Shown: piece after piece, positions 1 through 64,000 of the stretch | Layout of the letters: each line of letters opens with the position of its first letter | How positions within the stretch are numbered: position 1 is the stretch's first letter | Assembly (NCBI GenBank): GCA_951406725.2 | Contig: OX597824.1 | Coordinates: 53,196,001 to 53,260,000, forward strand | Length of the DNA: 64,000 bases | Source: Octopus vulgaris | Lineage: Eukaryota | Direction: 5' to 3' | Position numbers and translations under genes: made by a program | Notes under the pieces: model-generated | Database searches by the model: none | The model's input: only the letters and a program-made list of their open reading frames with translations | What the model was told of the DNA's origin: nothing

Positions 1-209
1 ATTGGGCAGATTGAAGTCTCCCATAAGAAGTACACTTATGTGTTGTCCTAATGTGACTAGAACTTCTATTTTTGTAAGGCAGACTTCAAACTTGCCTACA
101 TGATTTGGAAAATCTGGAAGGTGATATGTAGCACATATAGCTACACAGATTTGCCTTATAAGTACAAGTAGTGTGTCACATACTGAATTTGAGAGTAACA
201 AAATGTATG

Positions 210-268
<59 letters not shown>

Positions 269-395
269 GCTTTTTCTTGCCTTTTTTCTCTCCGTGTTTT
301 TTTATTAACTATATACATACATAATATGTATGTATGTATATATGTATGCATATATATATATATATGCATACATATATATATACATACATATTATG

Positions 396-461
<66 letters not shown>

Positions 462-547
462 TACATATATATATATATACATACATAATATGTATGTATG
501 TATATAGTTAATAAAAAAACACGGAGAGAAAAAAGGCAAGAAAAAGC
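269..547. repeat. Inverted repeat (~50-bp unique arms) enclosing a compound (TA)/(TATG) microsatellite
   Basis: gctttttcttgccttttttctctccgtgttttttattaac at 269 is the reverse complement of gttaataaaaaaacacggagagaaaaaaggcaagaaaaagc ending at 547. Confidence 0.85.
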
Positions 548-1004
548 AACATGAGTACATGCAAAGTATATACCACGAAAATAGAGAAAGAGTGGTTGTT
601 TTACGTTTCGAGCAAACCTCTTCTTTGGAAACAGGTGGCATAAGAAAATCGAAAAGAAAAAGGAAAGAAAATAGCGCCAACAGTCTATGTATAGTTACGT
701 TTTGGAATGACCGGAAATAGATCGACAAAGAGAAAGTGCCTTCTGGGACTGCAGAGTATGAAGAATGGTTGGTAATTGTGTGTATGTGTAGATGTGTGTG
801 CGTGCGTATGGTAGCGTGGGTTTGTGGCAGTAACTACGTATGTGTGCGTGTGTGTGTGCGTGTTGTGGTAGTGGTATGTGTGTTTGTGTGATACCGTGTG
901 TGCCTATGGTAGCGTGAGGGTGTATGGCAGTAACTGAGTAAATGTGCTCGTGGTAGCGTGTGTGCGTGTGGTGGTAACTGTGTGTGAGTGTGAAGCAGTG
1001 TCTA

Positions 1005-1372
1005 GGCGACTTTGTCTAAAACAATTTGTCTAAAATACAATTGATCCAAATGCAATTTGTCTAAAACACAATCTGACTAAAAGTAAAAATTGTTTATTTT
1101 TGATGAATTCGTATTTTTTCTTCATAATTTGTAATTATTCGTGTTTATATCTAGTTGTTAACTATTTATAAAAACATTAGGATTATTTTAATTCAAAATG
1201 CATAAAAAACAAAAGACAGTATTTACTGAAAGGACTTATTAAATCTTAAAAGGAAAGGTTTTTTATTAACTATATACATACATAATATGTATGTATGTAT
1301 ATATGTATGCATATATATATATATATGCATACATATATACATACATACATATTATGTATATATATATATGTA

Positions 1373-1446
<74 letters not shown>

Positions 1447-3112
1447 TACATATATATATATACATACATAATATGTATGTATGTATATAGTAATCAACAT
1501 GAACGTAATCAATAATATTTTGTGGATCAAAAGTTTGAACAAGACATTTTATTCGTTTTGCAGTATCTCGATAGCGCTTCTTTGGACGCTCTGGTTCTAT
1601 TCCAGCAATATACCCTTCAATCCGAATCTCGCTTAGATTTTGTTCCTTTTGTAAAAAAGTTAATAAATTTCCAACTGTTATGGGATGAGACCCAACTTGG
1701 CTTTCGAATGCTTCATGCCATCCTTCGAGAGAGTTATTTGTTTTGAGCAAATTATCAAGAACTCTTAAATACATACATATTCCACATACTTAGTGGGAAG
1801 AGAGGTGAACGTCGTGCATTCCTTCTGTTAGGCCTTCCAATTCACGTATCCTCGAAATAATCAATGATTTCTTGAGCTCCGTCAGGGAAGGTGTTATTAT
1901 GACATAATAACTCAAATGCTCTTGTTAGTGTACCTACTGGAGCAAATGCTAATGCTGATAGCATTCTCATCACTAAAGCAAAATTAAGGTCTGTTTCATA
2001 ATTTCGTTTTAAACCATTACTTTAAATTACACGAAAGATACATTGGCTGAAGTGGAAAAAGCAACTGTTCTTTTCTGCACTCGGAAATTCTTTCAAAAGT
2101 GCTTTCATCATCGCTTTCTCAAAATCGATCGTTTTGATAATGGTGCACATGATCGTTCAAGATTCTTTATCTCATGCAAAAACGTTATATATGTTTTTTC
2201 TGTTTTGTCCGGCAATAACGCAAACACGAGCGGCAGCGAAGCTTTCCTTTTTAATCCATATAGGGTATATAACTGGTGAAATAACAAAGGGACTGTTTTA
2301 AATGTACCGTCTGCATACCAGTGACTGCTTAGGGATATACACTGTAAATTACGTCTTGTCGCAAATATCACAATACGCTTTTCAACTGGTCCTGAGTCAT
2401 AAAGCAGAAATTGATCACCTTTAAAAGATTTGGTAAGCTCAGATGGGAAAACTATTTCATTGCAAGTTGATGGTAGGGCCGGTCCAGTAAAGATTAGTTG
2501 CCTTATAGATCTTAATACTTTGCATTTTTGGTAGCTTGGAGCCAACAGCTTGATCGCAATCATCGGGAACACTAGATACAACTGAATGGGGTGCATCTTG
2601 TGTTGACTTAGCCAGTTGACGTATTTTTGAAACGGCTTCTTTTGCTACAATTTCAGCAGCATCCAATACATGATTATGGTCGTTGGAAGATTTCACAGTT
2701 TCATCCTTTATAGTAATTATGCAAGCATGGCATTTTGTTTTCGGATATTTTTCGCTCTTCCAATAAACATGTTCACCATTTTCACCATTCTTATAGTATG
2801 TATGTCCATTATCAACCAACTTCATACGACCTTTTTCTGATTCAGTAAATTCAGCAAACATCTTTGGCTATAGGTCTTTTCACTGTGAAAAATTCAAAAA
2901 AAAAATTCTTTTAGGAAACAACTGGGTTTTTTAGTAAACAAATAGTTTTATTCCACATAATAGTAAATAACTAGTTTTATTCCACATTATCGCAACAACT
3001 ATCTATACTTAATAGCATGAGTAAACAACTATTTCTTTCCATTTCCTACGAATTCATCAGAAAAGGGACAATTTTTATTTTTTAGTAAAATTGTGTTTTA
3101 GACAAACTCGCC
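1005..3112 (-). mobile_element. Mutator-like (MULE) DNA transposon with TIRs, degenerate
   Basis: Left end ggcgactttgtctaaaaca...gatgaattcgta matches the reverse complement of right end tacgaattcatc...tgttttagacaaactcgcc; internal transposase fragments. Confidence 0.8.
1495..2861 (-). pseudogene. FLYWCH + MULE transposase pseudogene (frameshifted)
   Basis: ORF 2457-2861 is FLYWCH-like (LVDNGHTY..YWK..C.A....HNH); ORF 2108-2596 has WYADGTFKTVPLLFHQLYT..LPLVFALLPDKT (MULE DDE region); ORF 1352-1774 has TNNSLEGWH. Confidence 0.85.
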
Positions 3113-3294
3113 GGATACCACCTACAGGTGGGTGGGTGTGTTTGTGTGTGGTATTAACTGTTTACGTGTGTTTATGTGAATGACCTATGTGTGTGTCTGT
3201 TAATATGGTAGTGAGAGGTCAGCAGCTATAGTGGTGGATGTATGTATGTATTTATGGGTAGTTGTGTGTAAATGGTTTTCTAACTCCAAGTCTA

Positions 3295-3349
<55 letters not shown>

Positions 3350-3372
3350 ATGTTACATTACTCGGTAGTCAA

Positions 3373-3433
3373 GATAAAACTCTGAGTTTCAGATGCCAAA
3401 GTGGAAATCCACAACACCATCTCTTCGGTTATC
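3373..3433 (-). ncRNA. Hammerhead-like motif (variant core CCGAAGA) downstream of a Penelope GIY-YIG fragment
   Basis: Minus strand: GATAA CCGAAGA GATG..CATC T GAAACTC A GAG TT TTATC; stem I GATAA/TTATC, stem II GATG/CATC. Confidence 0.45.
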
Positions 3434-3689
3434 TGGCTATTTGAAAACGTTATGAAAAAATACCGTTAAAATAAAGGGAAATTACTATGTTATAACTCTG
3501 CTTGCCTGCGTACTTATACATCGCTCGCATTTTTCGTCATAAAAATTATATAAAAATACATAAAAAATATATAAAAATATATAAATTCTTCTTGGAACAT
3601 AACACAGAAAGCATGTTCTATTTGTTTTCTTTAGGGGACCAAAAACGTAACAGAAATTTAGTCACATGTGGGCATGATCCGAAAAGCTC

Positions 3690-4025
3690 TGTCCTTGTAT
3701 TTAGACATGTAGTAGGGTCTAAGCTGCTTTTCCAGATAAGCCATCTCTCCATGTCGCATAGACCTTACCTTCCGCTGCCGTTAGTATAGGGCTTACATCT
3801 GGCCAAAATCTTCCATTGTATGTTATAATCGACACCTTTATCTCTTAAAGACCAAATATGATTGGATAATTGTGTCGCTTTTCTTTTATTCCAGTGCCTA
3901 AAGCTCAAAGTGTGGTTATTGAACCTGGCCTTGAAATTACCCTCTGTAAGGCCGACGTATTTCTTCGTCGAAACGGTGTCTTTAGTGGTTATAGAGTTTA
4001 CGGTAGCTTCATATATGATGGTCAT
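3690..4025 (-). pseudogene. Penelope-like element GIY-YIG endonuclease fragment
   Basis: IIYEATV...KKYVGLTEGNFKARFNNHTLSF...LSNHIWSL...WKILARCKPY; typical PLE C-terminal GIY-YIG. Confidence 0.85.
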
Positions 4026-4479
4026 ATATGTAACAAAACATCCGAGGACTAATAACCTTAAACAACTTTAACCCTACAGGAAGTAGAATTTAATGAAGGA
4101 CAACTTAGAGCTAAGAGAACACATGATACAAAAGATTTACAGTCAACAAGTGCATCAAATGTAGATATATCCCATCTTCAGCAGCCTAATGGATATCATT
4201 ATTGTTTCGACACCTGGGAAGGTGAATATGCCCATTAGTGAATATGCCCATTACATCCTCACGGAGAGATGAGTACTTATGTTTGTATGTGTGTGTAGAG
4301 GTGTGCAAGTGTGGTAGTCTATTGGCATGGGATAGTGGAAGTGTGGGTGGTTGTTGTGTATGTGTAATCGTAATGTGTGTGATGAAAGCGTAGAAGTGAG
4401 ATGACAGCATATGCGAGTAAAAGAAAAAAAGGAAGAATGTGAAGAGAGTGTCAGAAGTGTGAAAAGAGTATGCGTGTAA

Positions 4480-4984
4480 GTATGCGTTTAGTTAAAGGGC
4501 ATGTTGAAAGCATATGTCAATTAGTGAAGGTGGGTAGTTCATGGTGATGAGTGTATCCTTTAGTTCATGTAGTCGTGTGTCTCTTGTGTTTGCATTAGAA
4601 ACTATAGTACATATCCTTTTTGCCAGGTTCAAGGGGATATTCATTCTGGTGTGTCTGGAGTGGCATGAGGTGAACGGTAGATATTGCTTGGAGTCCGTAG
4701 GCTTATAGTATATATCTGTTTCTATCACGTTGTTAGATTTGTTAATGAGGATGTCGAGGAAGGGAAGTTGTTGTTAGCCATATTCCATCGTGAATTGAAT
4801 GTTTACGTCAAATCCATTTAAAAGTGCTCGGAATTCTCTAAGTTTCTCTATATTTTCATGCCAAAGAATGAAACAGTCATCCAGGTATCTCTTCCAGTTA
4901 TTTTCTATGTAGAGGGAGAATGGGCTGCCGTATTTTTCTAGAACCTTACGATAAAGACTAATTTCAAGATAATCCATGACTATT
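4480..4984 (-). pseudogene. Penelope-like reverse transcriptase fragment (palm/thumb)
   Basis: WKRYLDDCFILW..NIQFTME, then TDIYYKPTDSKQYLPFTSCHSRHTRMNIP.NLAKRICTI. Confidence 0.85.
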
Positions 4985-5098
4985 AGTTTTCCTCGCTTCT
5001 GAAGCAGGTATTTTTGCAGGCTTATGGTGGCTATTTTATAATAGATTTCCAGCTGTATAAGGCCTCTGCCACCTTCTATACGTTGTATATATAGCCTA
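4985..5098 (-). pseudogene. Short R4/Dong-type RT thumb fragment
   Basis: Minus strand translates RLYIQRIEGGRGLIQLEIYYKIATISLQKYL, similar to RLYLPRAQGGRGLIQFELAYKTTTIGLAKYL in the 47361 ORF. Confidence 0.7.
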
Positions 5099-5103
5099 TG
5101 TCA

Positions 5104-5357
<254 letters not shown>

Positions 5358-5369
5358 TTCATATACACA

Positions 5370-6342
5370 CAACTGTTGGAAAAGAAAAACTAACATCGGA
5401 ATACAACAAGTAACCTTAGATGCTAAGAACCCTCCTAAGTCTCCTAGCTGTCACTAATAACAATGTTTTCTGGACCTGTACTAAACTGGGATTTATGCCT
5501 ATTTCCTCTATCCATCTGTTCAAATATTTACGGATATTTCCTAATGCACCTATAACTACTGAAATACATTCTACATGCACTTTCCATAGTCTCTGTAATG
5601 GATAGATCCAGGTACTTTGTTATTCTTTCTATACCTTTTATATTGATTTTTTCATCATTTGGAACTGTAAAGTCAATTATGTGACACGTTATATATTCTC
5701 TTTATCTACTACTACTAAATCAGGCCTTCTAGCTTCTATTACTTTGTCTGTTTAAGTCCTACAGCATCTTATATTTCTTACTTTCTAGTACTTTACTGGG
5801 CTCATGTTCATACCATTTATCAGTATGGTCAAATCCTAGCTTTCTACATAACTCCCAGTGGATTACCCTCCCTAGGTTGTCATATCATTTCTTGTATCCT
5901 TTCTGTGCCAGCGTGTTACATTCACTTACTATATGCGTAACACTTTCCTCTTAATTTGCATAACCTACATTGGGAATCTATTTGGTTTTTGTCTATCTTG
6001 GCTATTATCCAATTAGTCCTTAAGGCTTGAGCTTGAGCTGGTACATGTAAACTTTCTGGCTCTCTTTTCAACCTTCCTTTCTGCAGCTATAACCATGTCT
6101 CACTACTACTATTTGCCGCAACTACCTTTGGGAACCTACCATGCAAAGCCTTCTTCTGCCAGTCAGATAACTTTTGTTCTTTTTTCTGGTTTTTAACTTC
6201 GCTTGGCTATTTGGTTTCTCTATGTCTTGCTGTGACTCTAGCAGCTCTAAATAAACTTTCGTCGCAATTACTTACATAGGATACTAGCTAACTCCATACA
6301 GTCTTCTACTGATATCAACCCTCTTCTACCTTCCTTTTGTAG

Positions 6343-6343
<1 letters not shown>
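5370..6343 (-). mobile_element. 5'-truncated, degenerate R4/Dong-clade (RLE) non-LTR retrotransposon between (ATT)n tracts
   Basis: Minus-strand fragments WQKKALHGRFP, AQAQALRTNWI, CRLCK..E.VTHIVSEC (CCHC), WYEHEP, RRPDLVVVDK..HIIDFTVP (PD-D/ExK); ATT repeats on both sides. Confidence 0.8.
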
Positions 6344-6379
<36 letters not shown>

Positions 6380-7431
6380 ATTATACGCAGCTAGAAAAAG
6401 ACCTCCTTTACTCTAGCGCCACATAAATACCAAACGCTGAATATTGCTTCACGTCAAACTTTCTTTACTCCTTCTTTTCACAACGATTCTGTCATTCGTC
6501 TAATATATCCATTGTTTCAATCTTACACTTATTCCCTCTTTCCCACACTGAGACTCACGCAACGACTGAGGTAATCTCTCTCCATCACCCTTGATTTTTT
6601 TCTGTTTCCCATCAACTTCAAGCAATTATATCATTTTTTTTGACAGCGACTGCAATATCATGCTTAGAGCACAATAGCTGAAGACGAATCATTCGTCTTG
6701 ACAGAAGTGTTAGTTTGAAAACCTATCTTATCAAAGTATTTCTCGTTTGTATACCATTTAGAGAAAAACAGGGCTTGAAGATCGAGACATCGAAACTAAC
6801 AGCAGCTGGCATAATAAATTAATACGATCTGCTTCACAAATAAAAATGTATGACTCTACAAATCCATGTCAAGTGCTAGATTATTGTTGATATGCTTAAT
6901 ATTTATTTATCAATCATGATACGATACAAGTACACGCATGATAGTTTATTTTATATGAGACTTCGCTAATAGACAAATGCTGGAAAAAAACTGTGATTTA
7001 AACCCACAGCATTCAGCTATGAAACATTCATAATTGGAATGAATAAATAAAGTTAAATATAAAGTATTTATGGAATTTTGATTTACTCTCAGGTGACTTT
7101 TGGCCAAACCTGTATATATTCAGTTATGGTAGATAAGTAAAGTCTCTTATCTACCATAAATGTTCTATAACTTATTTATACTTTATTTGTGCTCAATGTT
7201 ATGCAGTAAATATCCTAGAGTAATGTCAAATGCTTTGCTTGCCTATCTTCCATTTTTATCTATATTTATAGTATTTATAGACATATTCATACATGAATAT
7301 ATATATATATATATATAACTTACTTGAAAAAGATACGTTGCGTTCAATCATATAATAATATAAATAATACATATATGCATATATACATACATATATGTAC
7401 ATACTTACATCTATACGTATATACATATGCA

Positions 7432-7760
7432 TATGTGGGCACAGGACGTTACGGAACGTAGACAATAGAAAAAACGTAAACATGAGATACGAAATACGAA
7501 AACATGGAATATGAACTTTGTCTTGCAACAACGAAAGAAACAAATGGAAAAGAAAACAAGTAATATAACGGACGACACTTCATCAGTTGTCGGCTATTTT
7601 TCTAAACCCTATTAAGAAAAACACTTGTTTTCTTTTCCATTTGTTTCTTTCGTTGTTGCAAAAACAGTTCATATTCCATGTATTCGTATTTCGTATCTCA
7701 TGCTTTCGGTTTTTTATGTTGTTTATGTTCCGTGACATCCTGTGCCCACATATGCATATG
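7432..7760. repeat. Inverted pair of a dispersed repeat (family Y; another copy at ~38540-38760)
   Basis: gtgggcacagga...caacaacgaaagaaacaaatggaaaagaaaacaagt and its reverse complement at ~7622-7750; cttcatcagttgtcggct shared with 38668-38685. Confidence 0.8.
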
Positions 7761-7787
7761 TAAATACATATAGAAGTATGTACATAT

Positions 7788-8069
7788 AAGCAATAATAAA
7801 TCTTTGAACGAGGTATAAACAGTAACTGCACAACGATGTGAGGTATATTTGCCATCTCAATATGGCTAACCACTAAGGGTGGGTGTTACTGTAGCTTGTA
7901 GCCCCAGGAGAACATCTCCTCCAGCTGGCTATAGGCACACTTTCTGTGCCCTATCGGTATTTGCAAAGGGAGGTCATCCTTCCCTCGTCAACCTAAGTGA
8001 TACGCACGGACTGTAGTTTCTGGGTATTGACCCATCATCAGCGCACGACAATCACCGGTTTACGATGAA
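7788..8069 (-). mobile_element. Retrozyme-like HHR repeat, copy 1, part downstream of the Tx1 insertion (reconstructed unit 354 bp)
   Basis: 7788-7916 is directly repeated at 13655-13783 (~4 mismatches); contains an HHR; removing the Tx1 and one TSD gives a 354-bp period. Confidence 0.8.
7997..8055 (-). ncRNA. Type I hammerhead ribozyme (predicted GUC cleavage between 8009 and 8008)
   Basis: Minus: GTGAT TGT CGTGCG CTGATGA TGGGT caat ACCCA GAAA C TACA G TC | CGTGCG T ATCAC; full core, stem II 5 bp, stem I with GU pairs; covaries with the HHR at 39011-39071. Confidence 0.85.
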
Positions 8070-8409
8070 TTTATCTTTATTATGATCAAGTGATCTAACA
8101 TAGAATTGGGACATTACAGGACAAAACAATTACAAAAATGCTATGCGAGTTCGAATGAAATTATAAAAATTACAAAAATAAAATTTTACGTAACTTGAAC
8201 GAAAACTTGGCTTACTTTGCCTTGAAACGAAAACTTGGCTTACTTTTGCCTTTATCACGAGAACTTTTAGTGCGTATGTTTTCTTTTTTTATTATTATTA
8301 CTTTATTTTAAACAGTTATGTACAGTGAAAGGGGATGGGAGGTACCAGTTTCAATTTTGAACCCGGCAGCCTATAAGTCCCAGCAGCTGCTTTTTCCTTT
8401 CCTCGATGA

Positions 8410-11400
8410 TTAAGCTGGATTACTCTCACCCACCTTTCTCATCACATCCTTCCAACGTTCCATATACTCTTTCTGTGGCAGGCTCCTCTTCTCCAACCCC
8501 ATCTTGCTCTTCAGATGATATCCAAAGTATTTTAACAAACCGAGGCCAGAGATAAAGGACCCTTTCACTAGACCTTCCATTCTAGTTCTCCATACACACT
8601 CTTTCAATACTGCCACCGTACAGTAAAAACAAGCCTTACCTTCCTTTGAGAGTCCAGTTGGCGGTATCATCTTAATCATGGATCCAGCCGACAGCTGTAC
8701 ACGTCCCAGATGCGACAACACGTGTTCAACGTAACTTATCAAGCCTGACAGCTCCCGACATTGTACAAAAGCGTGTTGAACGGTTTCATCGTCCAACCCA
8801 CATCTTGGACACGTCGGTGGCACTGACATTCCGTGCCTGGATAACTTCTCGCGAACAGGTAATGCATTCCTATAGCACTGCCAGGTCAGGGATTTTGGGT
8901 AATTATCCAAATACCCCGACCTGAAAGTCTTCTTAAACAGGTTGGAAAGTTGATCCTCATCGAATCCCAGAGCCCTTCCTAGGACTTCGTCATTTTTTCC
9001 CTCTACCAGCCCTTTATAGAACACCGAGGTGGTATTCCCGCTGCCGGCCTTGCCCATCTTGTGGATCGGCCAGAGTGCCTGTCGGCACTCCTTCTGCCCT
9101 GAAGTCAGGTTACATCCTTTAATGAGACCGGGTGTAAATCCCTCCATAGAGGCCGGTCGCGGAAAGAATTCCTCTGCCAGCGAACTCCACACCTTATCAT
9201 CCTCTAGGTAACACCAGAGGTGTCTCAGCCTCAACGCATGCTTGCGCATCATTAGCCAAGGCATCCCCAGTCCACCCTTTAGCGGTTGCTGGCAACACAC
9301 GGAGCGTCTCACAAGAGGCTTTCCTCCTTTCCACAAAAAGCGGAAAAGGAGTCGTTCCAACTTGTTTAACCACGAATCGGGGCAAGGCACGACGGTCAGG
9401 CGGTAGGTGACGACAGAGGCTATAAACATCTGTGTCACCTCCGCCCTTCCTTTCAAGGAAAGATGCCTTCCGGACCACTTCCGTACTATGACATCCACCT
9501 TGCTCGTTACCTCGCTCCAATTCTTCTCCGTCTGGGAGTCTGGACCAAACCAGACTCCGAGGAATTTAACAGGACCATCCGTCCAGTGTCCAACAACACT
9601 GGATGGTATCGGCTTGTTCCTCCAGGTGCCGAGGCGCAAACCGATGGACTTGTCCCTGTTAACTTTTGCCCCTGCCACCGCTTCGTATCTATGGAGAGCA
9701 CCTGCTACCCGAGGTAGCTGTGTTCCGTTGGACACGATGCGGGTGACGTCATCCGCATAGGCAGAAACAGACTTACCGCATCCGATTTCATTAGGGTTGC
9801 CTCCCAGATTCTCTAGCTTCCGCAGCAATGGCTCAAGAGCCAAAACATACAGGAGCGGGGACAAGGGACACCCTTGACGAATTGAACGCTTGATCGAAAA
9901 CGGCTCCGTTAGGTAACCGTTTATCTGGACTGTGGACTTGATGCCGCTGTACATAGCTGAGATCCACCCGCAGAAGCCAGGGCCCAGCCCAGCCGCTTCG
10001 AGGACCGCCGCCAAGTACCGATGGTCTACCCTATCAAACGCTTTACTTTGGTCTAAATGGACCAATGCCCCTCCTTTGCCGTCTAATTTCCCGACCCTAT
10101 CTATAGTGTAGCGGAGAAGGTGAAGATTATCCTGGATCGACCTGCCTGGGATTGCACATGTCTGTGCCTTCACGACAAGTTTCTCCACGACAGCCGTCAG
10201 CCTTTTTGCTAACACCTTGGCCAAAATCTTAAACTCTACATTAAGTAGAGTTATGGGCCTATAATTACTAATACTGTCCCCCTTGCTCGGGTCTTTCTGG
10301 ACAAGCGTCACAACTCCCCGACTCACAGAGCTGGGAATCCTCCCATTCTATTGCCAGTTTGCATAGACGCTTGCCAGTATGTCCCCGAACAAGTCCGGCA
10401 TACAACAATAAAATTCATAGGGCAGACCATCCAACCCCAGCGACTTTTCCCCGGCGCACTCGGCCATAACCCCTCTTACCTCCGCGGGAGAGATCGATCC
10501 TTCACAGCACTCCGCCTCACCTGCCGAGAGCCGAGGCCCACCAGCTAGGAAGTCCTTTAAGGTCTCCCCACGCTCGAGCGGACCACCGCCCCCAAACAGC
10601 CGAGCGAAATGCTGGTGAAGGACCTTCTGCATCTCCTCCTGTCCATAGATCTTGCGGTCCTGCTCGTTAGTTAAGGACATAATACAGGACTTTTTGCCCT
10701 TCTGACTCTCCTCACGACGGGCCCATCCGGCAACGTTAATACCTTCTCGTTTTCCTGCACGTAACTTAGCTCTGACTCTGCACCCCTCATGCTTGGCGTT
10801 GAGGTGACGGTACAATACCGCTCTCGCTGCCAACACTCCGGATGCACAGCCAGATTCCATAGCCTCGTCTAAGTTCTTAACTAATTCGCTCTCTATTCTA
10901 GTCCTATCTAAACTTAGCTGCTTGCTAAATCTAATGGACTCCAAACGGATGGCTCTTTTGAGGTCGAGCCACCATCTATTATTAATGATGGTGTCACATA
11001 ATGCCCTCTGTACTAATTCCTTAATCCGGGTACGGAAAGCTTCACAAGTCAAAATAGACTTGTTCATTTTCCAGTACCCGGGACCTTGTCTATGGCATTT
11101 ATCAACCTGTACCTCACACGTCACAAGTTTGTGATCCGTGTAAGGCACAACAGAGAATTGTGGACAGCTAACACTATTCTTATCTCGTTCCTTAACAAAT
11201 ACTCTATCTATGTACGATCTGCATGAGCCGTCGTTATTACTCCACGTCCACTGTGGAACGTTCGGCTCATCCAGTCGAAAACGGTTTACTAGATTAAAGC
11301 TCGCCAGTAGAGCCTTGAGGCCAGGATTCCCCTTCCTATCGCTCGAGCCTACACCATCCACCCGCGCATCGAGAATGGTGTTGAAATCCCCTACCAAGAC

Positions 11401-11799
11401 TACCGTTTTGGACGTCACTAGAAAGTGCTCCAGTTCCCGAAAAAGACCGGTCTGCCCACGTCCATTAGGAGCGTAGACGGCCACCAACCTGAAGGACTGC
11501 TTACTCACGTGCGTCACATCTAGGACAACCAGCCTACCTTCTGGGTTCAGAAAGACAGTACTTACCTGTAAGTCCAAGTTCTTCCTGAAAAGAACTGCCA
11601 CGCCTGCACCTCCCTCCCGGCTAGGAGAAATAAATTTCTCGTAACCATTGAGAAGTGGTGAGAACGCTTGGGGTCCTTTCATCTTGGACTCGGTAACAAT
11701 AGCTACATCGATTCTATGTGAAATGAGGTCGTCCCAAAAACAAGCCTGTTCCCATTTCGATCCCATTCCACGCACATTTATACAACCTAACTTAATCAT
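8410..11799 (-). pseudogene. Tx1 ORF2 (APE endonuclease + RT + C-terminal CCHC), one in-frame stop at 10348-10350
   Basis: NVRG, VYAPN, LVGDFN, SYIDR, TDHK (APE); YRPITLLN, LDQSKAFD, QGCPLSP, AYADDV (RT); CPRC..ETVQHAFVQC; TAG here vs CAG in copy 2. Confidence 0.92.
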
Positions 11800-11822
11800 C
11801 GAAAAAAAAGAAAATTATTTAC

Positions 11823-13314
11823 TCACGGTTGCGAGAGGGAGCCTGACAGATCCCTTCTGCCTGTCTCCCCCCCCTCGCCGTTGCTGCTGGGCGTTTCACC
11901 GGCGTTGCCACCGGGCTCTGGGTTGGTGTGGCTGCCGGGCTGACGTATAATTTCCCAGTTGTCACCTCCTGGGTGACATCCTTAATGAAGCCGGCTTTTA
12001 CGTGGTCTTGTAAGTTTTTCCTTTCCATCCTTCTTCGCCGACCCTTGCATATCGCCACCCCGCTTCCTTCTCGGTCGCTTTGTAGCCCCTGATCTGCATA
12101 CTTGCTTGCACAAATTTTACTGCTCTCTCGTTCCTTGTGGTGTATGCTATAATTTTTTCATTGGGTTTAAACCCTTTTACAGTTGGTGGGTGGGGTTTGT
12201 TAAAGTGCTGGCCTATAAATGTAGTACCGCCGGGGTGGGATTGGAGAATATTTTTAATTTGTTCGTCTGCGTTGTTTTTTCTTTTGTTACGGGTGGGGAG
12301 TCAGGGGTGATGGATTTTTTCCTTTTGTTCGACACGTTCGTGAATTCCATCTCTTCTTGTATATTTGTTTTCGTTGTATTAATTTCCTCTTCCTTTCCTT
12401 TCTCATTTTGCATTTCGTTCCTGTCTTCCTCCTTTTTGGAGTTCGACCTGTTTTTTTTTACCTCCTTGCTTTCGCCAGTCGTTACTCTGTTCTCCACTTT
12501 GCTGCTTTCTGCGTTCTTCACAGCGTTTTTTTTTGGGGGGGGCATTGCCCGTATTATTTTTCTTTGTTCAAACGGAGCGAACGTGGCCCTTTTGCCCGCA
12601 CTTAAAACATCTGGGCCTGCGTCCTTCCACCGAAAGTCGTATGGAGTGCCCCTCCCCTACGAAGACTCTATCTGGTAGGCTTTCCAGCATCGCATTTTCC
12701 ACCTGGATAATCATCTCCAGCTGCTGGCCTCTCCAGTGTTTTGCTATTTTCCTCTTCATACTCAAAATTGTCAATTTTGATTCAACATTAAAAATGACCG
12801 CTGTTGCCGCCCACATCACGTCGTAGCCCCTTGGTATATCTTCTAGGGTCACCTTTGCTGTTCTGCACCCTAAATATAAGTGTAGCAGTATTATATTCTC
12901 GTTTTTCAACGTTTGCGTCGAAATTTGCCTTGCTTCTTCCGCCGTCTCAAAATGCGCCTCCACTGTAGCGCTTCTTGTACCTCGGTTGACATGACGAACT
13001 TTATTCCATATTGATGCCATACACTTTTCGACCATTTCGTTTTTTACGTCGGTCATTCGTTTTTCTTTTATATTGTACACTTTATAGGTGACCATTTTTT
13101 CCCTTATTGCCTGTATAGTCTCAGGGGGCGGTACCAATCGTGTTTCTTCACCTCTTTTTTGCACAAGCGGTCTGAACATGAATAGTCTTTCCATTGACAC
13201 CTCCATTTCTTTCACTTCGCCACCTACGGCGTCTGAAAAACTGGGTTTTGCCTGTGTTTCCTTTTGTTTAACAGTTGTTGTACCTTCTCCCATCTCGGGA
13301 AAGTCTAATTCCAT
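11823..13314 (-). pseudogene. Tx1 ORF1 (gag-like, zinc knuckle), frameshifted
   Basis: RPRCFKCGQKGHVRSV(C) knuckle; split over ORFs 12568-13326, 12213-12545 and 11819-12058; homologous to 42753-44097. Confidence 0.85.
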
Positions 13315-13565
13315 ATTAGACAACACAAACTTGTCACAAATGACAAGAGAATTTTTTTTTCAAAAATAACCTATACAGGTTAAGAGTTCACACAAAAAAA
13401 AACACAGAGATTTTCTACCCCGAAGGGCGAAAATTACTGGGTCAAAAACAGTTCAACAATTATATTACGTGTAACACAACAAAGTAGACAAACGGAAACG
13501 AACTCACACAACGATTTGCAGCAACAGAAAAATATTTGATATACTCCGAGGAAAAATTCAAAAAA

Positions 13566-13886
13566 CACCGGTTTACGATGAAAGGAGTCCCAATGCAAAT
13601 ACTTATATCCTTTTTCCAGTAACCTTTCGTCACTGATCTTGAAAAAGTGTATACAAGCAATAATAAATCTCTGAACGAGGTATAAACAGTAACTGCACGA
13701 CAATGTGAGGTATATTTGCCATCTAAATATGGCTAACCACTAAGGGTGGGTGTTACTGTAGCTTGTAGCCCCAGGAGAACATCCGATAGGGCACAAAAAC
13801 ACCCACCCTTAGTGGTTAGCCATATTGAGATGGCAAATATACCTCACATTGTCGTGCAGTTACTGTTTATACCTCGTTCAGAGATT

Positions 13887-13890
<4 letters not shown>
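13566..13890 (-). mobile_element. Retrozyme-like repeat copy 1, upstream part: rest of monomer, partial tandem copy and inverted arm
   Basis: 13655-13783 = 7788-7916; 13783-13890 is the reverse complement of 7945-7957 plus ~7795-7887; flanked by (TA)n. Confidence 0.8.
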
Positions 13891-13953
<63 letters not shown>

Positions 13954-14010
13954 TACATATATGCGAATGTATGTACATATAGACAGACAGACAGACAGAC
14001 ATACAGACAA

Positions 14011-14073
<63 letters not shown>

Positions 14074-14672
14074 TTTACGTATATAGAGGCATATGTATGA
14101 GGCTGCTGCTGCAAGCATATCTTCAAATATGCTGTGTAATGAATACTCTTCGATAGATCTTTGATTAATTCCACCTTGTTTTATGTGCATCAACGCAGCC
14201 CCAGCAAAAGTGGACTATAATGCTGCAGCAAAGAGAAGCAACAACAAAAAAAGTCTTTCATTTCGATCATTTTGAGTAATTTTTAGTGTTGTTTTCTTTT
14301 CCTATTTTCATTTAATTAGCAGTTAGTATTAACACTATCAACACTACAATTATCATCACCATCGTCCTTCTCACATGCATGAACAACATACACATCAATA
14401 GAAACACAGCAGTAACAGCAGCATCAACATCTACAACAAAACGGCACAACAACACGGTACCAACAACAACAACTCCTGCAGTAGCAAGAATATGACAAGC
14501 AATAGAATGAGCAGTAAGGCATAGTAGTCGTAACAACAACAGCAGCAGCAACAACAAAAGCATTGGTATAATAATTATGAAAATGCGGAATGGTAATATT
14601 TGACGTCAGAAGTGAAAGATGGTGAATGGCTGAACGAAATATATTATACAATATACAAATCTATAACCACCC

Positions 14673-14728
<56 letters not shown>

Positions 14729-15184
14729 TTGCTTTCTTTCAATTTCTCTCTCACTCATATTCAATCTTTCTCTCTCAACCCCTCCACTTATTTTGCCTTG
14801 TTTGCTTTCTTTCTATGAAAAATTAATATTCTTTTCTTTCTTTTTACTTGCTTTTATGGTTGTTTTTGTTGTTGTTGTTGTATATTTAGATCAACAGAAT
14901 TACTATCTACAGCCTGATTCAACAAAATTCCTCTATAACATTCTAGATTGCAGACTAGAATCCATTATTAGAATATTCTGATACCATAACCGGAATATTT
15001 TTAGAGAATGAGGGTTTTTCACGTTGACTTTTATATTCACCACCCGTCTTTCTCCACACCTGTTCCCCACACACTTTCACTCTATCTTCCTCCCTTGCCC
15101 TCTATTTGTCTGTTCCTAGCTGTCATATGCGCATGTGTATAACTCTTAATGCGCAGGCTTACTTACTATCATACTCATACATAT

Positions 15185-15282
<98 letters not shown>

Positions 15283-15329
15283 GTTATATTATATCATATT
15301 ATATTATATTATATATTATATTATATTAT

Positions 15330-15501
15330 TGCTTAGCGATATTTCGTCTCTCTTTACGTTCTGAGTTCAAATTCCGCCGAGAACGACTTCGCCTTTCATC
15401 CTTTCGGGATCGATAAATTAAGTACCAGTTGCGTACTGGGGTCGATCTAATCGGCTGGCCCTCTCCCCAATAATTTCGGGCCTTGTGCCTAGAGTAGAAA
15501 A
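15330..15501 (+). mobile_element. tRNA-derived SINE (octopus OR-like family), 5'-partial
   Basis: ttacgttctgagttcaaattcc (B-box) ...gcctttcatcctttcgggatcgataaattaagtaccagt; similar copies at 24965-25180 (-) and 37015-37228 (+). Confidence 0.7.
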
Positions 15502-15504
15502 GGT

Positions 15505-15948
15505 TATATTATATTAGAGGAAAAATCAAAACCAAGGCAGAACGAGTATCTCAAGTCATTTATAATAATTTAATTACGGTAAAGTGAATTTGAAGTCTTA
15601 CAGCCGTTTCTGCGATAACCCAAGCAGTAGGTTAGTATGACCACGCATTGAGACAAAAGAGTGAATATTTTAGATAGGGAAAATTTACAGTTTATGTTTC
15701 TATTTTCTTCTTTATAAACTGTGAATTTTATTTCTTTGTAAACTGTAAATTTTTCCTGTCTAAAATATTCACACTTTGTCTCTGATGATGGAATGCTCAG
15801 TGCGTGGTCATACTAACCTCCCGCTTGAGTTATCCCAGAAACAGCTTTAAGCCTTCAAATTCACCTGACCCAAGTAACATTATTATAAATGACTTGAGAT
15901 GCTCGGCTCGTTCCGTCTTGCTTTTGATTTTTCCTCTAATATAATATA
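15505..15948. repeat. Long inverted repeat (~215-bp arms) of an HHR-bearing pLTR-like element
   Basis: tatattagaggaaaaatcaaaa... vs ...ttttgatttttcctctaatata; HHR-like motif gtct CTGATGA ... GAAACAGCT at 15778-15853. Confidence 0.8.
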
Positions 15949-16097
15949 TACCTGCTATAACGAAACCCTAATACGGATCCTTAACTCCAGCCTTAGTTGT
16001 AATCTTGGAACATAACGGTCGACCAATTATACCACTTACTCAGCGTACATATTCGTTTAGATCACAAGTGAATTATACTCCTCATATTCGTTATAAA

Positions 16098-16132
<35 letters not shown>

Positions 16133-16133
16133 T

Positions 16134-16925
16134 TTAACGTTTTATCTCACTCCAGCTGTTTACAGCAGTGCTTCGAAAGACGGTGTATAGTGTATGATCG
16201 TCGCATTGATCATGACAGAGAAAGTTGAGCTGAGAATCTGCATCAAATTTTGCCAAAAGCTTGGTGATACCTGCATAGAGGCCTACGCAAAGTTTTCAAA
16301 AAAATTTCATCGTTCTCGACACAATCAAGATCTTGTGCAACTGAAACCCGAGTGTCTTTTTGATCTACTGAAACACGAGTGTCTTTTTGATCTACTGAAA
16401 ACAGTTTTGACACAAACTTGACAGACACGTGTCTCATACCCAAATCTTCAGTGATAATGGACTGGACTGAACCGTAAAAAATCTGTACATCCTTTGAAAA
16501 CTCACGGATGGTGATTCGACGATTTCCTCTCTGCACGCACTTCTGCGATGTTTTCCTCAGTTATACTAGATGCGGGTCTCGCAGAACTTTCGTCAATATC
16601 GACATTTTTTTAGCCTTCTTGGAAACGTCTAAACCACTCGTACACTTATGTGCTGCTCATATACTCCTCTCCGTACACTTTCTGCAACTTTGCGTAGGCC
16701 TCTGAGCAGGCATCTGTCATGGTCAATGCGACGATCACACACTACACACGCTCAGTCCAAACACTGCTGTAAACAGCGGAAGTGAGCTAGAACGTTAAAC
16801 CTTAGTGCTCGTGCGCAGCAGAGTTCAAGGGCAATCTGTGCCAAGCGGCTTCGCTCTCCGTGCTTTAGCTTCGTTACTATAACAAATTATGGCAACAGTC
16901 CGGATAATTATTGATCAGACCTTTT
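16134..16925. mobile_element. Mariner-family non-autonomous derivative made of two inverted 5' ends
   Basis: + strand MTEKVELRICIKFCQKLGDTC; - strand VYEWFRRFQEG..RRITIRE..IITEDLGMRHVSVKFV; 16134-16218 inverted at 16713-16800; TIR-like end gatcagacct..ta. Confidence 0.75.
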
Positions 16926-16989
16926 ATATATATACACGCTGTTGGGAACCAAACTTCTTGCCACACGAGCGTGACTGCGCAATGAAGAG

Positions 16990-17330
16990 TTTGTTTGCCA
17001 AACACATGGTATGGGGGTTCACTCCCAGTACCTGTCACCTTGGGCAAGTGTCTTCTGCTATAGCCCCAGGCCGACCAAAGCCTTGTGAGTGGACTTGGAT
17101 AGATGGAAACCGAAAGAAGCCCGTTGTGTATGTCTGTGTGTGTGATTTTTCTTTGTGTACCTGAAAATTTTTATTACTTCGCTTGACTTAGTAGTTCGGC
17201 AAAAGAGATAGACAGGACAAGTATCAGATTTTAAATATATAAGTTCTGGGGTCGATTTGTTTGGCTAAAACTCTTCAAGTCGGTGCCTCAGTATGGCCGC
17301 AGTCCAATTACTGAAACAAGTAAAGGAAAA
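16990..17330 (+). mobile_element. Degenerate copy of the tRNA/CORE-like SINE family seen at 51098 and 51665
   Basis: ccttgggcaagtgtcttctgctatagcccc...gttcggcaaaagaga...tatggccgcagtc..actgaaacaagtaaa. Confidence 0.75.
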
Positions 17331-17711
17331 CTGTAAAAGATATCAAACTACTTTATCAATTATACACACGCACTGAAGTCGAGGGAATGAACAAAAAAAA
17401 ATTATTTTTAAATGTTCAGCTGCATATCGAAACGATTTCATTGTCAGCGCTGTAACACGCTCTCCATTCGTTAGTAGTTTGACTTTAGCGTCCCTTTCCA
17501 GTGTGTGGCTTTACTTATAGTAACAGCTCTTAATATAATAATTATATTGAGAAAATTATATTAATGTGTCCTACTTGTTAAAATTCTATTTATTTATTTG
17601 TGCAGTTTATTTAATTTCATCAATTAAATGGCGCCGGTTGAAACGGCCGTACTGCATCACTACTTGATATCGTGTTTATTTTGATTATATATAGATATAT
17701 TATCATTGTTA

Positions 17712-17769
<58 letters not shown>

Positions 17770-18549
17770 ATATATATATATATATATTATATATACACAT
17801 ATGTGTGTGTGTTACTGTAGCCTTGATTAGACATTTCATGATAATTTTAAGCGAGCGTCACCGTCGAGATAGCGGTTTCTGTTGCCAATCTTCCAAGACG
17901 TGTCTGGTCATAGTGATAAATTACCTTACTTGGAAATAGGGGAGGATTGACAGAAAGAAGGACATCCGGTTGTGGAGACTCAACATATACCACCTGATCT
18001 ACTTGGGCATGGAAAATTGTTTGTTAAACGATGGTGATAATGGTGGTGGTGATGATGATGACGCTGACGACAACGACGGTGATGATGACGATGACGATGT
18101 ATGCATCATCGGATAAGACGGACAGACGGATGGATGAATTGTATTTTAGCCAACATTGTTTACCGGCACATAACAAATTACTTAATGTGAACAATATCTT
18201 CATAGGCAAAGAGTACCAGCTGAACTAGTTTCAACCCTTTGCGCTTTCATCTACTCTCTTAAATTATATATTGAATGCCCTCTTAAATTGTATATGAAAC
18301 TACTGCTTTTAAACCGACTAATGACCTGAGTAACTCACATAGACCAATTTGTATAAATAACTTGCTGCTGGTTGCTAGTTTGATTAATAAATTACTCTGC
18401 TTTGATTTAGGGAATATAAAAGATTTATAGCCACAGCGGTACACATTCAAGGATGTAATTGTTTTCTATGTATAAAATATTGTAACAATATGATGCTTTC
18501 TGTGAATATAAATCTTTGTCATAATACAATTATCTTATCGTGTATATAC

Positions 18550-18592
<43 letters not shown>

Positions 18593-18708
18593 AACGTTAA
18601 ACCCTCCTTCTTCCTTTCTTTCCTGAGCGTCCAATAATACTTTATTTGTTCCACGTCCTCGCGTTGTTGTGTTTTTTTTTGTTTTTTTGTGTTTTCTTAT
18701 TTGGATTA

Positions 18709-18760
<52 letters not shown>

Positions 18761-18810
18761 TATATTATATTATATTATATTATATTATATTATATTATAT
18801 TATATCATAT

Positions 18811-18843
<33 letters not shown>

Positions 18844-19003
18844 CAAGCTTTGAAACAATATAAATAACTCTGTTGTATATTCAAGCTCTTTCTAAACAGA
18901 GATTAATGGATCAACTGGGTGATTTCAATGTGGTAATGAGAATCCAGTTATATTTTTTCGGTATGTATAATATAAATATATTAGGTATATATAATACTTA
19001 TCA

Positions 19004-19098
<95 letters not shown>

Positions 19099-19100
<2 letters not shown>

Positions 19101-19670
19101 TGCAATGTTTATTTTTGAGAGTAGTGGTTTTCTGATTGCAGCCATCCCGTGTAATCCGGCTTTGTGCAGCTCACGACGAACAGTTTTTGTGGAAACTGGG
19201 TTCTCGAGGTGGTCATTAAGCTCTGCAGTAATTTTCGGAGCTGTACTTTTGTGATCATTTCTGACAATTCGCGTAAGAGTCCGACGGTCCCTATCTGAAA
19301 GCATTGGTTTTCTTCCGGAGTTTTGTTTCGACGCGGAGGTTTTTCCCTCTTTCTCAAAGGCCGTCATTACTTTCCAGACAGTACTTCTTGATACAAACAT
19401 TTCAGCTGTTTTCGTTACGCTAGCATCTGTCATACGTGCACAAACAATTTGACCTCATTGAAAGTCCGTTAGATCTGTCATTTTAATAAATTTTAATTAC
19501 CTTCTTCTGGTGATATCTGAAAAGAAGCAGCAATTTTAGCAAAACATATTAAGCAACACTAATAATAAATCAAAAAACATAAAAATAAACAAACTTTTAA
19601 CGATTTTATAGATATTTCAAAATTATGATGAGATGATGCTAGGTGCTTCCATTATTTTGTCTAACCCCTG
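19099..19670 (-). mobile_element. Tc1-family transposon 5' fragment (TIR + paired-like HTH region), truncated at (CA)n
   Basis: TA|CAGGGGTTAGACAAAATAATGGAAGCAC end; ASVTKTAEMFVSRSTV..SGRKPMLSDRDRR..VSTKTVRRELHKAGLHG..RKPLLS. Confidence 0.85.
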
Positions 19671-19741
19671 TATATATATATGTATATAGACAGAGAGAGA
19701 TGGAGAGAGAGATTTATATATATACATATATACATACGCTA

Positions 19742-19780
<39 letters not shown>

Positions 19781-19967
19781 GAGAGAGAGAGATATGTGCG
19801 GAGATGTACTTGCATAGCAAGTGACTTGATTTCTGAGATCGTGTACTGAAACAAAAACAATTGCATCCTTGAATGTTATATGCCATTTAAATGGCTTGTA
19901 AACACCTTCTACGCTGCAATTGTTATATATATATCTATGTATATATATATATATGTATATATGTATA

Positions 19968-20026
<59 letters not shown>

Positions 20027-20199
20027 TAAGAAAGTTGGTTTGTGAAAGCACGTGGGTGAATATAAAAAAAATAGTAAAGAGTGAAAAAACGACAGAAGGC
20101 TTAAATGTTAAAAAATATATATATTTGCGTCAATATGTCTGAAGAATATTAGAAAATTTTTTAAACAAACTTTTTTCCTTTATAATGACATAATTTTTA

Positions 20200-20627
20200 A
20201 AGAAAGACCGGTTTCGCATTTAGCTTTTCAAATTTCTTGTGACGTTATGTTTATGTTTAATAGAGTTATCCTTGTGTTTAAGCTCCGGAGAGTTCTAAAT
20301 AAGGGAAGGTAGTGGGTGATTTCTTCCGGTGTAAGGGAGATAATCGCTTAAAATTTTTTTCCTTTCCCTTAATGTGAATTTCTCTATATCAGTATGTTCG
20401 GATGGTTGAGTCTGGGCTTGTACTTTTCAATGAAGAATGTTTCCTTGTTTAGTCTAATTTGTGTTGATGATCCGAAAGCACATTGGTAAAATGGAAAGAT
20501 TAAAAATTGTGGTAGTAGTTGCTTTGCGCATTTCTCAATGTGCTCACTAAAAGGTATCATTCTATATTCTGGGAATGCAATCTGTTGTCGATGCAGTGTG
20601 CATCTACGTCTGAGTGATAGTCCCGTA
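20200..20627 (-). mobile_element. Penelope 3' fragment (GIY-YIG C-terminus) with downstream HHR-like motif at ~20200-20238
   Basis: HRQQIAFPEYRMIPFSEHIEKC...IRLNKETFFIEKYKPRLN; then AAGAAA T TTGAAAA GC taaat GC GAAACCGGTC TTTCTT. Confidence 0.7.
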
Positions 20628-21572
20628 TAAAGAGCAAAAGATCTTGAGTAAGTTGAGAAATAAAATATTTTGAAACATCAATCATAAATATCAGGCAGTG
20701 ACAACGGAAAGGTCTGCTTCAAGGCGGACAGCAAAACAGTAACATTTAAAAGGGACAGACGAACTTGCGAGCTGAAAAAAAAAAAATATTGGAAACCAAA
20801 GTTTGAAGGGATAGAATCTGAGGATAGTAGACTCACCATGGCTGGCATTCAAAACTTCTTAACGAGGGACAGCAACGTACTGGCAGTTTTACGGCTGGCG
20901 CAAAATTTTGAACTTGATGTAAAAGAAAATTCCTAAACACCAAGTTTTTAAGTCATTCTTTCTCACGACAGTAGACTCACCAATGCAAGCATTCAAAACT
21001 TCTTCATCATGGACGGCAACACATTGACGATTTAAAGGCTGGCGCAAATTTTTAGTTTGATGTAACAGAGAATTCATAAACACCCCCTCCTGTAAATTTT
21101 AATCCTCTTTCAGCCCCATTTAGACCCCTTTTCACATAAAAATCCAATGTGTATCAATGTAATAATTCACCGTTCTAAAAAACCTGTGGCGGGAATATTT
21201 AAACTTTTGCGGCTGTCAACGCTTTCTCTCTATAGGTACAGACAGACGTACAGTGGAAGAGGTGGTGGGAGAAAGAGTGACAGAGAGACGGCGAAAGTGC
21301 AGGGAAGGAAGGAAAGAGAGAGATGGAGGAAGACAGGCTTATATACAAAAGAGAGAAACGATAAACACTTGTCAAAGTGTGGGTTTTGTTGCCCAAGTAA
21401 CCACAGCTTTTGAGATATGACTTTCTAACCTAGTCCACTCACTTCCTCGCCTCTTTTTACATGTCCCTGTAAATTTTGGAGCCAATTTGATCCCATCTAG
21501 TGCCCCTTAAACCGTTCCAATCCCAAAATGAGACAAACAAAATTTTCGTATTTCAGCTTTATAGATAGAGAA
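20627..21572. mobile_element. Non-coding insertion with internal ~145-bp tandem repeats; possibly Helentron/DINE-like
   Basis: Interrupts the Penelope fragment; agtagactcacca..gcattcaaaacttctt at ~20825 and ~20970; acagacagac motif; ends cagctttatagatag. Confidence 0.3.
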
Positions 21573-22675
21573 GATATGACCCGAATTCACAGAATCAACG
21601 TGGATAGGGTGAATTTCAAAAAACACAACACCATTAATTTTTTTGTAAAATATTATTAATGGTCAGTATAAAAACAGCTTACATACAGACACATATATAC
21701 ACAAACAGCAGGTGTTACGCCAGACATGCAGTCAAAAGTTACAAGGGTAACATATATACACAGTTCAGAAGTTCGGACTCCATATCCCGGTTTTGGGTTT
21801 TTCCAAAATTGGCCTCACACAAATTTGGTTTTTCAAAATTAGCATTCCAAAAATTTTGGATTTCATAAAATCCGGATTTCCAATTGTGTAAAATTTCGGT
21901 TTTCGAACCTCGGATTTCGACAGTGGATTTCGAACCTTGACTTCGAAAAATCTATCTATCAATTTGGCATTCAAACTTGCGTTTCGAAACTTGGAATGTC
22001 GAACCTTGGAATGTAGAAACCTTGGACCCAGATGTAACACAGAAATTATCTTAAAACTGACAAGCAAAAAGTTCTGGCGAATTCCTGGAGCATAGAATAA
22101 TTCCATAAATGCCTAACACAAAGCACAAAGTGCATGAAGTAAACAGGTAATCATAGATTCCAGAATCCAATTGAGCAAAATTTCTTTCTTTATTTTGACA
22201 CTACGGCCATAACATAGAGGGGGCAGCACAAGGACAGACAAAGCAATACATTGGGGTACATGAAAACACATATCGGAGGAATTATGAATATAATTAATGA
22301 GAATGAAATGGCTTTCCCACCCGCCAAAGTAGATAACACCGAAATGGTGTTATTTCAACTCTTTTTTTTTTTTCTAAAATAGTTCTCTTTCTCTCTCCAA
22401 CAGCACACTCTTCTTAACTTCATGGTTTGTTATTTTCACTCTAATATTTTTCATTTTGTTACTTTCTTTTCAGTTTCGACGCTTTTTTCATATACTATGA
22501 GGCTTCGTAAATTTCTCCCTGTAGGTATCGTTCTCTGATATCCTTTATCATTCTCTTCATCTGTCATAAATATCTCTGTCTCTAATTCGCTGTCTCTTTT
22601 CGTTTCCTTCCTTCTATCGTACTCCTTCCTTGCTAGTTGAAGGCGGCGGTTCGTGAGTTCGCATTTCACTTGATT

Positions 22676-22722
<47 letters not shown>

Positions 22723-23195
22723 GTAGGTCCCGGGTTGATTCGGGTTAATTTCACTTAGCAGAGTAAAATTAATTTATTTATGTCAAGAGAAATCTTATAT
22801 ATATATATATATATAATAAATTTATTTATATATATATATATATATATATTTATGTATATATATATATATATATTTATGCATATATATATATATATAATTT
22901 ATGTGCGTGTGTGTATAACTTTGTCACTAATGTTTTTTAGTATAACACCTACGCAAATTCTATAAACAAGCCTTTCAATAGAAATACATCAGGGCACTCC
23001 CAGATTCTCCCACCCCTTTTCCTCATCAGCCTCCTTCCTCTACTACCCTACCAAGAACTCACAACGACCTCCAACACACAAGTGCAAACAAGGGAGTCAG
23101 AGAAAGGCAGAATGCTACTTATATCTGAACACTACTATAGAAATATTCCTTTAAAAAAACTTTTCTTCTAATTTTTCTAAATTTAATTATTTAAT

Positions 23196-23243
23196 CGTTA
23201 CAGTTGAAAAGGTCTCAAAATGACCGAAACCGGTACTGAAATG
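23196..23243 (+). ncRNA. Hammerhead motif, U3-A8 variant core
   Basis: cgttaCAG TTGAAAA GGTC tcaaaat GACC GAAA CCGG TA CTGaaatg; palindromic stem III ACCGGT. Confidence 0.65.
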
Positions 23244-23321
23244 TTCACTATAAAATTATTTTAGCATTTTCTATTTTTGACTTGTTTTTTCATATATATC
23301 AACTCGTGTGTTCCTTTTCAC

Positions 23322-23367
<46 letters not shown>

Positions 23368-23785
23368 CATTTTATTACTCTTTTACATCATTAAAAATTG
23401 ATCACAATGTGCTACTACAACAAAAAGATATATTGAAAGTCATACGAAAAACGGTGTGCTTGCGCGCGTGTCTGTGTGTGTGTGTGTGTGTATTCCATTG
23501 AACAAAAAATTTTTTTTTTAAAGGAGAAAGGAAGATGTGGCGGAAACCATGATTTTATTGACTCCTATACGTTTGCTTCCTGTTAAAATAGAGCGTATGA
23601 TGGAGTCTTTCAAGAATTGTATACAATAATTTGGCATTGTTTCCCGTAGTGTTACTCAGGTAAATATTACTATGAGAAGTATTATAACAATGAATGCAAG
23701 TATTTCATATCAGTATAGCCTCTAGCATTAACAAATACTTGCTACTGCAGCGAAATATCAGTGAATTTAGGTTCCAGTGTTCTGA

Positions 23786-23818
<33 letters not shown>

Positions 23819-24049
23819 TGTGTGTCTGTGTGTCTGTGTGTCTGTGTGTGTGCATGCGCTTGTGTATGTGTGTTATGTGTGAGCGTGTAGTGTAGTATCT
23901 CCCTACTTATGTGTGTATGTATGTGTATAAATGTAAATGCAGTCAGGAATAAGGAAGAGATTCAAGAGTCCAATGTTCTGGGTTGAACAAAATAAGGGTG
24001 ACGAGAGATAAAGAGACGAATGAGCGTGAAGGAGATATGAGACCAACCC

Positions 24050-24760
24050 GCTCCGCGGAACTGAAGTCTTTATAGCAGCGACAAAAAACAGACAGAAGAC
24101 AACACGCTACTGAGAAGGCTGATACGTGTCTGTTAGTGGTTAAAAATCAAAGTCTTTAGATGCTGTCCAGAATATCTGTGAAGTATAGCAGCAGTACCAT
24201 CCCGAACAACTCCATTGTAAGCTTCAGTTCAGTTTTGTAGATTCTGAGAAGCTTTTGAGTGCTGGAAAATTTAGCACTGAAAACAAGTGCCAGTTTTTTG
24301 GATGCCGTCCTTGTGAATGTAACGAGTAGCCGGATGGGACCAGTTCCGCATACGAGTATACATAGTATAACTAAAGAATGGACTTAGACTGAGGACGATC
24401 GACGGTGATAGTGAAGCCCAATATTTGAAATGACTGTGAGGTTTCTAGTTGAATGATACACGTATTCAGGGTAGGAGGCAATGGCAATTTCTTGATATGA
24501 GCAGTACTCGGTGGGTATTGGAGATAAAGGGAAAGTGCTGTAAAGAGAAACAAGATTCTACTGGAAGGTGTCCTCGAAGTCTCCATTTATAGAATCGGTA
24601 AAGATTTAGCGTAGGGTGTCAGGGTTGCAAGTGCATGATACAAGGTTGGGGTTGGAAAGAAAGGCTGTATTATCTGCATGAGAACGGATGTTGTTGGATG
24701 TGACGACACATACGTCAATGAGATATAGAAGAAAGAGAATAGGGAACAAAACCGAACTAT
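24050..24760 (-). pseudogene. Highly degraded CR1/Jockey-like RT remnant
   Basis: Broken minus-strand similarity to RT C-terminal motifs (ILGFTI, DILDSI); many stops. Confidence 0.35.
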
Positions 24761-24964
24761 GCGCACAAATTGCTATTTATACCGAGACAGAAAGAGATCC
24801 TCCAACACATTCCGGGATATTACTCTTCAATAAAAGCTACCAATCTAAATGTGTGTGACTGTGAGTGTGTGTGCGCGCGCGTGTGTGTGTATGTGCACGT
24901 GTGTGTGAGAGAGAGAGATCACAGTTCAAACGAGCACACAATACGAGCGTTGAATAGAGTGTGT

Positions 24965-25180
24965 TTCACATTTTGGCACAAACCAGTAATTTCGTGGGAA
25001 GGTGTGAGTTGATTACATCGCTCCCAGTGTTCAGCTGGTACTTATTTTATCGACCCTGAAAGGGATGAAATGCAAAGTCGACCTTGGTGGAATTTGAACT
25101 CAGAACGTAGGGACATACGATATGCCGCTAAACATTTTGTACGGTGCGGTAAAGATTCTGCCAGCTCACTGCCTTAGTGT
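24965..25180 (-). mobile_element. tRNA-derived SINE (OR-like)
   Basis: Reverse complement of the 15330/37015 family (acgttctgagttcaaattcc, gtcgataaaataagtaccag). Confidence 0.7.
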
Positions 25181-26324
25181 GTATATTTATATGTGAAGAA
25201 AATATCCTACAGAGAGCTCATTTTGAATGTAACGAGTAGCTGGGTGTAGCCAGCTTCACATTGTATAACTAATGTGTGTGTATGTGAGTATGAATTAATT
25301 TTGATGTGACGCGGTTAGTTTTAGCTGACTTGGCTTTTGGTCGGTTTCGGTGTTGGCGTGTGCGTATGTTCGTGTATGGTTAGTGTAGTTCTGTGGTGGT
25401 AGTTTGCGTAGGAGTGCTGGTATATTAACATGTGCGTATAGGAGTATCAATGAGAAATGCAATTAATATGTATGTGAGTGTATGTATGTGTGAATGTTAG
25501 TCTGCATGTATTTACATGTATTGTGTATGCAGGTGTAGGGAGGAAATGGATTGTTTAAAGATGACAAGATAATGGGCGAGGAAGTGTATCCTAAAGGACA
25601 AGACAATTGGAATTTTATAGGGGTGCTGTTGTTATGCGTATGTGCTCTATTTCTTCTTTTGGGCTTGTGTGTCTCGAGGTAAGTCTTCAAAGTGTATGTA
25701 CAGATGCAATCAAACTATATAGTATGCGAGTAATTGTCTCTCTTTGTGCGTGTTGCGTAAATGCATATTAGTATTGTATAATGTCAAAATATGTGCGTAC
25801 GTGTAGGAGAGTGTAGACTTTGTTTCCGTTTATATATGCAGCTGCCCATACCGCTTACGGTCCTGTTGGTGCGAGTGAATATATGTGTGCGCACATGTGT
25901 TGATGTAAGCGTAGTGTAGTTCTACGATGTTAGTCTGTGTTAATTTGCTTGAGTTTGCTAGTATGCCGGGAGGTGAATAAATACGAAAAATGGGGTTGAT
26001 ATGCACGTTCTTAAGAGCATGATCTTTTTAATAAGACCTGGTAGAGCACCAATAAGTAGTCCTCTTTCTGATCATCCGATCTGCTAGAAATATCAACTTA
26101 TTCTTTCACACTTTAAAGTTTTATGGAGGAGGGAAACTTTGGATAATACGCAATGCCTGAACGAAAGACAGAAGACGGAATGGTCATTTCTGAGAGAAAT
26201 CATTTGCTTTTTACATCTATTCTATCAGTGTTAAACTGGAACTAAATAACAACAACTTGTCTGTCTCCTTATCTATTTATGTATGCGTGGATATTTATGT
26301 GTGTGTATACATATATACTTGTAC

Positions 26325-26373
<49 letters not shown>

Positions 26374-26379
26374 ATGTAT

Positions 26380-26447
<68 letters not shown>

Positions 26448-27659
26448 CAGAATGTTCTAGAGATATTTAGGTCTGTCGAAGAAATATTCATCAATGTACA
26501 TTGTATACGAAGTACATTAATGGTATCTATCCAAAGATAAAAACTGAACATTTGACGGTTAACTGCCACATATTCCATTAAAACCGCTGACCTTTCGATG
26601 GGTAGGACCATATATAACTGCTTGCTAGCGGTACTTTTCAACCTTAAGTAAAAATACAAGAAACTTTAAAATAATTTTCTTCCAAGTATAACCATATTTT
26701 TGTCTATCGTGAAAATATTTTCCACCTCAGAAAGTAAATACTTGATAATCTTCGATTAGAATGTATACGATGTGTCTGATGCCTTTCTTCGCTTATCTTA
26801 ACTGTTACTGAATTTACTAGGGTTCTTACTCTTTATCTATTGATCAGACATTAATCTTAAAACAGCTGAAATATTTGTATTTGCTTCATCGCTATTTCTA
26901 TGAGTTTGTTGTTCAGACATTCAGCAATCCAAATTCCGATATTCCATCAATTATATTAGTTTCTTACTTGAGACATGCCTCCAACTTTATACGGTCGATA
27001 AACAAAGTGTCTATACCATTCCTTTTGACTACAGTTATTTATTTTTTCTTCTTACTATGCGTCTTTTACTCCAAAAAGAGAGACTGTATTCGTTAATTTT
27101 ATTGCTTGATTTTAAATCAATTCTTAACAGTTTTCTCTCTGAAATATTTCATTCTTTCATGGAAGAAAAACCCACAGAAAGGATGAATAAGACAGGTTGT
27201 TGTTAAGTTATGTTGATATTATTTTTCTTGCATCATAATTTTTCGAGTCAATAGGAGCCAGTCTACTAAGCAACGAGCTGATAGCCCATTTCCTGATAGC
27301 GGCGCTACATGAATTCACAAGCAGATACTGAATTTTTTATGAAACAGTCATCTTGTAAATAGAATTCTATCGAGATATAAGACCAATTTCTTATGAAATC
27401 TATTGACTGGTACCGAAAAATAGAAACAAAATTAAACCCAGCAAATTTTTAACGGTCGGGACAAACTATTTTAAGGCCTGAAATCAGTATTCTATTACTT
27501 CTGCTCACTCACTGCAGTTGCGAGGGTGTGTCTTAAAAGAATTATTTGTCAAAGTAAGAAACTAAAAAATACATTTCATTTCATTCATACATTCGTTCAT
27601 TCATTCAAATTAAATTGAATCTACTGCTACTTTACTGAGATGTTATATGTAAATGTGTG

Positions 27660-27940
27660 ATGCGCATGGCCAAGTGGTCAGGATGCTGCATCGCGAGAAC
27701 GTGGTTTCAATTCCTGGACCGGATGGGACGTTGTGTTCTTAAGCAAAATACTTCATTTCATGTTGCTCTGCGATCAGACCGATGCCTCGAGTGTGATAAA
27801 CTGCGAACTTGTTCTGGTAACATCGAATTGATTGGGTGGCGAGTACACTAATATACAGCACAAACATCTGATCAGTGTAAACAAATTATTTGTGCAGGTT
27901 ATTCAGGAAGAAACTAAAGAACCGTCTTTCTCGGACCACG
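27660..27940 (+). mobile_element. Degenerate tRNA-derived SINE
   Basis: A-box-like tggccaagtggtcagg, B-box-like ggtttcaattcc, then gttgtgttcttaagcaaaatactt. Confidence 0.5.
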
Positions 27941-30900
27941 AGTGACTACAATCATATATAAATTTAGGTGGCCATTCCGTGTCCTTTTATCTATAACCAA
28001 ACATTTATTGCTGAATTGTTTTTTCTTCCGAATTTTAATTATGTTTCTTCTGAGTCAATAAAATAATCACCGAGAATGAATCAAACTGTCATATCCTGTC
28101 TGAGAAACCTGACGTTCTCCTCGTCAAAATTATTTTATTTAAGTACTGTTTCAGAAAGAAAACAATACTCGCGTTTTTTTATATTAAGAAAAACAGACAC
28201 AAAACCCAAATCGAAAGTGATACAAATAGAACCTTTAAAAACTTCAGTGTTATTTTGGTTTTTGTTTTGTGAAAGGTTTTTTTTAGTATTTAACTGTTGC
28301 TGCTTTATTTTTAAGGGTGGTTAAAATTATATTTTATAAGATCAAAATCGAGTATTGTAAGATAGGTAGCTCTAAATTGCATGCTCAAATTATTGAGTCG
28401 ATTTGTGTAAGTACATATAATAATGATGTAATAAATTGATCATGTGATGTATTCCTACAGCAACGACAAATAACACGTTTTCCTAACTTGGAAATTCGAG
28501 TTTCTCAAAAACCATTTGTAATGTAAGAATCCTAGAATTGATTATATATTGTTTGTTGCTGTTCCTTCATTATTTTATTTATTTGTAAGAATTGCTGCTG
28601 CCATATATTTTGTATCCAAGCAATGATAAATTGAATAAGCCGTAATTAAACTACAAATAAATTAAACTAAAACATTATGCAGAAGCATAATATCTTTATA
28701 CAATAAAATTGTACAGTTTACTTGAAAATGGCGTTTAGCTTGGTTTCTTGAACGCAGTTATTAAAAAGGATCTTAGCTTCCCTAGGATATTTTCCTCTTC
28801 ACATGGATGGTGTCCTACAGAATTAATTCAAGTAGTTAGGGAAAATCCATATCTTTGTATTGCTGACTGTGAAATAGCAGGAAAATTATACGAAATCATC
28901 GAATTCTTAGAGAAAGAAGAAAAATGTATAGAAGAGTTATACAAATAAATAGGTCTTGTTCCTTTTGGCATTCCATAAAAATAGTACCTCTGACGTCATC
29001 AACAAGCTACACTGTGTTTTCCGTTATTTGCTGTTACAGTTCTATTCGTATTGTATGGAACTTGATGTGAAGTAGAATGGAAGACTGATTAGAATATGCT
29101 GTAGGCTACATATGAGGTTTAGTGTTGTAGATGAAAAACTAGCGGAAATCAAGGAATAAATAGCGGAACTGCTACAAGATGACGTGTTGCTCATACAACA
29201 AGTGCTGTGGACAGTATGATTTTATGACGGAGGACCACAAATATGATCGTATTTACCAAACTTGTAATTAAATATAGAACAACGTTTGCTAGTGTTCGGG
29301 CACAAATAGAATACAACATCGGTGGTAAAGGTATATATAATATAAAACATTATTTTCTTTGGGAGATAAACATCTCAGTTGGCACATCTAACTCAACATC
29401 TTAGTTGGTACATCTAACTCAAAATTAAAGAAATATAAAATAAGATGTTAGAGTTTGTAATAATTTGAGAAAACGAACTGCAATGGATTACAGAAGCAGT
29501 GATTGTGTGGAACAAAATCTTTGACCTTATATATGGTTCTATGCATTCTGAGTTCTAATTCGAGAACTGAAAATGGCGTGATTAAACTCCTTCTTGAAAT
29601 TTTCTTACATTCTACCACTGATAGGATCCAACTGTGATTTCAATAAGTTTTAAAAGAAGATGTGCCCTATCTCAACATCATTTGACGGAGATTTTTAATC
29701 AACAGACACACATTCTATATTCAAATTCCCTTATATCATTGATTTTATATTCAAACATTTTATTTACAGAATGTTTCATCGTCGTGCTCTGTTATGTTCC
29801 CAATGCAGTGAATATGACATAATTTTCATCGCAAACAATGTAACCTAAATAATCAATTACTTAGTTTTTATATTATTCTACAAGCCTACTACTACAAGTT
29901 TATAACAGAAATTATGTATGCACTAGTGTATACAGTACTGAAAATAGCATATTCAAAAGTTACCAATTGTGATTTACATTTACATGAATCTATTGGTTGA
30001 TCCAACGAAAGATCCTTTAAATGGTTGCACGACTAACAAATTGTAGCAGCTAAATCTCACTCAAACCACGCTCCAATATTTTAAAAATGAAGAATGACTG
30101 GATATTATAGATTGTATTCCTGACTATATTATAACTGAGTAAAGGCTGGAATGTTTTGATCATACGTCTGCAAGGTAAATGTCAGCCTTAGGCTAAATGA
30201 CAACTATGAACCTTCATACTAATTCTTTCTTTGATTATCATCATCTGAAATATGTATACATTGTATACAGTCTTTGATTCATGGGTCTACAGCTATGTGA
30301 AACGCTCTTCCCAAATAAGCCTAAGGATCACAAACATTATATATGAATATATTTAGAAATATATTTTGTGTACAAATATACATCTCGTTTTTAAAGAATT
30401 AAATCTATTACAGACGGAGTTCGTGATCAGCAACCTTGAAAATACAATTCTTGTTAGAATCTTCTTCGTTTACAATGTAACTAAAGTCATTTGCTTCTTT
30501 ATTCTGGTGTACAGTTCTTATCAATTTATTTGAGTTTAGTGGCGTTGGCCGAAAAACAGATAAGTGCGAAGTGAAGTGTTCTGCTTTTCGCGAAAGAAAA
30601 TATACTACACTATTGTTTAAAATATTACTTTTCTATCAAGAACAAATAAAGGAAATAGATGTTGTGGCATTTATTTCCTTTCCAATGATATTAGCATCTT
30701 GGGAAGTGGGCTAGTTTCAGCTATAAATTTAAATTATATCCTCCCTCTCGTGTTTTCGTAATTTTACATAATGCAATTCACTAGATTTTATTCTAAAGAT
30801 CTGGGGTCACTAATGCTGACCTTTGGAAATCTAGATTATTTAATAATTTCTCGGATTATTTGGATAAGTACAATATGTGCGTATTTACGCATATGCTTGT

Positions 30901-32789
30901 ACGTGTGTGCGTGTGTATGTTACAAATACAGTCCATCCATGCAGCACCACAATTCAAATGGCTTCTAAGAGATAAATCATGTTACCAACACTCACACTGT
31001 TTTGCATATTAGTCTAACCAATATTTTTAATTTGTCACATGCTACTATTCTCCTGGTGACCAGGAATCAGTAACCTCTCTCTACTTGCGCTTTAACAAAA
31101 GTTGAAACTTGTCAAAAAGCAAATGAAATTTCTGGTCTAACTACAGTATTTCCTTTTTCACAACCAGGCAGAATGTGTTTTTATTAAAAGACGCAAGCAC
31201 AGAACACACCTACCCAAACACACATATCCACACTCTCACGTGCACACACGCAGCACATACACATACACACACACGCACACACTCACGTGTATGTGAATGT
31301 GTGTATTCTTATTCTTGTTCTTGTTGCAGAGTATACATATAGAGAATTTTGTCAGAAGCACAGTATGTTTTCAAGTTTCACACAACAGTGAATACCCATA
31401 AGCGATAGAAGTTTCTATTCCAATTCTATTTCAAATTTAGACATTGCAAATTTCAGGTTTTTGTTACCTCGAACATGAAAGCCGTTTTCATCTCATTTCA
31501 ACATTGTTGTCTTGTTGTTCCGGTTCCAATCAGTGATTTTAATTTAGCTATTCTAATAGAAATATTTAGTCATTATGGTGATTGTGAGTCTGAATATATA
31601 TTAGATTGCTCAGAATGGAATATCAATATTTGTTATGTATATTTAAGGAAGTAAATCAGTCTTGATTTTAATAACCTAAGAAGAAAAGAAATGCTTTTAA
31701 AAATTAAAAAATGTTATTTTGCAAATTAGTTGTATGAGAATTTAGCAATTAATCATTGAATAGATCTAATATTAAATCATATTATTGAATAATATTTCTA
31801 TGTAACTTCAAAGGAACAAAGCAGATATACGATATTGCTTTACAAAGAGTTCATAGAATGAAGAAAAAGATATCTATAAGAAACTTGTGGAAGGGTTTAT
31901 GGAAAAATTGCCCGGAAAATTTGAAATTTCAAAGAAGTCTCTTAAAATTCCAAATATTGACAGTCACCTCTTTGTTACTGAACATTCACAAAGATGACTC
32001 GTTATTATCGTTTCACATCAATTGCTAAAGTGTTCTTGAGCGGTACACTTAATCTATCGCCCAGTTTTACACCATGTTATACTTGTTAGGTAAAATTAAC
32101 GCCAGTGCATGGTTGGTGGGTACATATAAGAGCACCACGTAGTCCTTGAATACCTTTAAAGCCGTCACCTAGTTCTTGAGTACATTACCACTGGATATCT
32201 TTAACAATACCATCTGATTCTTGGGTGCTATAGCTAAGTTCATTCTATTGCAAGTATGTGAACGAGATATTCAGTTTGAGAATAAGTGTCTCCCTTCTCC
32301 GAACCAATCTTGAAACCCTACGAAAGATTAAAAATGTGTCATGACATTGGCTCTCACCCTAGCTAAACCGTGAAAAGAAAGAAAGAGGATAGTCTACAAA
32401 GGATATTTTCAAGGATTGTTGAAGACTTGTGTCTATTCTGATTTGAATGAAGGTCTAATTTAAAATCTAAATAGGATAAATGCTAATTTTATTCTTTTAT
32501 TATTTTACTTGTTTCGGACATTGAACTTCAGTCAAGCTCACATGGCATAGATCAACCTCAGGCTATAGTATAAGAAACTCGCCCAAAAGTTTGTTTGTGG
32601 TCACGAAACAAACTTCTTAACCACGCATCCGTACTATGAGCGCGCGCGTGTGTGTGTTTGTGCGCGCGTGCGTGTGTGCGTGTGTGCGTGGATGGGGGTC
32701 TGTGACTGTGCGTGTGTGTGTCTGTGTGTCCGTGTCTGTGTGTGTCTGTGTGCGCGCGCGTGTGTGCTTCATTACTTTTTATACAGTAT

Positions 32790-34830
32790 GGTCGCTAGAA
32801 AAGCGGAAAATTCGTGAAATGCCAATTTATATTTTCACAAGATCTATTTGAGGTAAACAAAGTTTCAAAGTTGCAACAACAGTATTGTGATAGTTGAAAG
32901 ACGTTCGGTAACACAGTCAAACATTTAGTCAGTTCCCAAGTCAGATTTTCACTCTTGAAAAGAACAATAGTTTGTCTCTGAAAGTCTAATAGCTGTTTCT
33001 TTCTACAGCTTTCTGCCTTCTTGTGTGATTCACTCAGAAGCAAATGGCGTCAATACTTGTTATGATTACGTGCTCATTCCATACCAGAAACAATGAATCA
33101 GAAACCAGCTGTCACATAGTTTCTTGATGATCTAATTAATGCTTCTCAGTTTTGCCTTCAAATTTTCTACTTTTCTAGCGACCATCTTTTCCGCTAAATA
33201 GGCTTGGGTTTGAAGGACGCGCGTCAGTTTATTTTGCTCTTTCAAAGAAAATCCTAGCATTTCTATATTTTTGCACGAAACTATGGAGTTACATAGTCTA
33301 ATGCACCTATGATAATAAGTGCAAATGAAGATTTATAGCCAAGGAACATGAGCTGTAAGTTCACCATAAATTTTCTTTTTCCTGAAGTTCTGATGGTACG
33401 TTCACTTCTGCTGGAGAGCTTACCTCTGATAACGCTGCATGACTTTTGTTTCCCCGTCCCACTGAACAATATCAGGTCTGTTATGTTTGTACCGAATTGA
33501 TGTTTCTATTGAAGTATTCCTTGTATAAGTACATTCCGATTCTCATATGCCTTTGATATATTCGCCAAAGCAACTCTTCCTGCAGATAGCATTGTAAACA
33601 GCTTTTGCTACAATATCATTTCTCAAGGGCAGATAGAATTCTTGTTGACATTTTGAGGCAACTGCGACTGATGAGGGCAATATCTTCCACACTAATATAG
33701 CATGACCGGTGTTTTTTATTAGTTCGTGGAGGTTTGGTGACATCTGTTCTCTCTCTTGTTTATCGGGTATTTAGTAGTTATCTCTTATTTCATGTATGCA
33801 TGCATGCATGTATGTATGTATGTATGTATGTATGTATGTATGTATGTATGTATGTATGTATGTATGTATGTATGTATGTATGTATTTATGTATGTATGTA
33901 TGTATGTATGTATGTATGTGTGTATGTATGTAAGATGTATGCATGTTCATTTTGTTTAAAAATTCTTCATTTAAAGAAGGAGCTGAATTCTAGCAAAAAT
34001 ACAAAGTTCCATCTTTGGAATATAGACAACGCTTACAGATTGCATTTAAATTGAGCGGGTCATTTGACTAATTTCTATAGAAACTGTAGCTGTCAAAGCA
34101 GTTGTCCATCTTTCTCTTCCGAAGCGATATTCACATCAGCAGGATAGCTGGCCTCTATGACGGTACATATTCTTTCTCTCTCAAAACAATATCCGGCCTA
34201 TTATGCTTGCACTTGATAGATGTTATAATGGGAAAGTTCCACCAGTATTCTTTGTGCTGATATTTGTGTACGTATTCTATAACAAAAGGATTCCCTATAT
34301 TTATTCCAGGACAATTTTTTCTGGATGGCATTGTATGTTGTTTATTTCCGTTATCTCTTCTGATATCACCGTCGATATCACTATTTTTGTGGAGATATCC
34401 AGTTGATGTTCGGGAATTTCTTTTACAGACCAGTCAAGTATTCCAAATGTTGGAATCAGTACTGAGAGTTTGAACTGCCATATTTTTCTAAGTCTGGTGT
34501 AATCTTCTTGAGTCACTCTGTCTTTATACATATTACCTTCGTATGGTATATTTTCATCAATGCCTAGATACTTGTAGCATTCTTTGTGTGCGGCAGGAGA
34601 AATAGTGATACCATTGATGCACAGGTTTTGGGTCTGGAGACTGATTTTCCTTGTTCATCAATCAAATAAGAACATTTCTTCTGGCCAAATTCTGTTCTTA
34701 TGTCAGCTGAAAATGTTGTTATTAATTCCAGCTGGGTTTTTTTTGGAGGGGGGATGGGCATTATTAACATTTTTAGCGTAAATCTTGAGGTCATCTACAA
34801 AGAAATTATGGGTTACATTAATATCTTTAG
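32790..34830 (-). mobile_element. Degraded R4/Dong-like RLE retrotransposon fragments separated by (TATG)n tracts
   Basis: DDLKIYAKN..LITTFSADIRTEFGQKKC (RT), WNFPII..KHNRPDIV (RLE), YLPLRNDIVAKAVY (post-CCHC). Confidence 0.6.
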
Positions 34831-37014
34831 CAGTTATGTATGTATGTATGTATGTATGTATGCATGCATGCATGTATGGATGTATGTATGTTATGTCAGG
34901 TCACTTTCGAGTGCTACTGGTAACATGTAACCCAGTACAACCTGTTGCATGCTCGTGTCGTCGGCAACTAAACCGGCAACCCCACCAAGCTTGCGGGATG
35001 AAAAACAAAACCCTTCAAAGGGCGGAGGAACTCTTGAGAGTCAACGGCCATCCAATAAATATCTTAAGGCTGTATCATGCGCGGGGACAGAAATAATCGG
35101 ACTGAATACCCGATCGCGCGATTAAAACATTGGGAGTGAAGGACTCCTAGCCTTTGTTAGGGCATCCTTCTAGGAGAAGGTAACTCAGGTAACTGGGATA
35201 ACTCCGATATAAAACCTGCGGCTCAGCGGTTACCGATGATGTTGACTTAGTGAGTGGGATTGACTCAGTGCACAGCCTTTCCTCACTTTAAAAAAAATCT
35301 TCTTGCACAGGCATTGCACGATAACAACATTGATTAAACTTCGTGCAATGGCCATACTCAATAACGAGGGGGCAGCCACCACCATGTATGTATGTATGTA
35401 TGTATGTATGTATGTATGTATGTATGTATGTATGTATGTATGTATACAGTCCAACATCTGAAACAAGAATAAATGGGTATATATTGCCCTTCCATATTTT
35501 TATAATTTCATTTGAGCTATTTTCATATCTAATATCCTAGAATTTGTTCTTTTTTATTTCCACGAGTATTAAATATACATAGAACTGGTGCCATAATATT
35601 TTACTCACAGTGAGATGCTTTTATTTATCAAGCCATTTCTGTTTTCAATTTGATTTTGATTTCCTAGACAAAAACGCAACTTTTTTCTAACTTTAAAAGC
35701 CATAACAAATTGCTTTTAGAAACAACTGTAATTTCACTCACTTCTTATTAACATCAGAAACCATTATCTATATATTTACATACAGTATTAACATGTGCAT
35801 ATGATGTTTTATCGGCAATTATAAAATGTTGTTAGCCAAAACTTGAAATATCATCTATTTAATTTTAGTTCATGTGTCCTCTCCAACTTCCATGTGAATT
35901 GATCTTACGTTACTTGTGCTTGTTATCTGAAAGCATTTTAAAAGTAACCATAAAGCTTGATGTTGATGTTATATTCCTAGATTTTTATAGTTACGTGTTT
36001 TTACACATAAAAAATCCTTGTCTTTTTTTTTTGGGGAAAAAGATTTTGTCTTTTTTTAATTTATCATGTATAATACCCAACAAACATGTTCATTTAGCGT
36101 ATTCCAATGAGTTAAAGTGATAAATTTAACCGCAATTCTTTTTCATTATTTAATTATATCTAAGTTATACGTTTCGTACAAATAAAAGAAAAATAATATT
36201 TTATTTTTTAAATATTTATCGCACTATTTACATTAATTATTTCTATTACATACTCTTTTATATTTATATTTTTATAATGACATAAATTTCAATTATTTAT
36301 ATACACTTCACTATCTATTTGCTTGAAATATCTTATATTTTATACTTCAGAATATATGCAGATATATATATATATTCTATTTATTCTTCTTATTTAAATC
36401 AAACATTTTAAAACACAGAATTTGTTGTTACCTCTTTTTTATTAAGAAAAAAGAACATTTTCTTGAATTTAATAATTTTTTTCAGTTATTTATGAAAATT
36501 ATATGTAAAATTGTGCATGTAATATTCATATTGTGAACATTCTAAACTATTGAAACTGCTGCCGTCAGTTGGATTGCCATACCATGAAGCTAAGAAAATT
36601 AACAAACACACTTCCAAGGCGGTATGTCCAGTACAGTTCCCGGAATGTAACCTAGTCTGCTGTAACTAGAACTTGTGAAATATTCGTTCGCCGTTTCAAG
36701 TAGACATTCTTTTGATCTTCAGTTGAGACAGTGTAGCAAAATATAGCTAAGAATTCAGCTTCTCTTCTTGGAGCCGCAAAACGAAAAGTGGATTAAATCA
36801 ATCTTCGTGAAGTGCATCATACAGCCCTGCACTGACCAGTATGATTGATAAACCACAAAGTAGCAACATTCACAGCCCGTGTTAGTGTGAAAATACAATT
36901 ATATAGTCTAAGAACCAAGTACTGACCAGCTGCATAGCATGAAATACGGTTTCCGAATCAATAAAAAAGAGGTGACTGCAATGTAATAAGAAGGGCATCT
37001 AATAACTAAGTAGC

Positions 37015-37228
37015 ATTAAAACGCCGAGCTGGTAGAATTGTTAGCATGCCAGGCAAAATGTTTAGCGGCATTTCGTCCATCTTTACGTTCTGAGTTCAAA
37101 ATCCACTGAGATTGACTTTGTCTTTCATTCTTTTCGCGGTCTATAAAATAAGTACTAGTTGCTCGAAATAATCGACATATCCCTTCCTTCGAAATTGCTG
37201 GCCCTGTGCCAAAACTTGAAACCAATAA
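37015..37228 (+). mobile_element. tRNA-derived SINE (OR-like)
   Basis: gagctggtagaattgttagcatgccaggcaaaatgtttagcggcatttcgtccatctttacgttctgagttcaaaatcc. Confidence 0.7.
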
Positions 37229-37688
37229 CTAAGTAGCACTGTCATCCCAACAAGACTTCTTGAGCACCAGACCACGTGGTATAGCTCCGAAGTTACAGTT
37301 CTTCATAGGTAACAATGAACGGCAGAGCATCTAATTGGGACGGCGGTTGTCATGATGACAGAAGAACGCAAGTATGGGGAGGATTGATTAACAAAAGTGA
37401 CGCCATCTACTGAGACAAAATGTAAATTTTTATACACATTTCTTCCAATTTGCTAAAAATTAATTTTGCTAAAAAAGCTTTTGCCAGTTCTCCTTAATAA
37501 TTTCCATTACAAAAGGATACAGCTAATTTCAAGCTATCAAGCTCTAGTCTGACATGTTTTAACAATTTAGATGTACCGTATAGTTACTGTGTATTGAACT
37601 CACTATTGACCCAACTTTGGTGCAATACATTTTTCTCACTAGTCTTCCGAAGATGTTTCAATTCACTTTTTTAACTGTTTATCGATAT

Positions 37689-37761
<73 letters not shown>

Positions 37762-37767
<6 letters not shown>

Positions 37768-38365
37768 GACACGCTTCCTTCTGTTTCCGTCTACCAAATC
37801 AACTCCCGAGGCTTTGGTCGACCCAAAGCTGTAGTAGAAAACGATGGGAAAAAGTACCACGCAGTGGGACTAAACCCAGAACCATTTGGTTGGTAACCAA
37901 GCTTTCTAAAACAAACCCACGCTTACACCTACATATATATATATATATATACTCTTTTACTCTTTTACTGGCTTCAGTCATGTGACTGTAGCCATGCTGG
38001 ATCACCTCCTTTAGTCGAACAAATCGACCCCAGGACTTATTCTTTGTAAGCCTAGTACTTATTCTATCGGTCTCTTTTGCCGAACCGCTAAGTTACGAGG
38101 ACATAAACATGCTAGCATCGGTTGTCAAGTAATGTTGGGGAGGGGGGACAAACACAGACACACAAACATATACACACACATACATATATATACATATATA
38201 CGACGGGCTTCTTTCAGATTCCGTCCACTAAATCCACTCACAAGGCTTTGGTCGGCCCGAGGCTATAGTAGAAGACACTTGCCCAAAGTGCCATGCAGTG
38301 GGACTGAACCTGGAACCATGTGGTTCGTAAGCAAGCTACTTACCACACAGCCACTCCTACGCCTA
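37762..38365 (-). mobile_element. Two copies (one partial, one complete) of the tRNA/CORE-like SINE
   Basis: Reverse complement of 51665-52075 (ggcgtaggagtggctgtgtggtaagtagcttgc...). Confidence 0.85.
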
Positions 38366-38436
38366 TATATATATGCATATACTTGGAAACGGATGAGTGG
38401 CGTTCAATCATATAATAATATAAATAATATATATGC

Positions 38437-38485
<49 letters not shown>

Positions 38486-38758
38486 TATATACATACATAT
38501 GTGTACATAATTACATATATATGTGTATACATAAGCATATATGGGTACAGACCGTGATAAAACGTAAACAAAAGGAGATACAAAATCAACATGAAATATG
38601 AACATTTTTTGCGAACAACGAAAGAAACAAATGGAAAACAAGATAAGTAACATAAAGAACGACCCTTCATCAGTTGTCGGCTGTTTTATCTACTCCACAT
38701 TTCGAGCAATTACGACAAGGTGGGTCTTCCAGAAACAGTTGCTCTCGCATAGCAAATA

Positions 38759-38806
<48 letters not shown>

Positions 38807-39082
38807 CAATGATAAATCTCAGAGCGAGTTATAAACAGTAGCGGTAACACAACGTGATGCATATATGCCATTTGAATATGGCTAACCCAAAAGGGTGGAT
38901 GCTACTGTAGTTTGTAGCCCCAGGAGGACACCTCCTCCCGCTGGCTATAGACACACTATCTGTGTCCTGTCAGTATTTGTGAAGGGGAGTCATCCTCCCC
39001 GTCTTCAACACATGATACACACGTACCCGAGTTTCAAGGTGTTTACCTTTCATCAGCGTGTGACAATCATGGTTGTCGACGA
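38807..39082 (-). mobile_element. Retrozyme-like HHR repeat, copy 2 (diverged subfamily; reconstructed unit 353 bp), part downstream of the Tx1
   Basis: 38807-38970 directly repeated at 44422-44585; homologous to 7788-8069 with compensatory changes. Confidence 0.8.
39011..39071 (-). ncRNA. Type I hammerhead ribozyme (predicted GUA cleavage between 39024 and 39023)
   Basis: Minus: CATGAT TGT CACACG CTGATGA AAGGT aaac ACCTT GAAA C TCGG G TA | CGTGTG T ATCATG; perfect stems I and II. Confidence 0.9.
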
Positions 39083-39339
39083 ATTTCTTTATTACGATCA
39101 TAAAATCATTACATAGAAGGACAATACAGGACATACATACAAAAAACAGTTAAGTGGTTCGATTAAAAATTTTCCATAATATATGGATTATTCCTTATAC
39201 AAAATTTGTATTTAAATGGTCCTTTGCATTGACTAATAGAGCATTACAACATTACATAGCTTGAGATCTTACCGATATATTTTAAACCCCGGCAACCTAT
39301 AAGGCCCCGCAGCTTTTCTTTCCTCTCCTCCATCCATAG

Positions 39340-42300
39340 TTAAGCTGGGTTTCTGACACCCACCTTTTTTGCCACTTCCTTCCATCTTTTTTCATACACA
39401 CCTCGTGGAAAGATCTTCTTTTCCAGCCCCATTTTGCTCTTCAGATGATATCTGAAGTAAGTGAGCAAGCCGGGGCCTGAGACAAAGGATCCTATTGCGA
39501 CTCCTTCCATTCTTGTACGCCACATGCATTCTTTTACTACTGCAACCGTGCAGTGAAAACATGCCTCACCTTCCTTCGAGAGTCCAGTTGGCGGTATCAT
39601 CTTAATCATAGACTCAGCCGACAGCTGTACTCGTCCCAGATGCGATAACACGTGTTCTGCGTAACTTATCAAGTCTGAAAACTTCCGACAGTGTACAAAA
39701 GCGTGCTGGACGGTTTCATCGTCCAACCCGCATCTTGGACACGTCGGTGGTACTGAAATTCCGTGCCGCGATAACTTCTCGCGAACAGGTAAAGCATTCC
39801 TATAACACTGCCAGGCCAGGGATCTTTGGAAGTTATCCAAATACCCCGTCCTGAAAGTCTTTTTAAACAGGTTGGTAAGCTGGTCTTCGTCAAACCTCAG
39901 AGCCCCTCCTAGGACGTCGTCGTTCTTTGCCTCTACCAGCCTGCTATAAAATACCGAGGTGGTATTTCCGCAGCCGGCCTTGCCCGCCTTGTGGATCAGC
40001 GTGAGTGCCTGTCGGCACTCCTTTTGCCATAAAGTCAGATTCCGTCTTTTGATGTGACCGGGTTTAAAATTCACTAAGGAAGCCGGTCTCGGGAAAAATT
40101 CCCCTGCCAGCGGACTCCACACCTTATCACCCTCCAGGTGGTGCCAGAGATGCTTCAGCCTCAACGCATGCCTGCGCATCATCAACCAAGGCATTCCTAA
40201 CCCACCCTTTAACGGTTCCTGGCAGCAAACGGAGCGCCTCACAAGTGGCTTTCCTCCCTTCCACAAAAAGCGGAAAAGGATTCGTTCCAACTTGCTAAGC
40301 CATGAATCGGGGCAAGGGACAGCGATCAGGCGGTAAGTGATTACAGATGCAATGAACATCTGTGCCACCTCCGCCCTTCCTTTCAAGGACAGAGACCTTC
40401 CGGAGCAGGTCCGTACTATGGCCTCCACCTTGTCCGTCACCTCACTCCAATTCCTCTCCGTTTGGGAGTCTGACCCAAACCAAACTCCTAGCAACTTAAC
40501 AGGACCATCCGTCCAGTGTCCCACGACACTGGACGATATCGACTTGCTCCTCCAGGTGCCGAGGCGCAAGCCAACCGACTTGTCCTTGTTAACCCTTGCT
40601 CCTGTCACCGCCTCGTATCCTCTGATAGCATCTTCTACACAAGGTAGCTGGGCCTCATTGGACACGATGAGGGTGACATCATCCGCATAAGCAGTAACCG
40701 TCCTCCCACCTCCGATCTCATCCGGGTTACTTCCCAGCCTCTCCAACTTTCGCAGCAATGGCTCGAGAGCCAACACGTACAAAAGTGGTGACAAGGGGCA
40801 CCCTTGACGAACTGAACATTCGATCGAAAACGGTTCCGTTAGGTAACCGTTTATCTGGACGGTGGACTTGATGCCGCTATACATAGCGGAGATCCACCCG
40901 CGAAATTCAGGGCCCAGTCCAGCCGCTTCGAGGACCGTCGCCAGATACTTATGGTCTACCCTATCGAACGCTTTACTTTGGTCTAAATGGACCATTACCC
41001 CGCCCTTGCCGGTTAATTTACCCACCCTATCTAAGGTATAGCGTATAAGGTGAAGATTGTCCTGGATCGACCTGCCTGGAATTGCACATGTCTGTGCTTT
41101 CCCTACAAGTTTCTCCACGACAATCGTCAACCTTTTTGCCAACACCTTGGCCAAAATCTTTAACTCTACATTAAGTAGAGTTATGGGCCTGTAATTACTA
41201 ATGTTATCCCCCTTGCTCGGGTCTTTCTGGATTAGCGTCACCACTCCCCGGCTTACAGAACTGGGAATTCTCCCATTCTGCTGCCAGTTCGCGTAGACGC
41301 CTGCCAATATTCCCCCGAACAAGTCCGGCATACTTTGGTAAAACTCGTAGGGCAGACCATCCAACCCCGGCGACTTCTCCCCGGCGCATCCGGCCAGTAT
41401 CCCCTCTATCTCCGCGGGAGTGATCGCTTCTTCACAGCACTCCACCTCACGCCCCGAGAGCCGCGGTCCGCCGGCTAGGAAGTCCTTTAAGGCCCTCCCC
41501 CGCTCCTGCGTCACACCACCCCCAAACGCGCGGGCGAAATGCTGGTGAAGAAACTTTTGCATCTCCTCCTGTCCATAGATCTTTTGTCCCTGTTCGTCAG
41601 TTAAAGACTTGATTGAAGCTTTGTTACCTCTCTGACTCTCCATTCGACGGGCCCATCCGGCAACGTTAATACCTTCTCGTTTCCCAGCGCGTAGCTTAGC
41701 TCTAACTCTGCAACCTTCGTGTTTGGAGTTAAGGTGACGGTACAATACCGTCCTTGCCTCCATCACTCCGGATACAGAGCCAGCTTCCATTGCCTCGTTT
41801 AGATTCTTAACTAAATCGTCCTCTATCCTAGACCTATCTAACCTTAGCTGATTGCTAAATCTAATGGACTCTGAACGAATGGCTCTTTTGAGGGAGTGCC
41901 ACCATCTATTGTTAATGATGGTGCCACACAATGCCCTCTGTACTAACACCTTAATCCGGGTACGGAAGTCTTCACAATTCAAAATAGACTTGTTCAGCTT
42001 CCAGTACCCGGGTCCCTGTCTATGGCACTTATCTAATTGCACCCTACAAGTCACAAATTTGTGATCCGTGTAAGGCACAATGTGAAACTGTGGACAACTA
42101 AACGTATCCTTATCTCTTTTCCTAACGAATATCCTATCTATATACGATCTGTGTGACCCGTCGTTGTTACTCCACGTCCACTGTGGAACGCTCGGCTCAT
42201 CCAGTCGATAACGGTCCACTAGATCAAAGCTCTCTAGTAGACCCTTGAGGCTAGGGTTCCCCTTCCTATTGGTTGAGCCAACACTGTCGACCCGCGCTTC

Positions 42301-42729
42301 AAGGACAGTGTTAAAGTCCCCTACTAAGACTACCGTTTTCGACATCGCTAAAAAGTGCTCCAGATTCCGAAAAAAACCCGCCTGTCTACACTCATTCGAA
42401 GCGTAGACAGCTACCAACCTGAAGGACTGTTTACTTACGTGGGTCACATCCAGAACGACCAGCCTGCCTTCTGGGTCCAGAAAGACAGTACTTACCTGCA
42501 AGTCCAAGCTCTTCCTGATAAGGACTGCCACGCCTCTTCCTCTTCCTCGGCTAGGAGAAATAAATTTCTCGAAACCATTTAGAAGAGGCGAGAACGCTTG
42601 GGCCCCGTTCATCTTGGACTCGGTTACAATAGCTACGTCCACTCCGTGTGTCGTGAGGTCGTTCAGGAAACAAATTTGTTTCCATTTCGACCCCATTCCA
42701 CGCACATTCACACAACCCAGCTTTGCCAT
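39340..42729 (-). CDS. Tx1 ORF2: APE endonuclease-reverse transcriptase-CCHC, uninterrupted
   Basis: Open 1144-codon frame (39340-42774; first Met aligned with copy 1 at 42729); NVRG/GDFN/YIDR/TDH and KAFD/QGCPLSP/YADD motifs. Confidence 0.92.
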   Translation of the reverse strand: MAKLGCVNVRGMGSKWKQICFLNDLTTHGVDVAIVTESKMNGAQAFSPLLNGFEKFISPSRGRGRGVAVLIRKSLDLQVSTVFLDPEGRLVVLDVTHVSKQSFRLVAVYASNECRQAGFFRNLEHFLAMSKTVVLVGDFNTVLEARVDSVGSTNRKGNPSLKGLLESFDLVDRYRLDEPSVPQWTWSNNDGSHRSYIDRIFVRKRDKDTFSCPQFHIVPYTDHKFVTCRVQLDKCHRQGPGYWKLNKSILNCEDFRTRIKVLVQRALCGTIINNRWWHSLKRAIRSESIRFSNQLRLDRSRIEDDLVKNLNEAMEAGSVSGVMEARTVLYRHLNSKHEGCRVRAKLRAGKREGINVAGWARRMESQRGNKASIKSLTDEQGQKIYGQEEMQKFLHQHFARAFGGGVTQERGRALKDFLAGGPRLSGREVECCEEAITPAEIEGILAGCAGEKSPGLDGLPYEFYQSMPDLFGGILAGVYANWQQNGRIPSSVSRGVVTLIQKDPSKGDNISNYRPITLLNVELKILAKVLAKRLTIVVEKLVGKAQTCAIPGRSIQDNLHLIRYTLDRVGKLTGKGGVMVHLDQSKAFDRVDHKYLATVLEAAGLGPEFRGWISAMYSGIKSTVQINGYLTEPFSIECSVRQGCPLSPLLYVLALEPLLRKLERLGSNPDEIGGGRTVTAYADDVTLIVSNEAQLPCVEDAIRGYEAVTGARVNKDKSVGLRLGTWRSKSISSSVVGHWTDGPVKLLGVWFGSDSQTERNWSEVTDKVEAIVRTCSGRSLSLKGRAEVAQMFIASVITYRLIAVPCPDSWLSKLERILFRFLWKGGKPLVRRSVCCQEPLKGGLGMPWLMMRRHALRLKHLWHHLEGDKVWSPLAGEFFPRPASLVNFKPGHIKRRNLTLWQKECRQALTLIHKAGKAGCGNTTSVFYSRLVEAKNDDVLGGALRFDEDQLTNLFKKTFRTGYLDNFQRSLAWQCYRNALPVREKLSRHGISVPPTCPRCGLDDETVQHAFVHCRKFSDLISYAEHVLSHLGRVQLSAESMIKMIPPTGLSKEGEACFHCTVAVVKECMWRTRMEGVAIGSFVSGPGLLTYFRYHLKSKMGLEKKIFPRGVYEKRWKEVAKKVGVRNPA

Positions 42730-42752
42730 TGTCGGAGAGAGAAAAAATAAAC

Positions 42753-44097
42753 TTACGGTTGGGACAGGGAGCATGACAGTTTAAATCTGCCTGCTTCCCC
42801 TTCTTCCTCCCTTGTGGTCATAGCTGCAGGGGTTATAATAAGTTTGCCCTCCAGTATTTCATTCGTTACATCTCTGATAAGATTATTCTTTAAATGTTCT
42901 TGTAGTGTTTTTTCCTTCCACTCGTCTTCCTTTATTTTTGCAAAGCGAGTGGTTGATTTTGTGTCTGTAGACTTACTGAATAGTTTAAATTTTGAAAATT
43001 TGAAATACTTGTACACCCTATTGTTCTTCTCGTCAAATGCTATAATCTTTTCATTTTTTTTTATCAATTTTTTCAAATCTTGTTTTATGGGGAGGGGTTT
43101 GGCGAACTGTGTTCCAATGAATAAAGTGCCGTGGGGGTAGGGCTGGGGAATTTGTTTTGTATGTATCTCTGCGGTGTTTGCTGATTTTTTCTTTGTTTGG
43201 GGAGGGGAGTCCAGGGTGTTATCTTTTTTCTTTTGTGTGTCACCTGTGTATATTCCATCTGTTCATTTTCATCTTCCGTTTCGGTTCCTTTCCTTGTCGC
43301 AGTCTTGGGTTCTTTTTCCGCCTTTTCTTTTTCAGTGTTTGAAGCACTTTGAGGAGGGGCTTCGTTGATTTTCTTTTTTTTTATGCAGTTTGAGCGGACG
43401 TGACCCTTTTCGCCACATTTGAAGCACCTAGGTCTGCGCCCCTCCACTGACACTCTCATTGAAGTTCCCTCCTCATTAAATACCCTATCGGGTAAGTTTT
43501 CTAGTATCTTATTTTCTGCTTGAACGAGGAGTTCTAGCGCTTGTCCTTTCCAGTGCACCTCCTCTTTCCTTCTCATCTGCAGAATTGAAACTACATCATA
43601 CCCTCTTGGTATATCCTCTACATGTAGTTTGGCTGTTCTTTTTCCCATATACGAAGGTAGCAACATGATATCCTCAGTTTTCAAGGTCATTGATGACACC
43701 TCTCTTGCCACATCAGCCGAGTCGAAATGTGCTTCAACGGTAGCGCTGCAAGCACCTCGAACAACGTGGCGAATTTTGTTCCACACCGGCGACAAGCACT
43801 TTTCTACTATCTCGTTCTTGACATCCATTATTTTTTTTCTTTGTTGCTATAAACTTTGTATACAACTGTCTTTGCCTGTATTTCCTGTACCTTCGCTTGC
43901 GGCGGTACCAGTTTAATTTCATTGCCTTCCGTTTTTACCAAGTTCCGGTATTCGAATAACTGTTCAATCTTGAATTCTACATCCGTTACGGTTCCGCCCA
44001 CTGCGGCCGAAAAAGACTGTTTTTTGACTTCGGTATCCTTTTGTTCACCTTTTCCCATCACGGGAAAGTCACTCCTCGACGCCAAGTCGAACTCCAT
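42753..44097 (-). pseudogene. Tx1 ORF1 (zinc knuckle), frameshifted
   Basis: RPRCFKCGEKGHVRSNC; split into ORFs 43828-44097, 43085-43828 and 42753-43076, with at least one shift at a homopolymer run. Confidence 0.85.
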
Positions 44098-44324
44098 TTC
44101 TCAAATTATGAGAGCAAATGTTTCAAAAAAATTACCTCGAAGGTAATGACAATGTTTAAACACAGAATTTTCAGCCCCGTAGGGCGAAAATTACTGTTAC
44201 ACAACGGACAACTGTTCAATTCACGAGTAACACAAACAACGACGAACAAAAAATACGAACTCACTCAACAAAAAGGCAGCAAAATTCTCAAAACGCAGAT
44301 GAAAGAGGGGTCCCTAGACGAATA

Positions 44325-44753
44325 ACAATCATGGTTGTCGACGAGAATTCAGATTCCTTCACAAATACATATACTTTTTCCAGTGTCGATATGACACTGA
44401 TATTGAAAAAGTGAAATCAAGCAATGATAAATCTCAGAGCGAGTTATAAACAGTAGCGGTAACACAACGTGATGCATATATGCCATTTGAATATGGCTAA
44501 CCCAAAAGGGTGGATGCTACTGTAGTTTGTAGCCCCAGGAGGACACCTCCTCCCGCTGGCTATAGACACACTATCTGTGTCCTGTGTGTATCATGTGTTG
44601 AAGACGGGGAGGATGACGCCCCTTCACAAATACTGACAGGACACAGATAGTGTGTCTATAGCCAGCGGGAGGAGGTGTCCTCCTGGGGCTACAAACTACA
44701 GTAGCATCCACCCTTTTGGGTTAGCCATATTCAAATGGCATATATGCATCACG

Positions 44754-44754
<1 letters not shown>
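44325..44754 (-). mobile_element. Retrozyme-like repeat copy 2, upstream part with partial tandem copy and 171-bp inverted arm
   Basis: 44422-44585 = 38807-38970; 44584-44754 = reverse complement of 38852-39022; (TA)n flank. Confidence 0.85.
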
Positions 44755-44785
<31 letters not shown>

Positions 44786-45149
44786 CCGAAATGTACAGTA
44801 TTATATATCCATCACGACTGATCTTACCAATCAATTTCCCGAATACAATGGAGTGTTAGGTAACAAACCGATTATATAACCTTATATTCATCAGAGTTAG
44901 CCGATATGGAAAGGAATATAGAGACTGTTCTCTATTGTCGGAAGTGAATCGACAAATCCGCTTTGCGGTTGCTGTGAAAAAGATGGTGAAACGAAAAAGA
45001 GTAGAGGATTAGGTTAGGAATCACGTCCCTTGATTGGATACGCCGTAAAACCGATAAAAGTTATTTTGAAGTGTTTGTGGGAAAACACTTCAAGATAACT
45101 CTTACCAGATTTACAACGAACCCAATCAAGGGACATAACTTCTAACTAC

Positions 45150-45223
45150 AGGCATATGGCCTAGTGGTTAAGAGCGCGGGCTACTAGCCCCAGGATTCCG
45201 ACTTCGATTCCGGGCAGTGGCCG

Positions 45224-45225
<2 letters not shown>
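45150..45225 (+). mobile_element. tRNA-like SINE head followed by (AAT)n
   Basis: tggcctagtggttaagagcgcgggc (A box) ... cttcgattccggg (B box). Confidence 0.5.
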
Positions 45226-45280
<55 letters not shown>

Positions 45281-45281
<1 letters not shown>

Positions 45282-48200
45282 TCCTATAACATTCCTTCCT
45301 GATTTTCTCTTTCATGCTTGCATGCTGAATACCAGAGCCTTCATTTATCCCTAAATATTTGTATGTTTGTTCTTGCTCAAGCTCTCTTATGACTGTGTCA
45401 ACATCTAACACGACTGAATTTGTGGTCTTCACTTTCCCTTTCTGGAAAGTGGCCTTGGCACACTTCTCAAGTCCAAACTCCATCCCGATGTCATCGCTGA
45501 ATGCTTTCACGGTGCGTAATTGGCCTTCAAGTTCATTATTGTCTTTACCATAAAGTTTTAAGTCATCCATATAAAATAGATGGCTTATTTTTTTATTGGC
45601 AATTTTATACCCATACCCTGTTCTGTTTAATTCACTTGTAAGGGGTATTAGGGCTATGCAGAATATTAAAGGTGAAAGTGAGTCACCTTGAAAAATTCCA
45701 CAGTTGATGTTTATATTTTCTGAGGCAAGTACTCCATTAGAGTGGTATAATTGGAGATTCGTATTCCACAACGACATATTGTGCTTCAGGAAGTTTGAAA
45801 TCACAGGGGAAATTTTGAAGATGTCCAGCGATCTCAAGATCCATGGATGCGGTATACTGTCGAAGGCCTTTTTATAGTCAATCCATGCGGTGCTGAGATT
45901 TCTGCGCTTGTTGTGACAGTTCTCAAGGATCATACGATTGATTAGCAGTTGATCTTTGCATCCGTAAGAGCCTCGGCGGCACCCTTTTTGTTCAATGGGG
46001 AAAATATCGTTCTTCTCCATGAATGCATATGTTTTCTCCGCCAGGATAGATGTTAGGATTTTATACGTGGTGGATAGACAGGTTATAGGCCGATAGTTTT
46101 TTGGAAGGTTGGTTTCGTTATTCTTTGGGAGTAGGTAAGTAATGCCACTTGCTAACCATTCAGGTGTTTTCTTTGGGTCTCTCATAATTCCATTGAGCAG
46201 CTGAACTAGCTTACCGTGTGCGCACGGGAGCGATGCGAGCCAGAAATTCGGCACCCTATCTTTACCGGGGGATTACCAATTATGGGCCTTCGTGAGTGCC
46301 TTTCTTAGGTCTGCTATTGTGATGTCTTCCCATGCTTGTAAATTTTGGTAGGATCCTTCAGTTTGTATAATCCAGTCTGCATTTATGTTGTACGTCTTCT
46401 TGTCACTCCAAATCCTTTTCAAAAAGTTTTGAACTTCTTCCATGGGAGGGGGGTCTTTAACGGTTACTTTCTCCTTCCCTATTTCTCTGTAGAATTTTTT
46501 GGCATTGGATGTGAACAGCTTATTTTGCTTGTAAAACTTGTTTCGCTTCTCAAATCTTCGTATTCTTTGGGCTTTTGCTTGGACTTTTTGTTTCAGCGTT
46601 TCTTTTATTGATATCAGTTCTTCTCTTGGTGAGGATCCAAATTTTCTCTTCATCTTTCTTCCTGTTCTGGATCTTACATCATTTCCACATATTAGTTCAT
46701 TTAATATTGATATTTCCCCTCTCATAAATTCAATCTCTGTTTCAATTTTACTTCTCCAGGTTTGATTTCTTCCCAGGTTTTGTTTTCTTTGTTTTTTCGG
46801 GGGCATACAGCTGGTTTCAATTGCCCTAGCAGAAGCGTAAATAATTTCATTTAACTCAGTAAAATCAGGTTTTAATTCTCGTATTATTTCATTTGTTACA
46901 TAGTTGCCAATTTGGATTTGTTTTTTATTTTGGTTTGTATTTGAGAGTTTATGAAGCGGTTCTCTATCATTCATACTTGTATGTCTTACAACTTCAAGCG
47001 TATTCAGGATTTTCTGCCTCATTTCTGCCATAGACTCTCTGTGTTCTTCAGCAAATGCGAGATCTTCAGTTACTGTTGTTTTTTCGTTTTCCTGGCTATC
47101 TTTAACTGGTACAATAGAATTTCTTGTATCTTCAGGCCTTTGCGTACTTTGGTCAGATGGCAGTCTTTCAATTAAGCCTCGTGGCGGGCTATACTGTTCA
47201 TCTGATTCTTCATTTCCTTTGTGTCTTATATTTATGTCATTTTCTGTTGCGTGCTTGATCGCGCTTATTTCACTGTCTGTGAGTCTGTTATTTCTAAAGG
47301 AAGGAATGTTATAGGAGAGTTCGTGCAGTCCTGAAATCTGAACTAAATGCACGTAACAAGGTGTTAGCTATAAATTCCTTAGCAGTTCCAGTTGTTACTT
47401 ATAGCTACAATGTGTTGAACTGGAATATGAGTGAAGTAAAGAATATAGATAGAAAAATACGCAAGCTGCTGGGTTGTAATAGGATGCACCACCCAAAGGC
47501 AGACGTAGATCGCCTTTACCTTCCCAGAGCCCAAGGAGGTCGAGGCCTGATCCAATTTGAACTAGCTTACAAAACAACCACAATTGGACTGGCCAAATAT
47601 CTCGAAATATCGAATGACTGGATGCTAAAGCTCGTGGAAAATCACGAGAGACGAAAGAAGCTTCATTCTATCATCAAGGAAAGCAAAAAATTTGCTATTG
47701 ATCTCGTGCAGGATACCCAAACTGAACAACCCGAGGGAAGTACGGCAACTATTGTTGCAAAGAAGGTGAAAATGATGGCAATGAAAAAAGCGCACGAGCA
47801 ATTGGCTGATAGGTGGGAAGAGAAACCTCTGCACGGCAAATATGTGACCCGCAGCAAACAAGCTGATGTTGACCAGAAGCAAACCCATCAGTGGCTGCGG
47901 AGCTCAGGGCTAAAAGCAGAGAGCGAAGGTTTCATCCTGGCTGCTCAAGACCAAAGCCTATTAACCCGGAACTACCAGGCCAATGTGATGAACAATGGAG
48001 CAGACCCAAAATGCCGATTCTGCAACGACATGATTGAAACAGTGGACCACCTAATCTCTGGATGTAAAGTATTAGCACCAGTGGAGTATAAATTAAGACA
48101 TGACAGAGTTGGCCAATATCTCCACTGGCTAATAAGTCGGCATTACAATATCAAAACTGCCGACAAGTGGTATAATCACCACCCTGAGGCTGTAACTGAA

Positions 48201-48756
48201 GGAGAAAATGTAACCATTCTGTGGGACTTTCCAGTACATACAGACCGAACCACCAAGGCCAATAAACCAGATATTGTTGTGAAAGACCAAAACAATAAAG
48301 TTTGCTTATTGATCGGCATGAGCATCCCCTGTGATCATAATATCTCAGCGAAAGAGTTTGACAAGCTCAGAAAATATAAAGACCTACTCATTGAAATTGA
48401 GAAAATGTGGCATCTCAAGGCGGTTACAATACCAGTGATCGTAGGAGCACTAGGAATGATCAAGAAGGGAGCCGAAAATTATATGAGAATGATCCCTGGC
48501 TTACCATCCCTGCAAGAAGTGCAAACAATTGTCTTAACTGGTACATCACACGTATTGAGAAGAGCATTGTCGATGTGAGAACTGTTGCTGCTCATGTATT
48601 TTAATTTAACTTTAAAAAAAAAAAATTAAAAAAAAATGAACGAACTACTGAGTTTGGCTTAATGGCCTACCAATATACACTATGAGTTTCTTTGCCCTAG
48701 GAGTCGGGAAGACACTCGGCAAGAAATGGAAGAAAATTTGAAAGAAGAAAAAAAAA

Positions 48757-48757
<1 letters not shown>
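45281..48757 (+). mobile_element. R4/Dong-clade RLE non-LTR retrotransposon with 5' inversion, inserted in (AAT)n
   Basis: Minus 45281-47297 encodes N-terminal part and RT (YRPITCL, DYKKAFDS, GIFQGDSLSP, FYMDDLK); plus 47298-48578 encodes thumb, CRFC..HLISGC, KPDIVV (RLE); (AAT)n on both sides. Confidence 0.9.
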
Positions 48758-48814
<57 letters not shown>

Positions 48815-48839
48815 TAATAATAATAATAATAATAATAAT

Positions 48840-49115
48840 AGGAATGATAAAAATAGGTACTGAAACCTATTTGAAAATGATTCCAGGCTTCCCTACAGGA
48901 AGTGCAAAAAATCGTATTAACTGGAACGGCTCATGTACTGAGAAGAGCATTATCGCTGTGAAAACAACATCCATCCATGAATTTATTTATTTATTAATTT
49001 TTAGATGCATATTTTATCTGTGAATTTGCGTGAGTAATCTGAGCTTCTCTGCCCTAGGTGTATGGAATACACTCGGTGAGAAGCGGAAGAAAATTTGAAG
49101 AAAGAAGGAAAACAC

Positions 49116-49116
<1 letters not shown>
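48840..49116 (+). mobile_element. 3'-terminal fragment of a related Dong-like element between (AAT)n tracts
   Basis: GMIKIGTETYLKMIPG..QEVQKIVLTGTAHVLRRALS; 3' UTR tgccctagg..acactcgg..ggaagaaaatttgaa shared with 48690-48745. Confidence 0.8.
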
Positions 49117-49157
<41 letters not shown>

Positions 49158-51097
49158 TCGAAAAGTACCTTAGGAATGAGAACCCAGGTTCGAAATTTCC
49201 CCCAAGACACCTGATTAAGGCTAGAGGGTATATCAGCCGAAGCGTTGTGTTAACGACAAACAAGATGAGGACAAATATCCATCAAATGTAAATAGTGTAA
49301 ATAATGTACATAATTCCTCATCTCTTAAATATAGAACAGGTTCATCCGATTTTCGACCACCATTCATCAGGTGTTGTGTGTGTCTCTTACAGGGAAAAGT
49401 ACTACCAGTATGTCACCACACCATTTACCTTTTCAAGGGGATCTCTGCTTGGCTTAATTATAAGATTTTGATCAAGTAACCGTTATACATGCGTGAAAGT
49501 TGAATTTAGAAAGGTTAAAATAAAACATATATTTAAAATAAAATTTTAAAAAGTAAAAAATTAAGAATTAAAAGCATAAATAAAAATAATAAATTAATTA
49601 ATTATAAATTAAAAATTAAGAATTGAAACATTAATAATTTAAATTAAAATATGAAATTTTTAAAACTTTGAATTACTAAAGATTAAAAAATAGAGAATTA
49701 AAGAATTAAAAGTATATAAAAAATGAATTAAATAAATTAACAAATGCAACAGCTAAGTGCTTTCTAGCAATATATAGGATTTAAAAGAGCAGTCCACCAA
49801 CAATCAACTAGATGGCTCGAAAAAGTAGTAAGCCCTATACCAGCGGCAACAGAAGGTGTGCGCTCCATAAAGGAGAAAGGTAATGTTTGCGTTTCTTACC
49901 GTGATATTGATTCATCTGATATTTCAAATATGAATGTGCATTAAGTGCTTTCTAAATACACCAATATCCATGTTGTGGATACATTAACATCTCGAAGATC
50001 TATGAGGATTCTAGTAAGGTACAGAAAAGCCGTGGGGCTTTGAACCCTAAGCTGTTAAAGTATTAGGTCTTTACTCTAGATGGAAAGAATGAGACCATCG
50101 ATACTATGAAGTGGCATCCAGTTCTAGGGTTGATATAGCTTTCAATCATACAGTAAGACACTAGATCCACCAGGAACTTCCATTTGTGTGTACGTGTGTG
50201 TATGTGCGCGCCCGTGTGTGTGCGCGTGTGGATGTGCATGTGTGTGTGTGTGTGTGTGTGTGTGAATACGTGTGTATGTTTATCACTGCATATCGTGTAT
50301 TCGCTTTAGGGAGTAGAACCTCAATTCCTTTAGTCACTCCCAGTAGCTCATCTATTGCATTGAGGCAATCTGTTTGGTTTAAAAGCGTTATATTGCCCTG
50401 CCTTTAGTTTGATGTTATCTGATGATCATAATTGGGAACAGTAGCTGAAGCTCTTGATGTAATAGTTATGCAACGAGATGTGCTCAACGTAATTAATATT
50501 GAGGTTGAGATTATCTTAATGAAAGGAAGGTTACATTGTCGCTTGGAATTTCTACGTCAACTCCACGGTAAATTTAGATACTTTTACCCACACGATTTTC
50601 ACTGAGAAAAAAATTACTCAGATCTTAACCACGGATCAAGTACCCTGGCTTCCAAATGTGCGGCAAACCCCTTATTATTGTTCGAACCCTCCTCCTCATT
50701 GGAATTCTTTCTTTTTTCTTTGTTGAATGAATTACAGTGCCCTCCTAATATGCCACAAAGCCTTTTTTTTGGGTCCGGAAAACGGGATACGGTGGGGTGG
50801 AAAACTCGGAAATATCACACACTCCCAACATTTTACAGAAATACGTTTTCCAGTGTGTGGATTACATGGTTCGTCATTAAATATATAGAGAATTTGAATC
50901 AATATGTTAACATTTATATTGTGTGTATTTCATGCTGAAAATATTTTTCTAAAGTCATAGTGTATGCATATATATATATATATATATATATATGCATACA
51001 CTATGACTTTAGAAAAATATTTTCAGCATATATATATATGTATGTATGTATTAATATATAAATGTATATATATATATGTATGTATTAATATATATAT

Positions 51098-51269
51098 AGG
51101 CGCAGGAGTGGATGTGTGGTAAGTAGCTTGCTTACCAACCACATGGTTCCGGGTTCAGTCCCACTGCGTGGCATCTTGGGCAAGTGTCTTCCGCTATAGC
51201 CTCGGGCTGACCAATGCCTTGTGAGTGGATTTGGTAGACGGAAACTGAAAGAATCCTGTCGTATATATG

Positions 51270-51335
<66 letters not shown>

Positions 51336-51590
51336 TGTGTGTGTGTGTGTATGTGTGTGTATATGTTTGTGTGTCTGTGTTTGTCCCCCTAGCATTGCTT
51401 GACAACCGATGCTGGTGTGTTTACGTCCCCGTCACTTAGCGGTTCGGCAAAAAGAGACCGATAGAATAAGTACTGGGCTTACAAAGAATAAGTCCCGGGG
51501 TCGATTTGCTCCACTAAAGGCGGTGCTCCAGCATGGCCGCAGTCAAATGACTGAAACAAAGTAAAAGAGTAAAAGAGAGTAAAAGAGTAT
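51098..51590 (+). mobile_element. tRNA/CORE-like SINE with internal (TA)/(TG) tract
   Basis: ggcgcaggagtggatgtgtggtaagtagcttgc..ccgggttcagtccc..cttgggcaagt; tail (gtaaaaga)n. Confidence 0.85.
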
Positions 51591-51664
51591 ATGTATATAT
51601 ATATGTGTATTTATATGTATATATATATATATTCATATATTTATATGTATATATATGTATATAT

Positions 51665-52080
51665 AGGCGCAGGAGTGGCTGTGTGGTAAGTAGCTTGCTA
51701 ACCAGCCACATGGTTCCGGGTTCAGTCCCACTGCGTGGCATCTTGGGCAAGTGTCTTCTGCTATAGCCCCGGGCCGACCAATGCCTTGTGAGTGGATTTG
51801 GTAGACGGAAACTGAAAGAAGCCTGTCGTATATATATGTATATATATATGTATGTGTGTGTGTGTTTGTGTGTCTGTGTTTGTCCCCCTAACATCGCCTG
51901 ACAACCGATGCTGGTGTGTTTACGTCCCCGTCACCTAGCGGTTCGGCAAAAGAGACCGATAGAATAAGTACTGGGCTTACAAAGAATAAGTTCCGGGGTC
52001 GATTTCCTCGACTAAAGGCGGTGCTCCAGCATGGCCGCAGTCAAATGACTGAAACAAGTAAAAGAGTAAAGAGTAAAGAG
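51665..52080 (+). mobile_element. Second tandem copy of the same SINE
   Basis: Near-identical to 51098-51590. Confidence 0.85.
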
Positions 52081-52105
52081 AGATATATATATCTCAATAT
52101 ATTAA

Positions 52106-52156
<51 letters not shown>

Positions 52157-53473
52157 TAATACATATATACATAAATATATATGAATACACTACGACTTCA
52201 GAAAAAATATGTTCACCATAAAATACAAACAATATAAATGTTTACATATTAATTCAAATTCTCTATATATTTAATGACGAACCATGTAATCCACACACTG
52301 GAAAACGTATTTTTGTAAAATGTTGGGAGTGGTCGGGTGAAATTTCCAAGTGTTCCACACCACCTCACTCCATTTTCCAAAAATAAAAGGTTTGTGGCAT
52401 ATTAGGTCACCGCAATTCATTCAACGAAAGGAAAAAAATTCCAATGATTCCGGGATGGGGGGGTCGAGTTCCCCCAACCCTTTTTTCCAAACATAGCGGT
52501 GAGTTTAAATGGATAGAGAAGCTAATAGTAAAAAGTAGAAATAAATAAAAAGCAAACAAGTCAAGAAGTATATCAAGATAGCCAATACGCGATAAAGCAA
52601 AGGGTGAGACCCAAATTATGCAGGAGTTCGTGTGGCTTAGAGTAGGATGGAAAAGAGAAAGAAGGAAAAGAGAAAGAAAAGGAAATAAAGAAGAAAAAAG
52701 AGAAAATTATTGTTATCGTTAAGGGGAAAATATTGTGATCATAAATGCGTGCGCGCGGTTGCTGTGTGTGCGCGTGCATTTGTATGGGCGCTTGAGTGTG
52801 TGTATGCATTGTAATGTAGATGGGCATGCTGGTATACTGGCGCCTTGTATTCTGCAACGCGAACACCACCTCTTTTATCCTCATTAACTTGAATGACAGG
52901 ATTCTAACAGTCGGTAAAATCTCTTGTTACAATATTTCCCCTTAAAGACAACTATTTTCTAGTTTCCTTTCTTCTTTCTTCCTTTTTCTTTCAATTTTCC
53001 TTCCTACTCTTCAACTCTAAACCACGTCAACTCCTGCAAATTTTGGGTTTCAACTTTTGCCTTATCGCCGGAGCTTATCTAGTGGCATAAAGAGCTTCAG
53101 CTAGCTAAGAAACATATGTAAAGTGCATTTTACCTATTCTACTCACTCAATTTGGATATTTATTTACCTTACTAGCAAGTCTAGTTGCTAACTGTAAGCT
53201 ATATAGAAACTGGCAGCTTATCGAATTTCCCCGCAACTTCGATATAGGAAAACATGTATAATTCTTGGCGCCGATGAATTGTTATTGTTCCTTATGATAC
53301 ACTGTCCACATTTTGTTCTCTATACCTACCATTCACTACCTGAAGCTTACCAACTTCCTACACTCGGATCTCCGGATCACACACATATATATATATATAT
53401 ATATATCGAGATATATATATGCATATATATATATTTATATATATATATCGAGATATTTATATGCATATATATA

Positions 53474-53518
<45 letters not shown>

Positions 53519-53520
<2 letters not shown>

Positions 53521-54140
53521 AAGTTTTGGCTGCTATTTCTGAAAAGTTCGGTGTGTGGTAAAGTGAATTTTTTTACTTTACCATATTTTTATAAATTAAT
53601 ACTTCAAATATACCGTAAATGGTCTTTACATACCGAATACTGCTTGGTCGAATTTATTAACAATTAATTAATTCGACCCCTTTTTTTATAACAATATAAT
53701 GCTTTCTCTCCAAGAATTTGAACTACAGTTTTTACCTCTGTAGAAATGTAATGCTCTATGACTCACGTGGGTGGACAGGGAGAATAATAGATCTCATTCG
53801 TATTTTTGGATTCGCTAGTACTGGGTGTCTGGCATGGTTTGTCCGATATCGGACGGGTATGTTTGATTCTTAGTATTTTCAAATCTAAATCAGAAGAAAT
53901 CTCTGAGCTGATGAAGGAAAAGTGGCGTTTTACCCACAAATCCAGAAACAGACTGTCCTCGGGTATCGTATATGGATGTGATCTTTCATTGTTTTTCCCT
54001 TATACCTATGTGAGTTATTTTCTGAGTATGCATTGTCTGGAGACTTTTATTTGCAGTTGAAGAAATAGCCAAATTTTTGGCTGCTATTTCTGAAAAGTTC
54101 GGTGTGTGGTAAAGTGAATTTTTTTACTTTACCATATTTT

Positions 54141-54147
<7 letters not shown>
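53519..54147 (+). mobile_element. Retrozyme/pLTR-like unit (551-bp period, ~78-bp partial tandem repeat) with HHR at 53902-53963
   Basis: ttttggctgctatttctgaaaagttcggtgtgtgg at 53524 and 54075; TCTGAG CTGATGA aGGA..TCCa GAAACAG A CTGTC CTCGGG. Confidence 0.75.
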
Positions 54148-54186
<39 letters not shown>

Positions 54187-54270
54187 TATATATATATATA
54201 TGTAGGTCCCGGGTTGAGTCGGGGTTAACCACAGTAAATAAGGTACTCAATACATAGCAGAGTAAAGTAA

Positions 54271-54400
54271 TTTATTTTATAGAAGGAGCTTTTACAGGAC
54301 TAGAACTGTTTCATTCAGATGAAATCTTCGGGAAGCTTCCTGATGATTTCATCTGAATGAAACAGTTCTAGTCCTGTAGAAGTTCCTTCTATAAAATAAA
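54271..54400. repeat. Near-perfect palindrome with HHR-like core fragments
   Basis: tttattttatagaagga..tttcattcagatgaaatc / gatttcatctgaatgaaa..tccttctataaaataaa; CTGATGA..GAAAC in the right arm; related sequence at ~59252-59308. Confidence 0.8.
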
Positions 54401-54460
<60 letters not shown>

Positions 54461-55641
54461 TATATATATACGCATATATGTACATATGTATGTATGCATG
54501 AGTATATATGTTTAATGTATACAAATACGCGCATATACACACATACACACACTCTCACTCACATCACATCACATCACACAGCTTTCTAAGGCGCCACTAC
54601 ACTGCTTCAGTAATATTATTAGGAGCAATTAATCATATTTTCAGATATAAATGGAAACGAAGGTAGGAGCCCTTTTTTTTTCTTCTTTGAGCTTCAAATC
54701 TAAATATATCGATTAAAAAAAAACACATATATCTTTCCTTTATTAAACGAAATATCTTGCTGTTCTTCATCTTCTACCTGACTAAATATTTTACATAAAT
54801 ACGTGTTGTTGTGTAGCAGCGTTGCTATTTAGCTATTGGCATTTAAAATTTGTTCTTGAACATCTATAATCATCTTCTCAATTCCAACTTCCCAATCTTT
54901 CAGCGAGTAGGTTGCTGTTGATTTATATGATAAACTTGACCTTAATATAAGGCGATTATTGATCGCTAATGCCGTTCCCCGATACTGAGATACTTCATTC
55001 TTTATACATACATACATACATACATACATACATACATACATACATAAAATACATACATACAAAAAACGTATCTTCAGTCACTTAGAAATATTTGCTATTA
55101 TTCTCAGTTCTTTTTCTCAGTGGCACGAACATTTCACAAATGATTCCAACAAATCTAGTTTACACAAAACTTTATGTATGCGTGTGTGTGCGTTTGTGTG
55201 TGCTTGTGCGTGTATTTTCGTGTGCGCGCATGTGTGCGTGTGCGCGAATGTGTGCGTGTGCGCGCATGTGTGCAGCGCGCGCATGTGTTGTGTACACATA
55301 TGTACAAATATTTAAATATGTATATATAATGCACATGCATTTAAAAATATATTTCTATTACTACACATGCACACATATATGTATATATGAGTTTTTCCGT
55401 CTTTATGTCACCCTCTCTCCCTCTTTCTTTCTCTCTCTCTCTCTATTTCTCTATCTATCTATCTGTACAAGATGCATTCCAGAAGTTTTGAGACTTTCGA
55501 AGAAGACATTAATTTCAGAGAAATAGAAAAGTCTAATCTCCTTCAAAGTAGGATCACCTCATTTCAATGCACAGATTGTAGTGCTCCAGTTACTTGGTGA
55601 CGACCACACAGAAATCCTCTAATATATACATATATATATAT

Positions 55642-56303
55642 TTTATATTATATTGAGGGTACTACTATTCGTAGATACCAACACGCTAAGAGGGACCAAT
55701 GCGGTCAAAACTACTAAAAATAAACAAAATTTTACCGAATGCAAAACTTCAAAACACATCATTTTAAAAAAGAATTCAGTTACATATCACATGTGATTTC
55801 GCATTTAAATGCAGAATATGCATTTTATGTTCATCAGTGCAACAAACTCAAGAAATATAAGAGAAAAACATAACATTACAAGCTCGATAGCCAACCGTAG
55901 AATTCGTCGTAGCATGTCCGAATGTTTATCTTTACATATCTATGAAAATGGCGGGCTTATTCGCAATGCATTTCGGTAACAAATTGTCTATTCGGAATAA
56001 AAATTCAGTATTGAACTATTCCGGTGAAAAATATAAATTAACAATTGAGGATAAATTCTTTAAAAGAAATTATCAGTAGTCAGCGTGAAAAACCTCGTAA
56101 GAGAAAAAATCCGTAAATTCTTCCTCTTTGAAAATATTCATTTATATTATATTGAGGGTACTACTATTCGTAGATACCAACACGCTAAGAGGGACCAATG
56201 CGGTCAAAACTACTAAAAATAAACAACATTTTACCGAATGCAAAACTTCAAAACACATCATTTTAAAAAAGAATTCAGTTACATATCACATGTGATTTCG
56301 CAT
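55642..56303 (-). mobile_element. Retrozyme/pLTR-like unit (499-bp period, 163-bp partial tandem repeat) with HHR at 55779-55843
   Basis: 55642-55804 = 56141-56303; minus: GTTGCA CTGATGA acat..atgc GAAA TCAC AT GTGA TA TGTAAC. Confidence 0.8.
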
Positions 56304-56425
56304 ATATATATATATATATATATAAAATGCAGTGTACGCTAGAAAGAACAGTTAAAGTGCAAGCCACTAATTAAGGATAAAATTCTCGAAGGGAATGAAA
56401 AATAAAAACATTTTACCATCTAATT

Positions 56426-56500
56426 CCTGGACCATGGTTTCTGACTTATTTTAGTAACTAAAAATTTATTTATTTACCAGGCGAAGTCTTCTTCAACAGG
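56426..56500 (-). ncRNA. Hammerhead-like motif (TTGAAGA core variant); related copy at ~60700-60770
   Basis: Minus: CCTG TTGAAGA aGAC...GTCa GAAAC CATG GTC CAGG; palindromic stem III ACCATGGT. Confidence 0.55.
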
Positions 56501-56594
56501 GACGCCATAGATTAAATATATAAACAACGAGGCCAATCCAGCATGTATCTCATTGCTTATAATGTATAAGCAATAAGATACATGCTGGATTATC

Positions 56595-57225
56595 CTTCCC
56601 ATCCCACTCTATCCCATCCCTCACACACTCTCCCACACACCCCACCTCTACCCCCACCATCTGCCTACCCACATACCCCACATCTACATCCACTCTCTGC
56701 CTACCCACATACCCCACCTGTACCCCAACCCTCAGCCTAACCCACACCCCACCCGTGCTTTCCCCACTCTCGCCTCCACCATCACACCGCACCACATTAC
56801 AACATACCACACAACACATCATATCACAACACACCACCACGCACACACCAGCACTGACTAATTCCCATCCCCACATTTTCACACCTACACATACACACAC
56901 GCACACGTCAAAATCACCAGTCCTTTCTCACACGCACATACGTAGTCCCTTACATACACGCGCACCTTCGTTTTTGGATCACTACTACTTCTTAGCTCTC
57001 TTGTGTGACCCTTCTGTCCGGCATTCGCCATGATTAATCGGTAGCCACTACACACATTTTTCTCTCTCTCCTTGTTTCTCTCCATGTTACTTTCTGTGTT
57101 CCTTACTGTGGAAGAGCGTTGGCTCGAAACGTTAGACCTTTTGAATTACCGAGCGTTATACTAACACACCTGTTTGTTTTCTACACCACCTGTCTTCGTC
57201 TTTTGTTTTTTTCATGAATTCTTCC
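56595..57225 (+). mobile_element. 3' UTR fragment of the Penelope family seen at 59478-60325 and 62171-64000
   Basis: C-rich cccacataccccacatctac repeats match the reverse complement of 59530-59745. Confidence 0.65.
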
Positions 57226-57226
57226 T

Positions 57227-57272
<46 letters not shown>

Positions 57273-57793
57273 ACCCACACACAGAAATATTTAATGTGTG
57301 TATAAATATACAAATATTTATACACACGTATGCATAATAAAAACACAAATGGGACGCATCTTTAGTGATGAATAGTTCAAATATATAATGAAAAAAAAAC
57401 GTCTTTTTCAGGTGATTAAAAATTTGGTTCTGAGAAGAATACCGCAATATGTCGATTGGCCCTTTTAGACAGGCGTCATTAAAGAAAACACACGAAGAGT
57501 TAACTAGATTTAACTGCCTACGATGTCAAAGATCAATGAGTCATAAAACAATAATCACTGATGCCTAACTCCGAGGGCTAATCCACATCTTGTGGTATTT
57601 TTTCTCCGGACTGAATTTTTTAATTAGCTAAAGAAAACTGTTTTTCATGATGTAATCAATAAAAAATGCATCTGAAACAGGTGTAGTGTACCTTTAACCA
57701 GTTTGTATTCATATTTTATACAAATGCTGGACCTGGAATCTCCCCTATGTTCGATCTGGAACTTGTATTGTATCGTAAACTTACATGCGTCTT

Positions 57794-57861
<68 letters not shown>

Positions 57862-58650
57862 TACATATATATGTCTATGTACATATATATATATAAGTGT
57901 ATGCATACGTTCATATATGCAGGAGTATTTTTATGTGGTGCATACACGTATGTGCTGAACTCGACCCTTTCCTGGTGTCCTGAATGTTAAAATACCTTGA
58001 TTCAAATGAATCCTACAATGAATTACACACACACACACATGTATTCATCTTCCTACTCTCTACTCTATAACTACTCCCTTAGCAACCTCATTATTAACAC
58101 CTCCCTCTTCTTGAACTCTTTTCTCCTCTCACCTTTCCCTGTCTCAAACCCCCTCCCCACACACACACACACAATTCCTCCCTCTAATACACTTTTAATC
58201 ATTCCACCTTTGAACTTCTCTGCATTAAGATCTGAAATGTAAGATCTTCTCTACTCTGATGACGGATGCTGGTCTCATCCTATGTGAAATGCATCCATAC
58301 AGCCATATTTTGTGATGAACTAAATCTACCAACATTATTATGGATCACTGAACTCCTAGAAACAGCTGTTTGACTTACAAAACTTTTCTTCCACCCCATC
58401 AAATTCCTTGGACGTTTGCATTCCGTATCAGTTGAACCTATTAATATAAATATCTAAATATTTATACATATAAATTCATCATCTGAAAGTTTCCACCATT
58501 TTATTTGTGGCGTGTTGCATGTATACATGTATGCATATTTTGTATTTAATATACCTAATATATTTTATATGTCTAATTTGTTTATCCCCATAATTGCTTC
58601 TATATACACATACATGTTTGTATGTATGTATATGTATGTGTATGAGGATA

Positions 58651-58681
<31 letters not shown>

Positions 58682-58734
58682 GTAGGTGTAAGTATATATA
58701 TATAAGTATATATACGTGTATATGTATACATATG

Positions 58735-58773
<39 letters not shown>

Positions 58774-58839
58774 AAAAAGGAGATGTGGAACACGAGTTGT
58801 GATATATAAAAACGGAAATGAAGAAAATGCTGACAAAAT

Positions 58840-59085
58840 AATTTAAGTAATTTAAGTAATTTAATTAGGTGAAAGTTCTTTTTACCGGTTGCGCATTTGT
58901 TATAGATTTTTTTCCTCTTTTTTCCAGATAAGAGGAAAAAATCTATCAGAAAGGAACTCTATCTCTCTTCACCTAAAAAATATCTTAAATTATTTTTGAT
59001 AAGCATAACAAATGTACTGTATGTGTGGCAACCGGCATGCAAAAGAACTTTCACCTAATTAAATTACTTAAATTACTTAAATTAT
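58840..59085. repeat. Inverted repeat (~55-bp arms)
   Basis: aatttaagtaatttaagtaatttaattaggtgaaagttctttt vs aaaagaactttcacctaattaaattacttaaattacttaaatt. Confidence 0.8.
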
Positions 59086-59303
59086 GTATATGTATATATA
59101 TATATATATATATTTTGTATATTGTGTGTATATATATGTATGTATGTATGTGTGTGTAGATACGTATACATGTGTGTATAGGTATAAGTGAGAATCTCCT
59201 TATTTACCTATAACTCTATCCCCCACATTTATCTATTCTTTCATCTTTACCACTGAAGATTTCTCTTGAATGAAACAGTATAGTCCTTAGCTCCTTCTAT
59301 TTA

Positions 59304-59342
<39 letters not shown>

Positions 59343-59419
59343 TACATATGTGTGTGAATATATATGTATAAAGGTAGTGCCCCAGTATGGCCGCAGTCAA
59401 ATAACTAAAACAAGTAAAT

Positions 59420-59477
<58 letters not shown>

Positions 59478-59478
<1 letters not shown>

Positions 59479-60325
59479 TACTGGTGGGTTGTGATATGAT
59501 GTGTTGTGTAGTATGGTGTAGTGTAGTGTGGTGTGATGGTGTTGGGAGGTGGGAGAGGCGAGAGTGGGGAAAGCACGGGTGGGGTGTGAGTTAGGCTGAG
59601 GGTTGGGGTAGAGGTGGGGTATGTAGGTAGGCAGAGGGTGGGTGTAGATGTGGGGTATGTGGGTAGGCAGAGGGCGGGGGTAGAGGTGGGGTATGTGGGA
59701 GAGGGTTTGAGGGATGGGATAGAGTGGGATGGGAAGGATAGGGAAGGTGAGGTGGGGATTTGTAGTGGTGGGGTGGGCTTATGGGGGAGGGTTGACGATG
59801 GGGGAAGGGGAAGGTGGGTATGAGAGAGAAAGAGAGTAAGAGAGAAGAGAAAAAGAGTGTAGGGTAAAGAGAAGTAGGAATGAAGAGAAGTAGGAGTCAG
59901 AGCATGAAAGGAGAGGTGGGTGAGAGGAAATAGGAGGGAGGGGGAGAGGGGCAAGGGGAGAGAGGCAAGAGAAGGAAGCTAGATGAAGAGGGGAGGAGAG
60001 TTGAGTCCAAATTGCGTAAAAGAGCGAAGAGAGAAGATTAATCCCTGTTCACGGCGCAAACGGGAGTCCGGATGGCCTATGTGCAAGGACCATCCGAACA
60101 CGGACAGGTGTTGCAAAGAGTGACCGGTAGAGCAGAAATGGCGTGAGACCGGGGTGTCATTGCCGAGGCGGATGTCTCGGAGGAGTTCCGCGAACCGGTC
60201 AGCCAAGCGGCGTCCCGTTTTTCCGATGTACAGAGGAATGGCAGAGAGAGCAGGAGATGCAATAGATGAAGTGCAGATGAAAGATTCGGTGATGTGATAG
60301 GGTCGATGATGGGTGTCGGTGAGGA
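59478..60325 (-). mobile_element. Penelope-like 3' fragment (GIY-YIG + 3' UTR)
   Basis: LYIGKTGRRLADRFAELLRDIRL..PVSRHF..RLRREQGLIFSL; highly similar to 63630-63960. Confidence 0.85.
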
Positions 60326-60863
60326 GGTAAATCCAGCATGTGTCTCATTACTTATACATTTAAAATGTTTAAAATTCACTGCGTAAGCGCAGTCTTTTTT
60401 GTCGGCAGTAAAAATATAGCGGTAAATTCTTCGAACGAATCTACCAGAAATCATTATACATAATTAATAATATCAGGGTAATAAAGATTTTAGAAATTTT
60501 TACTACCAGTGGCCTTGCGTAGAGAAAAATTAGTCAATAGACTATATGTTATTCATATAAAATACAGTGTACATTAAAACACATTAAGAGGAGTCCATCA
60601 TAGAATCCTTTGCGCGAGAAAGAGCAGTTAAAGTCCAAACCACTAATTAGGGAATAAATTCTCGAAGGGAATGAAAAATAAAAACATTTACCATCTAATT
60701 CCGGACCATGGTTTCTGACATATTTTAGTAAATAAAAATTTATTTACCAGGCGAAGTCTTCATTAACAGAGCGTAAACACACCAGCATCGAGTGTCAAGC
60801 GATGGTGGGGTGACAAACAGACACACACATACATATATGTATATATATATATATATATATAAA

Positions 60864-60935
<72 letters not shown>

Positions 60936-60980
60936 TATACATATATATATATATATGTATATATCCATATATATATATAT

Positions 60981-61944
60981 TTAATCAATATAGGGTGGCA
61001 AAAAATTCAGCAGAAATTATTTGCCACCAGCGGCCTAGTGGGAAAAAAGTAAATAGTCAGAGACTATTAATAAATTCAACAGCAAAATTAAGGAACGGCC
61101 ATAATAGGCCGTTCAACCCACTAGAAATAGCAGCCAAGGCTTCAACCGCAAAACAATATTAATTCCGTAAACCAGGAGAAAATTTTAAAAAACATTTACC
61201 CTGTAATACTTTATACAATGCATCGTTTCGTCTATTTTTTAATGACAAATCAACCTGATTAAATTAAATCAAGCTAATCTTCCATAGGCCAATAGATTCA
61301 TCAGTAAAGTAAGCCAGACGAGACAGATATTTTCACGAGGCAGCACCACTACTGTCTCGGCTATATCTGACCTAAAATTTTCAAATCATCGTACTCGCGC
61401 CAAATTTATCGGCAGCAAATATAAGCTGCCGATTCCATTTCGGAATTAAACAGAAAATTCCTAATTAATCAATATAGGGTGGCAAAAAATTCAGCAGAAA
61501 TTATTTGCCACCAGCGGCCTAGTGGGAAAAAAGTAAATAGTCAGAGACTATTAATAAATTCAACAGCAAAATTAAGGAACGGCCATAATAGGCCGTTCAA
61601 CCCACTAGAAATAGCAGCCAAGGCTTCAACCGCAAAACAATATTAATTCCGTAAACCAGGAGAAAATTTTAAAAAACATTTACCCTGTAATACTTTATAC
61701 AATGCATCGTTTCGTCTATTTTTTAATGACAAATCAACCTGATTAAATTAAATCAAGCTAATCTTCCATAGGCCAATAGATTCATCAGTAAAGTAAGCCA
61801 GACGAGACAGATATTTTCACGAGGCAGCACCACTACTGTCTCGGCTATATCTGACCTAAAATTTTCAAATCATCGTACTCGCGCCAAATTTATCGGCAGC
61901 AAATATAAGCTGCCGATTCCATTTCGGAATTAAACAGAAAATTC
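60981..61944 (-). mobile_element. Tandem dimer of a 484-bp retrozyme-like unit, each monomer with a type I HHR (61207-61311, 61691-61795)
   Basis: 60981-61464 repeated at 61465-61944; minus: TACTTTA CTGATGA aTCTATT..AATAGAc GAAACGAT GC ATTGTA | TAAAGTA. Confidence 0.85.
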
Positions 61945-62132
61945 ATAATTTCCTTCATAAATTCATAATTTCCTTCTCCATTACACTTTTTATAATATTT
62001 TTGATAAGGTTCGTTTTTTCAAGAACCGAAACATGTAAAATTCATAAGAAAATTAAAATTTATCTAATATAGTGGCGTTTTCAAACTTCTTTTTTACAAA
62101 TATATACCCACTCGTATACGATCTACTCTTAT

Positions 62133-62170
<38 letters not shown>

Positions 62171-62173
<3 letters not shown>

Positions 62174-63962
62174 ACATTGTCATTAAACCGGCCGACAAGG
62201 GTGGAGCTGTGGTGGTGTGGCGCGCGGATCTCTACAGGGCCGAGGCGCTCCCCCAACTCAATGACACCTCCTTCTACTCCCCTGTGTCCTCTGACCCCAC
62301 GCTTAGCTACCAACATACGGTCTCCTCTACCGTCCACGACCTCATCTCGTCCTTCTGTCTCCCCCACACCGCATCCAACCTTATTGTCCGAACCCCACGC
62401 ACTCCCACCATTTACTTCCTCCTCCAAATCCACAAACCCAACAACCCTGGCCGCCCCATCGTCTCTGCCTGTAACTGCCCCACCGAGCTTATCTCAAAAT
62501 ACCTCGACCGTGTCCTTGCTCCCCTAGTGGCGTCTCTTCCCTCTCACATTCACGACACCAACCATGCTCTCCGGCTTTTCAACTCTTTCTCTTTTCCTCC
62601 TGGCTCCTCCAAACTCCTCTTTACAATGGACATCCAGAGCCTCTATACCGTCATCCCTCACCACGAAGGACTGCGTGCACTTCAACACTTTCTCGACCTC
62701 CACCCCAACCCCGAACCCGACACCTCCACACTCATTCGTCTGGCCGAATTTGTCCTTTCTCTTAACTGCTTCTCGTTCGCGGGCAAGTTCTACCACAAGT
62801 CTCGGGAGTGGCCATGAGAACGCGAATGGGCCCCAACTATGCGAACCTGTTCGTTGGCTATGTTGAGGCCCAAATATTCTCTAATTTCACTGGTCCCACT
62901 CCCGAACTATACGGTCCTTACATTGACGACTGTATCGGTGCCACTTCACTCTCCCGCGAACATCTAGACTCCTTCCTCTCTTTCGTTAAATCCTTCCATC
63001 CTGCCCTCCACTACACCTGCACTATCTCCAACACCTCTGTCTCCTTTCTTGACATTTCGGTCAGCATTCATCACTCCACTCTTACCACCGCCATTCACTA
63101 CAAACACACAGACTCACACTCATACCTAAACTTCTCTTCCTCCCACCCCAAACACACCAAGCTTTCCATCCCCTATTCCCAATTCCTCCGTCTACGTAGG
63201 CTCTGTAGTGACGACCATGACTTTGAGACTCAGTCTCAACTCATGTTTCGCCATTTCATGCTACGTGATACCCCCTCACCACTGTCCACACCGCCCTTGC
63301 CAGAGCACGTTCTGTAGACCGTGCATCTGCTCTCTCCCCCCGAACCCGCCCTGCAGTCTCCCGCCTCCCTTTCCCCTCGCGTACCACCTCACCACCCTAC
63401 CTCTCCAACGCACCATTCTTCGAGCTTTCCGGCATCCCCAGTCCACTTCACACCTCTTCCCTAACCGACCCCTCCCCTCCTTCAAACGAGCCCATAACCT
63501 ACGAGACCTCTTGGTCCACAGCTTCTTCCCCAACCCTACCTCCCAACCTGGCTCGTTCCCCTGCTCCCGCCCACGTTGCCGCACTTGCCCTTACCTCTCC
63601 AACACCACCCTCCTCACCGGCACCCATCATCGACCCTATCGCATCATCGACTCCTTCACCTGCACCTCCAGCAATATCATCTATTGCATCTCCTGCTCTT
63701 TCTGCCATTCCCTGTACATCGGAGAAACGGGACGCTGCTTGGCTTACCGGTTCGCGGAACACCTCCGAGACATCCACCTCGCCAATGACACTCCAGTCTC
63801 ACGCCATTTTCGCTCCACCGGTCACTCCTTGCAACACCTGTCTGTATTCGGATTGTCCTTGCACAGAGGCCATCCGGATTCCCGTTTGCGCCGTGAACAG
63901 GGATTAATCTTCTCTCTTCGCTCTTTTACGCAATTTGGCCTCAACTCGCCCCCCTTTTCATC
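62171..63962 (+). pseudogene. Penelope-like element (Neptune-type) RT + Cys-rich linker + GIY-YIG, 5'-truncated and frameshifted
   Basis: IVIKPADKGGAVVVW, IHKPNNPGRPIVS, MDIQSLYT, MGPNYANLF, YIDDC, YKHTDSHSYL, PCSRPRCRTC, IIYCISC..LYIGETGR; begins in (TA)n. Confidence 0.9.
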
Positions 63963-64000
63963 AAACCTCCTCCCCGACTCATATTTCTCTTTACTCCTAC

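Follow-up and report, generated by a model that had tools for sequence, protein, structure and literature searches.

Two LINE-bearing cassettes in the window

The window analysed here, a stretch of 64,000 nucleotides from Octopus vulgaris (contig OX597824.1, positions 53,196,001 to 53,260,000), contains two cassettes in which a LINE lies inside a hammerhead-ribozyme (HHR) repeat unit. Features of both are on the minus strand unless stated otherwise. In cassette 1, the body of the HHR unit (7788-8052; retrozyme family A, subfamily A1) adjoins a TA-rich tract at its 3' end. Its type I hammerhead (7997-8056) possesses CUGAUGA at 8041-8035 and a GUC triplet, with the predicted cut at 8009/8008, +58 from the predicted start. 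The 3' copy of a 17-bp target site duplication (TSD; 8053-8069) spans -3 to +14 of this start (+1 = 8066) and is followed by a LINE of 5496 bp, T1 (8070-13565), which has AATAAA near its 3' end and is without a poly(A) tail. T1 ORF2 (8410-11799), encoding APE, RT and zinc finger, is interrupted by one in-frame stop; the 5' part of ORF1 occupies 12568-13359 and the frame breaks further along. Upstream of the 5' TSD copy (13566-13582; predicted +1 = 13579) lies the promoter half of the unit (13583-13654), containing a T5 run (13642-13646), a TATA-like stretch near -30 and a PSE-like ATCAGTG (13631-13637). This last motif is found 58 nt upstream of the predicted +1, and the U1 and U2 genes of the genome possess the same motif at the same distance. 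A second, 5'-truncated unit copy (13655-13783), a partial tandem 96% identical to 7784-7916, precedes a segment (13798-13890, plus strand) in which the 3' part of the unit recurs in inverted orientation, followed by (TA)n, in the manner of a Penelope-like 5' inversion.

Cassette 2 is built alike. Its HHR unit body (38807-39062; subfamily A2) is 78% identical to the cassette 1 unit, with CUGAUGA at 39056-39050 and GUA as the cleavage triplet. A 20-bp TSD (3' copy 39063-39082, predicted +1 = 39080; 5' copy 44325-44344, predicted +1 = 44342) encloses the 5242-bp LINE T2 (39083-44324), in which ORF2 (39340-42729) is open over 1129 aa and ORF1 (43085-44100) extends over two frames. The promoter half of unit A2 (44345-44421) contains ATCAGTG (44395-44401) 59 nt upstream of the predicted +1. 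Further unit A2 copies fill 44422-44753, one partial and direct (to ~44591) and one inverted (44584-44753), followed by (TA)n. Partial direct and inverted unit copies on the 5' side and a (TA)n terminus are thus features of both cassettes, on which an earlier note on this DNA was silent.

That note had described perfect TSDs around each element, and the duplications proved exact, at 17 and 20 bp, with no further extension. Removal of the LINEs leaves units of 354 bp (cassette 1) and 353 bp (cassette 2), again as claimed. The type I HHR reported for both units was recovered by a scan of both strands with a descriptor (CUGAUGA, 5-bp stem II, GAAA, short stem III, GUC or GUA), which returned exactly two motifs in the window, at 8041 and 39056 on the minus strand. 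Stems I and II were present in folds of the two HHRs (z -1.2 and -3.0). Rfam gave no HHR match for the window or for either unit at gathering score or at E ≤ 1.

The two LINEs had also been called clearly diverged. The difference is real, but T1 and T2 share 83% nucleotide identity over ORF2 and 78% amino acid identity over its first 483 residues, both possess ORF1 and an ORF2 with APE-RT-zinc finger, and on these comparisons they are two subfamilies of one family. PF03372, PF00078 and PF13966 were detected in T2 ORF2, an architecture of the L1/Tx1 group, and the best solved relative of ORF2 was human L1 ORF2p (E 5e-64; R2, 4e-25). T2 ORF1 contains a CCHC zinc knuckle (PF00098, 22.1 bits; cut-off 20.8), which is a Tx1-clade feature of ORF1. 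We assign the family to the L1/Tx1 type, with its Tx1 placement within the group predicted from features; homolog, atlas and cluster look-ups returned no labelled Tx1 reference. A metagenome scan yielded 80 loci, mostly at 24-33% identity and none with an HHR by the descriptor, and thus no cross-phylum evidence.

Host units and insertion sites across the genome

The host units, at 354 and 353 bp, fit the size range of non-LTR retrozymes (150-450 bp), occur as tandem copies, contain a type I HHR and have no ORF. Between subfamilies the HHR core is constant while the stems vary with pairing retained, although the set for one comparison had been filtered for pairing. The partial tandems, the inverted 5' ends and the (TA)n sites are in line with a Penelope-like partner. 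The retrozymes, of which the genome has thousands of copies, would be non-autonomous repeats of Penelope-like kind. A frame flanking one off-target LINE copy (L081) is not called a Penelope ORF, because it matched no Pfam family above cut-off.

Of 78 LINE 3' ends examined genome-wide, 61 joined an HHR repeat, 4 joined U2 at +1, 6 were in tandem and 7 lay elsewhere; full 5' ends were read for 19 of 39 further T2 copies. By Kojima's rule, target specificity is assigned when more than 20% of flanks are of one type (PMC4494074), a share well exceeded by the HHR units. A retrozyme flank is therefore typical of this LINE family, as the earlier note had supposed, and a prevalence of unrelated flanks was not found. 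The U2 targets were identified by Rfam, whose match begins at model position 1 directly after the LINE end. The site preference claimed for retrozymes stands, but the target is broader than a single retrozyme: the LINE joins four HHR families (A, B, C and D) in addition to U2 and U1, and all but family C have a promoter-like motif at a fixed distance in common.

The motif ATCAGT[GC] was observed 57-59 nt before +1 in 12/12 U1 genes and 59 nt before +1 in 5/5 U2 genes. The same motif occurs 57-60 nt before the family-A site in 35 of 49 cases (chance, 0.0012 per 10-nt window), 57-58 nt before the family-B site in 5 of 19 units and in filled copies too, and 59 nt before the family-D site. Family C, to which 2 LINE ends belong, has a TATA-like stretch and no ATCAGT[GC] within 100 nt in 23/23 units. 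The fixed distance is therefore seen in five of six target families (A, B, D, U2 and U1), C excepted, and the targets also have 3-4 nt in common at the site. A PSE is positioned ~60 bp before +1 (PMC4494074). It is likely from position and sharing that the motif is a PSE and the insertion site a transcription start.

The predicted U1 insertion was found at a single locus, where a LINE 3' end directly precedes U1 +1, in register with the other targets. No LINE sequence was detected 5-6 kb or 3-4 kb upstream of this 3' junction; a LINE 5' end was located behind a U1 promoter without its gene, with the 5' junction ~12 nt before +1, and no TSD was found. Because ~170 nt separate the HHR from the insertion site in family C, recognition of the ribozyme itself is improbable. 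Given the equal spacing of ATCAGT[GC] in U1, U2 and HHR families A, B and D, together with the U1 insertion found as predicted, the LINE probably targets the start of transcription at snRNA-type promoters and not the ribozyme. At U6 loci the motif was present in 0/12; since most U6 hits look like pseudogenes and four belong to one variant array, this absence does not discriminate between Pol II and Pol III. The 5' end of the LINE contains T runs, which would speak against Pol III read-through. In the full-length copies inserted at U2, a 14-nt leader begins precisely where +1 is predicted for one family-A subfamily. No retrozyme leader is present in two full-length T2 copies located off target, and the LINE may therefore have a promoter of its own.

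We put at roughly 0.7 the probability that the LINE inserts by target-primed reverse transcription (TPRT) at the start of snRNA-type promoters, with retrozymes as its main hosts. A different account, possible but somewhat doubtful, requires sequence and RNA homing without a protein tether: the APE would prefer a short motif (pyrimidines then ATC), read-through RNA containing the old target would pair with the new one, and the constant spacing from the PSE-like motif would result merely from the short sequence that start sites have in common. Targets indeed begin ATCG, GTCG, GCCG or ATCT, and family C is reached without the promoter motif. T2 subfamilies track host subfamilies (rho 0.69 overall), which favours guidance by RNA homology, and TSD copies often differ, the halves of one copy (L327/L118) deriving from different host subfamilies. 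However, the common motif comprises only 4-7 nt and is far too frequent in 2.8 Gb to yield 71/78, U1 starts ATAC, and families A, B, C and D and U2 have all been reached, although outside the HHR core blastn shows no significant similarity among them.

Independence of the insertions

Among 18 T1 copies, mean identity was 97.0%, whereas that of their host units was 80.7% (Spearman -0.05), and T1 and T2 were both found in one and the same unit subfamily. The signature of TPRT is present, with TSDs of 16-21 bp and 5'-truncated copies; such copies occur with a TSD at the target site in families A, B and D (L024, L089 and L231). Since 97%-alike LINEs sit in 81%-alike units and truncated copies have TSDs at the site, most insertions are independent, which bears out the argument against a simple old duplication that the earlier note had drawn from the differing TSDs of the two cassettes. 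Some filled units were later recopied whole as composites, and the number of independent insertions is therefore lower than the raw counts suggest.

Could such recopying account for the pattern as a whole, one or a few old insertions having been amplified as retrozyme-LINE composites by Penelope-type machinery? This is real for some copies: L072 and L082, 48 Mb apart, are 93% identical with one internal deletion in common; head-to-head or inverted composites occur (L074/L077 at 99%, L232 and L320); and at least nine truncated copies lack both a TSD and the upstream promoter half. As the main cause it is refuted and very improbable, given the mismatch between LINE and flank divergences, the truncated copies with TSDs, the U2 and U1 targets and the tandem insertions at one site. 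Furthermore, the nearest relatives of the cassette 1 unit are empty units, with up to 98% identity; units filled by T1 reach no more than 96% and mostly stay at or below 92%.

Still less probable is random insertion followed by biased survival, whereby transcription and persistence are restricted to copies located behind a promoter. A borrowed promoter would favour such masters, but dead 5'-truncated copies of 0.6-2.2 kb are found at the same position with TSDs, and random insertion would place only ~1e-5 of copies at target sites, a first look at families A-C having given ~8,000 candidates in a genome of 2.8 Gb.

Units also exist without the LINE, in keeping with the earlier note. Empty sites made up 22 of 29 in one sample and 97 among the first 100 listed of 525, LINE-free tandem arrays show a spacing of 352-353 bp, and empty-site joints were seen in 4/4 public runs, all contigs with none on record as RNA. 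Although unit sequence flanks each LINE on both sides in the window, the idea that the LINE itself owns the HHR unit as a terminal repeat is refuted, and virtually without probability, because empties far outnumber filled units, arrays and empty-site joints are LINE-free, and the LINE also occurs in U2, U1 and off-target sites without the unit.

Proposed mechanism and comparison with known elements

Under insertion at snRNA-type promoter starts, this LINE of the L1/Tx1 type would use TPRT at the transcription start, with hammerhead retrozymes, each unit bearing an internal promoter, as main hosts and U2 and U1 struck at the matching position. A bottom-strand nick 0-3 nt before +1 and a TSD of 16-20 bp would leave the LINE in sense, just behind an intact promoter and before a regenerated +1 and an intact ribozyme. 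Filled units would sometimes be recopied whole by the retrozyme's own machinery. The LINE is rather likely to be transcribed from the borrowed promoter, and its read-through RNA might perhaps be ended by the HHR ~60 nt past the LINE. Positioning of the endonuclease by promoter-bound proteins (SNAPc or the initiation complex), and not by sequence alone, is a proposition at a little under even odds.

Position-specific insertion relative to a small-RNA promoter is known from Ty3, which uses TFIIIC/TFIIIB at Pol III genes. R2 inserts into 28S rDNA, is co-transcribed from the host promoter and is released as RNA by a ribozyme; this 5' ribozyme, of HDV-like type, is encoded by R2 itself, as is an RLE endonuclease. 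The octopus LINE would resemble R2 in host-promoter co-transcription and use of a ribozyme, which here is part of the host element and is situated on the 3' side of the LINE. APE-type LINE endonucleases are thought too unselective to account for specificity, and snRNA-promoter position as a rule would, if true, amount to a targeting principle new to LINEs of this type. We tentatively propose, with slightly less than an even chance of being right, that this is the first known retrotransposon steered by snRNA promoter machinery (SNAPc/PSE) to the +1 of any U1/U2-type promoter, retrozymes being safe harbours that supply a promoter and a ribozyme-cut 3' end in a three-tier parasitism of Penelope-like element, retrozyme and LINE. 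No ribozyme retroelement was found as a LINE target in the searchable open literature. Because T2 ORF2 is open, its enzyme is assayable, and site-specific gene insertion is a field in which a LINE landing behind a small-RNA promoter is of interest.

As a model for the tethering step, TRE5-A of Dictyostelium inserts ~50 bp upstream of Pol III genes through TFIIIC/TFIIIB (PMC3159450), and is likewise positioned relative to a small-RNA promoter; the octopus LINE is found at the +1 of U1/U2-type promoters, with tethering proposed. Target-specific Tx1-clade LINEs include Tx1L in Tx1D, Tx1-Mar in Mariner-N4_AMi, Kibi/Koshi and others in LTR elements, Harbinger, satellites, U5 and 5S (PMC4494074). 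These share with the octopus LINE an APE-RT with TSDs, a fixed site in a repeat or RNA gene, tandem insertions and possible flank transcription. The available portion of that source ties each family to one sequence, whereas the octopus lineage spans several dissimilar sequences with a promoter motif; it names no HHR or retrozyme target, the 'Sat' and U5 targets of its Fig. 3 and supplement lying outside the comparison. Keno (Tx1 clade, with an APE like the octopus LINE) and Utopia (RLE) also target U2 genes, inserting 37 nt inside U2 (PMC4640811 and PMC6136364). In contrast, the octopus LINE inserts at U2 +1 (TSD -3 to +14) with the full U2 downstream and U2 as a minor target, and none of its U2-joined ends lay at the Keno position.

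Non-LTR retrozymes are described as tandem units of 170-400 nt with a type I HHR and a Penelope-like origin (available parts of PMC7229834 and bioRxiv 10.64898/2026.07.22.740005), and the octopus units share these traits. Neither a LINE parasite nor a PSE is described in those parts, whereas the octopus units possess a PSE-like motif in three retrozyme families of this mollusc. An snRNA-type Pol II promoter has been reported for newt satellite 2 (Coats 1994, as cited in PMC2220036). The presence of a U1/U2-type promoter motif inside the units of mollusc retrozymes bears on how animal retrozymes are transcribed.

The window cassettes and their host repeat

An earlier note described two LINEs of one family in the window (C11:53196001-53260000), T1 (cassette 1, 7788..13890) and T2 (cassette 2, 38807..44754), each flanked by a target-site duplication (TSD) within a hammerhead-ribozyme (HHR) repeat, or retrozyme. 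Both TSDs proved to be exact (8053-8069/13566-13582 and 39063-39082/44325-44344), and removal of the LINEs left units, termed A1 and A2, of 354 and 353 bp as claimed. A descriptor scan of the window returned exactly two type I hammerheads, one per cassette and on the LINE strand, again in agreement. An Rfam search matched neither; their putative identity is based on a canonical core together with stems whose sequence varies between subfamilies while pairing is kept. On the minus strand, each cassette comprises an inverted unit piece, a partial unit, the promoter half (the part upstream of the insertion site), TSD, LINE, TSD, the HHR with the unit body and a TA-rich tract. T1 and T2 share 83% identity in ORF2. 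In T2, ORF2 is open (1129 aa) and encodes APE, RT and a zinc finger, and ORF1 possesses a CCHC knuckle. Among named homologs of ORF2, the closest comes from Argonauta hians (63%). The family likely belongs to the Tx1 clade, as against L1.

The host repeat also occurs without a LINE. Among the 29 closest relatives of A1, 22 were empty, with both halves joined through one target copy, six were truncated and one held a T2-type LINE. The A2-site motif gave 525 exact matches, and a LINE occupies 3 of the first 100 listed; LINE-free arrays with 352-353-bp spacing occur among these matches, and contigs from four of four public runs, which carry four organism labels, join directly across the LINE position. 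Empty units, which the earlier note had proposed to seek, are commoner than filled ones both in the A1 relatives and in the first 100 A2-site matches. Since the unit exists empty, in arrays and across public-run contigs, it is an independent repeat. It shows the features expected of non-LTR retrozymes and Penelope-like elements (PMC7229834, PMC11167929 and bioRxiv 10.64898/2026.07.22.740005), namely its unit size, an HHR, AT-rich sites and copies arranged both in tandem and inverted.

In each retrozyme unit, a T4-T5 run is conserved shortly ahead of the PSE-like motif considered below (window 13631-13646 and 44395-44410; copies L074, L071 and L210 elsewhere). Inserted copies end at this run (family B) or 10-15 nt before it (family A), and it may mark an RNA 3' end or the start of reverse transcription. 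Beside the unit 3' end, both cassettes hold a related palindromic repeat (7429-7755 and 38498-38692; 71-87% alike), probably a common MITE-like repeat. Directly beyond cassette 2, a second non-LTR element is present as fragments in opposed orientations (45184-48578), which include RVT_1 and a C-terminal part with a zinc finger and a motif that we take to be RLE-like. The intervals 60981-61950, 62068-62817 and 63269-63907 hold two open frames longer than 200 aa, for which Pfam gave no match, and a 486-bp tandem duplication (99.8%).

Insertion sites across the genome

The 2.8 Gb genome was searched three times with LINE 3' ends, and the best 40, 40 and 44 of about 900 candidates each were scored. 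Flanks were read for 40/40, 30/40 and 8/9 new candidates, giving 78 ends that include the window's two and at least four non-independent pairs; sampling of the best-scoring candidates under-represents older copies. Family A, which comprises the window's unit together with subfamilies 72-97% alike, accounted for 46 ends, family B for 12, family C for two and family D for one, so that most copies carry a retrozyme flank. A further four join the first base of U2 snRNA (identified by Rfam), six join another family member's 5' end across TSD-like sequence and seven lie elsewhere. An HHR motif is present in each of families B, C and D, with a degenerate core in the single D copy; blastn found no significant similarity to A outside the HHR core, and B may, by eye, be a distant relative of A. 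From the other side, 19 full-length T2 5' ends chosen without regard to flank comprised 16 with the promoter half upstream, one with an inverted unit piece and two off target, the latter with 13-bp TSDs.

In the U2 gene array (C3:20.79-20.84 Mb; L076, L080, L097, L027), the LINE sits at +1, the predicted transcription start, in several genes; one of them holds two LINEs in tandem, and an intact empty gene adjoins. Among off-target 3' flanks of diverged copies (L229, L093, L230, L234), two begin TTYATC, as usual targets do; L093, the one scanned with Rfam, gave no match. Truncated T1 copy L081 (flank C10:101157888-101158688) is bordered 5' by an inverted unit piece and 3' by a long frame that resembles a Penelope RT C-terminus by eye, with nothing above cut-off in Pfam.

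Insertion at U1 +1 was predicted beforehand, and a tight pattern then located one such case (none in the control). It shares the -3 register and has LINE sequence 85-88% identical upstream. A TSD could not be shown at this locus. At a U1 promoter located 53 kb upstream, U1 itself is missing; in its place stand a LINE 5' end and the start of ORF1, with the junction about 12 nt before +1. A third LINE subfamily, whose 5' end differs, lies behind a U1 promoter (L338, C18:48998240-48998640) and in tandem with T1 (3' flanks of L006, L026 and L029).

Some LINE-retrozyme composites were evidently copied whole, as indicated by an internal deletion common to two distant copies, head-to-head composite pairs and at least nine truncated copies that lack the TSD and the upstream half. 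Against such hitchhiking as the general route, 18 of 19 T1 copies in family A showed a mean identity of 97.0% over the last kilobase and 80.7% over the 200 nt of unit behind it (Spearman -0.05), and 70 of 95 T1 pairs at ≥97% LINE identity have units less than 85% alike. The site also holds 5'-truncated LINE copies with TSDs in families A, B and D, and the same unit subfamily hosts either T1 or T2. For 27 T2 copies (LINE 96.5%, unit 82.2%), the correlation was 0.69 overall, and 0.12 and -0.33 within the two groups; LINE subfamilies thus favour host subfamilies without copy-by-copy co-inheritance. The LINE-in-retrozyme arrangement is real, recurs across the genome and is richer than the earlier note claimed, with targets that extend to families A-D, U2 and U1. 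We put the probability that this is a target-specific LINE family with a new target class at roughly 0.9.

A putative promoter motif common to most targets

At the site itself, all targets have only 3-4 nt in common. Upstream, the PSE-like motif ATCAGT[GC], with a background rate of 0.0012 per 10-nt window, lies 57-59 nt before +1 in 12/12 U1 genes and 59 nt before it at 5/5 U2 sites, which represent two promoter types. In family A it precedes the ATCG by 57-60 nt in 35/49 sites, the remainder being mostly truncated. It stands at 59 nt in family D and at 57-58 nt in 5/19 family-B units; seven of these 19 have the exact motif, and most of the remainder are truncated, hold a LINE or show a variant motif. 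Of 42 5' junctions (23 picked for showing both halves, 19 unselected), 39 could be parsed and 37 had the motif at 57-60 nt with one change allowed, a count that within family A is not independent evidence. According to PMC4494074, the PSE is a core element situated about 60 bp upstream. An snRNA-type Pol II promoter is reportedly used by the HHR repeat newt satellite 2 (as cited in PMC2220036).

Family C weakens a strict PSE rule: the motif is absent in 23/23 units, which have a TATA-like stretch. Its HHR lies about 170 nt downstream of the site, so closeness to the ribozyme is not required for insertion. We consider it probable that insertion follows a promoter-position rule. The HHR repeats of family C (L155-L178), which are abundant at 1383 first-look candidates, have palindromic ends, (TA)n sites and a stem II with a long loop. 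A variant U6-like tandem array (L151-L154, C1:139.42 Mb) has an octamer near -78 and TATA near -30, and lacks ATCAGTG.

Precedents and a possible mechanism

Targets described for the Tx1 clade are DNA transposons, LTR elements, microsatellites, satellites, U2, U5 and 5S (PMC4494074), and a 'Sat' target listed there might be an HHR repeat. The site of Keno and Utopia lies 37 nt within U2, whereas the octopus LINE inserts at U2 +1. Searches of the open literature turned up no paper describing a LINE with retrozymes or snRNA start sites as its target; Repbase, Dfam or subscription journals may already record the family and its target. The main text of the 2026 retrozyme preprint (bioRxiv 10.64898/2026.07.22.740005) does not contain the terms Tx1, snRNA, promoter or nested. 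In an Octopus vulgaris repeat annotation (PMC13282606), 13 L1-Tx1 families are listed as active, and its accessible portion does not mention ribozyme, retrozyme or snRNA.

Most likely, the LINE would nick 0-3 nt before +1, duplicate 16-20 bp and land in sense behind an intact promoter. In every full-length U2-inserted copy, the U2 TSD is followed by a 14-nt leader that corresponds, apart from one change, to +1..+14 of a family-A subfamily; the two off-target T2 copies have none. On the simplest reading, the RNA would have begun at the family-A +1 and run into the LINE through its T runs, and such read-through points to Pol II and to a move from retrozyme to U2. The leader probably reflects one event. 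Transcripts that run past the LINE 3' end would be cleaved by the HHR some 60 nt further on; alternatively, an AATAAA near the LINE end could serve.

Recognition might involve tethering to SNAPc or the initiation complex, or a short sequence preference with RNA pairing; the two are compatible. TRE5-A, which tethers to TFIIIC/IIIB (PMC3159450), would by analogy provide a model for the former. Tethering, to which we give slightly less than even odds, would be new if true. TSD copies differ from each other in L327/L118, L070, L075, L318, L319, L323, L325 and L326, and in one such case the two host halves derive from different subfamilies; a donor-derived flank, gene conversion and later mutation are candidate causes. 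Together with the tracking of host by LINE subfamilies, these mismatched TSD halves favour some role of RNA homology.

Follow-up and report, generated by a model that had tools for sequence, protein, structure and literature searches.

In Octopus vulgaris, a LINE targets a non-coding hammerhead repeat, here referred to as the retrozyme unit, at one exact site. Young copies of this LINE were shown to be inserted at this common site into pre-existing units of several subfamilies, with target-site duplications of 14-20 bp. The retrozyme as such falls within an established class, as described in the available portions of two sources (PMC7229834; bioRxiv 10.64898/2026.07.22.740005). The new part is a LINE that targets the predicted transcription start of the retrozyme and that has spread to the starts of U2 genes.

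Two interrupted hammerhead units in the window

The window, i.e. the whole stretch of 64,000 nt that was analysed, carries two copies of the unit, A and B, each of which is interrupted by an L1/Tx1-like LINE of 5.3-5.5 kb on the same strand. The minus strand of positions 7788-8069 forms a type I hammerhead, with a CTGATGA core at 8041, stem II, GAAA, a 2-bp stem III and an extended stem I, while a second version belonging to subfamily B has its CTGATGA core at 39056, likewise on the minus strand. Both hammerheads display the CUGANGA/GAAA/NUH core and three helices, of which helix I is open, and the core is intact in each. The earlier note on this DNA had quoted two variants each of stems I and II, and all of these are indeed present on the minus strand at the two cores. 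All other hairpins that it had quoted were found as well, among them ggcaca/gacaca, gggagg/ggggag and one in each spacer (13609-13647 and 44373-44411). Positions 7788-8069 hold 282 of the 354 nt of the unit, and the remaining 72 nt (13583-13654) reside on the far side of the LINE. When computed across the LINE, the repeat period amounts to 354 nt in A and 353 nt in B, confirming the conserved unit length that had been proposed; the natural head-to-tail spacings found elsewhere were 352-360 nt, with one of 374 nt. The downstream copies of A and B are identical in 219 of 283 aligned columns. Exact target-site duplications flank the LINE in both cases, 17 bp in A (8053-8069 and 13566-13582) and 20 bp in B (39063-39082 and 44325-44344). 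On the 5′ side of each LINE, there is a partial unit without hammerhead, plus an inverted arm that ends in (TA)n. Each locus has a single hammerhead per direction, none of them upstream of the LINE, and two head-to-tail hammerhead units are absent from both. The features are as follows:

7788-7996, minus strand: rest of unit A 3′ of the cut (tail), with conserved hairpins and a fixed 3′ end
7997-8055, minus strand: type I hammerhead of subfamily A, built from an extended stem I, stem II, a stem III of 2 bp and the core (8041-8035); cleavage predicted between 8009 and 8008
8053-8069, minus strand: target-site duplication of 17 bp, 3′ copy, with 8066 as the predicted +1
8070-13565, minus strand: L1/Tx1-like LINE, lineage A; ORF1 at 12568-13359, ORF2 at 8410-11814 with one in-frame stop
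13566-13582, minus strand: target-site duplication of 17 bp, 5′ copy, with 13579 as the predicted +1
13583-13783, minus strand: upstream partial A unit without hammerhead, including the 72-nt spacer; PSE-like ATCAGT from 13637 (-58)
13798-13890, plus strand: inverted, 5′-truncated arm of repeat A, followed by (TA)n
38806-39082, minus strand: downstream B unit, ending in (TA)n and including the 20-bp duplication at 39063-39082
39012-39070, minus strand: type I hammerhead of subfamily B with its core at 39056 and a GUA triplet; cleavage predicted after 39024
39083-44324, minus strand: L1/Tx1-like LINE of lineage B; zf-CCHC in ORF1, and an open ORF2 at 39340-42780 (Exo_endo_phos, RVT_1, zf-RVT)
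44325-44591, minus strand: upstream partial unit of B together with the 5′ duplication (44325-44344); ATCAGT at 44401 (-59)
44584-44754, plus strand: arm of insertion B in inverted orientation, with (TA)n behind it

Searched against Rfam, neither the window nor either of its hammerheads gave a hammerhead match, even at E<=1, and a sibling copy (L043) scored 32.2 bits with Hammerhead_1 against a gathering cut-off of 34. The Hammerhead_1 model might not cover the form with a short helix III. Because Rfam scores no window copy, the hammerhead call rests on the core motif, the stems and the covariation. With its non-coding repeat in the range of 150-450 nt, its type I hammerhead and its freedom from LTR features, the unit has the attributes by which a non-LTR retrozyme is recognised.

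Several other repeats were observed in the window. A non-autonomous element with terminal inverted arms of ~130 bp (gggcacaggacg...catcctgtgccc) and TA-rich flanks at 7437-7752 adjoins the 3′ end of unit A, and a related arm is located next to element B (38540-38700). Just past the inverted arm of B, there are two head-to-head pieces of another non-LTR retrotransposon (45184-47367, minus strand, and 47298-48578, plus strand; RVT_1, with a weak zf-RVT). A tandem pair of 484 bp, 99% identical, occupies 60977-61950. In addition, ORF fragments on the minus strand at 2108-2644 and 18981-19454 resemble MULE-type and Tc1-type transposases, respectively.

The LINE and its fixed target

The LINE combines a zinc-knuckle ORF1 (zf-CCHC in element B) with an APE-RT ORF2 of the L1 type (Exo_endo_phos, RVT_1, zf-RVT), for which human L1 ORF2 was the best solved relative (E 5e-64). 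The designation Tx1-like reflects a resemblance that we assume. Queries consisting of only the LINE 3′ UTR gave 183 and 232 candidates, and the best 30 of each were fetched (60 loci). The unit directly followed the LINE 3′ end, in sense and at a fixed offset, at 46 of these 60 loci, or 44 of 58 when self-hits were left out. Among the remaining 14, four continued into a full U2 snRNA gene from model position 1, one into the first 14 nt of U2 and then another LINE, two into the target duplication and then another LINE, and three into a short target-like stretch followed by sequence of no assigned identity; the 3′ sequence of the last four was given no assignment. A LINE is regarded as target-specific when more than 20% of its flanks lie in one repeat (PMC4494074), and the proportion of 46/60 among the best-scoring loci is well above this level.

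Both window elements look LTR-flanked, and conceivably the two halves of the unit could be terminal repeats of the LINE itself (pseudo-LTRs), or repeat and LINE could together represent one composite released by the hammerhead. Contig C4 carries a 6.2-kb inverted pair, 99.1% identical, in which each block comprises a whole LINE together with its unit, and this would be in keeping with such an arrangement. However, the C4 LINEs differ by 1 mismatch while their host arms are only 94-96% alike, and composite mobilisation from this pair was rejected on these grounds. The LINE on contig C24 shows the same discrepancy, with 0 mismatches in a host of 91-93%; overall, LINE copies separated by 0-1 mismatches across 5.5 kb were associated with hosts of only 91-96% similarity. 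Furthermore, the LINE end is present in only 4 of 104 non-self unit loci, full-length LINEs of lineage A (96-99% alike) reside in hosts of subfamilies A, C and D as well as in U2, and both window loci lack an upstream hammerhead. Since near-identical LINEs occupy diverged hosts and few units hold a LINE, we conclude that the LINE lands in pre-existing units and that the unit is not its LTR. The pseudo-LTR or composite explanation is largely refuted, and we consider it most improbable.

By eye, no chimera at the cut site was seen in the interval between duplication and cut, where the scoring of such short segments is unreliable. Other LINE-like 3′ and 5′ ends were found stacked at the target duplication in the 5′ flanks of four loci (L182, L190, L194, L195) and the 3′ flanks of three (L068, L089, L090), which suggests that further lineages use this target site. 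At L036, L056, L079 and L084, the LINE 3′ end is followed by sequence that is neither unit nor U2, and L056 carries a hammerhead-like ccgatga..gaaa motif there, possibly from another ribozyme repeat.

Hammerhead fold, core variants and dispersal

The genome search covered 2.8 Gb in 227 contigs. Candidate copies of the unit number in the thousands and fall into at least six subfamilies. Four subfamily queries gave 3883, 2155, 1501 and 2957 first-look candidates, figures that overlap and do not represent copy numbers; for each query, 40 candidates were scored and the best 25-30 fetched. When 172 units were clustered, four large subfamilies with mutual similarities of 64-77% emerged, in addition to several small ones. 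The earlier note had envisaged a highly structured RNA of ~354 nt. This was borne out by five natural cut-to-cut monomers folded as circles (MFE z -3.1 to -8.1, 5/5), while the signal was weak for the 282-nt window piece (z -2.2; antisense -1.6).

In an alignment of 35 sequences, 57 named pairs were paired at 95.9%, and changes on both sides occurred in 20 of the 57 versus 11.7±1.7 in shuffles, a control that ignores relatedness. A tree-aware G-test of all pairs (54 pruned sequences, 28,203 pairs) revealed no significant pair, the two best being hammerhead pairs with E values of 2.1 and 2.4. In a branch-wise test of 165 units, the 17 hammerhead pairs displayed 5.7 compensatory events on internal branches against a null of 0.26±0.51, and 4.0 breaks against 22.6±4.5. 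The 21 non-hammerhead pairs, whose helices were picked after the folds had been seen, were protected from breaks on internal branches (6.6 versus 28.8) but showed no significant excess of compensation (1.0 versus 0.39). On terminal branches, hammerhead breaks were close to the null (45.6 versus 53.2). Four candidate helices (the long stem formed by the target site and the region behind the hammerhead, and the gggagg, accc/ggtt and spacer hairpins) had been dropped from the both-side-change and branch-wise tests on account of poor pairing or alignment register. Because the excess of compensation is found on internal branches and terminal breaks are near the null, selection is placed on founder lineages, and the ribozyme is where it has been demonstrated. 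Taken as a whole, the hammerhead covaries; for the remaining hairpins, the tests show conservation and not covariation. Accordingly, the previously claimed compensatory covariation between two subfamilies stands for the hammerhead, although not for individual pairs or the other hairpins, and the number of subfamilies was too low. Likewise, the notion of an actively selected retrozyme applies to the branches that found subfamilies, whereas individual copies decay near-neutrally.

Loop III was self-complementary in 152 of 165 copies, as a perfect palindrome in 110 and as a G-U palindrome in 42, and six palindromes were encountered (CTGCAG, CTCGAG, CTATAG, CCGCGG, CCCGGG and CTAG). In the window A copy, the palindrome is broken, reading CTACAG instead of the CTGCAG of most siblings. 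The calculated self-duplex of loop III reached -4.8 to -14.1 kcal/mol in 6 of 7 copies tested, as compared to +1.9 to +2.9 for the monomer hairpin, or no possible hairpin at all. Dimer pairing is thus predicted to be energetically favoured, except for the window A copy with its broken palindrome. A palindromic loop III corresponds to the dimer-type hammerhead arrangement, as far as this is described in the available part of PMC4209133. Core positions 3 and 8 were occupied by C3-G8 in 85 of the 165 copies, U3-G8 in 68, U3-A8 in 9 and other pairs in 3. According to the accessible text of PMC3088659 and PMC4209133, U3-A8 is a known natural variant. The U3-G8 cores include all copies of the young subfamilies C and D, and in many subfamily A copies stem II is closed by a C-A mismatch. 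In C and D, the fixation of U3-G8 in place of C3-G8 argues against strong catalysis. Judging from the U3-G8 in 68/165 cores and the C-A mismatches that close stem II, strong hammerhead catalysis may be dispensable for the family.

Insertion geometry was assessed at 108 unit loci, two re-fetches having been dropped. An inverted arm was found at 40 of the 108, and 31 of 51 inverted-arm matches ended at model position 295-315 versus ~350 for the sense end, i.e. ~40 nt short; these inverted-arm counts are approximate, as some profile matches span a hairpin. At 60 of the 108 loci, (TA)n was present within 25 nt of the 3′ end. Penelope-like elements (PLEs) show such geometry, including a one-ended tail of 30-40 bp, in the portions available of 10.1101/2021.04.23.441226 and PMC11167929, and all PLE-type signatures, namely 5′ truncation, partial tandem, inverted arm, one-ended tail and (TA)n target, were observed in the retrozyme family. 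Together with the selection on the hammerhead fold, this geometry supports the earlier view of a non-LTR retrozyme that is likely PLE-mobilised. Two head-to-tail hammerheads were detected at 9/108 loci by motif scan and at 16/108 by the profile, which over-counts, so that loci with at least two head-to-tail hammerhead units do exist in the family. With no more than a single hammerhead in either direction, most loci, among them the two in the window, are unable to give off a 354-nt monomer.

No autonomous PLE that shares the unit was found, either in one PLE family (20 loci) or among partner ORFs sought in the unit flanks. Matches homologous to the unit were present in 1 of the 20 PLE loci (L224), and were read as a nearby insertion. 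The PLE family in question is very abundant (6648 candidates) and is represented in the window by a frameshifted Penelope-like RT/GIY-YIG element (62068-63900, plus strand); it was rejected as autonomous partner, as no pLTR common to it and the retrozyme was found. PLE fragments in the unit flanks were rejected as well, with microsatellite or unrelated sequence lying in between.

Conceivably, the hammerhead could by now be weak or vestigial in a PLE-mobilised non-autonomous repeat, whose structure would serve recognition by the PLE protein rather than the production of circles. The U3-G8 cores, the small number of dimeric loci and the reported dispensability of hammerhead cleavage for PLE insertion in vitro (PMC11167929, in the part available) are all compatible with this. 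Nevertheless, compensatory changes concentrate in the hammerhead stems, six different loop III palindromes occur and U3-A8 rescue is observed, and we regard a vestigial hammerhead as improbable. In contig profiles from four sequencing runs guessed to be RNA, the unit was covered, with a dip over the hammerhead, and four untyped runs, three of them large, dipped likewise. One contig in X1 crosses the LINE/unit junction, which was not counted as evidence.

A predicted snRNA-type start and its relation to known systems

A motif upstream of the LINE site is shared with the snRNA genes of the octopus. ATCAGT starts at -57 to -59 in 15 U1 loci from one cluster and at -59 in 4 U2 loci with two promoter types. 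In the unit, ATCAGTG was present in 74 of 79 copies with a full spacer, and its distance to the downstream A of ATCG in the target is 58-60 nt in six subfamily representatives, whose intervening bases diverge. When a weight matrix built on three types of snRNA promoter was applied to 7 natural periods, its best match fell at -59 to -61 in 4 of them. Judged by the motif shared with U1 and U2, the unit likely has an internal snRNA-type promoter, with the LINE site as its predicted start. A perfect octamer, ATGCAAAT, is found at -42 to -44 in 14 of the 15 U1 promoters (L235-L249), unusually near the start, and an ATTTGCA occurs in the retrozyme spacer at around -20.

Four LINE 5′ junctions in U2 genes, three in one array on contig C3 and one on C23, consist of U2 nt 1-14, a 14-nt piece and then the LINE. 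The 14-nt piece matches the C-type retrozyme target at 13 of 14 positions, starting at the target A, which is the predicted +1. In the very young C24 copy, the 5′ duplication differs from the target at 2 of 14 positions. Both the U2-junction relic and this mismatched duplication would fit a LINE RNA that starts at the host +1. The C3 array (L199-L201; G000:C3:20.81-20.83 Mb) contains three nearby LINEs, 98.5-99% alike, at U2 +1, two of them in tandem, and its displaced U2 genes are deprived of their upstream promoter.

Alternatively, the site could be chosen by endonuclease preference alone, for a T-rich stretch followed by ATCG, in which case the motif would be an RNA hairpin and the hammerhead would merely trim the LINE 3′ end. 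Indeed, ATCAGTG also forms one arm of a folded hairpin, ATCGCT is common to the U2 and C-type targets, the weight-matrix result is mixed and the hammerhead lies 57-58 nt behind every LINE 3′ junction within a unit. On the other hand, the motif stands at an equal distance before U1 and U2, the relic in the U2 copies begins exactly at the predicted +1, and the C24 duplication deviates despite its extreme youth, as if it were derived from the donor. Endonuclease preference as the sole determinant is possible, if rather unlikely; as a contributing factor it is probable, and it is compatible with the promoter reading.

The explanation that we favour, with considerable confidence, is that the unit is a dispersed non-coding retrozyme with a likely snRNA-type promoter, predicted dimer cleavage and likely PLE copying, and that the LINE inserts at one fixed site, likely the promoter start. 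Pol II would start ~59 nt behind ATCAGT, 57-58 nt before the cut site. Two hammerheads would pair via the palindromic loop III and then cleave, the 354-nt monomer or circle being expected only from loci with two head-to-tail hammerheads. As the insertion geometry suggests, PLE machinery would reverse-transcribe the RNA from two start sites ~40 nt apart, so that new (TA)n sites would acquire partial tandems that carry an inverted arm and have a tail at one end. The LINE would borrow the promoter of the unit, its RNA beginning with the first ~14 nt of the host, and this host-derived stretch would surface as a relic when the LINE lands at U2 +1. A fuller scenario of three-tier parasitism seems to us about evenly balanced: a PLE-mobilised retrozyme that carries the promoter, a LINE on its +1 that would obtain its RNA 5′ end from the host and possibly its 3′ end from the hammerhead, and a switch from retrozyme to U2 recorded by the 14-nt relic.

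As far as the available portions of PMC7229834 and bioRxiv 10.64898/2026.07.22.740005 describe the metazoan non-LTR retrozymes, the octopus family resembles them in its non-coding unit of ~350 nt, a GC content of 41-43%, partial tandems, a canonical type I hammerhead with 2-bp helix III and palindromic loop, and the proposed mobilisation by PLEs. Unlike those retrozymes, it consists mostly of dispersed insertions of 1-2 units with inverted arms instead of long arrays, and it includes whole subfamilies with U3-G8 cores. The word 'octopus' does not occur in the available text of either source, nor 'Tx1' in that of the preprint. The pLTRs of Penelope-like elements are, in the accessible parts of PMC4209133, 10.1101/2021.04.23.441226 and PMC11167929, similar in 5′ truncation, partial tandem, inverted arm, one-ended tail and (TA)n bias, and, in PMC4209133, in their dimer-type hammerhead and U3-A8 variant; in contrast, the octopus unit has no ORF and a canonical rather than minimal hammerhead, and an autonomous partner was not found. 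Newt satellite 2 (Coats et al. 1994, as cited in the available part of PMC2220036) likewise combines a hammerhead repeat and an internal Pol II promoter of the snRNA type, whereas the promoter of the octopus unit is predicted, from the motif common to its U1 and U2 genes.

Target-specific LINEs of the Tx1 clade include Tx1L in Tx1D, Tx1-Mar in Mariner-N4 and Keno in U2 (PMC4494074, available portion). The octopus LINE shares with these the APE-RT, the zinc-knuckle ORF1, a fixed site in a mobile element or snRNA gene and tandem stacking, but differs from what the same portion describes in that its target is a hammerhead retrozyme, at the predicted transcription start, and in having a sub-lineage at U2 nt 1 with a retrozyme relic. 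A ribozyme repeat is not named among the Tx1 targets in that portion of PMC4494074, and in the open-access literature that was searched we found no report of a hammerhead repeat as a LINE target.

The target class of this LINE is a ribozyme retroelement, struck at its predicted snRNA-type start. The presence of near-identical LINEs in the retrozyme and in U2 makes target switching, and the borrowing of promoters by promoter-less LINEs, directly testable. In addition, with six palindromes and C3-G8, U3-G8 and U3-A8 cores, the family represents a natural series of dimer-type hammerheads in which to ask whether spread needs catalysis.

What the first reader, a model, noticed from the sequence alone, without database searches (positions are those of the whole stretch)
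39011..39110. Tx1 3' ends lack a poly(A) tail and run straight into an intact sense-strand hammerhead: possible ribozyme-defined ends or co-mobilised composite element
Seen: both elements end GATC(A/G)TAATAAAGA(T)AAA and continue directly into the TSD. The HHR core remains complete downstream, with its cleavage site ~60 nt past the element end. Each whole cassette has PLE-like partial-tandem plus inverted termini in TA-rich microsatellite DNA. Established: R2 and some other non-LTR elements use HDV-like ribozymes to release themselves from host co-transcripts. Inference: read-through Tx1 RNA could be cut by host HHRs at one or both ends, giving a defined RNA whose 3' end carries target-matching sequence. 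Alternatively, retrozyme+Tx1 may move as one unit, possibly through a circular RNA.
Basis: inference. Interest (0 to 1): 0.7.

Follow-up and report, generated by a model that had tools for sequence, protein, structure and literature searches.

The report
LINE end set by hairpin, not ribozyme
These jumping genes do lack a poly(A) tail and sit just upstream of a predicted self-cutting RNA, but sister copies with no ribozyme behind them end the same way, so the end is likely set by the element's own terminal hairpin, and the ribozyme repeat is likely a landing site whose promoter the element borrows.

Summary
Observation confirmed: both LINEs end AATAAA+5-6 nt without poly(A) and run through the TSD into a complete type I hammerhead, predicted cut 59-61 nt downstream. 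The ribozyme belongs to a ~352-nt Penelope-like/retrozyme repeat. The proposed mechanisms mostly fail. (1) The same tail-less end occurs without a hammerhead: in a 95%-identical sister at +1 of U2 genes, in off-target copies and in a SINE-like family; all share a terminal hairpin that buries AATAAA. (2) U2-inserted copies carry a fossil 14-nt retrozyme TSD at their 5' end, and host and U2 share a motif at -57 to -61, so the RNA likely starts at the host's +1, not at a ribozyme cut. (3) 59 of 60 copies are at the target, but LINE and host distances are uncorrelated within subfamilies, filled hosts interleave with empty ones, and tandem and truncated copies show independent insertion. Left open: up to 8 of 60 aberrant loci (2-3 suggestive) may be Penelope-copied composites, and one LINE sub-lineage tracks one host allele. 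The scan reported this targeting before at other loci of this genome. RNA ends untested.

The parts
39083..44324 (-). LINE W2 (subfamily A1), 5.24 kb; the 5' boundary is uncertain by a few bases
39340..42729 (-). ORF2, 1129 aa, open: APE endonuclease, RT, zf-RVT
43085..43846 (-). largest open piece of the broken ORF1, with CCHC knuckle
39085..39118 (-). 3'-terminal hairpin that pairs the AATAAA; ends 2 nt before the element end
   Evidence: (z -3.3)
39063..39082 (-). downstream TSD (20 nt), includes the distal 5' strand of hammerhead stem I
44325..44344 (-). upstream TSD; inferred host +1 at 44342
39006..39075 (-). type I hammerhead with extended stem I and 2-bp stem III; predicted cut 39024/39023
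38806..39062 (-). 3' part of the ~352-nt host unit, ending at (TA)n
44345..44591 (-). upstream host: partial tandem copy plus promoter-side part; U2-like motif ATCAGT at 44401-44396 (-59)
44584..44754 (+). inverted host arm; its inner end lies 1 nt from the predicted hammerhead cut
8070..13565 (-). LINE W1 (family B), ORF2 broken by a stop at 10348-10350, ORF1 broken
8074..8104 (-). 3'-terminal hairpin of W1
   Evidence: z -2.8
8053..8069 (-). downstream TSD of W1 (17 nt; upstream copy 13566-13582)
7788..8052 (-). host subfamily B 3' part with hammerhead (core 8041-8035, predicted cut 8009/8008)
13583..13890 (-). upstream host, partial tandem and inverted arm (13798-13890) of W1

Best explanation
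This APE-type LINE inserts at one fixed site of a pre-existing hammerhead repeat, likely the repeat's snRNA-type transcription start, and its poly(A)-less DNA end is likely fixed by a 3'-terminal hairpin bound by its own protein rather than by ribozyme cleavage. Shown in sequence: fixed target, independent insertion, the same end with and without a downstream hammerhead, the shared hairpin, the U2-like motif at -57 to -61 and the fossil host TSD at the 5' end of U2 copies. Inferred: the host promoter makes an RNA that starts at +1 inside the upstream TSD; because AATAAA is paired in the hairpin and lies only 5-6 nt from the end, the RNA probably runs on into target sequence; ORF2p binds the hairpin and starts cDNA at a fixed register, so neither a tail nor host sequence is copied. 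The hammerhead serves the host's own Penelope-type cycle; it survives because the TSD duplicates stem I, and it may trim some read-through RNA without being needed.
For: 60 copies: 53 run into the 352-nt host family, 2 into a second hammerhead repeat, 4 into TSD plus another LINE 5' end, 1 off-target. No A-run of 5 or more in 60 of 60 rows (59 pattern copies plus near-match L119) nor in the remaining copy. Same end without ribozyme: 5 copies at U2 +1 (L230 is 95% identical to W1 over 5.5 kb); off-target L082 (13-nt TSD) and L237 (15-nt TSD); 25 of 30 examined loci of a 907-match terminal motif have no host behind them and 0 of 30 have poly(A). Hairpin: z -1.5 to -4.1 in 6 of 6 copies, same fold with unrelated inner stems, inner stem 3.3 vs 2.8 bp shuffled, 0/500 (copies related). 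5' end: 3 of 3 full-length U2 copies have the U2 TSD followed by a 14-mer matching the retrozyme TSD of L234/L235 at 13 of 14; ATYAGY at -55 to -62 in 40 of 41 host loci and 28 of 30 U2 loci. Independence: Mantel A1 rho 0.11 p 0.12 (n 19), A2 rho -0.06 p 0.68 (n 29), LINE distance 2-3% against host 10-20%; 20 filled hosts interleave with 40 empty ones; 7 5'-truncated copies keep upstream host; 6 filled loci have an arm crossing an empty site; at least 264 and 136 exact empty sites. Precedent: stem-loop recognition by ORF2p (PMC4176376, abstract); read-through 3' ends in R1 (PMC2718515, section 15).
Against: No RNA end was observed, so read-through, promoter use and hairpin binding are inference. 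No off-target copy carries downstream host sequence (0 of 2 same-family copies), whereas R1 sometimes does, so read-through itself has no fossil. One LINE clade (support 98/92) sits in one host allele in 5 of 6 independent loci against 0 of 12 others (Fisher p 7e-4, post hoc). L109 carries a 72-108 nt upstream tract of that allele, longer than an RNA starting at +1 could supply. 8 of 60 copies lack a normal upstream host. Across subfamilies the correlation is positive (rho 0.66, p 0.001), driven by the A1/A2 split. The hairpin is weak (-5 to -9 kcal/mol) and less stable in A2 (z -1.5, -2.0).
Confidence: 0.7

Rival explanations
1. The host hammerhead routinely cuts the read-through LINE RNA 59-61 nt past the end, and this cut RNA, whose tail pairs with the target, is the working template.
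For: The hammerhead is complete after insertion and covaries. Three inverted host arms (W2, L106, L123) end at the same base next to the predicted cut, a weak post hoc hint of cleavage of host RNA. Lineage-allele matching fits tail-target pairing.
Against: Same end in U2, off-target and SINE-like copies with no ribozyme. None of the 55 hammerhead-followed copies is a transduction stopping at the cut. Short-helix-III hammerheads can need dimers (PMC7229834, passages), and most filled loci have a single downstream core. The formal arm-end tally showed no enrichment (3 of 117, contaminated by self-hits).
Confidence: 0.12
2. The RNA is cleaved and polyadenylated by the normal machinery 10-30 nt after AATAAA, inside the TSD; the target-matching stub anneals and the tail is skipped in cDNA synthesis.
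For: AATAAA is kept across all families and the SINE; the spacing rule (own knowledge) places the cut inside the TSD; GT-rich sequence follows.
Against: The hexamer is paired in the predicted hairpin; off-target copies carry neither stub nor tail. This rival differs from the best reading only in where the RNA stops.
Confidence: 0.14
3. Host plus LINE move mainly as one composite copied by Penelope machinery, possibly from a circular RNA.
For: C7:109.53 Mb holds two head-to-head LINE-plus-host arms, 0.4% apart against 1.1-2.2% in their clade, with the 307/353 end pair of empty inverted hosts. C2:109.084 Mb holds a ~210-nt LINE tail plus host 3' half between (TA)n runs. L067 joins an inverted arm to LINE position 4228.
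Against: No within-subfamily tree correlation, interleaving with empty hosts, tandem and truncated LINEs with upstream host, arms crossing empty sites, 43 of 60 copies full-length at the 5' junction while host arms are under 1 kb. Microhomology deletions are common here (L111) and can produce the orphan forms. Occasional co-mobilisation I put at about 0.35.
Confidence: 0.04

Closest known systems
Target-specific Tx1-clade LINEs: Tx1L in Tx1D, Tx1-Mar in Mariner-N4_AMi, Keno in U2 (PMC4494074, passages; PMC4640811, passages)
   Same: APE-RT LINE with sequence-specific insertion into another repeat or into U2 genes; tandem stacking at the regenerated site.
   Different: Target is a hammerhead-bearing Penelope-like RNA repeat, at its likely +1; a 95%-identical sister uses U2 +1. 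I did not compare this site with the Keno site.
R1 of Drosophila (PMC2718515, passages and section 15)
   Same: Uniform 3' junctions ascribed to read-through target sequence; 14-bp TSD; flanking target sequence on the RNA 5' end seen as fossils.
   Different: R1 targets 28S rDNA, and its off-target copies sometimes carry downstream target sequence; none did here.
R2 with HDV-like ribozyme (PMC3774820, passages)
   Same: Dependence on a host transcript; upstream host sequence on the RNA gives uniform 5' junctions.
   Different: R2's ribozyme is its own and defines the 5' end; here the ribozyme is the host's, lies downstream, and is dispensable for the end.
Stringent LINEs with a 3' stem-loop, ZfL2-1/2 (PMC4176376, abstract) and partner SINEs
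   Same: Conserved 3'-terminal hairpin shared with a SINE-like family.
   Different: Different clade; here no terminal repeat or tail follows the hairpin; binding untested.
Animal non-LTR retrozymes / non-autonomous Penelope-like elements (PMC7229834, passages; 10.64898/2026.07.22.740005, first fifth; PMC8557442, passages)
   Same: 150-450-nt tandem units with a type I hammerhead; partial tandem, inverted copy, tail at one end, (TA)n insertion.
   Different: Carries a U2-like promoter motif and is the dedicated target of LINEs; neither was in the passages I read.

Membership tests
Tx1 clade LINE | ORF2 with APE endonuclease, RT and C-terminal zinc finger; ORF1 with CCHC knuckle | tested here: met
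   (best solved relatives are L1-type endonucleases)
Tx1 clade LINE | RT groups with named Tx1 elements rather than L1 proper | tested here: inconclusive
Tx1 clade LINE | sequence-specific target with TSD | tested here: met
   59 of 60 at target; TSD 14-17 nt in A2, 18-20 nt in A1
Type I hammerhead ribozyme | CUGANGA/GAAA/UH core with three stems, covarying | tested here: met
   no Rfam match
Type I hammerhead ribozyme | self-cleavage | not testable with these tools
   only a weak hint from arm ends
Non-LTR retrozyme (host) | non-coding tandem units of 150-450 nt, hammerhead in consecutive units | tested here: met
   352-nt spacing, arrays up to 7 listed units
Non-LTR retrozyme (host) | linear and circular monomer RNA | not testable with these tools
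   contigs only
Non-autonomous Penelope-like element (host) | partial tandem, inverted 5' copy, tail at one end, microsatellite target | tested here: met
   ends at unit positions 306-310 or 351-355, mostly abutting (TA)n; inverted arms common
Non-autonomous Penelope-like element (host) | autonomous RT-GIY-YIG partner with matching pLTR | not tested
   no search made
R2-like ribozyme-released LINE | a ribozyme is required for and defines an end of the template RNA | tested here: not met
   same 3' end without ribozyme; 5' fossil at +1; genomic evidence only
Composite co-mobilised element | congruent LINE and host histories; filled hosts form clades | tested here: not met
   one clade-allele association remains

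The most novel reading that the evidence does not exclude
The LINE's RNA carries host-derived target sequence at both ends (from +1 at the 5' end, by read-through to a hammerhead-trimmed 3' end) and uses it to choose among allelic targets by base pairing, so target preference is inherited from the donor locus and can switch between retrozyme subfamilies and U2 almost without protein change; now and then Penelope machinery copies the LINE-bearing unit whole.
Probability: 0.2. Interest if true: 0.78.

Novelty: new variant of a known kind. Interest (0 to 1): 0.45.

Why it matters
It gives a natural series in which near-identical APE LINEs use different targets (several retrozyme subfamilies, U2 +1, random sites) with one poly(A)-less end. 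That makes two open questions testable: how such LINEs fix their 3' junction without a tail, and whether RNA flanks or the endonuclease decide the target. It also points to an snRNA-type promoter driving an animal retrozyme. The striking version in the finding (ribozyme-defined LINE ends, a circular composite) is not borne out as the normal route.

Tried and rejected
RNA: no RNA holder listed on record. Contigs of guessed-RNA runs (5 runs) cover the LINE but cannot show ends; no listed loose end was a poly(A) at the element end, three showed 30-48 nt of flank beyond it, one ended in five A's; 158 and 10 loose ends were not shown, and passive or DNA origin is possible, so I use none of it. Rfam: nothing at gathering level, only microsatellite noise at E<=5. 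One search used a mis-registered structure and is discarded in favour. The arm-end tally was contaminated by self-hits and showed no enrichment at +1 or at the cut (3 of 117 each). TSD constancy rejected as a test. Upstream-TSD overwrite by the donor allele: 5 possible cases (L096, L102, L104, L106, L109), but private variants are shared by both TSDs elsewhere (L070, L092, L107), so it is not general. ARAGORN found no tRNA in 10 of 10 SINE-like loci. The R1Bm 3'-end paper was not held. Literature searches showed no paper on a LINE targeting a hammerhead repeat; the Octopus vulgaris repeat paper PMC13282606 has no hit for hammerhead, retrozyme or ribozyme in its main text (supplements not read). 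Subscription papers and Repbase entries were not searchable.

Full report
Setting. The window is G000:C11:53196001-53260000 of a 2.8-Gb animal genome; earlier scan notes call it octopus-like, which I did not test. Two minus-strand cassettes, W2 (38806-44754) and W1 (7788-13890), each hold an APE-RT-zf LINE inside a short repeat. W2's ORF2 is open, W1's is broken.

Observation. Confirmed with small corrections. W2 ends AATAAAGAAAT at 39083, W1 ends AATAAAGATAAA at 8070; TSDs are 20 and 17 nt; the predicted cuts lie 59 and 61 nt further on. The TSD contains the distal 5' strand of stem I, so the downstream hammerhead stays whole and no upstream one is left. Over 43 distinct copies the structure is 93% paired, 9 of 19 pairs change on both sides, and the core pair C3-G8 becomes U3-A8 in 10 copies (related copies inflate such counts). 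Rfam does not find it.

The host. It is a 352-nt unit with at least 264 and 136 exact empty sites for two alleles, counting arms and tandem units. Empty copies have the same partial tandems, inverted arms, two fixed 3' ends about 46 nt apart and (TA)n flanks. This matches the Penelope-like layout (PMC8557442, passages) and animal retrozymes (PMC7229834, passages; 10.64898/2026.07.22.740005, first 10,000 of 40,000 characters).

Test of co-mobilisation. A pattern made of LINE sequence only gave 60 copies; 59 were fetched and one is W2. Downstream, 53 run into this host family, 2 into a second hammerhead repeat at the same position, 4 into TSD plus another LINE, 1 is off-target. Upstream, 43 are full-length at the target, 7 are 5'-truncated with host kept, 1 is off-target, 1 lay beyond the fetched stretch, 8 lack a normal upstream host (my sorting). 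Upstream and downstream host parts agree at 87-100% in 43 of 44 rows that aligned, 17 of 61 gave no alignment, and L117 is a chimera. For 48 loci with both parts (tandem, off-target, second-family, L113 and short fragments left out), distances correlate overall (rho 0.66) only through the A1/A2 split; within A1 rho is 0.11 (p 0.12) and within A2 -0.06 (p 0.68), with LINEs 2-3% apart in hosts 10-20% apart (two host rows include flank). Twenty filled hosts interleave with 40 empty ones, one identical to an empty copy. Six filled loci have an arm that crosses an empty target. So the LINE inserts on its own into existing hosts. Exceptions: a head-to-head pair at C7:109.53 Mb, 0.4% apart, with host-type outer ends; a ~210-nt LINE tail plus host half between (TA)n runs; and L067. 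These fit Penelope-type copying of a composite RNA, but L111 shows that microhomology deletion gives similar forms.

Test of a ribozyme-defined 3' end. No copy has poly(A) and none carries a host tail stopping at the cut. The same end appears where no hammerhead follows. A sister 95% identical to W1 sits at +1 of U2 genes in 5 of the 8 matches. Off-target L082 and L237 have their own 13- and 15-nt TSDs. Of 11 family-B ends, 6 run into a host, 1 into TSD plus a LINE, 3 into other sequence after a target-like stretch, 1 is off-target. A looser terminal motif gives 907 matches against 5 controls; of the first 30 loci, 5 have the host behind them, the rest are other LINE relatives and a ~200-nt SINE-like family at unrelated sites, and none has poly(A). 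What they share is a hairpin from TCTATG to AATAAAGA that pairs the hexamer and ends a few bases before the terminus, with unrelated but pairing inner stems. A protein-bound 3' stem-loop is known for stringent LINEs (PMC4176376, abstract only), and R1 has uniform 3' junctions ascribed to read-through target sequence (PMC2718515, section 15 and passages).

Test of a ribozyme-defined 5' end. Earlier scan notes on other loci of this genome suggested that the site is a transcription start; I took that as a lead and tested it. ATYAGY lies at -55 to -62 in 40 of 41 host loci and 28 of 30 U2 loci, the two misses being U2 genes with the LINE in front. Three of three full-length U2 copies read U2 promoter, 14-nt U2 TSD, then a 14-mer that matches the retrozyme TSD of L234/L235 at 13 of 14 bases, then the LINE. 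This lineage moved from retrozyme to U2 on an RNA that began at the host's +1. That is the R2/R1 logic of host sequence on the 5' end (PMC3774820, passages), but without a ribozyme.

Loose ends against the simple picture. One A1 clade (98/92) occupies one host allele in 5 of 6 independent loci against 0 of 12 (p 7e-4, post hoc), although those hosts are ordinary members of the allele. Its sixth member, L109, sits in another allele but carries 72-108 nt of upstream sequence of the clade's allele. This fits target choice by RNA-DNA pairing, or a transcript from an upstream unit, or ectopic conversion; endonuclease preference is not excluded.

Mechanism and verdict. Most likely (0.7): host promoter gives an RNA from +1; it reads past the buried AATAAA; ORF2p binds the hairpin, nicks at or 2-3 nt before +1 of another copy and starts cDNA at a fixed register. 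The hammerhead is a bystander that may trim some RNA (routine and needed: 0.12). Polyadenylation inside the TSD remains possible (0.14). Composite movement as the main route is unlikely (0.04), as a rare event plausible (about 0.35). RNA data could not decide. Target-specific Tx1 LINEs in other repeats and in U2 are known (PMC4494074, PMC4640811; passages); my ten searches showed no report of a hammerhead repeat as target, but Repbase and subscription papers were out of reach and supplements were not read. New variant of a known kind; interest 0.45.

Noticed in passing
L247, L250, L265, L269, L270 (G000:C1); window-independent: A ~200-nt SINE-like family, the bulk of 907 matches, shares the LINE's terminal hairpin and AATAAAGAAAT end, has 13-20-nt TSDs and no poly(A): a likely passenger of these LINEs.
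   Followed up: partly
L114 (C24:29.10 Mb), L116 (C27:38.97 Mb): A second, unrelated hammerhead repeat is hit by subfamily A2 at the same position; L114 has ATCAGT at about -58.
   Followed up: partly
L063, L076, L093, L103, L118 and others: Host subfamilies with a U3-A8 core pair in place of C3-G8; others have U4C.
   Followed up: partly
L109 (C20:29.655-29.662 Mb): 72-108 nt of upstream host of another allele directly before the LINE 5' end.
   Followed up: yes
L211, L215 (C1:68.356 Mb, C9:20.048 Mb): Family-B ends run into a target-like stretch and then a T-rich sequence that looks like the 5' end of a further, shorter element.
   Followed up: no
L256, L262, L266: A relative 92-95% identical to W2 with the same end sits at non-host sites.
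   Followed up: partly
window 45184-48578: A different LINE in an inverted arrangement (RT on minus, C-terminal part on plus), interrupted by an (AAT)n run, next to cassette W2.
   Followed up: no
window 37736-38396, 51011-52070, 17015-17269: Copies of an abundant SINE-like repeat in both orientations.
   Followed up: no
window 59991-63954 and 60977-61950: 243-nt inverted repeats 3.5 kb apart enclosing broken ORFs and a 484-nt tandem duplication; possibly a DNA transposon.
   Followed up: no
window 189-547 and 1243-1525: A ~1-kb near-identical duplication built around TA microsatellites.
   Followed up: no
L181-L210: U2 genes fall into at least three upstream-sequence classes that share only the ATCAGT motif; several hold a short match to host positions 249-311 nearby.
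   Followed up: no
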